Translations under genes and position numbers: made by a program
Assembly (NCBI RefSeq): GCF_006345805.1
Contig: NC_042999.1
Span: 61,938,001-62,002,000 of the forward strand
DNA: 64,000 nucleotides
Direction of reading: 5' to 3'
DNA from: Octopus sinensis
Taxonomy: Eukaryota
In this document: piece after piece, positions 1 through 64,000 of the stretch
Numbering within the stretch: the stretch's first letter is position 1
How the letters are laid out: the number at the start of each line of letters is the position of its first letter
The notes under the pieces: model-generated
Databases searched by the model: none
Told to the model about the DNA's origin: nothing
The model's input: the letters and a program-made list of their open reading frames with translations, nothing else

Positions 1-823
1 TGATAACCAAGATCTTACTTAAGATTGTGGCATGTCTGTGTTATGGATCCAATAATTCTTCAAGTCGATATAGATGCGATGAAGAACCCTTCGTGCCAAA
101 ATATAGTGTAACATTCCAAAGTCTTCGGCTTTCACTGATGTGAATTTTAATATATACTAACTGCACGTTTTGTGTTTGTATCTATAGGTTGCAATGTATG
201 CTTAGATGAAGCATGAACTAAAAACATTTTGACACAGCTACAAGTTCTTAAGCATCAGTAATTTGATTATTTCTCATATAGACAAAATTCTAAAGCAAAA
301 ATAATGTCCTTTTACGAAAATGCCAACAGGGAAATCAAAAGTTCAGTCTGAACAAGAAGTAATAAACCAATTACAGAACTAAACTCATCAGTAAATTGTC
401 CACTATTAATTGGATATGAAAGCTGTAAGAACCAATTATTTTGCAACAACTCTATACCGACTTTATGTCAAAGCTGATATTAGAACGAAATATAAATTTG
501 GCGTCTGTATTGTCATCGCAAAGAGAACTTATTTGCTGAATAAGGATTAAATAAATGTTTAGATGCAGAAGGCATAGCGCAAACTGATTTCCGATTAAAT
601 TTATTACAACACTTTGGATCTGTATTTTCAGTAAACTGAGTTGAAAATAATTCACAGTGACAATTACCACTCTACAAAACTGAATAGACACTATCCACAC
701 TGTTGTCAGCTTACTGGAAATTCTAACAATTGTAATCTAGATTCTATAAAACCTATATCGACATATGATATGAAAATGGAAATGATTAATTCGTGCAGGT
801 TTGTGATTTCTTTAACATTTATA

Positions 824-994
824 GGCGCAGGAGTGGCTGTGTGGTAAGCAGCTTGCTTACCAACCACATGGTTCCGGGTTCAGTTCAGTCCCACTGCCTG
901 GCACCTTGGGCAAGTGTCTTCTACTATAGCCTCGGGCCGCCGACAAAAGCCTTGTGAGTGCATTTGGTAGACGAAACCTGAAAGAAGCCCGTCG

Positions 995-1054
<60 letters not shown>

Positions 1055-1270
1055 CGTGTGTGTTTGCCCCCCTCCCCCAACATCGCTTGGCAACCGATGC
1101 TGGAGTGTTTACATCCCCGTAACTTAGCAGTTCGACAAAATAGACCGATAGAATAAGTACTAGGCTTACAAAGAATAAGTCCTGGGCTTGATTTGCTCGA
1201 CTAAAAAGGCGGTGCTCCAGCATGACCAGAGTCAAATGACTGAAACAAGTAAAAGAGAAAAAATAAAAGA
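824..1270 (+). mobile_element. tRNA-derived SINE, family A, full length with internal (TA)n(TG)n
   Basis: Head GGCGCAGGAGTGGCTGTGTGGTAAG...GGTTCAGTCCC (A/B-box-like), internal microsatellite, tail GAAACAAGTAAAAGAG; near-identical copies at 6121 and 23129. Confidence 0.85.
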
Positions 1271-1776
1271 GATATTCAGGTAATTGATTGTATTGTCACT
1301 GCACGGTTGAGTGGAAGGAATAACAGAATATTGGATAGTACTTAGTTTCAGTTTACTCTCTAAGTTCCAATGTTGTTGAGGAAATTTTTTTGTCCTTTTT
1401 TTTTCTTTTCAAGGTTCGAGAACATAAATTTAAGGGATGAATATACAATGTAGCAGTCCACTGCCGAGCGTATCCCTTTTCTTGCCTAAGAGGGTTTGAT
1501 CGTAAAGCTGCCATGCGATTTAACGCTGAGGGGGTTCTATGTTGGTCTTAAAACTTTTTGCTATCTAGATGGAAAGAAGAGAATTGAGATAGAGTATTTT
1601 GTTCCAGGATATAACGCACGTCTAGGGCCCGGCCCGAAATCATAGCTTTTTACCTTATAATTATAATTGGCTGCCCTTATGCCTAGCAATTAGGTGACGC
1701 ACCATTTCAACGAGAAAATAAGCGTATGAATATGCAGGGTTGAGCTGATGTATGTAATAATTATTAGTTTTACTAA

Positions 1777-1970
1777 GGCGGCAAACTGGCAGAATTGTTA
1801 GCATGCCGGAGCAAGTGCTTAACGGCATTTCGTCCGTCTTTATGTTTTGAGGAGAAATTCCGCCGAAGGCAGCTTTGCCTTTCGTCTTTTCAGAGTCAAT
1901 AAAATAAGTACCAGTTAAATACTCGGGTCAATGTATGTAATCAACTACCCCCTCAAAACCTGCTGGTCTT
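1777..1970 (+). mobile_element. tRNA-derived SINE, family B (degenerate)
   Basis: GGCGGCAAACTGGCAGAATTGTTAGCATGCCGG head and TTTGCCTTTCGTCTTT...AATAAGTACCAG core shared with copies at 6978, 9423, 17150. Confidence 0.75.
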
Positions 1971-3248
1971 GTTTCGGAATTTCAAACCATTATTTTTTTC
2001 TATTGTTCTTGTTTTGTTTTTGCTAGGGGAATGAGCATCACCAGCAAACATTTTTGGTAGTGACAGAATAGTAAGATCGATCTGTTAAAGCTCAGTTTGA
2101 ATTTCTGTAGGCTACCGACTTGTGCAGGTAAAAAAAGTAGAAAGGGAGAGAATTCTAGAGGGTTACATATTTAAAGAAAAAATTGTTATGTAAAGTATTA
2201 GATTGAACAATTAAGGAACTCGATAAATGTATCGTAGGGGCTTGGTTGGAAGAGGTATGCATCAAGCTAGACCAGCCGCAAGATCCTCAGTAAAAGAACC
2301 ATCACGTCTGGCAGCCAGTCGTTATATTCTTGATGAGAGTGACCCCGCCAGCTAACTGAATGGAATTGTTTTCGATTCAGGTTTCTTTATTTATGAATGT
2401 AAGACAGCACCGTCCCAGTTATGAAAAGTGAGTAGTAATCAAATATGTGTCTCATCTGAAGTAGTCATATTAACATATTTTCTGACCTTGAATAGAACGC
2501 CTAGTCTTTATTTTGGCAGTTTCTTTATATGTGAGGTTGCACGAGATAACATCAGGCCTAGAATTTGTGGCGAATATAAAAATCTTATTGTAACCTCCTT
2601 AAACCTGACTCAAATTTAACACAGCGTACATAATATACTGAACAAACATTGTGCTAAGTGTGCTACAGGACAACGCGTATTCAAAGTTTACAGAACTATG
2701 CATAACAAACAAAAAACTGGAGGAAGAGATAATATCTAGACAGCCATTTCTGAACAACCACTCCATTTCTGAACAAATTCAACGCGATATGGTGCGGATA
2801 TATGTTCCGCATATAAGGGCATACAGAGGGCAAGATTTTAATAAAAATCTACGAACAATGATACAAAGTATTTTACATAAATCTTTACAGAATGCTGGCA
2901 TTCTCTTGGCCGTTCTGATTTAAAACTGCTCGCAGTTACTTTTGGAACCAGCAACTACGTTCAGAAATGGGATGGTGGAGAAGATTAAAGTTATTCTATT
3001 TTCATTAAATTATATTCTTTTATTATTATAACTGTACTTTACCAATTTATCTAATGACAATTTTATGTAATTATTGTGTGAAGTTTTTAAACGTTAAGCA
3101 TATCTTAACTACTGTAAGATGAATGTTTCTCTCCACGCGTTTCTCAAATATAATTTTGCCTGTATACCTATATACATTTTTGTAATACTTTTATAATTGA
3201 GCTTAATGTATGTACGAATGAGCCTTGTCAATAAATAAACGAAAGTTA

Positions 3249-3289
3249 TAGTAGTAGTAGTAGTAAGTAGTAGTAGTAGTAGTAGTAGT

Positions 3290-3324
<35 letters not shown>

Positions 3325-3392
3325 TAGTAGTAGTAGCAGTAGTAGTAGTAGTAGTAGGAGGAGGAGGAGAAGGAGGAGGAGGAGGAGGAGGA
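3249..3392. repeat. Compound (AGT)n/(AGC)n/(AGG)n microsatellite
   Basis: Direct reading. Confidence 0.95.
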
Positions 3393-3539
3393 GTGCAATT
3401 GATAAGACGAATTGCTAGAGAGGCGAACAGAATAGCTTACTGTATGCAGTATGTCGTTTTAAGATCTGCATTCTTATCCTGCTGGAATGAATCTTTCACA
3501 TAAATTCTTCCAAAACCGTTGAAATTAAGTACCACCACT

Positions 3540-3556
3540 TTCTTCTTCTTGTTCTT

Positions 3557-3628
<72 letters not shown>

Positions 3629-3695
3629 TTTTTTCTTCTTCTTCTTCTTCTTCTCCTCCTCCTCCTCCTCCTTCTTCTTCTTCTTCTTCTTATTC
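3540..3695. repeat. Compound (TTC)n/(TTA)n/(TCC)n microsatellite, probable tail of the adjacent LINE remnant
   Basis: Direct reading. Confidence 0.95.
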
Positions 3696-3960
3696 TTATT
3701 CGAGTGTCTACTACCAGCATCACGTAACTCCAAGGATCTCTATTTCCCAATTAGCTTTGGTAAGCCTTCCATTTTGGATTGTACACCTTTGCATGTAATA
3801 ACATTAATATCCTTGAACAGTCTTCGTCCTCTAATAGGGTGCGGAAGTGTCCAGTATATAACTTCACTAATAGCCACGTGTTCAGCGTAATAGCAGTTGC
3901 TAACAAAGCCTACCGAGGCTAGTTTAATCAACTATAACCCACAAAACTAGCACCATATTT
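3696..3960 (-). pseudogene. RTE-like LINE 3' end remnant
   Basis: Minus-strand translation YAEHVAISEVIYWTLPHPIRGRRLFKDI...EGLPKLIGK*RSLE resembles the RTE C-terminal W-P-x-H-x-R-x-RGRP region and runs into an (AAG)n/(AAT)n tail. Confidence 0.45.
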
Positions 3961-4200
3961 GATGTCTTGTGTCCATGTTAAATAAATATTACTTTCTTAA
4001 ACAAAAAAAAAGTGCCTAAAACTATAGCGGTAACTTGCGTTGTTGCAGAGCAGAATGTAACTTATACTCATAATAAATTTCTCCAAAGGCATAGGAATGT
4101 ATAAGAAAGTTGTGTATGCGTATATTCATTTATATAGATATATGTTTGTATGCATGTATGCATGCATGTATGCATGCATGTATGTATGTGTATATACATG

Positions 4201-4257
<57 letters not shown>

Positions 4258-4989
4258 ATGTGTGTGTGTGTGTGTGTGTGTATTTATATGTAGGCATGTG
4301 TGTGTATGTATATGTAGGCATGTGTGTGTATGTATATCTATATATAACATATATGAAATTCAAAACGTTGTATGTAACATACCTATACATATGAATATAT
4401 ATGTATATAAAAACATACATACGTATGTACATTCTCATATATGTTAGTATATGCATATATAAATAAATATATATATATATATATATAATTTTTTGTGTCT
4501 CGCTTGTTGCTTGGATATGATTCAAATTGAGTCCCGTCGTTCGCAGTAGCCTAGAGCAACAGAACACAAGAACATCTTGGAATGCAATATTTAACAGACG
4601 TTCTGCAATGATTTCCAAGATAGGTCAAAGAAAACTATTCAGCCCTAAGTGTTCAAAAGGGACGCCAAAGATGTCTAGTTGGAAAGCAGCCAGATTCTTT
4701 CTCACACATATTCTCTCGTTTTAATAAATAAATAAAAAACTACGTATAAGTAATAAGCGTAGATACAAGCACTCGCAAGCACACGATTACACCAATCTTT
4801 ATATGCGTCTTTGTACGTACGTACGCCTACGTGTCTGCGTGTGAGTGTGCGCTCGTAAGCATGCATGTTTCTAAGTATGCATTGATATGTATGTATGCAT
4901 GTATGTTTGTATGTATGCAAGTCTGTGTGCACATATGTTTGCATGCATGTTATTGCATGTGTGAATCTATATGCCTATATATGCATATC

Positions 4990-5297
4990 ACCGTGATCAT
5001 CGTGACCGACCAGGCTATTAGATGTTGCTACACATCGCTGGTCACAATGCGCTTCGCATTGTTTTAGCCTTCAAGTGGCGCCACCCCGTTGGCTAAGCGA
5101 GCCGGCCAAGAGAAGAAAGAGTGAGAGAAAGTTGTGGCGAAAGAGTACAGCAGGGATCGCCACCACCCCCTGCCGGAGCCTCGTGGAGCTTTAGGTGTTT
5201 TCGCTCAATAAACACTAACAACGCCTGGTCTGGGAATCGAGACCGCGATCCTACGACCGTGAGTCCGCTGCCCTAACCACTGGGCCATTGCGTCTCC
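4990..5297 (-). mobile_element. tRNA-derived SINE, family C
   Basis: Minus-strand head GGAGACGCAATGGCCCAGTGGTTAGGGCAGCGGACT...GGTCTCGATTCCC with A- and B-box-like motifs. Confidence 0.75.
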
Positions 5298-5423
5298 ATA
5301 TATATGCATATAGATACTTATATGTATGAGGATAAGGTGTGCGAATGTATTTCTATATATGAGCGTGTAAGTAGATAACATCTATGTACATTTCTATGCA
5401 AGCATACACATGCACTGGCATGT

Positions 5424-5735
5424 ATATATCTGAGACCCCCTTAGGTCATGACTGACCGTGGGATTGCACCTAGAAGGTTACCCTCCCAGGCACAAGTCCG
5501 GGTAAGGTTGTTTTGGAAGACCAGCAGTCGCCCATGCATACCGGCCTCCCCTCTCCACGCCACCAGTGCCGATACAGCTTGGCACCAGTGATGTCACAAC
5601 TCATTTCTACAGCTGAGTGAACTGGAGCAATGTGAAATAAAGTGTCTTGCTCAAGAACACAACACGCAGGCCGGTCCGGGATTCGAGTTCACAACATCAC
5701 GATCCTAAGCTCGCCGCTCTAACCACTGAGCCATG
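5424..5735 (-). mobile_element. tRNA-derived SINE, family D, CORE-like central domain
   Basis: Minus-strand head GGCGCATGGCTCAGTGGTTAGAGCG...ACTCGAATCCC, then TTGAGCAAGACACTTTATTTCACATTGCTCCAGTTCACTCAGCTGTAGAAATGAG. Confidence 0.7.
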
Positions 5736-6120
5736 CGCCTTCAATGATGATAATAGATTTAACACCAAAATGAAACGAATTACACAAAGAATCTCTCCTT
5801 CAAATATTCCCTTTGAAATATTTATAACATTGGAGACGATAGTTCGGCTCTCAGTTCGAATTCTAAGAATATTTGCCCATGTCTCTGTGAGCCTCTCAAT
5901 AGCAGCAATTAAGGTAGGAGAAAATTTGTCAAGGGTAGAGACTTCAGCAACCAATGGGGGAAAATCGAGTCGAATGCTTTCCTATAACCGAGCCGTACTG
6001 TTGCAAGGTTTCTACGATGTTTTTTGCACTTCAGACAACTACAAGTCGGAAATATAAATCTAGTGACAACTTTTAAGACTGTGAAATTAGAAGGAAGACG
6101 ACTAACATGACTGAAGTATA

Positions 6121-6538
6121 CTCTTTTATTTGTTTCTGTCATTTGAGTGTGGCCATGCTTGAGCACCGCCTTTAGTCGAGCAAATCGACCCCAGGACTTA
6201 TTCTTTGTAAGCCTAGTACTTATTCTATCGGTCTCTCATGCCGAACCGTTAAGTTACGGGGACGTAGACACACCAGCATCAGTTGTCAAGGGATGTTGGG
6301 GGGACAAACACAGACACACAAATATATACACACACATACATATATATTCATATATATATATATATATATATATACGACGGGCTTCTTTCAGTTTCCGTCT
6401 ACCAAATCCACTCACAAGGCTTTGGTCGGCCCGCGGCTATAGTAGAAGACACTTGCTCAAGGTGCCACGCAGTGGGACTGAACCCGGAACCATGTGGCTG
6501 GTAAGCAAGCTACTTAACACACAGCCACTCCTACGCCT
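6121..6538 (-). mobile_element. SINE family A, full length, inserted in the LINE remnant
   Basis: Reverse complement of the 824-1270 element with a different internal microsatellite. Confidence 0.9.
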
Positions 6539-6977
6539 ATATAAAAGAAAATGATGAACAACCTTAATTAACATTGTAAAAGTATGTTTAAGTTTTATTT
6601 ATATGCTTAGGAAAAAGGCTGCCTAATTTATTTTAAAGCAGGGTACATCTTGGTAAGTGTCTTACAGTCCCTTTTTTCTTCCTACCTGCTCATCAGTCAA
6701 TATGTCGCTGGACTCGTAATGATACTGGAAGACTTGGTTGAGACAGCTTCTGTATGGTTCGTACATAATGTTTAGGCAAGCAATGGGCCGATAGTTTTCT
6801 GCCAGCTCGGTGGTTTGAGTCTTCGCTATATAATTCGTCCGTGCAATGACAAGCCAATTTGGTATGTCAGTCTGGCATTTCAAAGTTCTTATGAATATAC
6901 ATATTAGTGGTTTTCGGTAAAATGTCAGCTTTTTGTACCAATATTAGATCTCTTTCAGGTGCCTTTCCATTATACAT

Positions 6978-7206
6978 ATTTCTTTATTACCCACAAGGGG
7001 CTAAACACAGAGGGGATAAACAAGGACAGACATAGGTATTAAGTCGATTACATCGACCCCAGTGCGTAACTGGTACTTAATTTATCGACCCCGAAAGGAT
7101 GAAAAGCAAAGTCGACCTCGGCGGAATTTGAACTCACAACGTAACGCAGACGAAATACCGCTAAGCATTTCGCCCGGCGTGCTAACGTTTCTGCCAGCTC
7201 GCCGCC
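6978..7206 (-). mobile_element. SINE family B, full length, inserted in the LINE remnant
   Basis: Minus strand GGCGGCGAGCTGGCAGAAACGTTAGCACGCCGGG...GAGTTCAAATTCC...GTCGACTTTGCTTTTCATCCTTTCGGGGTCGATAAATTAAGTACCAG. Confidence 0.9.
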
Positions 7207-8339
7207 TTTTCATTATACAGTTTACCTACAACTATAGTGAATGTTCCTGGGCCAACTGCATATATTTTACTGTTTATGTTGGAACAGGATTCTCTCTTTA
7301 CTGAAGTTAGTAACGATGCATTAAGGTTGAAATCCCATTTCTCGTTCCAGATTGTCAGCCAGAATGATACAAAATTTTCTCGAGAGAGAACTTTCTTAGC
7401 GGTAATATTTTCATTTCTAATTTCTCTGTATAATGTCTGTGGGCTAGAAGCAAACTTGTAATTAATACAGGCTCGCTCAAAACTTCTCATGCAGTAGCGA
7501 AGATTTTCGCTGGTGTTTTAAAGTAATTAAACTTCCCTCAGGAGGTTCGCGTGAAGAGTCACCATGGAGTTTTGTTAATTTATTCATAAGATGTAACTGA
7601 TGATGTGTAAACTCATTATTCCTCTTACATTTTATTATCGCAGTCAACCATCCAATATGACCACGCAGATTGTTGATATTTTCTTCAAGTTTTCTTTTCC
7701 ATTTTGGTTACTTCCGTTTAGTAGTTTCATTACCATGTATATATCCATACTTCTCCTAGGTGTTCTTTAAGAGTGATAACAGCTGTGTATATGAAGATTT
7801 TCATGTTCCAGTAATTAACATCATATGATTCCATGTGCTCTCCAGCGACATCGTCGGTAACTTTCAACATCAGAATTGTTGAATTTTTTCCAAATCTTGC
7901 TAAGAATGACATCTGATGGCGTAGGATAATGGGTACATACACTTAGTGCTCAGGTCAACTTCGTACTTAAACTCCGACTTTAAATGTAAGTTTAAATGAA
8001 AGGATATGATACGCAAGTTGGCTATAGGTAATGTATTGATCAGGCTGGTACATGTATAATGGAATAAATAACTGATAAATAACTGGTATAGGGTCTTTTC
8101 CATCCTCGGAAGAGGAAGTACAATAGGACGTGCGTTAAAACTTTCGTTGGGACTCTTTGCCCACCAAGTCCTAACGAACTTCCCCTCCGATGATAGAATA
8201 GATTGCTACTAAAATGTTGACTGCAAACAGCTTGCAGAGAACTGCACCAATTAATATTCTTGCTATTCTTGAAATAGCAGTAGAAGTATGCTGCACACTT
8301 TCCGTTTCCTTATCTTTCAGTTTTAAGGCTTTACATACT

Positions 8340-8668
8340 CACATATTTATATTTTCACGTGCGCATAAATATCCACATGCACATACATGCTCTCACGCAC
8401 ACCTTCGTTCTGGGATCACCACTACTTTATTACCTCCCCTTCTTCCTAGTTCTGTCTCTATCTGGCATTTGCCATGATTGATCGCTAGTCACTAAACCTT
8501 TTCTTTTTTAATTTCTCACTCTGTTTATTTCTATGTTCCTTTCTGTTGAAGAGCGAAGGCTCGAAACGTAAAATACTTCCTCCTTTCCGAGCGTTAAACT
8601 AATACATCTGTTAGTTGTTTACACACCCGTCTTCGTATTTTGTTTTGTTTATTTTTTGTAAATTCCAA
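8340..8668 (+). mobile_element. PLE-type 3' end/pLTR (family P) with minimal hammerhead-like motif at ~8538-8575
   Basis: CTGTTGAA-GAGC-gaag-GCTC-GAAACGT; ends at (TATC)n(TA)n; homologous to copies at 21877, 40320, 43423, 60050, 63677. Confidence 0.65.
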
Positions 8669-8687
8669 CTATCTATCTATCTATCTA

Positions 8688-8741
<54 letters not shown>

Positions 8742-9422
8742 ATATGCTTACACACACACACACACACACACGAATATACATATATATATATATATGTATG
8801 CGTGAGTGTGTATGTATTGTGCATATATGTTTGCATGTATCTGTGTATATTTGTGTGTGCGTGCGCAAGTGTGTGTATGTGTTTGTGCGTGTAAATACAA
8901 GATGCTGTCTCGCTGAAGTGATTGAGGTCTGTGAACCAGACCTCTGTTAAAATTGCTGCATTCAAAACATGAAATTTTTGAATCAATCAAAACAGTCTTA
9001 ATTTTCACGAGGACGACAACTTATTCTCCATAACTTTTGATACCTTTATAATTACTAACTAACGAGATTTTTTCTGTGTTCTGGTGACCTGCAAGAAATA
9101 GCAGATAAATCCATCTCAAACCACACTGTAACATATGTCTTCCTAAAATAAGGGTTGGAATATATTTGAAAGTGTAGGCCTCAATGCACACTGCCTGAAG
9201 AAATCACTGTGTGATCAAAACTCAAAAGGCCTTGATCATAAGTGTGCTGGATCAGGGCCAATCTAGATCTACGCAATAATAACAACAATGATGTCTATAA
9301 AAAAACGAACTGGATGCATAGAAGACATAGAAAAATAGCCAGTTTGCAAAATCAAAAATAATACTAAAAGGCAACGTTCCAGGGACAATTTTTTGTTTGG
9401 TTATTATTACCTAAAAAAAAGG

Positions 9423-9830
9423 TAAGGTGGTCACCTGGCAGTATCGTTAGCACGCCGGGCGAAATGCTTAGCGGTATTCCGTCTGCCGCTGCGTTCTGAG
9501 TTCAAATTCCGCTGAAGTCGACTTTGCCTTTCATCCTTTCGGAGTCGATAAATTAAGTACCAGTTACACACTGGGGTCGATATAATCGACTTAATCCGTT
9601 TGTCTGTCCTTGTTTGTCCTCTCTGTGTTTAGCCCCTTGCGGGTAGTAAAGAAATAGGTATTTCGTCTGCCGCTACGTTCTGTGTTCAAATTCCGCCGAG
9701 ATCGACTTTGCCTTTCATCCTTTTGAGGTGTCAATTAAATAAGTACCAGTTACGCACTGAGCTCGATGTAATCGTCTTAATCCCTTACCCCTAATTTGAG
9801 GCCCTATGCTTCTAGTAGAAAGAATTATTG
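9423..9830 (+). mobile_element. SINE family B, one full copy plus a tandem partial copy
   Basis: Family B core GTCGACTTTGCCTTTCATCCTTT occurs twice (~9517 and ~9702). Confidence 0.85.
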
Positions 9831-10291
9831 CCTATTAAAATACATGTAACACAAGAACAGGAGTTTTATAAATAATTTACAGTCTTAACAACATATTCTT
9901 TTATTTTACAGGTTTCAACCATTGGACTACATATATAGCCATACGGAACTATATATGTAGCTATATTGGGACACCACTTGAAGGATTTTGTTACCTGCTT
10001 CATGCCTAACCATTATTATTTGATGACCCCGGTTGAGGCAGACCTCACAACTTGAAATTAAACCACTATTGAACATATTATATGGAAAAGTTCACATATG
10101 CTTACTGATTAGAAACTATTATTTATAACTATATATACATATACATACATACATGCATACACCCATGCTGTGTGTGTGGGTGTACATGTCTATCTGCATA
10201 TGTGTAATCACACAGGCACACACACGCACATATATATCTATTTACATATATATAATAATATATATATTATAATAATTATATACATAATTAT

Positions 10292-10458
10292 AACAAGGCA
10301 TTGGCTATAGGCCTCTCCACGCTCTAGAAATAGACGCCAAAAGACGCTAATACCACTTTAAAGACTCCCAAAAGTAAAGCACTGGTTTTTAAGGTGGTAT
10401 TAGCTTCTTTTGGCGTCTATTTCTAGAGCGTGGAGAGGCTTATAGCCAATCACTTGTT
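10292..10458. repeat. Fold-back inverted repeat (71-bp arms, 25-bp spacer), MITE-like
   Basis: 10292-10362 is the reverse complement of 10388-10458 with ~5 differences. Confidence 0.9.
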
Positions 10459-10555
10459 TTAATTATTATATAACTATTATATTTGTAAAATTCATCTACA
10501 AGGTTTTTATTTCAATGCTGACCCCTTGGTAAAATCATTAATGTTTCTTAACCTT

Positions 10556-10634
<79 letters not shown>

Positions 10635-10982
10635 CATGCATACATACATACATACATACATACATACATACATACATACATACATACATACATACATACA
10701 TTTATATATTGCATGTGAATTATGTATGTGTACATACATGCGTACATATATATACACATTATACACGTTAATTCATAGTTCATGTTATAGTGCATGTGTG
10801 TGTGTGTGTGTGTGTATGTGTGTGTGTGTGCGTGTGTATGTGCGTGTGTATGCACGTATGTATGCATGTATATAGAAAAATACTGAGAAAGACTCAAAAA
10901 TGCGTTAAATTTTTATATGAATGTTTAAATTAAGCAAGTTCTTTTTTTAACAAAAAAGGTAAATAGTTTTGTTCTATATATT

Positions 10983-11356
10983 TATACGAGCAAAAGCCCA
11001 CCCCCCGTCCAATGGACGGTGCTGAGTTGTCAAACATTTAAACCAAATTTTCTCAAAACAACTTGTTCGACCGTCCCATAGCCCTCCCCTTTGAGAAACA
11101 CTGACTTAGGTTAAATCAGTGTTAGGTTAACCTAAATTTGAGATACGAGCAAAAGACGGATTTCGACTGATGTACTTGCGCGTACAAATGCACGTTCCCA
11201 CGGCTTTATCGATTTTTGTAATTTTTTTTCAAGACTTATACACGCCCTGATACCGTCGATATCTACATATCAAATTTGAGCGCAATCGGATGGAGGATGC
11301 CCGAGATCCTAGAAAACATATACACAGACAGACAGAATGGATTTTATATAATAGAT
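10983..11356 (+). mobile_element. Possible Helentron-associated non-autonomous element (HINE/DINE-1-like)
   Basis: 3' part ATATCAAATTTGAGCGCAATCGGATG...(ACAG)n...TTTTATATAATAGAT resembles DINE-like ends; internal ATACGAGCAAAAG duplicated. Confidence 0.4.
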
Positions 11357-11759
11357 ATACGAAAATGAAAATGCAAAAACTGTGTTTCCACATAATACAT
11401 ATTTTTGTATAATAGTATTGTCGAAAATATATTGGTGTTTGAATTTACCATTTCAGTTTGACATGCATGGCATATTTAAAAAGCGAGGGGATGAGGAGAT
11501 CTTAGGTTATTTGAGATTTTCGTATAGGAAACGTTTTGGGACATAAACTTTTGTGTGTGTGTGTGTAGCGGTCGAAAGAGGTTTCTAATTGAAAAAAAAC
11601 TCATATTTAACTGCCCATAATCGGGTTTGCGCTGTTATTCAGCTCTATTATTAATTGGACAGTTTGCATAAAAGGAAAAGAGACATGATGTCCCACGCAA
11701 AAATGAAATTATCTTTAAAAAATCAAAATATATCAGATTATGGATGGGAGATAACAGTT

Positions 11760-12360
11760 TACTCAAAGTAGCCGATTTCAGCTTCCACCACGGCTTCAAG
11801 GCGGCTCTGGAACCAAATGCATGCGTTCCTCACTGTCTCTGGGAAGATCTTCGAACATCTTTATCATGATCATCAGCTGGGCCTCGATGTGCAGGGTAGA
11901 GTGGCTGGTGTCTTTCTCAACCATGCCCCACACAGAGTATTCTATAGGATTACAATCAGATGGATTGGGGGACCAGAAACTGGGGCTAGTTAAGTCATAG
12001 AAATTCTCAGACAGCCACTTCTGACCCTTTCCCAACGTATAACAAGGAACTGTATCCTGATGCTATGCATAGGGTCTTCCAATAGCAACTCTCTCTAGTC
12101 AGAGTTTAACTACAGCCTCCAGCAGCTTCACATATCCGTTTGTATTGAGTCCCAAGGTGCCACACAGTGGGACTGAACCCGGAACCATGTGGTTGTTAAG
12201 CAAGCTACTTACCACACAGCCAAAGAAAATGATGAACAACCTTAATCGATTTTCGAACCTTATTGAGTTCTCATGAGAAACGCCCATAACATTGTAAATG
12301 TCTAAGGCCTTGTTCAAAGAAGTGGGGTGGCATGGTGGTACCCTCACAAGAGAGAGGCCA
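11760..12360 (-). pseudogene. Tc1/mariner transposase remnant (maT/DD37D-like), interrupted by a SINE A fragment at ~12151-12222
   Basis: QKWLSENF...FWSPNPSDCNPIEYSVWGMVE (WPPNSPDLNP.DY.VW-like motif); upstream NGYVKLLEAVVK and VMGVSHE. Confidence 0.65.
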
Positions 12361-12743
12361 TAGACATCACAATTTGGGTAATATAGTTACCCTTATAGCC
12401 TTTACAATATTCACGGAACATTCAGCAGTACTCGGTATTTTGACACCCGGCGCGCATCAAGGTAACTCTTTTCTAATATTCAGATGGCCTCCAGTCTGCA
12501 ATGTCAGCTAACTTTTTCTCAAGTACAACTTTAATCTGTATCCTCACCAACACTGTTCACCGATACAACAAACAGTTACTAAAATAATAAAAAAAAAGGA
12601 AACAAAACTTTCGTCAAATTTAGCCAAATGCCCTTTCTGTACCTGCTGTTATTTATAGCTTTCTATGCGTGGGTTGAGATACTCTCCATCTTCTACATAT
12701 AAAAGAATACATACATACATACATACATACATACATACATACA

Positions 12744-12777
<34 letters not shown>

Positions 12778-12849
12778 CATACATATATTTATTTATTCAT
12801 TCATTTATTTATCTATATATATGTATGCATATTTGTGTTTTTACCCCTC

Positions 12850-13070
12850 TGCAAAGGAATTTTATTTAATTCTTTTGCAGGAAGGACTGATTCGACGGGT
12901 CGTGTTCTGTCCTGACCTTCGAAACACGCATTGAGTCGAACCAAGGACAGCTGATGAAGGGGAATATTCCTTGTATTGTTTGTCTTGTTAAAAAAAGTCC
13001 GGTTCCTAGTGTGTTTTTATGTTTACGTTTCTCGTTGAGTTCTACGTCTATTTGTGGTGTCCTGTACACA
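12850..13070 (+). mobile_element. Dispersed repeat family Q (probable retroelement end abutting a microsatellite)
   Basis: Homologous to 59110-59330 (minus) and 59870-59945 (plus); shared AAGGGGAATATTCCTT hairpin and TGTCCTGTAC end. Confidence 0.55.
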
Positions 13071-13088
13071 CACACATATATATATATT

Positions 13089-13149
<61 letters not shown>

Positions 13150-13150
<1 letters not shown>

Positions 13151-13345
13151 GTTAATCCAAACATGAACAAAGAGAAAACACAACGCGAGGACGTGGAACA
13201 AGTATAGTGTTATTGAACGCTCAGGAAAGGAAAGAAAGAAGGAAGGTTTAACGTTTCGAGCGGAGCTCTTCGTGAGAAATATAGAAAAAAGGAAAAGTCC
13301 AAGGAAGGGAAGACAGAGAAATAAAATCGCCAACGATACACATGC
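13150..13345 (-). mobile_element. PLE-type 3' end related to family P, degenerate hammerhead-like motif at ~13247-13279
   Basis: Minus strand CTCACGAA-GAGC-tcc-GCTC-GAAACGT; flanked by (TA)n. Confidence 0.55.
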
Positions 13346-13347
13346 GG

Positions 13348-13402
<55 letters not shown>

Positions 13403-13403
<1 letters not shown>

Positions 13404-14695
13404 GAGGGGCGTTCAATAAGTAATGCCTCTGACCCACTTGCGCAGTTGTTTGATCTAGCTGAAATTTTGCATGTGCAATCATTTATATCTCTATAGAGTA
13501 AGTGGCAAATTACAGCTCTGAAATAATTGTGGTTTCTGATTTACAGGTGTTTGAACTGAGTCAAGTGTAAAATGGAGCCTGTTGAGTGTCGAGCAGTGAT
13601 CTGGTTTTTGTATTTGAAAGGACGCACACCACGGGAGACTTTTGATGAAATGAAAGTAACTTATGATGATGATGCCCCATCATATGACCTTGTAAAACGC
13701 TGGCATCGTGAATTCAAACATGGTTGGAACTCTGTGGAAACAGCTCCCAGATCTGGTCGCCCCCTTTTGCCATTGATGAGGCATCTGTCCGTCAAGTTGA
13801 GGCTGCCATTTTGGAAGATCGACGCATAACTATTCGCCAAATAGCCCATGAGGTCAAGTTTAGTACCGGGTCTGTGGAAACTATCATTCATGACCATTTG
13901 CATATGCAAAAGTTGTCTGCCATATGGATTCCTAGGTTGCTCACACCTTTCCAGAAGCAAGAACGCGTTGAGAGCTCGAGGATGAATTTGGAGATGTGCC
14001 AAGAAGATGAGTCAAATTTTTTCAAAAGACTGATTACACAGGATGAAACCTGGGTCCATCACTATGATCCAGAGACCAAAGCCCAGACAATGCAGTGGAA
14101 GCTCCGTGACTCACCTCCTCCAAAGAAGGCAAGGGTGCAGCCCCCCGCTGGCAAGGTCATGCTCACAGTCTTCTGGGACCAGGACGGAGTAGTGATGACA
14201 GATTTCCTGGCAAAGGGTACCACAATTACAGGAGCCTATAATGCTTCACTTTTGAGGAAATTAAGAGAAGCTATCAAAATCAAGAAGCGGGGCAAGATCA
14301 GCAAAGGCATCCTCCTCCTGCAGGACAACGCTCCGGTCTACAACTCGCGTGTCGCCAGATCAGAAGCACAGGCGTGCAGCTATGAACTCCTCCCCCATCA
14401 CCCTACTCTCCTGACCTTGCACCCTCTGATTTTCAGCTCTTCCTAGCCATGAAGTTGTTTTTGAAAGGAAAGCGTTTCGCAGATGATGCAGCCTTGATTT
14501 CTGAAGTCACGTCGTGGTTGGAGGACCAAGCTGGGGTCTTCTACAAAAACGGTCTCCAGAGTTGCATCAAACGATGGAGAAAATTTGTAACTCTGAGTGG
14601 TTCCTATGTAGAAAAAGACTAATAACTGTGCCAAGTTTCGTTGCTCTACTGCTATGGGAAGTGGGTCAGGAGCATTACTTATTGAACGCCCCTCG
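13403..14695 (+). mobile_element. Full-length mariner DNA transposon (1293 bp), TA target duplication, inside a (TA)n tract
   Basis: TIR CGAGGGGCGTTCAATAAGTAATGC perfect over 24 bp, 37 bp with few mismatches; TA on both sides. Confidence 0.97.
13572..14622 (+). pseudogene. Mariner DD34D transposase with two frameshifts
   Basis: HTH region, WIPRLL, ITQDETW, LQDNAP, YSPDLAPSDF, stop at 14620-14622; frameshifts at ~13765 and ~14399; no in-frame stop seen. Confidence 0.93.
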
Positions 14696-15769
14696 TATAT
14701 ATATATATATATATATATATATTAATATATATAGGTAATAAATATGTGTGTGTATGCGAATAGCTGCATATGTATACGATTGCCATTCATTTTAGTTGTA
14801 TTACAGACCTATGAATGATTTCTTTTGTTCTTTATTAAGTCAGCTGATATAACAATTTTCACAAAAAACATATTTTCGCTATTATTGTTCCAACACTTAT
14901 TTCCGTAAGTTGGATTGTTAAAAGAAAAATTCATCTTAATTTCAGTTATTCTGATGTCAGGTGTCGCCGAGTTCAACTTTGCATTTCATCCTTTCAGGAA
15001 TGAATAAAATAAGATACCACCCAGATATTAGGATTGATTCAATATTCCTATAAAACATTCTAGATGTGAATAGAATTATAATAGAAGGATAAACACAAAT
15101 ATTTAATTGCTTTTTCTAGCTGGTGGAGCAACCACATCGAGGTTCCTTCGTTGGTTTTGTTAAACAACGTTTTTTACGTGATTCACCTATAAGATTTCAG
15201 TTTTACGCTTTTAGGGAAAAGATATTGAAGTATTTTTCTGTGTTTGCAATAGATATGATGATATGATTGTATGAAGCCTAATGTTTTTGGAGGGAAGAGA
15301 TATTTGGAGTTATCTACTTTTGTCAATCTCAATGCGTTTATGATGAAAGCAGTGTGTGATAATAACAGCCGGATATTAGAAGCAGGTCAGAAAACAGACA
15401 CACCTGATTATTACGTTATTTCCCATGGCGTTCACAGTGGGATAATTGATAAATTAGGCAACAACTGCGAAATTACACCTCCAGCGAGGCGCCAGTAACA
15501 ATTGAGATTTTACAAATTCACAAAAACTGAACAGTCTTGTCCTATTTTACAAGAACACTGTAGCAATTAAACCGCAGGAAAATTGCAATCTTGCTTGACA
15601 GCTGTTGTCACGTGTTGTACGGATCTGGTAGTCGCCGAATTTATCGTGAAAAATCAACTGGATGCATTTATTTTGCAGATAAGAGCAGTTAACTGTTCTC
15701 TACCTAGTGTCTACAGTGAAATAAGTAATGTAGTTGACAATATTTTCTTTCTAATTTTGGCACAAGGCC

Positions 15770-16215
15770 AGCAATTTTAAGGGGTGGAGTAGTCGATGAC
15801 ATCAATCCCAGTTCTCAGCAGACACTTATTTTATACACTCTAAAAGGATGAACAACAAAGTAGATCTCGGTGATATTTGAACTCAGAACGTAATGCCGGA
15901 AGAAATGCCGCTAAGCATTTTGTCCGACATGCTAACGATTCTACTAGCTCGCCGCTTTAATGCGGTGAACAATAATGGTTTCAAATTTTTAGCACAAGAC
16001 CAACAATTTCAGGAAGGTGCAAGGCGATTACATTTATTCCAGTGATCAGTTAGTACTAATATTATCGACCCCTAAAGAATTTTATCGACTTATTTTATCG
16101 ACCCCTAAAGAAAGGCAAAGTCGACCTCGAAGGATTTTGAAATCAGAACGTGAAGATCGAGGAGAGGCTGGCTAGCATTTTGTCCGGTGTGGTACGATTC
16201 TGCCAGCTCACAGCC

Positions 16216-16216
<1 letters not shown>
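15770..16216 (-). mobile_element. Two adjacent degenerate SINE family B copies
   Basis: Heads end at ~15956 (GCTCGCCGC) and ~16215 (GCTCACAGCC); core repeated. Confidence 0.75.
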
Positions 16217-16217
<1 letters not shown>

Positions 16218-16275
<58 letters not shown>

Positions 16276-16333
16276 TAATAATAATAAATAATAATAATAA
16301 TGATGATAATAATATAATAATATAATAATAATA

Positions 16334-16375
<42 letters not shown>
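16218..16375. repeat. (TAA)n microsatellite
   Basis: Direct reading. Confidence 0.97.
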
Positions 16376-16376
<1 letters not shown>

Positions 16377-16926
16377 GCCCTGATGCAGTACCAGGCAGTG
16401 GCTCTCGTGGCTTCTGATTTTGACTGATTGGGAGTATTATCATGTACATTGTTTTGTCTTGGTATAAAAGATGGGCTACAGCAAATATTCTGCTCAATAC
16501 CACAGATTTGCTTGTCAGTTGTTTGACCTTAACCAGTTGAGCATGTCCCTTAGTGGCTGACGATATGTGCATCTCTGATCACGAGCAGAAGTAGTGGGGG
16601 AACATCATAGTGTTTAGAGGGATTCTTTGAGGTTTGGATAATTCATCTTTGGAAACATGGGTGTTTCGTTCAACATCCTTAAACAACCCTTATTCAAGGA
16701 CCTTTTGAGCGGGATGGGTTACTCGACCAGAAGAAAATTCTAACTGAGCCCCACCTGCAAGATCATGTGCTTTTTATCTTGATATGAGATCACCATGTCG
16801 CGCACATATGGTTGTGATTCATGTGACTAGTGTACCCTCATCAGACGGGTAGTCATGATGGGTGTACTGGGCTACGTATATTTTACTCCACTGTCACTTT
16901 GATGGCATGCACTGGTCTCTCACTCA
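16376..16926 (+). mobile_element. ~550-bp non-coding element bounded by (TAA)n on both sides
   Basis: Complex sequence starting ATGCCCTGATGCAG and ending CTCTCACTC, with (AAT)n immediately on both sides; strand is a guess. Confidence 0.5.
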
Positions 16927-16989
16927 ATAATAATAATAATAATAATAATAATTGATTCTGCCAGTTCGCCACTTTAACATGGTGGACAA

Positions 16990-17383
16990 TATTCTTTTCT
17001 ACTCTAGACATAACGCCCGAAATTTTGGGGGAGGGGGCCAGTCGATTAGGTGGACCCCAGTACGCAACTGGCTGGTATTTAATTTACCGACTCCTGAAGG
17101 ATGAAAGGCAAAGTCGACCTAGGCGGAATTTGAACTCAGTCCGTTATACCTATTTCTTTACTACCCACAAGGGGCTAAACACAGAGAGGACAAACAAGGA
17201 CAGGCAAACGGATTAAGTCGATTATATAGATCTCCAGTGCGTAACTGGTACTTATTTAATCGACCCCGAAAGGATGAAAGGCAAAGTCGACCTCTGCGGA
17301 ACTTGAACTCAGAACGCAGCGGCGGACGAAATACCACAAAGCATTTCGCCCGGCGTGCTAACGTTTCTGCCAGCTCGCCGCCT
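16990..17383 (-). mobile_element. SINE family B: full copy at 17150-17383 plus a truncated copy at 16990-17150
   Basis: Same family B head and core as 6978-7206. Confidence 0.85.
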
Positions 17384-17739
17384 TCGTGGTGGACAATATC
17401 AAGAAGACAAAGAGTATCATATTTACCACCTACTTCCGGTCGATCTCTCATCAACATTTTTCAGTAGCCCTTCAAGGGTAAAGTAACATAGAACAAGAAG
17501 CAGCCTTACTAAAATTGGGCAAGTGTAGGAACCAAGTTGAGAAGCAACTTTTTTACCACACAGCCATTCCTGCTCCTGCACACATCTGGGAAAGTGTATT
17601 TGAAGAAGTCTGGTAATAGCTCATGCAAACAATTTTCCCCTCCCCATGCTATCACTGTTGTACACGGAAAAGGACATTAGTGTCGTCGTAGACGCTATTA
17701 TTGCTGATTTTCATTGCTCTCAACGTGGTTACCAACTTC

Positions 17740-18198
17740 ATCGCTATCATCATCATCATGATCATCATCATCATGATCATCATCATGATCATCATCACCA
17801 ATCATCATCATCATCATCAATCATCATCGTCATCATCATTATCAATCATCATCAATCATCATCATCAATCATCAATCATCATCATTAATCATCACCACCA
17901 TCAATCATCAAGCAACATCAGCAGCATCATTATCATCATCAATCATCATCATCAATCATCAATCAACATCAGCATAATCATTATCATCATCAATCATCAA
18001 TCATCATCATCATCATCATCATCTATAATCATCGTCATCATCATCATCAATCATCATCAATCATCATCATCAATCATCAATCATCATCAATCATCAATCA
18101 TCATCAATCATCATCATCAATCATCGTCATCATCATCATCATCATCAGCCTTGTCATCGTCATCATTATGAACATCACCCTTGTCATTATCATCCTTG

Positions 18199-18230
<32 letters not shown>

Positions 18231-18545
18231 GTCATGATTATCGTCGTCGTCATAAGCAGCAGCAGCATCGTCATAATTATCATCATCATCATCATTATTA
18301 TGATCACTGTCACAGAGTCATCATTCTTGTAATCATCACCGCTATGATACTTTACCGCCTTATTATTATATCATCCTTATTATCCTTATTGTCATCATCA
18401 TCATTATCCTTGTAATCATCATCATCATCATCATCATCATTATCATCAACGTCATCATAATCACCCCTGTAATCATCACCATCACCACCGCCGTCATTGT
18501 CGTCATCATCATCGTCGTCGTTCGTCGTTCGTCGTTCGTCGCCGT
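17740..18545. repeat. Long degenerate (ATC)n/(ATCA)n low-complexity tract
   Basis: Direct reading. Confidence 0.95.
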
Positions 18546-18804
18546 CATCATTCTCGCAGTCATTTCATGGCGGCCGTTGATGTCGTTACTCTTACTTTGG
18601 CTGTTGATTTAAGTAATGAACTAAACAACTATCAACTCTAACGACTCGCTCTCTATTTATTGCCGTTCCTTTCAACTATATTCTATCATTGAATGGCAGA
18701 TTAATTGCTGGAAATCTTTACTTCAACAGGAGAGAGAGAGAGAGAGAGAAATTAACAGAAGCACATATATATAAATAAATAAATAAATAAATATACATAT
18801 ATAT

Positions 18805-18860
<56 letters not shown>

Positions 18861-18861
18861 G

Positions 18862-18895
<34 letters not shown>

Positions 18896-18964
18896 TGTAT
18901 GTATGTATGAATGTATGTATGGATGTATGTATATATGTATGTGTATATATATGTGTGTATATAT

Positions 18965-19200
18965 GGTGGTGGTGGTGGTGGTGGTGGTGGTAGTAGTGGT
19001 GATGATGATGATGATGATGATGATAATGATGATGATGATGATGATGATGCTGATGATGATGGTGGTGGTGATGGTGGTGATGATGGTGATGGTGATGATC
19101 ATGATGAAGGTGACGATGATGGTGATGATGATGGTGGTGGTGATGATGATGGTGGTGGTGATGATGATGGTGGTGGTGATGATGGTGATGATGATGATAA
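18965..19200. repeat. (GGT)n/(GAT)n compound microsatellite
   Basis: Direct reading. Confidence 0.95.
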
Positions 19201-19402
19201 AAATAATAACAATGGTCGTGTCGCTTTTATAGCTTTCGCTACTGAGTCAGCTGAATGATGTATGGTTGGAATCTGGCCAACAATCTAATTATTAGAAGAA
19301 AGAATTGGCATTCGTACAGGAAAACTATGATGTATATGTCTGTTGGTGTGTGTGTGTTGTGTGTGTGTGAATCTATGGTGTACGTATGCATGTATGTGTA
19401 CA

Positions 19403-19453
<51 letters not shown>

Positions 19454-19608
19454 TGTGTGTGTGTGTGTGTGTGTGTGTGTCTGTGTGTGTATGTATATAT
19501 ATATATACATATATGCACGCATCATATATACACATATATATATAATATATATAAACATGAGACCACATATTTATATCATATAAATTCATATATATATATA
19601 TATAATAT

Positions 19609-19663
<55 letters not shown>

Positions 19664-19712
19664 TATATATAGATAGATGGAAATATATATATATGATGTG
19701 TGTGTGTGTATG

Positions 19713-19746
<34 letters not shown>

Positions 19747-20355
19747 ATATATATGCATAAATACATATGTACACTTATCTGTATCTATGTGCATAGTTGT
19801 AAAGTTTTTCACAGTATAATTCGGTGAATACGCTAGTCTGTGAGTTAAGATGGCATTTGTTTAATATTTCTTGGTACGTACCTACGAGTATAGCTGTAAC
19901 AGTATTAGTTTTGTTAGTTTTGTGTTCCCATATTTGTATATATGTATGTGTGTGTGCGTGTGTGGGTGTATGAATGGTTGAATTCGTTTTAAATGTGTGT
20001 TTATGTACATATTCGTCTATTCATATGTGCGTGTATGTCTAAGATCGCGTTGTGGCATGATACTTAAGGATTTTAGTTTAAGTAAAGACCTGAATTCAGA
20101 TTAAATATATACTCTATATCATCTATTGAGTTCTCTCTTCTTCATTTATCGACAAAATGTGACGTTTGTACATAATGTACACATGCACACAAACATAAAT
20201 GTATGTACTACGTAAGTATATACATCCGTAAATACATACGCACACATATAATATATATACTATGTATGTATATACATCCGTAAATACATACGCACACATA
20301 TATATCGATACATACATAGTACATACACATATACATACATATTTGTGTGTGTGTA

Positions 20356-20394
<39 letters not shown>

Positions 20395-20489
20395 TGTGTG
20401 TGTGTGTGAGTGAGTGTGTGCATATACATGTATACAGACATATAACGCTTAAATATATATTTCTTTAGGTCACATGTTATTTACTGATG

Positions 20490-21100
20490 CTTCGGACCGT
20501 GTCTTTCGCCAGGAAGACAGGTAAAGACTTTGGTTGGTGTTCTACACCTAATTATGTTTGATAACAACGGAGAGTATAGAATGTTTGCGAATACATATAA
20601 GAAAAATAGTGAGATCGAGAAATGAAGAAACGTTAAGACAGAATAAATCTGGAAGTGGAAAGAGAATAAAATAATTAAGGAATGCATAGAGCACTCAGGA
20701 GATGTAGTAGAGGTTATACAATTTGCAATTTAGATCTGTATTACTCAAAGTTTCACTTAATCTAAATATATTTCTATTGTTTGAATGCGGTTATAAGAGA
20801 TAATGGTGTCATTGAGACCCAAATGTGTTAAGTAATACTGAATAAGTGCTATAGACAGACAGACCATAGTTAATTTCCAGATTCGGTAATATTGCGAATA
20901 ACGGGTTCAACGTTGGTTCTATGTCAGCGCGTGTATATAAGAATTTTTTGCGTAACGAGATAAAAAAAACTAGGGCTGTATAGATATTAGACCATTTATA
21001 GATAGAAGGTCTTACAGCTGTTTCCAGGATATTTATTAATTATATCCCTTCATCGGAGATGGTGTGAGAGGAAAAATTAAGTCATAGTTAGTTTCGATGT
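20490..21100 (-). pseudogene. L2/Crack-like LINE 3' remnant
   Basis: Minus-strand translation ISLRKKFLYTRADIE...ILPNLEINYGLSVYS resembles the post-RT LRK.G....I..LF....P.I.YGLSVY region. Confidence 0.4.
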
Positions 21101-21806
21101 GATATAAATAGAGAGTGAGGTGGAGGAAAGAAAATAGATGTAAGATATGTATGGGTATTGAATTCGTAAATCTGTTTTATAGGCATAATGATATATATGT
21201 GTAATATTCCAATATCCTTTGAGTAAAATCCATCAGCCACAAGTCTTCAAGAAGGTAAATTGTCATTAGATAATATAGCATATCACCTAATGACAATTTC
21301 CCTACTCGGGTCGCTTAAATAGGTCAGACGTTGAGTGACTTTTAGTGGTCACAGTGGCTGTTGAATGTAGTTAAACGACTAATGAATGAAGGATCACTTC
21401 GACGCAATAGATTGGAATGGTCTCTTCCCTCTTGTTTCACTGGAAATTCCATTAAAATTTTATGAGCAGTATCATTAATTATTAGTTGGTCTTAAATTAG
21501 TTAAACAGGAGCTGCGTTGATGACAGAAGTTTCAAAGTTTTCCCCTCTTCTTCTTAAAGGATGCAGCCAGTTGTTGCAATACATGCATATATACATACAT
21601 ACACACACATACACGCATATATATATGAGAGAGAGAGAGAGAGAGATAGACAGATAGATAGATACATAGATAGATAGATAGTTAGATAGATAGATACATA
21701 CATACATACATACATACATACATACATACATACATACATACTACATACATATATATATATATGTGTGTGTGAGTGCATGTATGTCCGATCCATACATGCA
21801 TACACA

Positions 21807-21876
<70 letters not shown>

Positions 21877-22200
21877 GGGAGAGTTAACGAAAAAGACAAA
21901 AGACGAAGACAGGTGGTGTAGACAACAAACAGAGGTATTAGTTTAACGCTCGGGAAGTGAAAAGTCATTAACGTTTCGAGCCTACGCTCTTCCACAGAAA
22001 GAAACAAGGAGAGAAAATAAAGAATGTGTAGTGGCTAGCGATCTATCATGTCGAATGCCGGAGAGAAGGGTCACACAGGAGAGCTAGGGAGAAGGGGAGA
22101 TAATAAAGTAGTGGTTATCCCAAAACGAAGGTGCGCATGCGTGTGTATAAGAGAATTTGTATGTGCGTGTGGAAGAGGACTAGTGACCTCGACGTGTGCG
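21877..22200 (-). mobile_element. PLE-type 3' end (family P), hammerhead-like motif at ~21965-22003
   Basis: Minus strand CTGTGGAA-GAGC-gtag-GCTC-GAAACGT; abuts (TA)n. Confidence 0.7.
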
Positions 22201-22439
22201 TGTGTGTATGTGTAAGTGTGAAAATGTGTGTCCCGAGCTTGAAACTGCCTTTATTGTCTCTCAGAGAAATTGTACACAGACACACACACACACACACACG
22301 GACGAATAAGGAGAGGCCTTGTAGAGTATACTCGATACGCCCCTCCTCACCTTCACTTTATGCTGCAACAACGCAATGAAAAGACCTTCGCCTATCTATA
22401 CCCTCTCTATATCCTATTATAATGCTCTTTCAATGCCTT

Positions 22440-22900
22440 AATCTTAAGTACGGTAATACCTTTACTCTTTGCAAAGGCAATGCCACGGCAATACTTTCAC
22501 TCCATGTTACAACGATATTGCCACTGTATGACAAAGTCGTCACGCTATGCTACTTGCAGTACCTTCAATCTATGTTATGACAATACAATGACATCTTCCC
22601 CTTTTGCTAAGACAACGTTGTGTCAATATTTTCATTCTATACTATGATTTTGTCAGTGTCTTCATTATATGTTGAGGTACTGTTAGGACAATAACTTCAC
22701 TATATCTTGATGCTATGACTATGCTCTGACTATGCTCAGTATATCAGTTTATGTTATGACAATGCCATGACACTACCTTCATTTTATGTTATGAGAGTGC
22801 TATAATAATATCTTCACCCTATAACAGTGTCATGTTATGACAGTGCCATGAAAATGCTATTTTCTTACACTGTGATAGTGCTACAACAATTTTGACGCAT
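22440..22900. repeat. Old degenerate ~35-bp minisatellite
   Basis: Recurring GTTATGACAATGCCATGACA...TTCA.T.TAT-like units. Confidence 0.45.
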
Positions 22901-23128
22901 CTATGATTATATCACAGCTCACGCTGTTTCATTGCCAGCTGACCTGCAACAATGCTTAACTCTAAATTGTAGAGAGAACCGTCACTGATTAGTAACTACT
23001 GTTGACCTCAGGAAAATTCCATAAAGTAGGCCATTTAGTGGGCCATTTAGCTTAATGGTAAAGTACTCAGTTGGTATCTGAGGAGTATGGGGTCAAATCT
23101 TGTAACCATCCTCTGACAACTTTTTATA

Positions 23129-23606
<478 letters not shown>

Positions 23607-25804
23607 ACCAAACATAGTTTCATAATCCAAATATCATTGTATTAAACATTTGAAACATCACTCGAAGTAAATTCAACAACTGAAAGCCAAGCAGACGGAG
23701 AAACATCAATATGCACCAGACTGGATACTGGGATCGATATAATCGATTAAAATTCGTTGAAGGCGTGGCCCCAGTAAGGCCCAAGATCAGTGACGGAAAT
23801 CAATAGAACATGAAAAGATCAATTTGTGTCAGAGCGAACACTTCAAATTGTTATTCAATGCTTTTATTGCTGATGTGTAGCCTAGTTTATCCCTGATGGA
23901 GCAGACCCAGAACCAAAGGTGTTTCACCCTCGGCCAGCTGCATTTTCGTTCTCTTTCTTTTCCTTCCTTCAGATTTTGCATGTAATAAGACTACGTTATT
24001 TAATGCATCTTCCCATTGTATTTTTTAAAGATGGTGTAATGTGATTTTAGTGTATATGTGGCTAGTTGGTATTTCTAGCTTATCGAATTCCCACGTAGAG
24101 ACTCCCTATTGCTCGCAAAAGATCAATATTGTGAATATATTTTGAATAGTATGGAAAAACCATTTAGGCTGAAGTAGAAATGAAGGTCTACAATGAGTGT
24201 GGAGATGGTGAAATTAATGAAGAACAGTAAATGTATCTGAAACTGTTGAAGGGGATTCAATATTATATTGAAACAATGGTTAATACACAAAGAAAGAAAA
24301 TACATAAGAAAGAAAGCAATTACATTCCACCGCAGTTATGTAACTCTCAATAGAATCATTGTAGGGAGAGAGGGTGGTAATCTTAGAGATGCTCCTAGCG
24401 GTGATGCTAGTGGCGCTGCTGTTGGAGGTAATATTGATAGTAACAATGTAAAAGGAAGTAAAAGAGAATAAGATTAAAAATCAAAACGAGGCAAACAATT
24501 GCTAAAGAAACCGCCATGAAAAATTAACTTCAAATTCAAGCAGAAAACGTAATATTTCTTTTTTATATAGCGTTTGCTTTTAATTTCATATTTTTACTAT
24601 TTCCTGCTGTTTTATTTATTATTTTCGTTATCGTTGTTGATGTTCTGCTGGTGGTAGTTTTATATTATTTTTAATCATTTGAACACCGAAGAATACATTT
24701 GCTATTATTTTACGCTCTTTATTTTTTCCTTATCTTACTTTGTTCTTTGCGTTAATACTTTTGCTACGTCTTTTATTTTCCAGGACAGAAATTAGCATTC
24801 TATAATAATTTAGTGTCATGTCGTGGTACTTCATATAATTAAACATTTTTCGGTAGTGGAGGGCGTTTTATTGTTTCTTTTTTTTTTTCGTTTGTTTGTG
24901 TTTGTTTCTGTTCTTTTTTTCTTCTTCTGGTTTTATTGCTTTAGATATTGTTTTCTATTTCTGTCGTTTATCTTAATTAAAGAAGAGAAAACAACAGCAA
25001 AAATATGAGCCATAAAGGAAAATATTCATTGTTTTTACAATGAATATTTGTTTTAACCAGCTTAATGAGCAAATTTCTTTCATCCTATTGAATACCCAAG
25101 AGAAGCATTTCTTTAGTTGACAATAATATTTTAAACGTAATAGAAACGACTGAGTGTAGGAGTTGGAGTGCAGCAGTTCAGTGTTCGCTGTTTGATCAAA
25201 TGCTGCCATTTAATCTATGTACCCTGCATGAGTTTTCAAGCTACGCCATTATGAATCTTATCACACAGAAAAGACAATGTTTATACGTGGATTGAAACAC
25301 TAGTTAAATCGAAATTCAAATTACTGCTTGACAAATATAAATGTGAGATAACTGTGAGATACAGTTTCAAATCATCAAATTGATGGCATGGCCACGTCTA
25401 GAACTCCCCTTTATCATGGTTTTGATTGATCAGTTTTTACCAGCAACTTCACAGGAAGACCACCAGCTTCTCACTCAGAGACTTGCTGGAGCAACCCTGT
25501 TTATATAACAGCATTGTACAAACACAACTACAGTTTCATCAAAATTCCTCAACATCCACTATCACGCGCGCGCACACACACACACACACAGGCGCGCGTT
25601 TGCATATATGTAAACACACACGCGTATGCATCTTTATGTAAGCACAGATGACGCACTCATGTATGCACACACATGATTCATAGAGACGGATGTAATAATA
25701 TGTATACATACATACATACTAATTATAAGAATACGCTAATATATACCTACACACACACATATATACATATATATAGACACACACACATATAGATATAGCT
25801 AGCT

Positions 25805-26092
<288 letters not shown>

Positions 26093-29000
26093 AAAAATAC
26101 ACACATACATACACATATATATATACATGTGTGTATGTATGTGTGTGTGTTTTATCTTTACAAGGAAACGGTAGACAGTTACTTTGAAGTTTTAGCTTAC
26201 TAGCCTTCATCAAATTATATATGTGTATGTGTGTATACAAGCATATGCTATTATATATTACACACACACACACACATACACACACACACGCATGTACGCA
26301 CACTCACACACGTGTTTGTGTCTGAGAAAGTATATATATATGTATATATATACATACATATATACATGTATGTATGTGTATCTATTTACGTATTTATCTA
26401 TTTATCTGTCTATGTATGCATCTATTTATGTACGTATACCTACATATAGCCTCTATATAACTAAAAATTCTGTGCCCAAACATATCCTATTAGCTTTTTC
26501 ACTGCTTCTTTGTTCTTATTAAAAACTTTATCATTATAAACATACAGATGTAATCACTGTATAAATTCGCTGAAGTGAACAACGTCTGTAAGCCTGAATC
26601 CGAATGCGTGTGTCTGTCCTCTGTATGCGTATGATGTGGCTATGTCAAGTCACGCTTATCGAACTGTGACTACTATTTGCATTTTCTTTCGTTTCTTAAA
26701 GAATCTAGATTTGCTTTGATTACTTCTATGTATTTATTTTTTTCAAAGCTCTGCCTAGCACAATTCCAATCTTCAACAATTATTTCCATCTGATTTCCGT
26801 ACATAACATCTATTTTAAGTCCCACATTTTCATCTCTGGTCGTTCGTTAGTTACTTCTTTTCATTGAATATCGGTAATGATAATCGTCAAGGAACTCAGA
26901 AAGCCAACATGAACATCATCATTATCTTCATCATCATAAACCTCATTGTATTCGTCGACGTCATCGTCATCATCATCATTATCATCATCATCGTCGTCGT
27001 CGTCGCCATTTTCATCTTTTCGTATGTTGTCATATTATATACACGACCTGTGATTATTCACGTTGAATAGAAAGCAAAGCACCAGAAATCAAAGACAACA
27101 AACAACTGATCTAACAGAAGAATTCTTTTATTGTAACCTATTTCGAGGTTCATTCAGTGTGCACGACAAACCAGAGTAACATTCCGTCTCTATTAGTACA
27201 CGAATAGTTGTTCCAACTGAATGTTATTCTGTTACTAAAAGGATGGAATAAAGGCAGTTAAGTATCAGATTGGTAGACCATACGAGCCGCACGAACATTC
27301 GTATATTTCCAAGATACCAATTATTATTGGTTTCTTTAATTCTTATACAAATGAGCGGTACTGTTTGATCATGATCTGTAAAGTGCCAGGAGACTTAATA
27401 CTGATACCTGTAAGTGGTTCATTGTTAAAATGTATATGTGTGTGTATATGCCTGTGAATGAAAATATATGTGTGACGGGGAATGAATATATTTACGCTTA
27501 TATGAGCCAAGAGAAATGCATATTTACGCATACACGCATTCACGCTCTCACACACACACATATACACACACACATACACGCGCTCGCGCGCGCGCACGAT
27601 TTACACACGTATACAGATGTGTTTGTATGTATAAATGTGTGTGTGTGAGTGTATGTTTTTATGTTTATATATATGCTTTTATGTGTGTGTGTATGTATGT
27701 ATATATTTATCATTCAGTTTACTTCAAGATTTTTGCCAATACAGAAAGGGCCGGTTTCTAACCTAGATTCAAAGCTACTACACTGGGCTTTCAACATCAA
27801 CTGGGTATTTCTGTATGCATGTATGTATGTATGTATGTATGTATGTATGTATGTATGTATGTATGTATGTATGTATGTATGTATGTACGTATATGTGCAG
27901 ATCTGTGTCTTTTGTTTTACGTATGTCTTCACATACATATACTTACATATTTAGATATGCTCATATATACTTCAATGTTAAACTTCTAGAAAGTTTTACA
28001 GACTGTTGTAATTCCAGTTATGGCTTGGATCTGTAGTCTTCGAATCAGCTTTCTCCTTTCTAGTTTTGAGAAGTCTAATAAGTATGTATGCATTTATGTA
28101 TGTATGTATGTATGTATGTATGTATGTATGTATGTATGTATGTATGTATGTATGTATGTATGTATGTATGTGTATGTGTATGTGTGTGTGTAAATGTGTG
28201 TGTGTAAGCTTCATAACCTACATCCGCCAATCGCAAGCGAGTATGACCTTGGTTGCATCTACAATACGTTCGCTAATTGTTTTAGATGTCCATGTGGTTG
28301 CGATTGCACAAGATATCCTCTCGTTTTCCCACCCTTCAATCAGTGGAGCATCCAGGATTTGACAGCTATCCAGTCTACTTGATATACGAACGAAATTTAT
28401 ATGAATATGTGTGGATATCCGAATGCATGTAAAAAATACATGTAAGAAAATCATATAAGAAAATCTCATATTAGAAATTGTTCAGACAGAGATTCTCCGC
28501 AAATGGTATTTTCCAGCATTTTTATATTTCTGGAAGGTCATTTTTTTTAACTCAAAATAAATACACGCACAATATGCTCATCCTTCACTTCAACTTTATT
28601 ATTATTCTTATTTTAGTGTCCATTGTCTGAAATCTTTCATCACACATCCCCTGACCTCCATTCATGTTCTCTGTTAATATTCGGTCTGTTTACTACTATG
28701 TGTATGACCTCTGTAATCTAAGTATCATGTCTATTTCATCTGTTGAGATTATCTTAATATATACGTACTTAATGGAGTCTTTGTGTTTAAATTGAGCATG
28801 CTAGTAGAATACTGATGAACTGTTCTCCTCTTTGAGCTCCCGCCAGTATTCACCTATCCGCTCTACTATGTTACGTGCTATCTCCCCAAGGTATGTTGTT
28901 GTCAATGTATGTATGTTGTTGTTGACAATATCTGTTTCAACACACGATTTTACATTAGGATTCTTGCAAAACAAATACATAAACGTATTTTCCAGTATCT

Positions 29001-29143
29001 TTCAGCTCTTATACATACCTCACAATTATAACATCTACATATAATTTTGGAATACTGAAATATACAGATGTGCGCTTCACGAGGACACAGCTCGGATTAT
29101 AACCCTATCTATCTATATACTATACATACATGTGTGTGTGTGT

Positions 29144-29199
<56 letters not shown>

Positions 29200-30572
29200 T
29201 GTGTGTGTGGACACACCAGAAAACATTTGAAAAACCTAGTGATCAAGAAAAATCTAGTGAGCAAGTCAGCTTTAAAATCTAACATCCTGAATAGTAGAAA
29301 TGTACGCTAGCAATAAAACTACGTTTCTAGACGACCAAACAACTAATACATTACGTCCTTTTATATCAAAGAACCCAAAAGGCCATATTTTTTCAGGGAT
29401 TTAACGTATTTCTACACATATACAAACTGTTCGTTGTAAAAATCTTTACTTAAAAGAGCATTTATCTTCTTTTCCAACCATAGAAGAGAACAAAAACTAG
29501 GCAACAACAGATGTTCTTACAAACAAATAAACTATGCCACTAAGCAATACAAGAAGAAATATAAAATAGCAAGCACATTAGCCAGCACAAGTATTAAAAA
29601 TAAACAACCCACACATAAAGTGAATTAGATGAACCAAATACATATTAAATACAGAACAGCTGAACATATTTTCAAGGACATTATAAATCTGAACGCAAAC
29701 TGAAGAGCGTAAAACCATAAATATTTATTCATAACATTTATCATATACTTGGAAATGTTCAAATTACAACCTTTTTGTGAGTAACAAATTACACGCATAC
29801 AAGCGTATGAATAAGTTGCTGATCACCAGTGTCATTTATAAATTTGTTTGCAAATTTTAAAAGTTATAAACTTCACGACGCTGACTGTTATATTGTCCAT
29901 ACAAGAAGACACCTTCCACACAACTCACCATACACTTGCAAGAATAAACAATTACAATTCCCTACACCACACAATTCGGACACAGACATAGAAACATTAA
30001 TGGAGTAACATTAAAGCATCAATACTTTATAGAATTCCGCCACCGCCCCCAAAAGTGAAGATAAATGATGGAGGTATGATTGCTTAAACAGCAAAAAAGA
30101 TGCAGTGTGTTTAATAAATTCATCTGTTCCTTCGAAGCTGATGAGGATTTATTCCATCGCGACTACGAATTTCTCTCTCCCACACTCGCCTCCTTATTTT
30201 TCTTTTGCTTTGGTGGCAAAGAGATTTTTGGCTATATCGCATGAACGAAAGCATGAAATATTTTGCTGTGTCATTATAAGATATAAAAGAAACTTATTCT
30301 GAAAGCTTTTAATACACTTCAGATGTAAATTTCGTTTGTCTTCTGTTCAAAAAGTATAATATATTATACTATCGTAAATCAATATATATTCTGAATAGAG
30401 GCAGAGATTCGACTTGTATTATTTATCTACATAGGCTCCTGTTATTTGTTTTCATTGATATCGTTCTTACAGTCGGAACATTTACATACACAATTGCACA
30501 CAAACACTCAGATTTATACACACGCGTGTGTGTAAGTGTGTGAGTGCATGTATGTCCGATCCATACATGCAT

Positions 30573-30644
<72 letters not shown>

Positions 30645-30646
<2 letters not shown>

Positions 30647-30747
30647 AGAGTTAACGAAAAAGACAAAAGACGAAGACAGGTGGTGTACAAAACAAACAGA
30701 TGTATTAGTATAACGCTCAGGCATAGAAAAGAAACAAGGAGAGAAAA

Positions 30748-30750
<3 letters not shown>
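30645..30750 (-). mobile_element. Family P 3' end fragment lacking the hammerhead segment
   Basis: Matches 21877-21950, then jumps to GAAAAGAAACAAGGAGAGAAAA. Confidence 0.65.
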
Positions 30751-30793
<43 letters not shown>

Positions 30794-31273
30794 CATACAT
30801 ACATATTATGTATGTATATACATGTATGCGTATATACCTGTGCATATACATATACACACACAGACACATATATATTTTTGTATTTGTATATATATGAATA
30901 TTTATGTGTATGTGTGTGTGTGTGTGTTAGACACCAGTGCCCAGTCTTTTCACTTCTAGTTATAGAAGGAATCAGTAATATTTAGGGACAATAACAAAGA
31001 AAATTCATGGATTAAAAACTCTAAGTAGCTACTCAAATTTCGCGTTTCCACTGCATCAAACGATGGGTTATATCGACTGGCTGGAATTAATTTACCGCAG
31101 GTGACCCTTCCTTATCCGAAAAGCTAAGATATGACAAGCAATATTCCTTTTTATTTATCCAAACCATAACCACATCTATGAAGTATAGCTTTGTGTAAAA
31201 ATCGGTTAATCTTTGTTAAATCTAAAGCAGTCGTTCTCACATAGAGCAGCCCCCCCCCCACACACACACACAC

Positions 31274-31312
<39 letters not shown>

Positions 31313-31399
31313 CATACACACACACATATATATATATATAGATATATATATATATAGATATATATATATATATTATATATATATATATACACACATACA

Positions 31400-31430
<31 letters not shown>

Positions 31431-31597
31431 CTTTGGGTCATTGTGAATTCATATAGGGCGGCAAATATCAAGTACTATAAGGAAGCTAGGTGTTTAGAGG
31501 GGTCATATTTCTTGTTAGAAATAAAGTATTTAAAGGAGATAAAATATTTATATTTTGTGTTCATTTCCAAAAAAATCTTTGTCTAGATTAGAATATA

Positions 31598-32684
31598 CAG
31601 GGGTTGGATAAAATAATGGAAACGCTTTAAAATTTCAAACAAATTTATTTTAATATGGAGTAGGACCTCCTTTGGCAGTAATCACAGCTTGAAGCCTACG
31701 AGGTATCGACTCGTACAAAGTTTGAATTATTTCCAAAGGAATTTTTGTCCATTCTTCAGCTAAAGCAGTCTCCACTTTTTGTAGTGATGATGGTGGAGGA
31801 TATCAACTCCTTACTTGTTTTTCTAAAATGCACAAAATATGTTCAATGATATTGAGTTCTGGGGACTGTGGTGGCCAGATAAGATGTTCAACTTCACTAG
31901 AATGTTCCTCGTGCCATTCAGTAACAACTTTAGCTGTGTAAATTGGTGCATTATCATCCTGTCCTCCATGTTTAACAGTTGGAAGAAGGCAGTCTGGGTC
32001 AAATGCTTCTTTTGGTTGTCTCGTCGGAAATAAGGTAAAGGATGACTCGTTCGAGAAAATAACATTCTTCCACTGCTCTAGGGACCAATTCTGTAGGTTT
32101 TTACTCCACTTTAAACGCTTTGCAAAGTTTGTTTTTGAAAGTAGTTGTTTTCCCGATTGCAGCCCTCCCGTGCAATCCGGATTTGTGCAGCTCCCGGCAA
32201 ACGGTTTTTGTGGAAACTGGGTTCTCAGTGTGGTCATTAAGCTCTGCAGTAATTTTGGGAGCTGTACATTTGTGATCCTTTCTAACAATTCGCGTAAGAG
32301 TCCGATAGTCCTTATCTGAAAGTTTGGATTTTCTTCCGGAGATTTGTGTCGACGATGAGGTTTTTCCCGCTTTCTCAAAGGCTGTCATTACTTTCGAGAC
32401 AGTACTTCTTGACTACACCAAACATTTCGGCTGTTTTCGTTACGCTAGCGCCTGCCATACGTGCATCAACAATTTAACTTCTTTGAAAGTCCGATAGATC
32501 TGTCATTTTAATGAATTTTAATTACGTTTTTCTGATGATATCAGAAAAGAAACATCAATTTTAGCAAAGTATATTAAACAACACTAATAACAAATAAAGA
32601 AACAAAAATAAACAAGCTTTTGACGGTTTTATAGATATTTCAAAATTATGATGCTCTTATGCTAGGTGTTTCCATTATTTTGTA
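31598..32684 (-). mobile_element. Tc1-like DNA transposon, internally deleted, one TIR truncated
   Basis: TA-CAGGGGTTGGATAAAATAATGGAAAC at the left end; GTTTCCATTATTTT at ~32668-32681. Confidence 0.88.
31650..32506 (-). pseudogene. Tc1 DD34E transposase remnant
   Basis: GRKSKLSDKD, TKTVCRELHKSGLHGRAA, WKNVIFSNES, QDDNAP, WPPQSPELNIIEH, IPRRLQAVITAKGGPTPY*. Confidence 0.9.
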
Positions 32685-33137
32685 TGTAGCACATTGGGTT
32701 GTCAGTAAGCAAAAATATAACTGATGATAAACCAATGCGAAAAATTTGCTTTTGTTTGAATAAATATATATACATATGTATGATACAAATATATGATATA
32801 AACATATGATATATTCACAAGCGTACTATACAAACATACGATATATGCCATGTATGTACAAAATACATGTTGTAATTTACACACTGAAAGACATTTGAGA
32901 AAGTAATGAAAGACCGATGCAGCAACTCCGTACAAAAAATCTAAGAGATTAAAATAATCTCCAGTTTTTTTTCCTAATCATGGGAAGTAGGGGTTAAAAC
33001 ACAATTCGGTGAAAGGAACTTGTGTAGCCGGGCGTAACGCAGTTTCGAAATGGTATTCAATATGTGATGACGTACTTGTGTACTCTCAGAGGGTTTTAAT
33101 ATCTGTTTCTTTGCAAAATCGTTTGCTAAAATAATTC

Positions 33138-34060
33138 CTCATGGGACATCCAGGAATCACGAGAATGAAAGCACTGATGAGGCGCTAAGTCTATTAGCTG
33201 AATAGGGATCAGGATATTGAAAAATTGGTGAAAGCCTGTAGGGGTTGTGCTCTGGCAGCAAAAGCACCACCTTTAAAAATTCAGCCTTGGTCCAAGACTG
33301 ACATACCTTGAACCAGATTACACATAAACTTCGCAGTACCGTTAACTGGAGGATATTATCTAATAGTTGTGGATAGTTACACGAAATGGCCGGAAATATG
33401 TAAATGTAGGAAGCCAACCTCTAAAGTAACAGCGGAATTTCTGGACGAACTTTTTGCGCGATATGGTGTCCCAGACACTATAGTGTCTGATAACGGAACA
33501 CAGTTCACGTCGAAGGAATTTTAAAACTTTTGCAAAATGCATGCAATGGAGCATTTTACTACTCCGCAATACCATGTGAGATCGAATAGACAAGCGGAAC
33601 GCTTTGTAGACACGTTTAAGAGGGCGCTGAATAAAATCTAGGAATGAGCTACTAGCTGATACTGCTTTGACGCAATTCTTAAATGTCTGCCGAATAACAC
33701 CTAACACCAACATCATTTCAGGTATATCACCGGCTGAACTAATGTTCGCCAGGAAAGCCAGGCCAGTGTTTAACAAATTACTACCTGGAAGAAAAGAAAG
33801 AATGGAGAGCAACACTGAAAATAAGATAAAATACTTCAAAATCGGTGACAAGGTGTTTTTTTTAAAATATACAGAAATGAAAAGGAAAGTTGGGAAGAGG
33901 GTATAAGTAAGCGTTTAGGAAAAATAACGTACATAGTAAAAGGTCATACGTGGGAATAAAAAAGACATTTAAACCAACTGAAAAAGAAGTTTACGGAAGA
34001 AAGAATAAGATATGAAGAACCAATGGAATTTACGACATTTTTGAGGTCCTGGTACCTCAA
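33138..34060 (+). pseudogene. Ty3/Gypsy integrase remnant
   Basis: GHPGITRMKAL...DIEKLVKACRGC zinc finger; LIVVDSYTKWPE, LFARYGVPDTIVSDNGTQFTS, SNRQAERFVDTFKRAL; stops and frameshifts. Confidence 0.92.
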
Positions 34061-34171
34061 GGAATAATTTAAGCAACGACAAGGAAAAGAAAACAAACGG
34101 AACTTCTGCAAGTAGAGCCAAAACGAAAAACATATTCCAATTTCTTCCCGGGGAATTTTAAAAAGGGAGGG

Positions 34172-34824
34172 TGTAAGGTGGTAATAAATATATAAAAAAA
34201 ATAAAATAAAAATATTGACTTCCAAGGAAAGTCAAGCTCAAAAAGGGGAGATATTGGGAAATCCTGACACCCATGTGGGATAGCAAGTGAACTGTCCTAA
34301 ACCTTATAAAGGCGCATGCGTACTGACAGTGCGACGTACAGTCCAGCCGGAGCATTGGTGGAGTTTAATGAGCTGCCACCGGTAATCGATCTGGTGGAGT
34401 TAGAGTCGTATATGAGACGTTAAAAGGGGGAAAAAAGAGGATAAAGAGAAAGGAAAAAGTTTGAAGAAATAGAAAAAGAAACGATAATTAAAGGAAAAAA
34501 AGGAAAAAATGATCAACAGATAGAGTGTGTACAAACGTTCAAATGGTACTGTATGAGGAGTGGGGCCCATGCAGCCATTCATCTTCATTATTATATAATT
34601 CATATTCATTCGTTATATGTTTTTTGTCCCCACTGTGGTGTTGTGTCTGTCCTTGCAGTGTCCCCTCTGTGTTAAGTGGCCTGAGTGCCAAAATAAAGAA
34701 TCAGTACAGAGTGGTGTATGCAGTCGCATTTGTGAAGGCAATCGTAGAAGTAGTTGAGAAGAGATATAAGCTTGTTATGTGTTTATTACTGACTTAGTTT
34801 TTGTAGTGTTATACCACTGTTACA
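34172..34824 (+). mobile_element. Putative 3' LTR of the Gypsy element
   Basis: Polypurine tract AAAAAGGGAGGG directly followed by TGTAA; ends TTACA (5-bp terminal inverted repeat); no 5' LTR found in the window. Confidence 0.65.
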
Positions 34825-36448
34825 GTGTAGTCTATATATAAACTCAAAGACATAACTGTAAGGGAAACTGAGCCCATAGAGTATATACGTTCCCCTACTT
34901 TGCGGTTCGGCAAAAACAGTCTGATAAAATAAGTAACAAAAACAAATAAGTACTGGAGGTTGATTTAAACGATTAAATCCTTCATTGGCGTGCTCCAGTT
35001 TGGTCGCAGTACATTGACCGAAACAAGTAAAAAAGTAAAGGAATGCACAAATAAATACATAGATACGTAGACAAATTATTAAATATATTTATATATTTGT
35101 GTGTATGCATGTACATATGTATGTATTTATACATCCACAGACACACATATATACATATACACATACAAATATATATTTTTTTTCACATATTCATATATGT
35201 GTGTGTTTATATATATACGCATACATACATACATACATACATACATACATACATACATACATACATACATACATACATACATACATACATACATACATAC
35301 ATACATAGACGCACAGACATAAATATCACAAATATCTGTTGGATAGGAATAAGCTTCCTTCAGACGTAAATAAGAAAAAAAAATTAAGAACGAAACTAAT
35401 ATAAATTACTTCTCATCGTCTGGGTCAAATAGACTACAAATGATGTTATTTCAGATTATTATTTTTTTTTTATATATATATATTTTCGTTGAAAGTGAAA
35501 ACTTGGCAATATTTTAAAGTTCTTTGACAGTTCTCAGCAATTCTTGACAATACAAATTCTAAGTTTTCTAAAACTGATTTAACCATTTTCCATTCTTATG
35601 CCAATGAAATTAGTACCAGTAATACGGTAGTACATGACCTCTGTTTCCTATTCTTTGTTAATTGGCATGAATAATTCTAATCAACCCAGCTTGGTGTGTC
35701 ATCACCAACATTGTTATGTTTAAGTGATCGACCTTTCGAAAACATCTCTGTACGTGTACGTATATATATGCTAACACTTATCAATACATATGATATATAT
35801 ATATATATATAAAATGAAGACATCTTAAAGAAGAATGGGAAATTACATATTTTTAATGCCTGTTTATTACAGTAATATTCTCAATAAGTTCAGATTAGAT
35901 TCCAACCTGACACACGTTTCTGCTGCATAGGTGTCCTACTGTCCTTTGGTGTAGTATTTATGTGTTTAGTTGGCTCAGTTTCAGAACATAAGCATGAACA
36001 GTTCTTTATTCGATGTGGTTAGCCAGAACCCGGATTGTATTAGATTACTAAGGTACCTGCCAGTATTCAAAACCCTTACTCTTTTATGTTATACATACAT
36101 ACATGCATGCATGCATACATACATGCTTACATGAATATGCTTACATGCAAACATGATTACATGCATACATGCATCATACATACATAAATACATGCATACA
36201 TACATACATACACATACATACATTCATACTTACATACATACATAAATGCATAAATACATACATACATACTTACATACATAAATGCATACATACATACATA
36301 TACATACATAAATGCATACATACATACATACATAAATGCATACATACATATATAAATACATACATACATACATACATACATACATACATACATACATACA
36401 TACATACATACATAAATACATACATATGGTAAATGAAAGACGGAAGAC

Positions 36449-37320
36449 GGTTGGGGTAGGGAATTTCGGAAAATTCACCGGAGTCCAATTCGTCTTATCT
36501 TTCAAGAAAATGGATATTTTTTAATGAAATTCTCTACAAATATACCTCGGACTATGTAGATTCCAAGGACATAGGAATTTGGGGGGTGGAACAATTGGGG
36601 TCTATTTCTGACAACTGTTCCCCACTCGCAGGTTTACCTGAACAAGTCGTCCATATTTGTTCATTTTCTCCGTTTTATGCGTTTGTGCATCCGTAGATTT
36701 CTACCACACGCGCGCGCGCGCACGCACACATATATATATGAATATAATTAAAAAGTTCAAACGGGGAATTATTCGATTCAATATCATGCTTATTATAGAG
36801 ATTATGTAACAAATTATCATTTACATTTCTATATTTTACTGTGCGTGTATATTCCTTATTTTTGCTTCTGGTATCTTCTACCTTTCTATTAGAACAGTTT
36901 ACCTGGAAATTTATTTAAAGTGAAAAAAATCGTATGCAACAGATAAGTCGTCTTAACATATTTCTGTGTAACAGACCCTTAGCTGTTATTTTTAGCATAA
37001 TGAGTTTTCTGGTGAGGGCTTCATTTGCCTTCATTGCCTGTTTATTGCTTCAGTAGAAATCTACGGATGCGCAAAAGCACAAAACAGCGAAAATGAAACA
37101 AGTATGGACGACTTGTTCAGAAATACCCGCGAGTGGGGAACAATTCTCAAAAATAGCCCCCAATAGTTCCCCCACCAAAAAGAAAGTCCTATGTCGTTGG
37201 AATCTACATAGTCCGAAGAATATTTGTAGAGAATTTCATTAAAAAAATATCCATTTTCCTGAAAGTTAAGACGAATTGAAGTAGACTCCGGTGAATTTTC
37301 CAAAATTCCCCACCCCAACC
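36449..37320. repeat. Long inverted repeat (~260-bp arms, ~350-bp spacer), probable non-autonomous DNA transposon
   Basis: 36449-36704 is the diverged reverse complement of 37053-37320; a partial extra arm copy follows at ~37330-37430. Confidence 0.85.
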
Positions 37321-38044
37321 CCTCCTAAAACACTTCCCCCCACCAAATAATATTTTGTATATTCGGAATCTACATGATATAATACATGTCCGTAGATAAT
37401 TTCATTAAAAAATATCTATTTTTCTGAAAGTTATGATCATCCAAAATCGGGGGTCGGGGGCAGAACCAAACACAAAGAGATTTCAGTTCAAGCACATTTT
37501 TTCAACAATTTCTTCAAAATGATTTCAGTATATCGTGAAGTATATTTTCTACTTAAATGTAGCTAACCCTTAAGGGTGGATGCTACTGTAGCTTGTAGCC
37601 CCAGGAGAACATCTTCTCCAGCTGGCTATTGACACACTTTCTGTGCCCTATCAGTATTTGCAAAGGGAAGTCATCCTTCCCATCTTCAACCTGACGTGAT
37701 ACACACGGACCCGGGTTTCTGTGTATTGACCCGTCATCAGCACGTGACAATCATGGGTTGTCGATGTGAAGTGCTATCCCGATGCAAATACAAATATCCT
37801 TTTTCCAGTGACAAAATGTCATCATTCGGAAAATATGCTCAAAAAGAAACAAAAAATATTCCGTGAATCCTCTCAGCTGCAAAAGCCTTTGTATCAATGA
37901 TGGAAGTTCTTTCTTACTTTTTTGCTGAATTCACAAACTGACTGGTGGAAATAAAATGACCTGCTAATTTTCATCTCTGTTCATATATATATATACGTAT
38001 GCGTACGTGTATGTGTGCGTTACCAGTACCATAAATATCTCTCT

Positions 38045-38098
<54 letters not shown>

Positions 38099-38847
38099 TC
38101 TCTCTTCCTTCACCGACGCTATCCTTCACTTCCATTCCATTTCATCCCATTTCACACCATTAAATTTTTTCATCCCTCACTGTCGCCAGAGATAAAAGAG
38201 TTAAAACTCTTAAATACACCCGTACACATAAGTCTCTCCAATTTATTTCTCCATAGGGAATTAAGATGACATTGCTTTCAGTACTGACCAGTTCTATACT
38301 ATACAATACGCACGCACACGCACACACACACACACACACCACACATACACACACACACATACACAAACACTACAAACACATACGCGTTTGTAATTACCTA
38401 CATGTTTTCGCATACCACTAAATCGAAGGAAATAATCTATACCCTCTTTAGTGACATCAGATCTTTATGAATACGATGTTGTCTATAGAGTGTCCAAAAT
38501 TTGACAAAACTGTCCACAGAAGGGATATGGACTCATTCTCGAGTTGCCCCCTTTCTCTATTGGTATACTAAACATTGTGTACAAAAGGTGTAAAAATTCT
38601 GCATAACCCTACGTATTGCCTCACCAAAATATTACCATGCCCGACCAAAATTACTATATCCCACTGGTGGAGCATGTGCCCCACGTTGGGAATCACGGCT
38701 ATAGAGGGAAAACGTTGGCAGCCGCAAAAGTTAAAATATTCCCGCCACAGGTTTTTAGAGCAGTGGATTTGTCTATGTTGTTTAAATACATGCTACTAGC
38801 CAGTCTGAGTTATTTCCCTTCGTTGAATTTTGTTTAAATCATGAATG

Positions 38848-38881
<34 letters not shown>

Positions 38882-38901
38882 TGTATGCATGTATGTATGT
38901 A

Positions 38902-38932
<31 letters not shown>

Positions 38933-38969
38933 ATACATGTATGAATGTATGTATATATATGTATGTATG

Positions 38970-39018
<49 letters not shown>

Positions 39019-39658
39019 TATGCATGTATGTATGTATGTATGTATGTATGTATGTATGTATTACGTATGTTTGTATCGAAATCTAGCACTAAATTTATTT
39101 CTACACACATTGTCTACGACCACCAGCCTACTATCATGGTCCAAAGATATCGACCTAATTCGATATGTAGGCCTTTCCTAAATAACATAACCCGATCCCT
39201 CACAAGCCGGTCAAACGAAATGTGTGGGGAAGGTGTGTGTGCGTGCGCGCGCGCGTGTGTGTGTGTTGTGTGTGTGTGTGTGTGTGTGTTTGCGTGTGTG
39301 TGTGTGTGTACGTGTGTGTATTCTAAAGGTAATTTCTTAGCAATTCGTTCACACATGCATTCATACTGGCGTTTTCTACAGAATATACGCTTCATCAACT
39401 CCTGTATTAAACGATGAAGAAACAGCTAAAAGGCAAAGAAGCGTTATGAACAAGAGTAAAAACTATACACTTCCTGTTTTACTCTCATGGCAGGCGGGTG
39501 CTGGCAGCAGTGCAATGATCTATATCATCAAGCACTTAAATATCCTGGCTTCTTTTTATAGAGGCTATTGATTTTAATGATAACTCATAAACAATAGACA
39601 AAAAGTAAAAAAAAACAACAGATGTATGTGTGTGTGTGTGTGTATGCATGTATATATA

Positions 39659-39690
<32 letters not shown>

Positions 39691-39696
39691 TGTATA

Positions 39697-39838
39697 GGCG
39701 CAGAAGGGGCTTTGTGGTAAGAAGTTTACCTCCTAATGACATGGTTCCGGGTTCAGTCCTACTACATGGCACCTTGGGCAAGTGTCTTGTACTATAGCCT
39801 CAGGCCGACCAAAGCCTTGTGAGGGGATTTGGTAGACG
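39697..39838 (+). mobile_element. SINE family A, 5' half
   Basis: Head and body up to GGTAGACG, then (TA)n. Confidence 0.8.
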
Positions 39839-39881
<43 letters not shown>

Positions 39882-40319
39882 GAGGATGTATATATATATA
39901 TATATTATATATATATATGCTCCTACCCTCCTATATATATACGAGGATATATATAATAAGCTCCTACCCTTCTTTTCTCTTCTCTTCACTCCTACCTACC
40001 TTCTCCCTTCGCCCTCTCCCTTCATCGTCACCCCTCCCTCGTAACACAATCCCTACACAATCCAACCCCACCTTACTTATCCATCCCTTACACCCACTCG
40101 CACATGCTCCACCTCTACCCCCATCCTCAGCCTAACCCACACCCCACCCTTGCTTTCACCATTCTCGCCTCTCCCACATCCCAACACCACCACACCACAC
40201 CGCACACCACCACACCATACACCACCATACCACACACCACATCACATCGTACCACCAGGCACACACTAGCACTGACCACTTCCCAGTCCCTTACCATCAT
40301 CCACACACCTACACATGCA

Positions 40320-40603
40320 CACATGCACACGTCAAGGTTACCAGCTCTCTTCCACACGCACATACATGCTCTCTTATACACATGAACACGCACCTTCGTT
40401 TTGGGATCACCTTTTTCGCCATGATAGATCCCTAGCCACTACACATTCTATTTTCTCTCCTTGTTTCTTTCTGTGTTCCTTTCTGTGGAAGAGCGTAGGC
40501 TCGAAACGTTAAAGACTTTTTTCACTTCCCGAGCGTTAAACTAATACATGTTTGTTGTCTACATCACCTATCTTCGTCTTTTGTTTTTTTGTGAATTCTC
40601 CCC
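40320..40603 (+). mobile_element. PLE-type 3' end (family P), hammerhead-like motif at ~40478-40515
   Basis: CTTT-CTGTGGAA-GAGC-gtag-GCTC-GAAACGT-T-AAAG; ends CTCCCC then TA/TG repeats. Confidence 0.7.
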
Positions 40604-40709
40604 CTATATATGTGTGTGTGTGTGTGTGTGTATGTGTGTGTGCGGGGATGTATGCGTGTGTATACATACATACTCACACATACATACATACATATATATG
40701 TATATATAT

Positions 40710-40784
<75 letters not shown>

Positions 40785-40966
40785 CATGATGGGTTTCTTT
40801 CAGTTTCCGTCAACCACTCCCGCTCACAGGGCTCTCGTCGGCTCGAGGCTATAGTAGATAACACTGCTCAAGGTGCCGCGCAATAGGACTGAACCTAAAA
40901 GCATGTAGTTGGGAAAGAAGCTTCTCAACCACGCAACGTATATTACGACATGAAAATAACAAATGT

Positions 40967-41039
40967 CAACCACGACGAGACTCGAACTCGCAATCTTCTG
41001 ATTCGAAGTCAGGCGCCTTATCCATTAGGCTGACACACA
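40967..41039 (-). pseudogene. tRNA-Arg(UCG) pseudogene
   Basis: 5' acceptor strand replaced; C-A mismatch in the anticodon stem. Confidence 0.85.
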
Positions 41040-41468
41040 TTTTAATTTATAGAACTTCAAGACATTCTGCCATTAAGTTATACATTTCCACCGTGCCTGC
41101 GATTTATATATGTGTGTGTGTGCGTGTTTAAGGACAGGCTTCTTTCAATTCCACTCATAAAACTTTTCTTAACCCGAGACTATAGAAAACCTATGCCCAA
41201 GATTCCACGCAGTGGGTCTGAACAGACGCCGCGTTCTTACCACACAGCCACGCCTGCCCCTGTGAAAATATTCACACCCAATCTCACAATGGGTTTCTTT
41301 CAGTTTCCGTTGGCCAGATTCCCTCACAAGGATTTGGTTATCCTAATGCTATAAAAGATACTTGGCTAAAGCGCTGTGTTGTGGGTTTGAACATAAAACC
41401 ATGTGAGAAGTTGAGAATTTTCCCTCTCAACCACACAGAGTATATTGCGACATAAAAATAATAATTTT

Positions 41469-41541
41469 CGACCACGACGAGACTCGAACTCGCAATTTTC
41501 TGATTCGAAGTCAGACGCCTTATCCATTAGGCCACGCGGCC
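41469..41541 (-). tRNA. tRNA-Arg-TCG: tRNA-Arg(UCG), apparently intact (one variable-loop change)
   Basis: 73-nt cloverleaf GGCCGCG TG GCCT AATGGATA AGGC G TCTGA CTTCGAA TCAGA AAATT GCGAG TTCGAGT CTCGT CGTGGTC G; T5 terminator ~10 nt downstream. Confidence 0.88.
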
Positions 41542-41667
41542 ACCTCTTTGGACAACCTTTAAATTATAGATCTTCAAGACATTGTTCCATTACGTTAAAC
41601 CTTTCCCCTGTGCCTGCGATTTATATATATGTGTATATATATATTTGTGTGTGTGTCTAGATATGCT

Positions 41668-41737
<70 letters not shown>

Positions 41738-41830
41738 TATATATTTATATGTATATACATACATATATATATATATGTGTGTGTGTGTGTCTGCATATGT
41801 ATATATATGTATGTATGTATTTATGAATAA

Positions 41831-41927
<97 letters not shown>

Positions 41928-42253
41928 CAGATAGATAGATATATAGATATATACGACGAGTCTCTTTCAGTTTCCGTCTACCAAATCCACTCATACGGCT
42001 TTGATTGACGCGAGGCTAAAGTAACAACATGCCTCACAGTGGGACTGAAATCGGTATCATGCGGTTTCAAAACACATACAATGGGCTTCTTCCAGTTTCC
42101 AACAGCCAAAATTTACTCTCAAGGATTTGTTTATCCAAGAGTTATAAAAGGCACTTTGCCAATGTGCTATGCAACGGAATTGAACCTAAAACCGTGTGGC
42201 TAGGAAACAAACTACTCAGCTAAAAAATCTGTATTATGATATAAAAATATATT

Positions 42254-42326
42254 CGACCACGACGAGACTCGAACTCGCAATCTTCTGATTCGAAGTCAGA
42301 CGCCTTATCCATTAGGCCACGCGGCC
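42254..42326 (-). tRNA. tRNA-Arg-TCG: tRNA-Arg(UCG), intact
   Basis: All four stems pair, anticodon TCG, A and B boxes intact, T5 run 7 nt downstream. Confidence 0.93.
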
Positions 42327-42524
42327 AGTTGCTGGAATAACATTTAATTTATAGATTTCTATGATATTGTTTTATTATGTTAAACTGTTCCACTGTGCCA
42401 GCGATTTCAATTTTATAGTTTAAAGACATGAGATAAATCCAGCGACTCACACACACACACACACATGCATACGCATGCACGACACGCGCGCGCATACAGA
42501 CACGTATGCACTCTCGTATATGTA

Positions 42525-42628
42525 GGAATGCCTGTGTAGTAAGCAGCTTGCTTAACAACCACGTAGTTCCGGGTTCAGTCCCACTGCGTGACACTGGGCA
42601 AGTGTCTTCTACTATAGCCTCGGACCGA
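42525..42628 (+). mobile_element. SINE family A, 5' fragment
   Basis: CTGTGTAGTAAGCAGCTTGC...GGTTCAGTCCCACTGCGTG...TATAGCCTCGG. Confidence 0.8.
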
Positions 42629-42631
42629 GGC

Positions 42632-42717
<86 letters not shown>

Positions 42718-42884
42718 TGGCACTGGGTTCATTTCCAGTGCGTAGACCTTGGGCAGACGTTTCCTATAGCTGCCCAGAGACGGACTAGGTTTTGTGCTGT
42801 AGGATTGAATCTCAAACCATATGGTCGAGAAGCAAAGTCCTACACCTAACACATAGTATATTACCATATCAAAAATAAAATTTT

Positions 42885-42936
42885 AAACCACGACGAGATT
42901 CGAAGTCAGACGCCTTCTCCATTAGGCGACGCGGTC
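42885..42936 (-). pseudogene. tRNA-Arg(UCG) pseudogene with a 21-bp internal deletion
   Basis: 52 bp instead of 73; most of the T-arm, the variable loop and the 3' anticodon stem are removed. Confidence 0.85.
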
Positions 42937-43375
42937 ACCCGATTGTTGCAACTTTAATTTATAGATCTTCAAGACATTGTTTCATTAAGTTTACAAATCT
43001 ATTTGTATATTTATTAATATCCGTCGCTACGTGCACATCTAATGATATATCTATAAACACACCAACGAATCTATCTAACAATCTGTCTGTTTGTTTAATT
43101 AACTATTATAACTGCTTTCCTTCCCGCCGGTCTATATATCAGTCTATTCTCCTATTACCAGTAAGCATTTAAAACTAATAATAAAAAAATTATGAACATC
43201 GATGGCCGAAGAATTTTTTGCCGAATGAATGGACACCAGAGGTATATTTTTAAGCTTTGTACTTATTCTATCGTTCGATGTTACTGAACCGCTAGCGTAC
43301 GGGGACATAACGCACCAACACGAGTTGTTAAGCGATGGCGGAGGACAAACAGACACAATGACACAAAGGCACCAG

Positions 43376-43407
<32 letters not shown>

Positions 43408-43422
43408 TTCATACACATAGAC

Positions 43423-43598
43423 ACATCACTAGCCACTACACATTCTTTATTTTCTCTTTTTGTTTCTTTCTGTTATCCTTTCTGTAGGAGAGCGTACGTT
43501 CGAAACGTTAAAGACTTTTTCACTTCCCGAGCGTTAAACTAATAAAGCTGTTGTCTACACCACCTGTCTTTGTCTTTTGCTTTTTTTGTGAATTGTCC

Positions 43599-43600
<2 letters not shown>
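43423..43600 (+). mobile_element. Family P 3' end with degenerate hammerhead-like motif
   Basis: CTGTAGGA-GAGC-gtac-GTTC-GAAACGT-T-AAAGA; ends at (TA)n. Confidence 0.65.
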
Positions 43601-43636
<36 letters not shown>

Positions 43637-43708
43637 TATGTAGGTCCCGGGTTGATTCGGGGTTAACCACAGTAAATAAGGTACTCAATACATTGCAGAG
43701 TAAAATTA

Positions 43709-44386
43709 ATTTATTATATAGAAGGAGCTTCTACAGGACTAGAACTGTTTCATTCAAGAGAAATCTTCAGGAAGCTAGTTAACAAGAATTGTATTGGCAT
43801 TTATACATTTAGGCAGGTTTAAAGGGGTGTTGGTGGGGGACTTTTTGGGGGTAGGCATAGCGCAAAATATCATACTTGGGGGAGTGGTCAAGGAGTCAGT
43901 GTTAAATTAGATAGAAGAATAAATAAAAAAATAAAAAAATAAAAAAATATAAAAAAATAAAAAAATAAAAAAATATAAAAATATATATAAAAAAAAGGGA
44001 ATAGAGTTTTAGGTAAATAAGGAGATTCTCACTTATACCTATGCACATATGTATACATATATACACACACATACAAACATATATACATATACATACACAT
44101 ACATACACACACACATATACATATATATACACTTACACATACATATACATATCTACACATACACATATATGTATACATACACACACTCACATGCATACAC
44201 GTATACACACATGTATATATACACACACGACCACACATACATATACACACAGAAAAATATATATACACATACACACACATACTCACATACACGCATACAC
44301 ACACATATCCACACACACACATGCACACACAGCACACTAGTCCCTATATACACACATATATATATATATACACATACACACATATA
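43709..44386 (-). repeat. Left arm of the ~670-bp long inverted repeat (pLTR)
   Basis: Near-identical reverse complement of 55912-56584, including the cryptic (CA/TA) tract. Confidence 0.95.
43726..43776 (-). ncRNA. Type I hammerhead ribozyme in the pLTR (predicted)
   Basis: Minus strand AGCTTC-CTGAAGA-T-TTC-tctt-GAA-T-GAAA-CAG-ttctagtc-CT-GTA-GAAGCT: 6-bp stem I, canonical core, GUA site. Confidence 0.8.
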
Positions 44387-44401
44387 TACACACACATACA
44401 T

Positions 44402-44479
<78 letters not shown>

Positions 44480-45192
44480 GTGTACTTATGCATACCTACA
44501 CATGCACACATATATATACACATACAAATACAGACCCATTCCCTAATTTTAATTTTATTATCTTCATTTATTACTTTTGTTATCTTTGACCGCTGGTCGC
44601 AAACATCTTGGCTATGACAGCCAGTACATTTATCTGTCTACTGGAAAACAAGCACTCATTCACTCACGCACACTCTTTAGCACGTACACTCACTCATTCG
44701 TACACTTATACACATACACGCTCCCACGCGTTATATTCATACATACTTACATCTACATATATTCACGTATATACGCATACGTACGCATACCTACCGATTC
44801 ATGTCTACACTCTTAGAAGGCTAGTCTATACATATACACCAATAAATATAAATACACACACATACATATACACCTACATACAAATACATACATGTATACA
44901 CATATATATATATACATATTCACACATATATACACACATATATATATATATATACATATATATACATATATACACATATAATATATATACACACATACAC
45001 ATACATACATATACACACATACACATATCTACGTATACATACATACATACATCCATACATCCATACATACATACATTTATACACATACACACACCCACAC
45101 GTATACATATACAAACATATATATACGCGCCTGCATACACATACAAATACATACACATACGCATATACATATACATACATACATATACACAC

Positions 45193-45238
<46 letters not shown>

Positions 45239-45261
45239 TATATATATAATATATATATATA

Positions 45262-48200
45262 TAGTGGGTAAATGGCCTATTATGGCCGTTCCTTGATTGT
45301 GATGTTGAACTTAATAATGGTCTATGACTATTTAATTTTTTCCCACTAGGCCGCTGGTGGCAAAAAAATTCTACAAAATTTTTTGCCACCCTATATTGAT
45401 TAATTATGAATTTTCTGGTTAATTCCGTAATGGAATCGGCGGCTTATATTTATTGGCTGCCGATAAATTTGGCGCGAGTGCGATGATTTGAAAATTTTAG
45501 GTCAGATATTGCCGAGGCAGGGACGGAAATGCCTCGTGAAAAATATCTGTTCCGACTTGGCTATTTCTTACTGATGATTTCTAAGGCCTATGGTAGATTG
45601 GCTTGATTTAATTTAATCAGGTAGTTTACCATTAAACAGTAGATGAAACGGTGCATCGTATAAGAAATACAGGGTAAATGTTTTTTAATTTTCTCCTGGT
45701 TTACGGAATTGATGTTATTTTGCGGTTGAAGCTTTTGGCTATTATTTCTAGTGGGTGAATGGCCTATTATGGCCGTTCTTGATTGTGATGTTGAACTTAA
45801 TAATGGTCTATGACTATTTAATTTTTTCCCACTAGGCCGCTGGTGGCAAAAAAATTCTACAAAATTTTTGCCACCCTATATTGATTAATTATGAATTTTC
45901 TGGTTAATTCCGTAATGGAATCGGCGGCTTATATTATTGGCTGCCGATAAATTTGGCGCGAGTGCGATGATTTGAAAATTTTAGGTCAGATATTGCCGAG
46001 GCAGGGACGGAAATGCCTCGTGAAAAATATCTGTTCCGACTTGGCTATTTCTTACTGATGATTCTAAGGGCCTATGGTAGATTGGCTTGATTTAATTTAA
46101 TCAGGTTAGTTTACCATTAAACAGTAGATGGAAACGGTGCATCGTATAAGAAATTACAGGGTAAATTTTTTTTTAATTTTCTCCTGGTTTACGGAATTGA
46201 TGTTATTTTGCGGTTGAAGCTTTTGGCTGTTATTTCTAGTGGGTGAATGGCCTATTATGGCCGTTCCTTGATTGTGATGTTGAACTTAATAATGGTCTAT
46301 GACTATTTAATTTTTTCCCACTAGGCGCTGGTGGCAAAAAAATTCTACAAAATTTTTTGGCACCTATATGATTAATTATGAATTTTCTGGTTAATTCCGT
46401 AATGGAATCGGCGGCTTATATTTATTGGCTGCCGATAAATTTGGCGCGAGTGCGATGATTTGAAAATTTAGGTCAGATATTGCCGAGGCAGGGACGGAAA
46501 TGCCTCGTGAAAAATATCTGTTCCGACTGCTATTTCTTACTGATGATTCTAAGGGCCTATGGTAGATTGGCTTGATTTAATTTAATCAGGTTAGTTTACC
46601 ATTAAACAGTAGATGAAACGGTGCATCGTATAAGAAATTACAGGGTAAATGTTTTTTAATTTTCTCTGGTTTACGGAATTGATTTATTTTGCGGTTGAAG
46701 CTTTGGCTGTTATTTCTAGTGGGTGAATGGCCTATTATGGCCGTTCCTTGATTGTGATATTGAACTTAATAATGGTCTATGACTATTTAATTTTTTCCCA
46801 CTAGGCCGCTGGTGGCAAAAAATTCTACAAAATTTTTTGCCACCTATATTGATTAATTATGAATTTTCTGGTTAATTCCGTAATGGAAATTGCGGCTTAT
46901 ATTTATTGGCTGCCGATAAATTTGGCGCGAGTGCGATGATTTGAAAATTTTAGGTCAGATATTGCCGAGGCAGGGACGGAAATGCCTCGTGAAAAATATC
47001 TGTTCCGACTTGGCTATTTCTTACTGATGATTCTAAGGGCCTATGGTAGATTGGCTTGATTTAATTTAATCAGGTTAGTTTACCATTAAACAGTAGATGA
47101 AACGGTGCATCGTATAAGAAATTACAGGGTAAATGTTTTTTAATTTTCTCCTGGTTTACGGAATTGATGTTATTTTGCGGTTGAAGATTTTGGCTGTTAT
47201 TTCTAGTGGGTGAATGGCCTATTATGGCCGTTCCTTGATTGTGATATTGAACTTAATAATGGTCTATGACTATTTAATTTTTTCCCACTAGGCCGCTGGT
47301 GGCAAAAAAATTCTACAAAATTTTTTGCCACCCTATATTGATTAATTATGAATTTTCTGGTTAATTCCGTAATGGAAATTGCGGCTTATATTTATTGGCT
47401 GCCGATAAATTTGGCGCGAGTGCGATGATTTGAAAATTTTAGGTCAGATATTGCCGAGGCAGGGACGGAAATGCCTCGTGAAAAATATCTGTTCCGACTT
47501 GGCTATTTCTTACTGATGATTCTAAGGGCCTATGGTAGATTGGCTTGATTTAATTTAATCAGGTTAGTTTACCATTAAACAGTAGATGAAACGGTGCATC
47601 GTATAAGAAATTACAGGGTAAATGTTTTTTAATTTTCTCCTGGTTTACGGAATTGATGTTATTTTGCGGTTGAAGCTTTTGGCTGTTATTTCTAGTGGGT
47701 GAATGGCCTATTATGGCCGTTCCTTGATTGTGATGTTGAACTTAATAATGGTCTATGACTATTTAATTTTTTCCCACTAGGCCGCTTGGTGGCAAAAAAA
47801 TTCTACAAAATTTTTTGCCACCCTATATTGATTAATTATGAATTTTCTGGTTAATTCCGTAATGGAAATTGCGGCTTATATATTGGCTGCCGATAAATTT
47901 GGCGCGAGTGCGATGATTTGAAAATTTTAGGTCAGATATTGCCGAGGCAGGGACGGAAATGCCTCGTGAAAAATATCTGTTCCACTTGGCTATTTCTTAC
48001 TGATGATTCTAAGGGCCTATGGTAGATTGGCTTGATTTAATTTAATCAGGTTAGTTTACCATTAAACAGTAGATGAAACGGTGCATCGTATAAGAAATTA
48101 CAGGGTAAATGTTTTTTAATTTTCTCCTGGTTTACGGAATTGATGTTATTTTGCGGTTGAAGCTTTTGGCTGTTATTTCTAGTGGGTGAATGGCCTATTA

Positions 48201-51200
48201 TGGCCGTTCCTTGATTGTGATGTTGAACTTAATAATGGTCTATGACTATTTAATTTTTTCCCACTAGGCCGCTGGTGGCAAAAAAATTCTACAAAATTTT
48301 TTGCCACCCTATATTGATTAATTATGAATTTTCTGGTTAATTCCGTAATGGAATCGGCGGCTTATATTTATTGGCTGCCGATAAATTTGGCGCGAGTGCG
48401 ATGATTTGAAAATTTTAGGTCAGATATTGCCGAGGCAGGGACGGAAATGCCTCGTGACAATATCTGTTCCGACTTGGCTATTTCTTACTGATGATTCTAA
48501 GGGCCTATGGTAGATTGGCTTGATTTAATTTAATCAGGTTAGTTTACCATTAAACAGTAGATGAAACGGTGCATCGTAAGAAATTACAGGGTAAATGTTT
48601 TTTAATTTTCTCCTGGTTTACGGAATTGATGTTATTTTGCGGTTGAAGCTTTTGGCTGTTATTTCTAGTGGGTGAATGGCCTATTATGGCCGTTCCTTGA
48701 TTGTGATGTTGAACTTAATAATGGTCTATGACTATTAATTTTTTCCCACTAGGCCGCTGGTGGCAAAAAAATTCTACAAAATTTTTTGCCACCCTATATT
48801 GATTATTATGAATTTTCTGGTTAATTCGTAATGGAATCGGCGGCTTATATTTATTGGCTGCCGATAAATTTGGCGCGAGTGCGATGATTTGAAAATTTTA
48901 GGTCAGATATTGCCGAGGCAGGGACGGAAATGCCTCGTGAAAAATATCTGTTCCGACTTGGCTATTTCTTACTGATGATTCTAAGGGCCTATGGTAGATT
49001 GGCTTGATTTAATTTAATCAGGTTAGTTTACCATTAAACAGTAGATGAAACGGTGCATCGTATAAGAAATTACAGGGTAAATGTTTTTTAATTTTCCTGG
49101 TTTACGGAATTGATGTTATTTTGCGGTTGAAGCTTTTGGCTGTTATTTCTAGTGGGTGAATGGCCTATTATGGCCGTTCCTTGATTGTGATGTTGAACTT
49201 AATAATGGTCTATGACTATTTAATTTTTTCCCACTAGGCCGCTGGTGGCAAAAAAATTCTACAAAATTTTTTGCCACCCTATATTGATTAATTATGAATT
49301 TTCTGGTTAATTCCGTAATGGAATCGGCGGCTTATATTTATTGGCTGCCGATAAATTTGGCGCGAGTGCGATGATTTGAAAATTTTAGGTCAGATATTGC
49401 CGAGGCAGGGACGGAAATGCCTCGTGAAAATATCTGTTCCGACTTGGCTATTTCTTACTGATGATTCTAAGGGCCTATGTAGATTGGCTTGATTAATTTA
49501 ATCAGGTTAGTTTACCATTAAACAGTAGATGAAACGGTGCATCGTATAAGAAATTACAGGGTAAATGTTTTTTAATTTTCTCCTGGTTTACGGAATTGAT
49601 GTTATTTTGCGGTTGAAGCTTTTGGTGCTGTTATTTCTAGTGGGTGAATGGCCTATTATGGCCGTTCCTTGATTGTGATGTTGAACTTAATAATGGTCTA
49701 TGACTATTTAATTTTTTCCCACTAGGCCGCTGGTGGCAAAAAAATTCTACAAAATTTTTTGCCACCCTATATTGATTAATTATGAATTTTCTGGTTAATT
49801 CCGTAATGGAATCGGCGGCTTATATTTATTGGCTGCCGATAAATTTGGCGCGAGTGCGATGATTTGAAAATTTTAGGTCAGATATTGCCGAGGCAGGGAC
49901 GGAAATGCCTCGTGAAAAATATCTGTTCCGACTTGGCTATTTCTTACTGATGATTCTAAGGGCCTATGGTAGATTGGCTTGATTTAATTTAATCAGGTTA
50001 GTTTACCATTAAACAGTAGATGAAACGGTGCATCGTATAAGAAATTACAGGGTAAATGTTTTTTAATTTTCTCCTGGTTTACGGAATTGATGTTATTTTG
50101 CGGTTGAAGCTTTTGGCTGTTATTTCTAGTGGGTGAATGGCCTATTATGGCCGTTCCTTGATTGTGATGTTGAACTTAATAATGGTCTATGACTATTAAT
50201 TTTTGCCCACTAGGCCGCTGGTGGCAAAAAAAATTCTACAAAATTTTTTGCCACCCTATATTGATTAATTATGAATTTTCTGGTTAATTCCGTAATGGAA
50301 TCGGCGGCTTATATTTATTGGCTGCCGATAAATTTGGCGCGAGTGCGATGATTTGAAAATTTTAGGTCAGATATTGCCGAGGTAGGGACGGAAATGCCTC
50401 GTGAAAAATATCTGTTCCGACTTGGCTATTTCTTACTGATGATTCTAAGGGCCTACGGTAGATTGGCTTGATCTAATTTAATCAGGTTAGTTTACCATTA
50501 AACAGTAGATGAAACGGTGCATCGTATAAGAAATTACAGGGTAAATGTTTTTTAATTTTCTCCTGGTTTACGGAATTGATGTTATTTTGCGGTTGAAGCT
50601 TTGGCTGTTATTTCTAGGGTGAATGGCCTATTATGGCCGTTCCTTGATTGTGATATTGAACTTAATAATGGTCTATGACTATTTAATTTTTTCCCACTAG
50701 GCCGCTGGTGGCAAAAAAATTCTACAAAATTTTTTGCCACCCTATATGATTAATTATGAATTTTCTGGTTAATTCCGTAATGGAAATTGCGTCTTATATT
50801 TATTGGCTGCCGATAAATTTGGCGCGAGTGCGATGATTTGAAAATTTTAGGTCAGATATTGCCGAGGCAGGGACGGAAATGCCTCGTGAAAAATATCTGT
50901 TCCGACTTGGCTATTTCTTACTGATGATTCTAAGGGCTATGGTAGATTGGCTTGATTTAATTTAATCAGGTTAGTTTACCATTAAACAGTAGATGATGAA
51001 ACGGTGCATCGTATAAGAAATTACAGGGTAAATGTTTTTTAATTTTCTCCTGGTTTACGGAATTGATGTTATTTTGCGGTTGAAGCTTTTGGCTGTTATT
51101 TCTAGTGGGTGAATGGCCTATTATGGCCGTTCCTTGATTGTGATGTTGAATTAATAATGGTCTATGACTATTTAATTTTTTCCCACTAGGCCGCTGGTGG

Positions 51201-53562
51201 CAAAAAAATTCTACAAAATTTTTTGCCACCCTATATTGATTAATTATGAATTTTTGGTTAATTCCCTAATGGAATCGGCGGCTTATATTTATTGGCTGCC
51301 GATAAATTTGGCGCGAGTGCGATGATTTGAAAATTTTAGGTCAGATATTGCCGAGGCAGGGACGGAAATGCCTCGTGAAAAATATCTGTTCCGACTTGGC
51401 TATTTCTTACTGATGATTCTAAGGGCCTATGGTAGATTGGCTTGATTTAATTTAATCAGGTTAGTTTACCATTAAACAGTGGATGAAACGGTGCATCGTA
51501 TAAGAAATTACAGGGTAAATGTTTTTTAATTTTCTCCTGGTTTACGGAATTGATGTTATTTTGCGGTTGAAGCTTTTGGCTGTTATTTCTAGTGGGTGAA
51601 TGGCCTATTATGGCCGTTCCTTGATTGTGATGTTGAACTTAATAATGGTCTATGACTATTTAATTTTTTCCCACTAGGGCCGCGGGTGCCAAAAAATTCT
51701 ACAAAATTTTTTGCCAACTATATTGATTAATTATGAATTTTCTGGTTAATTCCGTAATGGAATTGCGGCTTATATTTATTGGCTGCCGATAAATTGGCGC
51801 GAGTGCGATGATTTGAAAATTTTAGGTCAGATATTGCCGAGGCAGGGACGGAAATGCCTCGTGAAAAATATCTGTTCCGACTTGGCTATTTCTTACTGAT
51901 GATTCTAAGGGCCTATGGTAGATTGGCTTGATTTAATTTAATCAGGTTAGTTTACCATTAAACAGTAGATGAAACGGTGCATCGTATAAGAAATTACAGG
52001 GTAAATGTTTTTTAATTTTCTCTGGTTTACGGAATTGATGTTATTTTGCGGTTGAAGCTTTTGGCTGTTATTTCTAGTGGGTGAATGGCCTATTATGGCC
52101 GTTCCTTGATTGTGATGTTGAACTAATAATGGTCTATGACTATTTAATTTTTTCCCACTAGGCCGCTGGTGGCAAAAAAATTCTACAAAATTTTTTGGCA
52201 CCCTATATTGATTAATTATGAATTTTCTGGTTAATTCCGTAATGGAATCGGCGGCTTATATTTATTGGCTGCCGATAAATTTGGCGCGAGTGCGATGATT
52301 TGAAAATTTTAGGTCAGATATTGCCGAGACAGGGACGGAAATGCCTCGTGAAAAATATCTGTTCCGACTTGGCTATTTCTTACTGATGATTCTAAGGGCA
52401 TATGGTAGATTGGCTTGATTTAATTTAATCAGGTTAGTTTACCATTAAACAGTAGATGAAACGGTGCATCGTATAAGAAATTACAGGGTAAATGTTTTTT
52501 AATTTTCTCCTGGTTTACGGAATTGATGTTATTTTGCGGTTGAAGCTTTTGGCTGTTATTTCTAGTGGGTGAATGGCCTATTATGGCCGTTCCTTGATTG
52601 TGATGTTGAACTTAAAATGGTCTATGACTATTTAATTTTTTCCCACTAGGCCGCTGGTGGCAAAAAAATTCTACAAAATTTTTTGCCACCCTATATTGAT
52701 TAATTATGAATTTTCTGGTTAATTCCGTAATGGAATCGGCGGCTTATATTTATTGCTGCCGATAAATTTGGCGCGAGTGCGATGATTTGAAAATTTTAGG
52801 TCAGATATTGCCGAGGCAGGGACGGAAATGCCTCGTGAAAAATATCTGTTCCGACTTGGCTATTTCTTACTGATGATTCTAAGGGCCTATGGTAGATTGG
52901 CTTGATTTAATTTAATCAGGTTAGTTTACCATTAAACAGTAGATGAAACGGTGCATCGTATAAGAAATTACAGGTAAATGTTTTTTAATTTTCTCCTGGT
53001 TTACGGAATTGATGTTATTTTGCGGTTGAAGCTTTTGGCTGTTATTTCTAGTGGGTGAATGGCCTATTATGGCCGTTCCTTGATTGTGATGTTGAACTTA
53101 ATAATGGTCTATGACTATTTAATTTTTTCCCACTAGGCCGCTGGTGGCAAAAAAATTCTACAAAATTTTTTGCCACCCTATATTGATTAATTATGAATTT
53201 TCTGGTTAATTCCGTAATGGAAATTGCGGCTTATATTTATTGGCTGCCGATAAATTTGGCGCGAGTGCGATGATTTGAAAATTTTAGGTCAGGGACGGAA
53301 ATGCCTCGTGAAAAATATCTGTTCCGACTTGGCTATTTCTTACTGATGATTCTAAGGGCCTATGGTAGATTGGCTTGATTTAATTTAATCAGGTTAGTTT
53401 ACCATTAAACAGTAGATGAAACGGTGCATCGTATAAGAAATTACAGGGTAAATGTTTTTTAATTTTCTCCTGGTTTACGGAATTGATGTTATTTTGCGGT
53501 TGAAGCTTTTGGCTGTTATTTCTAGTGGGTGAATGGCCTATTATGGCCGTTCCTTGATTGTG

Positions 53563-53564
<2 letters not shown>
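45262..53564 (+). repeat. Tandem array of 17 full ~487-bp units plus a ~42-bp partial unit; retrozyme-like
   Basis: Unit starts (TAGTGGG) at 45262, 45749, 46237, 46717, 47204, 47693, 48180, 48666, 49150, 49638, 50127, 50615, 51103, 51590, 52075, 52563, 53049, 53523; flanked by (TA)n on both sides. Confidence 0.97.
47016..47122 (+). ncRNA. Type I hammerhead ribozyme with extended stem II (unit 4 shown; one per array unit; predicted)
   Basis: Stem I ATTTCTTA/TAAGAAAT (8 bp); core CTGATGA 47024-47030; GAAA 47099-47102; quasi-palindromic stem III ACGGTGCATCGT; GUA 47112-47114, predicted cleavage after 47114. Confidence 0.82.
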
Positions 53565-53599
<35 letters not shown>

Positions 53600-54010
53600 A
53601 TATTATATATATATATTATATATATATATATATATACATATATATACATACACACACATACATATACATACATACATATACAAATATACGCACACACATA
53701 CATACATACTCATATACACATACACATGTACATGCGTACCCATACACACACACACACGCGCGCATCCATATATACACATAAGTACACACATGCGTAAAAG
53801 TATACATATATCTATCCTTACACATACACACACACACACGCCTCCTTATATTCATACTTACATGCATACTCAAAAAGTAAGTACATAGCAAAATATATAT
53901 ACGCGCAGTTATTCATACATGCATACTCAAAAAATAAATAATAAATATTAAGTATATGTACGTGCAGTTACCTATTATATAGACGGATACATACATATAA
54001 ACTTACACAC

Positions 54011-54066
<56 letters not shown>

Positions 54067-54315
54067 CATATATACACACACATATACATATACATACATA
54101 CATATATGCATACATACACACACACACACATATACACATATATATATATATACATACTTACACACATGTACAAATACATACACACATAGATAACTCTACG
54201 TACCTACATATACATAAACACACGAGCGTACACGTATATGTACATATACACAGACACATACACACGCATATATATACATACATACATACACACATACATA
54301 CATATATGCATACAT

Positions 54316-54357
<42 letters not shown>

Positions 54358-54628
54358 TATACATATATATATACATATATATACATATACACACACATAT
54401 ACATGTGTGCAAACATACATACATACTCATACACGCACACACACTTACATATACATATATACACACACTTACACACATATATACATACACATATACATAC
54501 ATACATACATACATATATGCATACATACACACACACATATATATATACATACATACACATACACATACCTATACATATATATACACACATATATACACAT
54601 GCACATACTTATATCTCTACATACTCGC

Positions 54629-54668
<40 letters not shown>

Positions 54669-54900
54669 ATACATATACCTATATACATGTATATATACAC
54701 ACACATATATATACACATCTACAATTTGTATCTACACTCACATACATGCACATACACATATCTCTACATACCTACATATACATCGACATACTCGCGTACA
54801 CTCATGTATATACACATATATACATATACACACACACATACATATACATATACACATATATATATAAATATATGCATAATACACATATAAACACACATAC

Positions 54901-54935
<35 letters not shown>

Positions 54936-55572
54936 TATATATCTATATATACATATATACATATACATACACATATACATACGTGTACATATACATATAT
55001 ATACACATATATACACACACATACATATATCAACAATTGAGGGTAAAGTTAATTAGTTATTAATCAATTTCACCAAATATTCAGTATGTAAAAGGACCAT
55101 TATTTTTTTGAGTAAACAATGTCTGAGGGAAAATATTCTCTAAGTAGTGGAAGAGGCTAAAAAACTTTTTTGGTTGCTATTTCTAGAAAGTTCAGTCTGT
55201 GGCAAATTAATTTATTTTACTAAGCCCTAATTATATAATATTTTGTGCATACATACACATACATACACACATACATATACACATACATATGCATACACAC
55301 ATATATACACATATACATATATACATATATACACACCCACACACACACACACGTACATACATATATATATATATCTTTTTTTACATACATACACACACAC
55401 ACACACACATAATACATGCGTATATTCCTACTATACCCATACATTTCTATACATATATACGATACACATATACAAGCGTGCACATACAATATGTAAAAGG
55501 TCTTAGGAGAAAAGGTAATCGGGGGTGCTAGGGGAACGGTGGGATTGGGGGGGTTTTGTGGGTGGGGTGTCA

Positions 55573-55905
55573 TCAATCTGGTTGCCGGGTAGGTCTATAG
55601 TTCTTGTAGTTCGCATACTTCTTATGCATGCAATTTGGGGAGTGTTCTGAGATTTTGTTAAGGAGAGGGCCTTTGGCGAACAAGATCTCTAGGCTCTCCG
55701 ATATGCAGAGGTCACAGCAGGTATGGCCTCCTGTGTACGAGCGCGCCTTCTGTAGTAGTTTCCACTTGGTCTTGAAGGGGATGGAGTTCCTTTTAAGGTA
55801 CCAGATATGGGCGGCGAGGGTAGTTTGGTTGGATTTATCCTGTCGCCGGAACGAGTGTGTGTGTGCGTACCAACGGGTCTTAAAGCTGTTTGACGTCATT
55901 CCGAT
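55573..55905 (-). pseudogene. PLE GIY-YIG endonuclease C-terminal fragment (probably Naiad-type)
   Basis: IGMTSNSFKTRWYAHTHSF...TTLAAHIWYLK...WKLLQKARSY...CDLCISESLEI...LLNKISE...CMHKK; truncated at the YIG motif. Clade assignment is from memory of the motif. Confidence 0.85.
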
Positions 55906-55911
55906 GACGTC

Positions 55912-56578
55912 ATATATGTGTGTATGTGTATATATATATGTGTATATAGGGACTAGTGTGCTGTGTGTGCATGTGTGTGTGTGGATATGTGTGTGTATGC
56001 GTGTATGTGAGTATGTGTGTGTATGTGTATATATATTTTTCTGTGTGTATATGTATGTGTGGTCGTGTGTGTATATATACATGTGTGTATACGTGTATGC
56101 ATGTGAGTGTGTGTATGTATACATATATGTGTATGTGTAGATATGTATATGTATGTGTAAGTGTATATATATGTATATATGTGTGTGTGTATGTATGTGT
56201 GTATGTATATGTATATGTTTGTATGTGTGTGTATATATGTATACATATGTGCATAGGTATAAGTGAGAATCTCCTTATTTACCTAAAACTCTATTCCCTT
56301 TTTTTATATATATTTTTTTATTTTTTTATTTTTTTATTTTTTATATTTTTTTATTTTTTTATTTTTTTATTTATTCTTCTATCTAATTTAACACTGACTC
56401 CTTGACCACTCCCCCAAGTATGATATTTTGCGCTATGCCTACCCCCAAAAAGTCCCCCACCAACACCCCTTTAAACCTGCCTAAATGTATAAATGCCAAT
56501 ACAATTCTTGTTAACTAGCTTCCTGAAGATTTCTCTTGAATGAAACAGTTCTTGTCCTGTAGAAGCTCCTTCTATATA

Positions 56579-56584
<6 letters not shown>
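55912..56584 (+). repeat. Right arm of the long inverted repeat (inverted pLTR)
   Basis: Reverse complement of 43709-44386; lacks the terminal ~70 bp present at 43640-43708. Confidence 0.95.
56517..56567 (+). ncRNA. Type I hammerhead ribozyme in the inverted pLTR (predicted)
   Basis: AGCTTC-CTGAAGA(56523-56529)-TTTCTCTTGAAT-GAAACAG-ttcttgtc-CT-GTA(56559-56561)-GAAGCT. Confidence 0.8.
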
Positions 56585-56638
<54 letters not shown>

Positions 56639-57778
56639 TAGAAGTGGTGAAGAGATCCTGGTTTTAAGGGTTTCGCGAAAAGCCCGACTGGAGGCCAACC
56701 TTCCGAATTCTTTTACAGGGTTTAGAAGGACTGGAGGACCGCTGCAATAAGTGCGTGAATCTGACAGGCGACTACTTTTGAATAAAATCATAATTAACTA
56801 AGCCTCCTGTATTTTCTTTTGCCCAAAGCCAAGTGTCCAGTACACCCTTGTATGTACAACAGATTTCTTTGTGTTTCTATTTACAAAATCCACTCGCAAG
56901 GATTTGGTCGGCCCCAGGCTATAGTAGAAGATATTACCCAGGGAGAAGACACTCTCACGCAGTGGGACTCGACTCAATACCATGTGCTTTGAAAGCAAAC
57001 TTCTTACCGCACACACACACCTGCAACTATTAAAATATTCATACACACACACTCACAGCTGGGCTTCTTCCAGTTTCCAACTATCAATTCAACCAAAAGG
57101 ACTTGTTTGCCACAGGGCTATAAAAGATATTTGTACTAGGTGCAGTTCTATGGGATTGAACTAAAAATTACGTAGTTGAGAAGCAATATTTTCAATCGCA
57201 AACCTCTATATTATATCAAAAAAACAAAAAAAGAGGCAGAGAGACAGACAGTCTCCATCTTCAAAATCCATCTTCAAAATCCACTCACAAGGATTCCATA
57301 GAAGGTGCCACGCAAACTTCTGACTACAAAGCCACACCTGCGTCTATAAAATTATTCATTCACGCACACTCACAGTGAGCTTTTTCCAGTTGAATGAATC
57401 TACCCCATTGCTTATTATTTTAAATCCTTGTACTTATTCTATCGTTAGCTTCTACTGAACCGCTAGCGTACGGAGACATAATACATTAATGTCGATACCC
57501 CATGCTGGGGTGTCGACGTTAATGATTTTCTTAGCATTAGGTTTTAATACCCACCGGTATTATGAGAATACATAGATACATACACTGGCGGGAAGGAAAT
57601 TAATTATGATAGTTAATTAAACAGAAAGACGGATTGCTAGATAGATACGTTTGTGTGTCTATAGATATATCAATAAATTTGCACGCAGCGACAGATATTA
57701 ATAAATATACAAAGAGAAATGTAAACTTAATGAAACAACGTCTTGAATATCTATAAATTAAAGGAAGCGTCGTAAAGT

Positions 57779-57853
57779 GACCACATGGCGCCTAGTGGGT
57801 AAGACGTCTGACTTCAATACAGTAGACTGTGAGTTCGAATCTCGTCGTGGTAT
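57779..57853 (+). pseudogene. tRNA-Arg(UCG) pseudogene, inverted relative to the other copies
   Basis: GACCACATGGCGCCTAGTGGGTAAGACGTCTGACTTCAATACAGTAGACTGTGAGTTCGAATCTCGTCGTGGT; anticodon arm disrupted; shares cassette flanks. Confidence 0.8.
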
Positions 57854-57902
57854 CTCCATTTTTAATTTTGATATCATAATATACATATATATATATGTGT
57901 GT

Positions 57903-57933
<31 letters not shown>

Positions 57934-58356
57934 GTTTAGGAGTTTGCTTCTCGACTACATGGTTTTAAGTTCAATCCCACAGCACGCCACCTAGGTCTCT
58001 TATAGCACTTGGGCAACTAAGTCCCTCTAGAAAACACATGCCCTATGTGCTAATCACTTGACAATTGGTGTTATTGTTTCTTGTTGTTTATGACTCTGTA
58101 ACTTAACGGTTCAGCAAATTGGCTGCCAGTGTAAATACGCGAAATACGTCCTTGGGTCGATTTGTTCGACTAAATTCCTTCAGGGCAGCGCTCCAGCATG
58201 GCCGTAGTCAAGTGGCTGAAACAAGTAAGAAAATAAAAGAATATATATTTAAGTAGAGGGGTGTGTGGGTAGAAGAGAGAGAGAGAGACAGAAAGAGGCA
58301 GAGAGACAGACAGACAGAAGGGAATTAGAGAAAGACCAAACGATAGAATAAGCACC

Positions 58357-58368
58357 GTCGAGGTCGCA
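58357..58368 (+). pseudogene. Tiny tRNA-Arg 3'-end remnant
   Basis: CGTCGAGGTCG followed by the cassette downstream flank (TATCAT...GTGATTTAGAAG). Confidence 0.4.
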
Positions 58369-58564
58369 GAATATCATATTTATATCATGAGTGATTTAGA
58401 AGTTTCCTTCCTAACTTCATGGTTGTAGGTTCAACCTCATAGTGCGGCACATAGGCCAAGTGTCTTTTATAGTACTGGGCAACCAAATCCTTATGAGTAA
58501 ATCTGGAAATATTGGAATCAATGAAAAAAACAAGGGAGAAAAAGGAAACACGAGAGCGAGAGAG

Positions 58565-58595
58565 AGAATTGTGATTTCGAGCCTTGTCGTAGTCA
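58565..58595 (+). pseudogene. tRNA-Arg 3'-half remnant
   Basis: AGAATTGTGATTTCGAGCCTTGTCGTAGTCA followed by the TATTATTTTCATATCATAATA flank typical of the cassette. Confidence 0.6.
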
Positions 58596-58802
58596 CACAT
58601 TATTATTTTCATATCATAATATACGGTGTGTGATTTAGAAGTTTGCATCTCAACCACGTGGTCGTACGTTCACATTCATAGCACGGCACATTGGCCAAGT
58701 GTCTTTTATAGTACTGGGCAGCAAAATCGTTGTGAGCGAATTTGGTAAATGGAAACTGGAAGAAGCCCATTATGAGTGTGTGTATGTGTGAATATAAAAA
58801 TA

Positions 58803-58960
58803 GGCGCAAGTGCGGCTTTGTGGTAAGAAGCTTGCCTCCAAACCACACGGTACCGAGTTCAGTCCCTTTGCATGGCACCTTCGGTGCTGTCATCCATGAC
58901 CTCTGGTTAAACAAATCCTTGTAAGTGGATTGTATAGACAGAAACTGAAAGAAGCTCGAC

Positions 58961-58962
<2 letters not shown>
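58803..58962 (+). mobile_element. SINE family A, degenerate 5' half
   Basis: GGCGCAAGTGCGGCTTTGTGGTAAGAAGC...GAAACTGAAAGAAGC. Confidence 0.7.
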
Positions 58963-59000
<38 letters not shown>

Positions 59001-59109
59001 TACTTGGAAAAGAATGCGTGCGCTCGATCATATAATAATATAAATAATATATAAATATATGCATATATACATACATATACGTACATACCTACATCTATAT
59101 GTATATATA

Positions 59110-59330
59110 CATGCATATATGGGTACAGGACATCAAACAACGAAAAAAAACAGAGTACAAGACATACAACACAAGGAATATTCCCTTCTTCAGTTGTCCT
59201 TGTTTCATCTACTCCGCGTTTCGAAGATAAGGACAAGACGTGACTTCGTTGAAACAGTCCTTCCGGCAAAGCAAATTAAATAAAATTTGAGATTTTTTGC
59301 GGATGGTAAAAGTGGTAACAAGAACAGGAC
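59110..59330 (-). mobile_element. Repeat family Q copy
   Basis: Reverse complement resembles 12870-13070. Confidence 0.55.
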
Positions 59331-60049
59331 AGTAAGAACAAAACAGTAAAAACAATGAAAAAGTGAAAACAGTAAAAGACAGAACAATGAGAACAAAACA
59401 GTAAAAACAAATGATGAGGGCTGTTAAGTGAAGACGGTGGAAAAATTATTGTGAACGCTTAAGGAGACAGCTTATGAAAGAGACAGGATAAGCTGGTCTA
59501 GTCTTGGTGAAGATAGCAGTTGGAAAGATGGCTTCCCTCTGATCACGTATCAGTGACGAGAAAATCGAGGAGGAGGAGGAGGAGGAGAAGAAGAAGGAGA
59601 AGGAGTAAGAGAGAGGGAACGGTGAAGGGGGAGGAGAAGAATAGGAAAGGGTGGGAGAGGAAACAAGAAAGGATGAAGAACAAGAGAGGGAGAGAGATAG
59701 ACAGAGAAGAAATAGTAAAGGAGAAGAGTGCGCATCATAATTATTAAGATAAAACTTACTTGAAGGATGTGTGGCGTTCGATCATATAATAATATAAATA
59801 ATATATAGATATATGCATATATACATACATATATGTACATAACTATATATATATGTATATATACATGCGTTTCTATGTCTTTGTTTTTATGTTTTCGTTT
59901 CTCATTGTGTTTCACGTTTTTTTTTTTTGATGTCCTGTACCCATATATCCTTCATTTTAGAATCACCGATACTCTCTTATCTCCCCTTCTTTCAACCCCT
60001 TCTTTCAACCCCTTCTGTCATACATTTTTTTTTGTTTTGTCCAACCAGT

Positions 60050-60236
60050 CACCATGCTTGACTGCTAAATCCACAGCCTTTTTTTTTTTATTCTCCCTCT
60101 GTTTATTTTATCTGCTGACGAGCGTGGGGTCGAAACGTAAAAGACGTTTTCACTTTCCTGAACGTTAAACTAATATACCTGCTTGTTGTTCATACACCTG
60201 TCTTCGTATTTTGCTTTTTTCTGTAAATTTCAACCA
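60050..60236 (+). mobile_element. Family P 3' end, degenerate hammerhead-like motif
   Basis: CTGCTGAC-GAGC-gtgg-GGTC-GAAACGT-AAAAGAC. Confidence 0.6.
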
Positions 60237-60721
60237 TATGAGAGTATTGTAGTTCGCTTGAAGCATTGTGTATTGTTTGTAAAGAATAAAAAGTTTTGAA
60301 TGGTACAGCAATGCACTATAATACAAACAATGGGCTATATACCAGTTGTAATTTAGTCAACCATCGTCTGATTATGGATGACTAAATTACAATAGGTATA
60401 TAGCCCATTGTTTGTATTATAGTGCATTGTTGTACAACTCAAATCTTTTTATTCTTTCGACCATATATATCTGTGTGTGTGTGTATATACGACTGGTGGT
60501 GAAGGGATCCTGGTTTTAAAGTATATATATATATGGTACTGGGTTCAGTCCGACTGTGTAGCACATTGGACACGTGTTTTCTACAGGGGTTTAGCCGCCC
60601 AAGTGCTATAAGAGACACTTGGCTGAGGTGCCGTACCCAAGGATTGAACCTAAAACTGTGTGGTCGAGAAACAAACTACTAAACCACGCACACTATATTA
60701 TGATATCAAGATTAAAGTTTC

Positions 60722-60794
60722 AGACCACGACGAGATTCAAACTCGCAATCTTCTGATTCGAAGTCAGCCGCCTTATCCATTAGGCCACGCGGTC
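60722..60794 (-). pseudogene. tRNA-Arg(UCG) probable pseudogene
   Basis: Full length, but T-loop TTCG changed to TTTG (B-box hit), G-A mismatch at the top of the anticodon stem, discriminator T. Confidence 0.8.
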
Positions 60795-61064
60795 ACCTGC
60801 TGGTACTTACTTTAATTTGCAGATCTGCAAGACATTAAGTTTACAAATCTATTTGTATATTTATTAATATCTGTCGCTACGTGCACATCTAATGATATAT
60901 CTATAAACACACCAATGAATCTATCTAGTAATCTATCTTTCTGGTTAATTAACTATCAAAACTACTTTTCTTCCCGCCGGTCTATATATCTTTCTATTAT
61001 CATAATACCAGTGAGAATTTAAACCTAATAATAAACAAAATTTATCAACGTCAATATCTATCTA

Positions 61065-61151
<87 letters not shown>

Positions 61152-61905
61152 ATAAAAATAATGGAGAAAGCTGCTTAGTAATTAGGTATGTAACAATTAC
61201 TAAAAGTACTAAAAGAAAGCAATATTAAAAGCTTGACCGTCTGGAAGTATTTTTATAAATTCATGTTCTAAGAAATTTCCTGTAATTTCGATTGCTGAAG
61301 TTTATTGAATTTTTAAACTCCAATTTCTCGCAAATTTAAATATTCATTACATTCACTACGAAGTATCCCCTTTTCATTTGCAAAGTCTCGGTTTCTCTTT
61401 CAATGTTTTTATTTGAAGTTTTAATTCGTTATTTGGAAAAACCGACAATTTATTCTCTAAATATATACATAGTGTAAAAACATTATTTATTGAACGAAAA
61501 TTCTTTAATATACCTGTATAATTTTTGTAAAAAAGTTTTAAGTGATTTCATTTTTACAAGCCTTACAATAATAACTATCCGGACCGATTTTGGCCATTTT
61601 CTTTTTTAACTTAAAAACCACGAGAGGAGCCATTTCGGTAAAAATAAATTGTAAAAATTTCCAGAGGAAAACGTAAAAAATTCGAGGGCGGTTTCACTGT
61701 TGTTTCTAACACAATCCAAACCACCCTCCATTTCCACTCTCACATGTATTGATACTTTTTTCAATATTTTTCTCCCATTAAACACATTTTATAGAATGAT
61801 GATGCCGAAGTAATACATGCGTATTAATGGTGGATTATAGTCAACAAAATAAATTGTAATCTAAATTTTTTCTCCCACCTGAATCAAGCGAAGCGCGTGT
61901 GTGTG

Positions 61906-61953
<48 letters not shown>

Positions 61954-61968
61954 TGTGTGCGTGCGTGC

Positions 61969-62008
<40 letters not shown>

Positions 62009-62268
62009 TGTAAGAAAAACATTTTCTAACGGAAAAGTATCCCATTAAAATGAATCATCATTTACGTAACTCTTTTTTAAAATCACTGTGGATAAATGCC
62101 GGTAATGGCCTTCTCAGGCTCTCCAATATTTTAATTTCCAAACAGAAACAATCGGGGGCTGGAAGTGGGGTTGCAAAAAATTCATAATTTTCGTTTTTAT
62201 AACATATAAATGTATTTATGGGGGAAGAAAAAGAGCTGAAAGACATCAATACATGCAAGAGTGATAAG

Positions 62269-62341
62269 AGACCACGACGAGATTCGAACTCGCAATCGTT
62301 TGATTCGAAGCCAGACGCCTTACCCATTAGGCCACGCGGTC
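62269..62341 (-). pseudogene. tRNA-Arg(UCG) probable pseudogene
   Basis: Anticodon stem TCTGG/TCAAA has a C-A mismatch; discriminator T; no adjacent T-run terminator. Confidence 0.75.
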
Positions 62342-62744
62342 ACCTGATGGCGGCCGTCTTTAATTTATAGACATTCACGACATTGTTTCATTATGTTTAC
62401 ATATTTATTTGTATATATTTTTAATATCTCTCGCTACGTACACGTCTATTGATTTATCTATAAACACACCAACGTATCTAGCAATCTGTCTGTTTGTGTA
62501 ATTAACTATCATAACTTCTTTCTATTCTGCCAGGGTATTATCTGTCTATTCTCATAATGCTTGTAAGCATTTAAACCTAATAATAAAAAAATTATTAATG
62601 TCAATGCCTCGGCATGGTGAAATAATTTTTAGTCCAATGAATTGATCTCAGCACTTATGTTTTTTAAGGCCTGGTACCTATTCTGTGGTTCGCTTTTACT
62701 GTGGTGGGGGATGAACACAGACACAAAACACCAGTATACAGTAT

Positions 62745-63558
62745 ATACTCTGACATCCCTCACACATAAAAAAAAACATTCCATACAGCATAGTAATATG
62801 CACCTGCGCTATAGTGATTGACCCCAAAATATGTGAAATCCGACTCAACGAACTCAAAGACTTCCTCACAATGCAGAAATACCCCTTAGGATTAATTAAG
62901 AAGAGCATTAAAAAGTCGATGAAGCTAAGCATCGCCCAACTGCGGACACCCAAGAAAAAAATTAATGAGCACACGACCCAGTTTGTTAACACACACGGTC
63001 CTGGGATAACCAAAATCTTTCACGTCATAAAATCAAACTTAACTATACTCCCACAAAGTCCCATAATGAAAAGTCTGATTTAAAAAAAACCCTTACGGAA
63101 TAGTAGACGCCAACCAAAAAATCTTTTAAAAAACACCTCACAAAAGCAGAATTCACATCAGAGAATGAATCAGAATTCTTAGTAAAAGAATGTGGAGATA
63201 GGAGATGTGGACCATGCAACAACATCTTTAAAAACTTAGAAAGTGGTTCTCACATTAAATTCAAGGGCGTATTCTCGTTCAAAATAAATGCAGATATGAA
63301 CTGCAAAACGCAGAACCTCATATATTGCATTACCTGCACCAACTGCAAAGAAAATTACATTGGCGAAACAAATAATTTCCTCTGCCAACGTGCGAGAATA
63401 CACTAGCAGCATATCCGTTAAGCAAGCATCTGGAAACAGGAAGCGACAGAAAATTCAAAATCTTTCCCTTTTACAAACGTTTACGAGAAGACCCGCAAAA
63501 GCGAAAAGCAATGGAGCTACACTTCTTCGAAACTTTCTCTACAAAATTGAATGTTTGA
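62745..63558 (+). pseudogene. Penelope/Poseidon-type PLE remnant: RT thumb, linker and GIY-YIG endonuclease
   Basis: HPSHIKKNIPY...RLNELKDFL..QKYP; RRQPKNL; CGDRRCGPC; NCKTQNLIYCITCTNCKENYIGET; KFKIFPFYK...FSTKLNV*; stops and frameshifts. Confidence 0.9.
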
Positions 63559-63676
63559 AAGAAAAGCGAAGAATTTGCATTTTTTATTGTAAATGTAGCT
63601 CAAATATTAAAAACAGGATACTCATCTCTATAAATATTCAGGTACCTATATATATGTATATATATATATATATATA

Positions 63677-64000
63677 ACGGGAAGCTTTATGAAAATAGAC
63701 AAAAGACGAAGGCAGGTGGAAAACAAACGAACAATTGTATTAGTATGGCGCTCAGGAAATATAAATAAAACAAGTCTTTAACGTTTCGAGCCTACGCTCT
63801 TCAACAGAAAGATACACAGAGAGAAAAAAAACACAGAAAGAAGGAGAGAAAAAAAATGCGTGCAGTAGCTAACGAATCAACATGGCGATCTGATTTCAGC
63901 CAGAGGTCAAAGATCAAACATGAGACGCGAGAGCGAAATAAGGGGAGATAATAGGGTTGATAATAGGGTTGAAGGACCAGCTAATAGTGCGTAGGAGGGG
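63677..64000 (-). mobile_element. Family P-like PLE 3' end/pLTR, opposite in orientation to the adjacent PLE ORF
   Basis: Homologous to 21877-22200; abuts (TA)n; runs off the window edge. Confidence 0.7.
63775..63812 (-). ncRNA. Minimal hammerhead-like motif with non-canonical core (best-preserved family P copy)
   Basis: Minus strand TCTTT-CTGTTGA-A-GAGC-gtag-GCTC-GAA-ACGT-T-AAAGA: 5-bp stem I, 4-bp stem II, palindromic ACGU in place of stem III. Confidence 0.55.

What the first reader, a model, noticed from the sequence alone, without database searches (positions are those of the whole stretch)
45262..53564. Retrozyme-like array: 17 tandem ~487-nt units, each with a type I hammerhead ribozyme
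Seen: every unit contains ATTTCTTA-CTGATGA-[long stem II]-GAAA-CGGTGCATC-GTA-TAAGAAAT, i.e. an 8-bp stem I, canonical CUGAUGA/GAAA core and GUA triplet, and no meaningful ORF. Two units show damage (unit 7 lacks TA at the cleavage site; unit 12 has a GAT insertion). Known: metazoan non-LTR retrozymes are tandem non-coding repeats with one type I hammerhead per unit; their transcripts self-cleave into monomers that circularise, and PLEs are their proposed mobilisers. Inferred: this is a cephalopod retrozyme/circRNA locus. Its unit is longer than the few-hundred-nt monomers I recall, and I know of no octopus report but cannot verify that.
Basis: partly seen in the sequence, partly recalled or inferred. 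Interest (0 to 1): 0.93.

Follow-up and report, generated by a model that had tools for sequence, protein, structure and literature searches.

The report
Tandem repeat carrying hammerhead ribozymes
An 8.3-kb block of 17 near-identical 487-bp non-coding repeats each carries a self-cutting hammerhead RNA motif that looks built to work in pairs; this matches the animal 'retrozyme' repeats already known from corals, mussels and salamanders, so it is a probable new example, not a new kind of element.

Summary
Positions 45262-53564 are a 487-bp x 17.1 tandem array (97% identity), and all 17 units carry ATTTCTTA-CTGATGA-[68-nt hairpin]-GAAA-CGGTGCATCG-TA|TAAGAAAT on the + strand. Chance gives about 0.017 such motifs per shuffled window.

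New evidence:
- Helix III (ACGGUGCAUCGU) is a 12-nt palindrome. It is unstable as a hairpin (-0.2 kcal/mol) but forms a 12-bp duplex between copies (-17.5).
- The predicted best fold of two copies is exactly the double hammerhead, whereas the monomer's best fold sequesters the catalytic core.
- The monomer RNA is highly structured, much more so on the + strand.
- The array lies inside a (TA)n microsatellite, and two GIY-YIG nuclease remnants lie nearby.

Caveats:
- No Rfam hammerhead model scores it, even at E<=10.
- Positions 10.1/11.1 are U.U, not G-C; axolotl retrozyme ribozymes provide a precedent.
- No relatives were found, so there is no covariation evidence.
- Expression, circularisation and cephalopod origin could not be tested.

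Verdict: a probable new member of the metazoan non-LTR retrozyme / hammerhead-satellite class. The 487-bp unit is within the published range of 51-972 bp. Interest is moderate.

The parts
45262..53564 (+). Tandem array of 17.1 copies of a 487-bp (consensus 489-bp) non-coding unit, 36.8% GC, G/U-rich on the + strand. It holds 16 complete units plus partial units at both ends: it starts at TAGTGGGT and ends at GATTGTGAT, which is 17 units plus about 46 bp.
47016..47122 (+). Representative intact type I hammerhead (copy 4). Stem I 5' strand 47016-47023; core CUGAUGA 47024-47030; helix II 47031-47098 (U.U, 4 bp, internal loop, 19 bp, 6-nt loop); G12-A14 47099-47101; palindromic helix III segment 47102-47113; A17 at 47114; stem I 3' strand 47115-47122.
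   Evidence: Read directly from the sequence; folds; descriptor hit
47114..47115 (+). Predicted self-cleavage site, GUA|U. The equivalent sites recur every ~487 nt and would release a ~487-nt monomer running from 5' UAAGAAAU to CAUCGUA 3'.
   Evidence: Inferred from the hammerhead numbering; not tested experimentally
45195..45263 (.). (TA)n microsatellite abutting the left end of the array, with TA microhomology at the junction.
53563..53640 (.). (AT)n microsatellite abutting the right end of the array, with AT microhomology at the junction.
43709..44387 (-). Left arm of an inverted repeat that brackets the array. Whether it belongs to the element is uncertain.
   Evidence: Self-BLAST 97.7% over 683 bp; alignment
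55912..56584 (+). Right arm of the same inverted repeat. Its outer end abuts (TA)n.
56517..56567 (+). Compact hammerhead-like motif in the right arm (AGCUUC-CUGAAGA-U-UUC/GAA-U-GAAA-CAG..CUG-UA|GAAGCU). It is a candidate only.
   Evidence: Descriptor hit; no Rfam hit; fold z about 0
43726..43776 (-). The same compact hammerhead-like motif in the left arm, pointing outward. It is a candidate only.
55576..55914 (-). 5'-truncated GIY-YIG nuclease-domain remnant 2 kb from the array. It is circumstantial evidence for PLE-type or other GIY-YIG elements at this locus.
63107..63555 (+). Remnant with a CX4CX2C knuckle followed by GIY...YIGET, resembling a PLE endonuclease; it is frameshifted. Circumstantial only.

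Best explanation
The array is a non-LTR retrozyme-type hammerhead satellite. If the + strand is read through as a multimer, each unit supplies one type I hammerhead. That hammerhead barely forms alone, because its helix III is too weak as a hairpin and the monomer's best fold hides core nucleotides U4-G8. Two hammerhead domains from neighbouring units (or two molecules) can pair their palindromic helix III segments into a 12-bp helix and swap stem I strands, making a double hammerhead that cuts after GUA in both copies. This would release ~487-nt monomers with 5'-OH and 2',3'-cyclic phosphate ends, held together by the 8-bp stem I. By analogy with coral, mussel and axolotl retrozymes, a host tRNA ligase (RtcB type) would circularise them into a compact branched circRNA. 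Because the circle carries a single motif, it would be protected from re-cleavage. Also by analogy, rolling-circle reverse transcription of such a circle by a Penelope-like element's RT/GIY-YIG machinery, primed at a nick in (TA)n, would produce a head-to-tail array with arbitrary end points like this one. SHOWN here: the array, the complete core, the three helices, the palindromic helix III, the dimer versus monomer energetics, the strand-specific structure, the (TA)n flanks and the nearby GIY-YIG remnants. INFERRED: transcription, cleavage, ligation, mobilisation.
For: Array and motif: (13 of 17 intact; 0.017 chance hits per shuffled window). Stem I and helix II appear in the unconstrained minimum-energy fold, z = -6.8. 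Helix III is -0.2 kcal/mol as a hairpin and -17.5 as a 12-bp self-duplex. The cofold minimum of two 107-nt domains is exactly the double hammerhead, -78.3 against 2 x -33.9 kcal/mol, while the monomer minimum pairs core UGAUG with CAUCG of helix III. The circular monomer folds to -150.3 kcal/mol (z = -6.2, 60% paired) against -106.2 for the minus strand, matching GC skew +0.21 and AT skew -0.17, that is, + strand G.U pairing. GC is 36.8% and there is no ORF. The array is flanked on both sides by (TA)n, the reported PLE target (PMC8557442). GIY-YIG remnants lie 2 kb and 9.5 kb away. Literature: metazoan type I hammerheads have a short helix III with a palindromic loop and act as dimers in tandem repeats (PMC4209133). 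Axolotl HHR_Amex2 has the same U.U mismatch at the base of helix II and cleaves better as a dimer (PMC7229834). Mollusc (mussel) retrozymes exist and give abundant circRNAs (PMC7229834).
Against: No Rfam hammerhead family (Hammerhead_1, Hammerhead_3, Hammerhead_II, HH9, HH10) matches at gathering score or at E<=10 on a 1.5-kb stretch. Positions 10.1/11.1 are U.U, not the highly conserved G-C. No canonical loop 1 / loop 2 tertiary contact can be recognised, because helix II is a 68-nt hairpin and stem I is an uninterrupted 8 bp. In an 841-nt two-copy genomic transcript the inter-copy helix III has only about 11% ensemble probability, and core-sequestering pairs about 19%. Variation among units is spread evenly between the ribozyme and the rest of the unit (about 19 of 88 variable columns in 22% of the unit) and includes no compensatory change. 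No other copy exists in the window or in the metagenome collection, so mobility and conservation are unshown. Three T6 runs per unit would stop Pol III. No RT domain was detected in the window pieces scanned.
Confidence: 0.6

Rival explanations
1. It is an ordinary satellite that descends from a hammerhead-bearing repeat but is now inert. The array was amplified by unequal crossing-over or replication slippage within a microsatellite-rich region, is not transcribed or does not cleave efficiently, and the ribozyme is a recent fossil.
For: No covariance-model hit. U.U at 10.1/11.1. No recognisable tertiary contacts. Four of 17 copies are altered next to the core. No excess conservation of the ribozyme within the array. 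Low predicted occupancy of the active fold in a long transcript. Only one locus was seen.
Against: All invariant core positions, the 8-bp stem I and the perfect 12-nt helix III palindrome are intact in 13 copies. Two copies cofold exactly into the double hammerhead. There is a 44 kcal/mol strand asymmetry in folding. Units are too similar (97%, mostly singleton indels that may be sequencing noise) for decay to be judged.
Confidence: 0.22
2. The array is not an independent retrozyme but part of a rearranged Penelope-like element insertion complex. In this reading it is a run of tandem pLTR-like units left by PLE integration into (TA)n, bracketed by head-to-head 5'-truncated PLE 3' ends (the inverted-repeat arms with compact hammerhead-like motifs).
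For: PLEs form partial tandems and head-to-head inverted 5'-truncated copies, carry a hammerhead near the 3' end and prefer (TA)n (PMC8557442). The inverted repeat has outward-facing compact motifs ending 23 nt before the repeat boundary, with the right one abutting (TA)n. GIY-YIG remnants lie nearby. Xenopus retrozymes are related to PLE pLTRs (10.64898/2026.07.22.740005).
Against: No RT domain adjoins the array. There is no sequence similarity between the unit, the arms and the 3' flank of the GIY-YIG fragment. The compact motif has no Rfam hit and no thermodynamic signal. Relatives of the 55.6-kb GIY-YIG fragment are mostly ~170-aa proteins, and the longer ones scanned have no Pfam RT domain.
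Confidence: 0.12
3. The hammerhead-like motif is a chance resemblance inside a repeat and has no ribozyme ancestry.
For: No Rfam hit; non-canonical 10.1/11.1.
Against: The expected number of descriptor hits is 0.017 per 64-kb window on both strands, and 0 in 300 shuffles with an 8-bp stem I. On top of that come the palindromic helix III, the exact double-hammerhead cofold and the tandem, low-GC, non-coding context typical of known hammerhead repeats.
Confidence: 0.03

Closest known systems
Metazoan non-LTR retrozymes (Cervera & de la Pena 2020, PMC7229834), in particular the axolotl Rtz353 / HHR_Amex2 family and the Mytilus galloprovincialis retrozymes
   Same: One type I hammerhead per unit in head-to-tail tandem repeats, low GC, non-coding, highly self-paired monomer. 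Shares with HHR_Amex2 the U.U mismatch at the base of helix II and dependence on a dimeric ribozyme. If the source is a cephalopod, it shares the phylum Mollusca with the mussel elements.
   Different: The unit is 487 bp, against ~330-350 bp in axolotl and ~350-390 bp in mussel. Helix II is a 68-nt hairpin with a 19-bp distal stem, not ~4 bp plus a loop. Stem I is an uninterrupted 8 bp with no recognisable loop 1. Helix III is 3-4 bp plus a UGCA loop, embedded in a full 12-nt palindrome. No expression or circularity data exist, and only one locus is known.
Newt satellite 2 and avocado sunblotch viroid double hammerheads (Epstein & Gall 1987; Forster et al. 1988, as cited in PMC4209133)
   Same: Helix III is too weak as a hairpin, is palindromic, and extends between two copies so that cleavage needs a multimeric transcript or two molecules.
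   Different: The newt helix III is only 1-2 bp with a 2-4-nt loop, whereas here the palindrome is 12 nt. The newt ribozyme has canonical loop 1 / loop 2 contacts and a short helix II.
pDo500 satellite of Dolichopoda cave crickets (PMC2837043, PMC2808323)
   Same: A tandem satellite that carries a hammerhead and for which both single and double hammerhead folds have been proposed.
   Different: An insect family conserved across 12 species with documented compensatory changes. No comparative data exist for the present array, and the ribozyme sequences are unrelated.
Minimal hammerheads in the pLTRs of Penelope-like elements (Cervera & de la Pena 2014, PMC4209133)
   Same: Type I topology, action as dimers, larger than usual helix II, palindromic 15.2-16.2 positions and loop 3, and association with GIY-YIG elements and (TA)n targets.
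   Different: PLE min-hammerheads flank an RT-EN ORF, usually have helix I of 4-5 bp, helix II of 7-8 bp, an unpaired base after A9 and a conserved G10.1-C11.1. Here there is no adjoining ORF, stem I is 8 bp, and 10.1/11.1 are U.U.

Membership tests
Hammerhead ribozyme, type I | Invariant core C3-U4-G5-A6-N7-G8-A9 and G12-A13-A14 | tested here: met
   CUGAUGA and GAA are present in all 17 copies. The spacing around GAA is disturbed in copies 2 and 12.
Hammerhead ribozyme, type I | A15.1-U16.1 pair and a non-G nucleotide at position 17 (NUH cleavage triplet) | tested here: met
   GAAA...CGUA|U gives a GUA triplet in 16 of 17 copies. Copy 7 lacks TA at the site.
Hammerhead ribozyme, type I | Three helices around the core, with helices II and III capped and helix I open | tested here: met
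   The 8-bp stem I and the long helix II appear in the unconstrained minimum-energy fold. Helix III is 3-4 bp as a hairpin and 12 bp between copies. The descriptor passes in 13 of 17 copies.
Hammerhead ribozyme, type I | G10.1-C11.1 pair at the base of helix II | tested here: not met
   U.U in all copies. A precedent exists in axolotl HHR_Amex2, which is still active as a dimer (PMC7229834).
Hammerhead ribozyme, type I | Tertiary contacts between loop 1 (in stem I) and loop 2 | tested here: inconclusive
   No canonical loops are present. Helix II has an internal loop 4 bp from the core that could substitute. Mussel retrozyme hammerheads also lack most of the archetypal contact nucleotides (PMC7229834).
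Hammerhead ribozyme, type I | Match to a curated covariance model (Rfam Hammerhead_1 and related families) | tested here: not met
   No hammerhead family appeared at gathering score on the whole window or at E<=10 on 46500-48000.
Hammerhead ribozyme, type I | Covariation supporting the helices | tested here: inconclusive
   Units are about 97% identical. There is one U-A to U.G change in helix II (unit 13), two uncompensated changes in distal helix II (unit 11) and no compensatory pair. No relatives were found.
Hammerhead ribozyme, type I | Site-specific self-cleavage | not testable with these tools
   This needs in vitro transcription of monomer and dimer constructs.
Metazoan non-LTR retrozyme | Head-to-tail tandem repeats with one type I hammerhead per unit | tested here: met
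   17.1 copies and 17 motifs, all on the + strand.
Metazoan non-LTR retrozyme | Unit of a few hundred bp (150-450 bp in PMC7229834; 51-972 bp in 10.64898/2026.07.22.740005) | tested here: met
   487-489 bp. This is just above the 2020 range and inside the 2026 range.
Metazoan non-LTR retrozyme | Low GC (<45-50%), non-coding, no LTR/PBS/PPT | tested here: met
   GC is 36.8%. The longest consensus ORF is 60 aa and has no homologues. There are no direct terminal repeats. The flanking repeat is inverted and unrelated to the unit.
Metazoan non-LTR retrozyme | Highly self-paired monomer RNA | tested here: met
   The circular fold is -150.3 kcal/mol, z = -6.2, with 60% of bases paired. The minus strand reaches only -106.2.
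Metazoan non-LTR retrozyme | Expressed as unit-length linear and circular RNA | not testable with these tools
   No transcriptome data are available here.
Metazoan non-LTR retrozyme | Dispersed at several loci (mobility), with variable copy number per locus | not testable with these tools
   Only one locus lies in the 64-kb window. No source genome is available, and nothing was found in the metagenome collection.
Metazoan non-LTR retrozyme | Co-existence with autonomous Penelope-like elements in the genome | tested here: inconclusive
   Two GIY-YIG nuclease remnants were found (55576-55914 on the minus strand; 63107-63555 on the plus strand with a CX4CX2C knuckle). No RT domain was detected in the window.
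Penelope-like element pLTR hammerhead | Hammerhead lies in terminal repeats flanking an RT-GIY-YIG ORF | tested here: not met
   No RT-EN ORF lies next to the array. Units are non-coding and repeated 17 times.

The most novel reading that the evidence does not exclude
The whole 12.9-kb structure (43709-56584) could be one composite unit: a hammerhead array inserted in (TA)n and bracketed by a 97.7-99% identical inverted repeat. Each arm ends 23 nt after an outward-facing compact hammerhead-like motif, and a truncated GIY-YIG nuclease gene lies inside. If so, it would be either a caught-in-the-act footprint of retrozyme mobilisation by a GIY-YIG (PLE-type) element, or a previously undescribed ribozyme-bounded, foldback-like carrier of retrozyme arrays. 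In addition, the ribozyme itself (68-nt helix II, U.U at 10.1/11.1, 12-nt palindromic helix III, invisible to all Rfam models) may represent a hammerhead architecture that current genome screens systematically miss.
Probability: 0.12. Interest if true: 0.7.

Novelty: new member of a known kind. Interest (0 to 1): 0.4.

Why it matters
If it is active, this locus would add another lineage to the animals known to encode ribozyme-processed small circRNAs. It would also be a clear natural example of a hammerhead whose activity is gated by copy number, cutting in multimers and staying silent as a monomer or circle. Practically, it shows that standard covariance-model screens can miss hammerheads with long helix II inserts and a non-canonical 10.1/11.1 pair, so counts of such elements in animal genomes may be underestimates. 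It does not change the current picture of retrozymes, which are already described as widespread but patchy across metazoan phyla, including molluscs.

Tried and rejected
1. Rfam cmscan found only tRNAs and noise, with no hammerhead: the whole window at gathering score, 46500-48000 at E<=10 and 56480-56600 at E<=10.
2. Comparative data all came back empty: a pseudo-ORF of the repeat against 5.8 billion proteins; two pattern scans of metagenome contigs; nhmmer with the unit profile against the rest of the window; and self-BLAST. So no covariation test was possible.
3. Selection within the array could not be judged. Variable columns are spread in proportion between the ribozyme and the rest of the unit and are mostly singleton indels, possibly long-read noise.
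4. Organism identification failed. An exact look-up of a neighbouring ORF was not on record. Mariner relatives occur in fish and mantis shrimp, so they say nothing about the host. The GIY-YIG fragment has no close relative in the 90% clusters.
5. I tested whether the inverted-repeat arms, the 3' flank of the GIY-YIG fragment and the array unit are homologous, after noticing a C-rich tract resemblance. This was rejected: only low-complexity matches appeared.
6. I tested whether the 55.6-kb GIY-YIG fragment is the EN domain of a PLE RT-EN protein. This is not supported: most relatives are ~150-220 aa, and the long ones scanned have no Pfam RT domain.
7. The compact flank motif as a solid hammerhead is not supported beyond the descriptor hit.
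8. The bacterial promoter/terminator scan was not used because it does not apply to eukaryotic DNA.

Full report
OBSERVATION. Tandem Repeats Finder reports one array at 45262-53564 with period 487, 17.1 copies, 97% matches and 1% indels. The heptamer CTGATGA occurs 17 times inside it, always as ATTTCTTA-CTGATGA-[about 68 nt]-GAAA-CGGTGCATCG-TA-TAAGAAAT on the + strand. I wrote a formal type I hammerhead descriptor: contiguous stem I >=5 bp next to the core, CUGANGA, helix II >=3 bp with one tolerated mismatch at its base, GAAA, helix III >=3 bp starting with A15.1-U16.1, and H17 not G. Thirteen of the 17 copies pass with stem I = 8, helix II = 4 (proximal part) and helix III = 4.

ANATOMY OF THE RIBOZYME (copy 4, 47016-47122).
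- Stem I is AUUUCUUA/UAAGAAAU, 8 uninterrupted base pairs.
- The core is C3UGAUGA9.
- Helix II is 68 nt: a U.U mismatch at 10.1/11.1, then UCUA/UAGA, an internal loop, a 19-bp distal stem and a 6-nt loop.
- G12A13A14 follows.
- Helix III is ACGG/UCGU around the loop UGCA.
- A17 is at 47114, and predicted cleavage falls between 47114 and 47115.
The unconstrained minimum-energy fold reproduces stem I and helix II (-33.9 kcal/mol, z = -6.8 against shuffles). However, it pairs core U4-G8 with CAUCG of helix III rather than forming helix III. The hammerhead-compatible monomer fold is 3.4 kcal/mol worse.

THE DIMER SIGNATURE. The helix III segment ACGGUGCAUCGU is a complete 12-nt palindrome, counting G.U pairs. 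It is worth only -0.2 kcal/mol as a hairpin but -17.5 kcal/mol as a self-duplex. The cofold minimum of two 107-nt domains is, pair for pair, the classical double hammerhead: an inter-copy 12-bp helix III, swapped stem I strands and both cores unpaired. It scores -78.3 kcal/mol against -67.8 for two separate monomers. This matches what Cervera & de la Pena 2014 (PMC4209133) describe for most metazoan type I hammerheads, namely a short helix III capped by a small palindromic loop, inactive alone and active as a dimer in tandem repeats. Axolotl retrozymes show the same behaviour, and their HHR_Amex2 family also has a U.U mismatch at the base of helix II (PMC7229834). One caution applies. In an 841-nt genomic two-copy transcript the inter-copy helix III has only about 11% ensemble probability, core-sequestering pairs about 19% and the single-copy helix III about 0.2%. 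The dimer is therefore strongly preferred over the monomer, but the active fold is not predicted to dominate at equilibrium.

THE UNIT AS AN RNA. The consensus unit is 489 nt, 36.8% GC, with no ORF above 60 aa. A 102-aa fused piece had no homologue. The circular + strand monomer folds to -150.3 kcal/mol (z = -6.2, 60% paired), while the minus strand reaches only -106.2. This agrees with the + strand being G/U-rich (GC skew +0.21, AT skew -0.17), so the structure relies on G.U pairs and is strand-specific. Three T6 runs per unit would terminate Pol III, so a multimeric transcript implies Pol II or read-through transcription; this is an inference. No other ribozyme family is detected on either strand.

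WHAT SPEAKS AGAINST.
- No Rfam hammerhead model scores the motif at gathering score or at E<=10. The likely reasons are the 68-nt helix II, U.U at 10.1/11.1 and the absence of canonical loops, but the tool cannot take an edited sequence, so this remains unproven.
- G10.1-C11.1 is highly conserved in canonical and PLE hammerheads (PMC4209133) and is absent here.
- Variation among units is mostly singleton indels, spread in proportion between the ribozyme (about 19 of 88 variable columns in 22% of the unit) and the rest, with no compensatory change. It is uninformative either way.
- No relatives were found: self-BLAST and nhmmer in the window, two metagenome scans and the protein route.

CONTEXT. 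The array starts as (TA)n|TAGTGGGT and ends as GATTGTGAT|(AT)n, which is 17 units plus about 46 bp inside a TA microsatellite with 2-4 nt of microhomology at each junction. (TA)n is the preferred target reported for PLE endonucleases (PMC8557442). An inverted repeat, 43709-44387 against 56584-55912 (97.7% over 683 bp, with the unique outer 335 bp about 99% identical), brackets the array. Both arms end exactly at ...CCTTCTATATAATAAAT. Each arm carries, 23 nt from its outer end and pointing outward, a compact hammerhead-like motif (56517-56567 on the + strand; 43776-43726 on the - strand). This was the only other descriptor hit in the window. It too has a U.U at the base of a weak 3-bp helix II, but it has no Rfam hit and no thermodynamic signal (z about 0), so I treat it as a candidate only. 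Between the array and the right arm lies a 5'-truncated GIY-YIG nuclease remnant (55576-55914, minus strand). It belongs to a large unannotated family of 2,961 representatives. The alignment shows CNC..CPL..C, IVYKA, YIGxT, R..H, E and N motifs, and 4 of 12 members weakly hit Pfam GIY-YIG. At 63107-63555 (+) there is a second, frameshifted remnant with a CX4CX2C knuckle followed by NLIYCITC..NYIGET, which resembles a PLE endonuclease. No RT domain was detected, and the arms, the unit and the GIY-YIG flank share no sequence similarity. A PLE connection is therefore suggestive, not shown.

COMPARISON WITH KNOWN SYSTEMS. Cervera & de la Pena 2020 characterise metazoan non-LTR retrozymes as short tandem repeats with type I hammerheads, low GC, no LTR/PBS/PPT and highly self-paired RNAs that accumulate as circles. 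They found them in corals, mussels, axolotl and many other invertebrate phyla, and proposed PLEs as the mobilisers. A 2026 preprint extends consensus lengths to 51-972 bp and links the elements phylogenetically to PLE pLTRs. The present array meets every genomic criterion I could test. Its differences are the very long helix II, the uninterrupted 8-bp stem I, the full 12-nt helix III palindrome and invisibility to Rfam. The unit length is not exceptional. In the searchable library only two works mention both 'hammerhead ribozyme' and 'cephalopod', and neither describes such repeats. I could not verify that the window comes from a cephalopod.

VERDICT. This is a real, well-formed, probably dimer-dependent type I hammerhead repeated once per unit in a retrozyme-type tandem array. 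It is a new member of a known kind. Cleavage, circularisation, mobility and host identity remain to be shown. Confidence in the retrozyme-type mechanism is about 0.6. The main rival is a recently inert hammerhead satellite (about 0.2). A PLE-complex origin has about 0.1 and chance about 0.03. Interest is 0.4.

Noticed in passing
43709-44387 and 55912-56584: A 683-bp inverted repeat (97.7% identical overall; the unique outer 335 bp about 99%) brackets the array. Both arms end exactly at CCTTCTATATAATAAAT. Beyond that, the right arm runs into (TA)n and the left arm into a SINE-like repeat.
   Followed up: partly
56517-56567 (+) and 43776-43726 (-): A compact hammerhead-like motif (6-bp stem I, CUGAAGA, U.U plus a 3-bp helix II, GAAA, 4-bp helix III, GUA) sits near the outer end of each inverted-repeat arm and points outward. 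It was the only other descriptor hit in the window (0.017 expected). It has no Rfam hit and its fold z-score is about 0.
   Followed up: partly
55576-55914 (-): A 5'-truncated GIY-YIG nuclease-domain remnant. Its relatives form a large family (2,961 representatives at E<=0.001), mostly 150-220 aa proteins with a Cys-rich N-terminus, and have essentially no Pfam annotation.
   Followed up: partly
62754-63555 (+): A frameshifted remnant with a CX4CX2C knuckle followed by NLIYCITCTNCKENYIGET (Pfam GIY-YIG E=0.003, below the cutoff). It looks like the endonuclease end of a Penelope-like element, but no RT part was recognised upstream.
   Followed up: partly
41468-41542, 42253-42327, 60722-60794, 62268-62341 (all -); partial copy at 40975-41031; tRNA-like at 23041-23108 (+): Four tRNA-Arg(TCG) genes and further partial copies lie in repeated blocks of about 300-370 bp on both sides of the array region (for example 42897-43197, about 60755-61049 and about 62302-62595, with an inverted copy at 57513-57883). 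This is a tRNA gene cluster or a tRNA-derived repeat family.
   Followed up: no
13560-14443 (+); 31806-32412 (-); 6665-6943 (-): A mariner/Mos1 transposase remnant (HTH_48 plus Transposase_1), a Tc1-like remnant (HTH_Tnp_Tc3_2 plus DDE_3) and a LINE-RT-like fragment. The closest mariner relatives (83-91% identity) occur in fish, mantis shrimp and unnamed assemblies, so the family appears to have spread horizontally and gives no information on the host.
   Followed up: partly
Array units 3, 4, 5, 11 and 16 (unit positions 363-365), and units 3, 4 and 11 (position 231): Shared substitutions (TCG to ATT; G to A) define sub-families of units scattered through the array. This is real variation, in contrast to the many singleton homopolymer indels that may be sequencing noise.
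   Followed up: no
818-1262, 6119-6551, 23120-23601, 39693-39918, 42522-42628 and others; also 8400-8720, 21765-22055, 30536-30738, 40415-40611, 43415-43639, 60077-60239, 63647-63839: Two short interspersed repeat families (75-94% identical copies, on both orientations) are scattered through the window and often sit next to microsatellites.
   Followed up: no
10268-10481 and 60281-60457: Two local palindromes that match their own reverse complement (84% and 89% identity).
   Followed up: no
55165-55186: A 19-nt similarity (TTTTGGTTGCTATTTCTAG, E about 0.03) to the unit segment that lies immediately upstream of the point where the array begins. It may be a vestige of the unit or a coincidence.
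   Followed up: no
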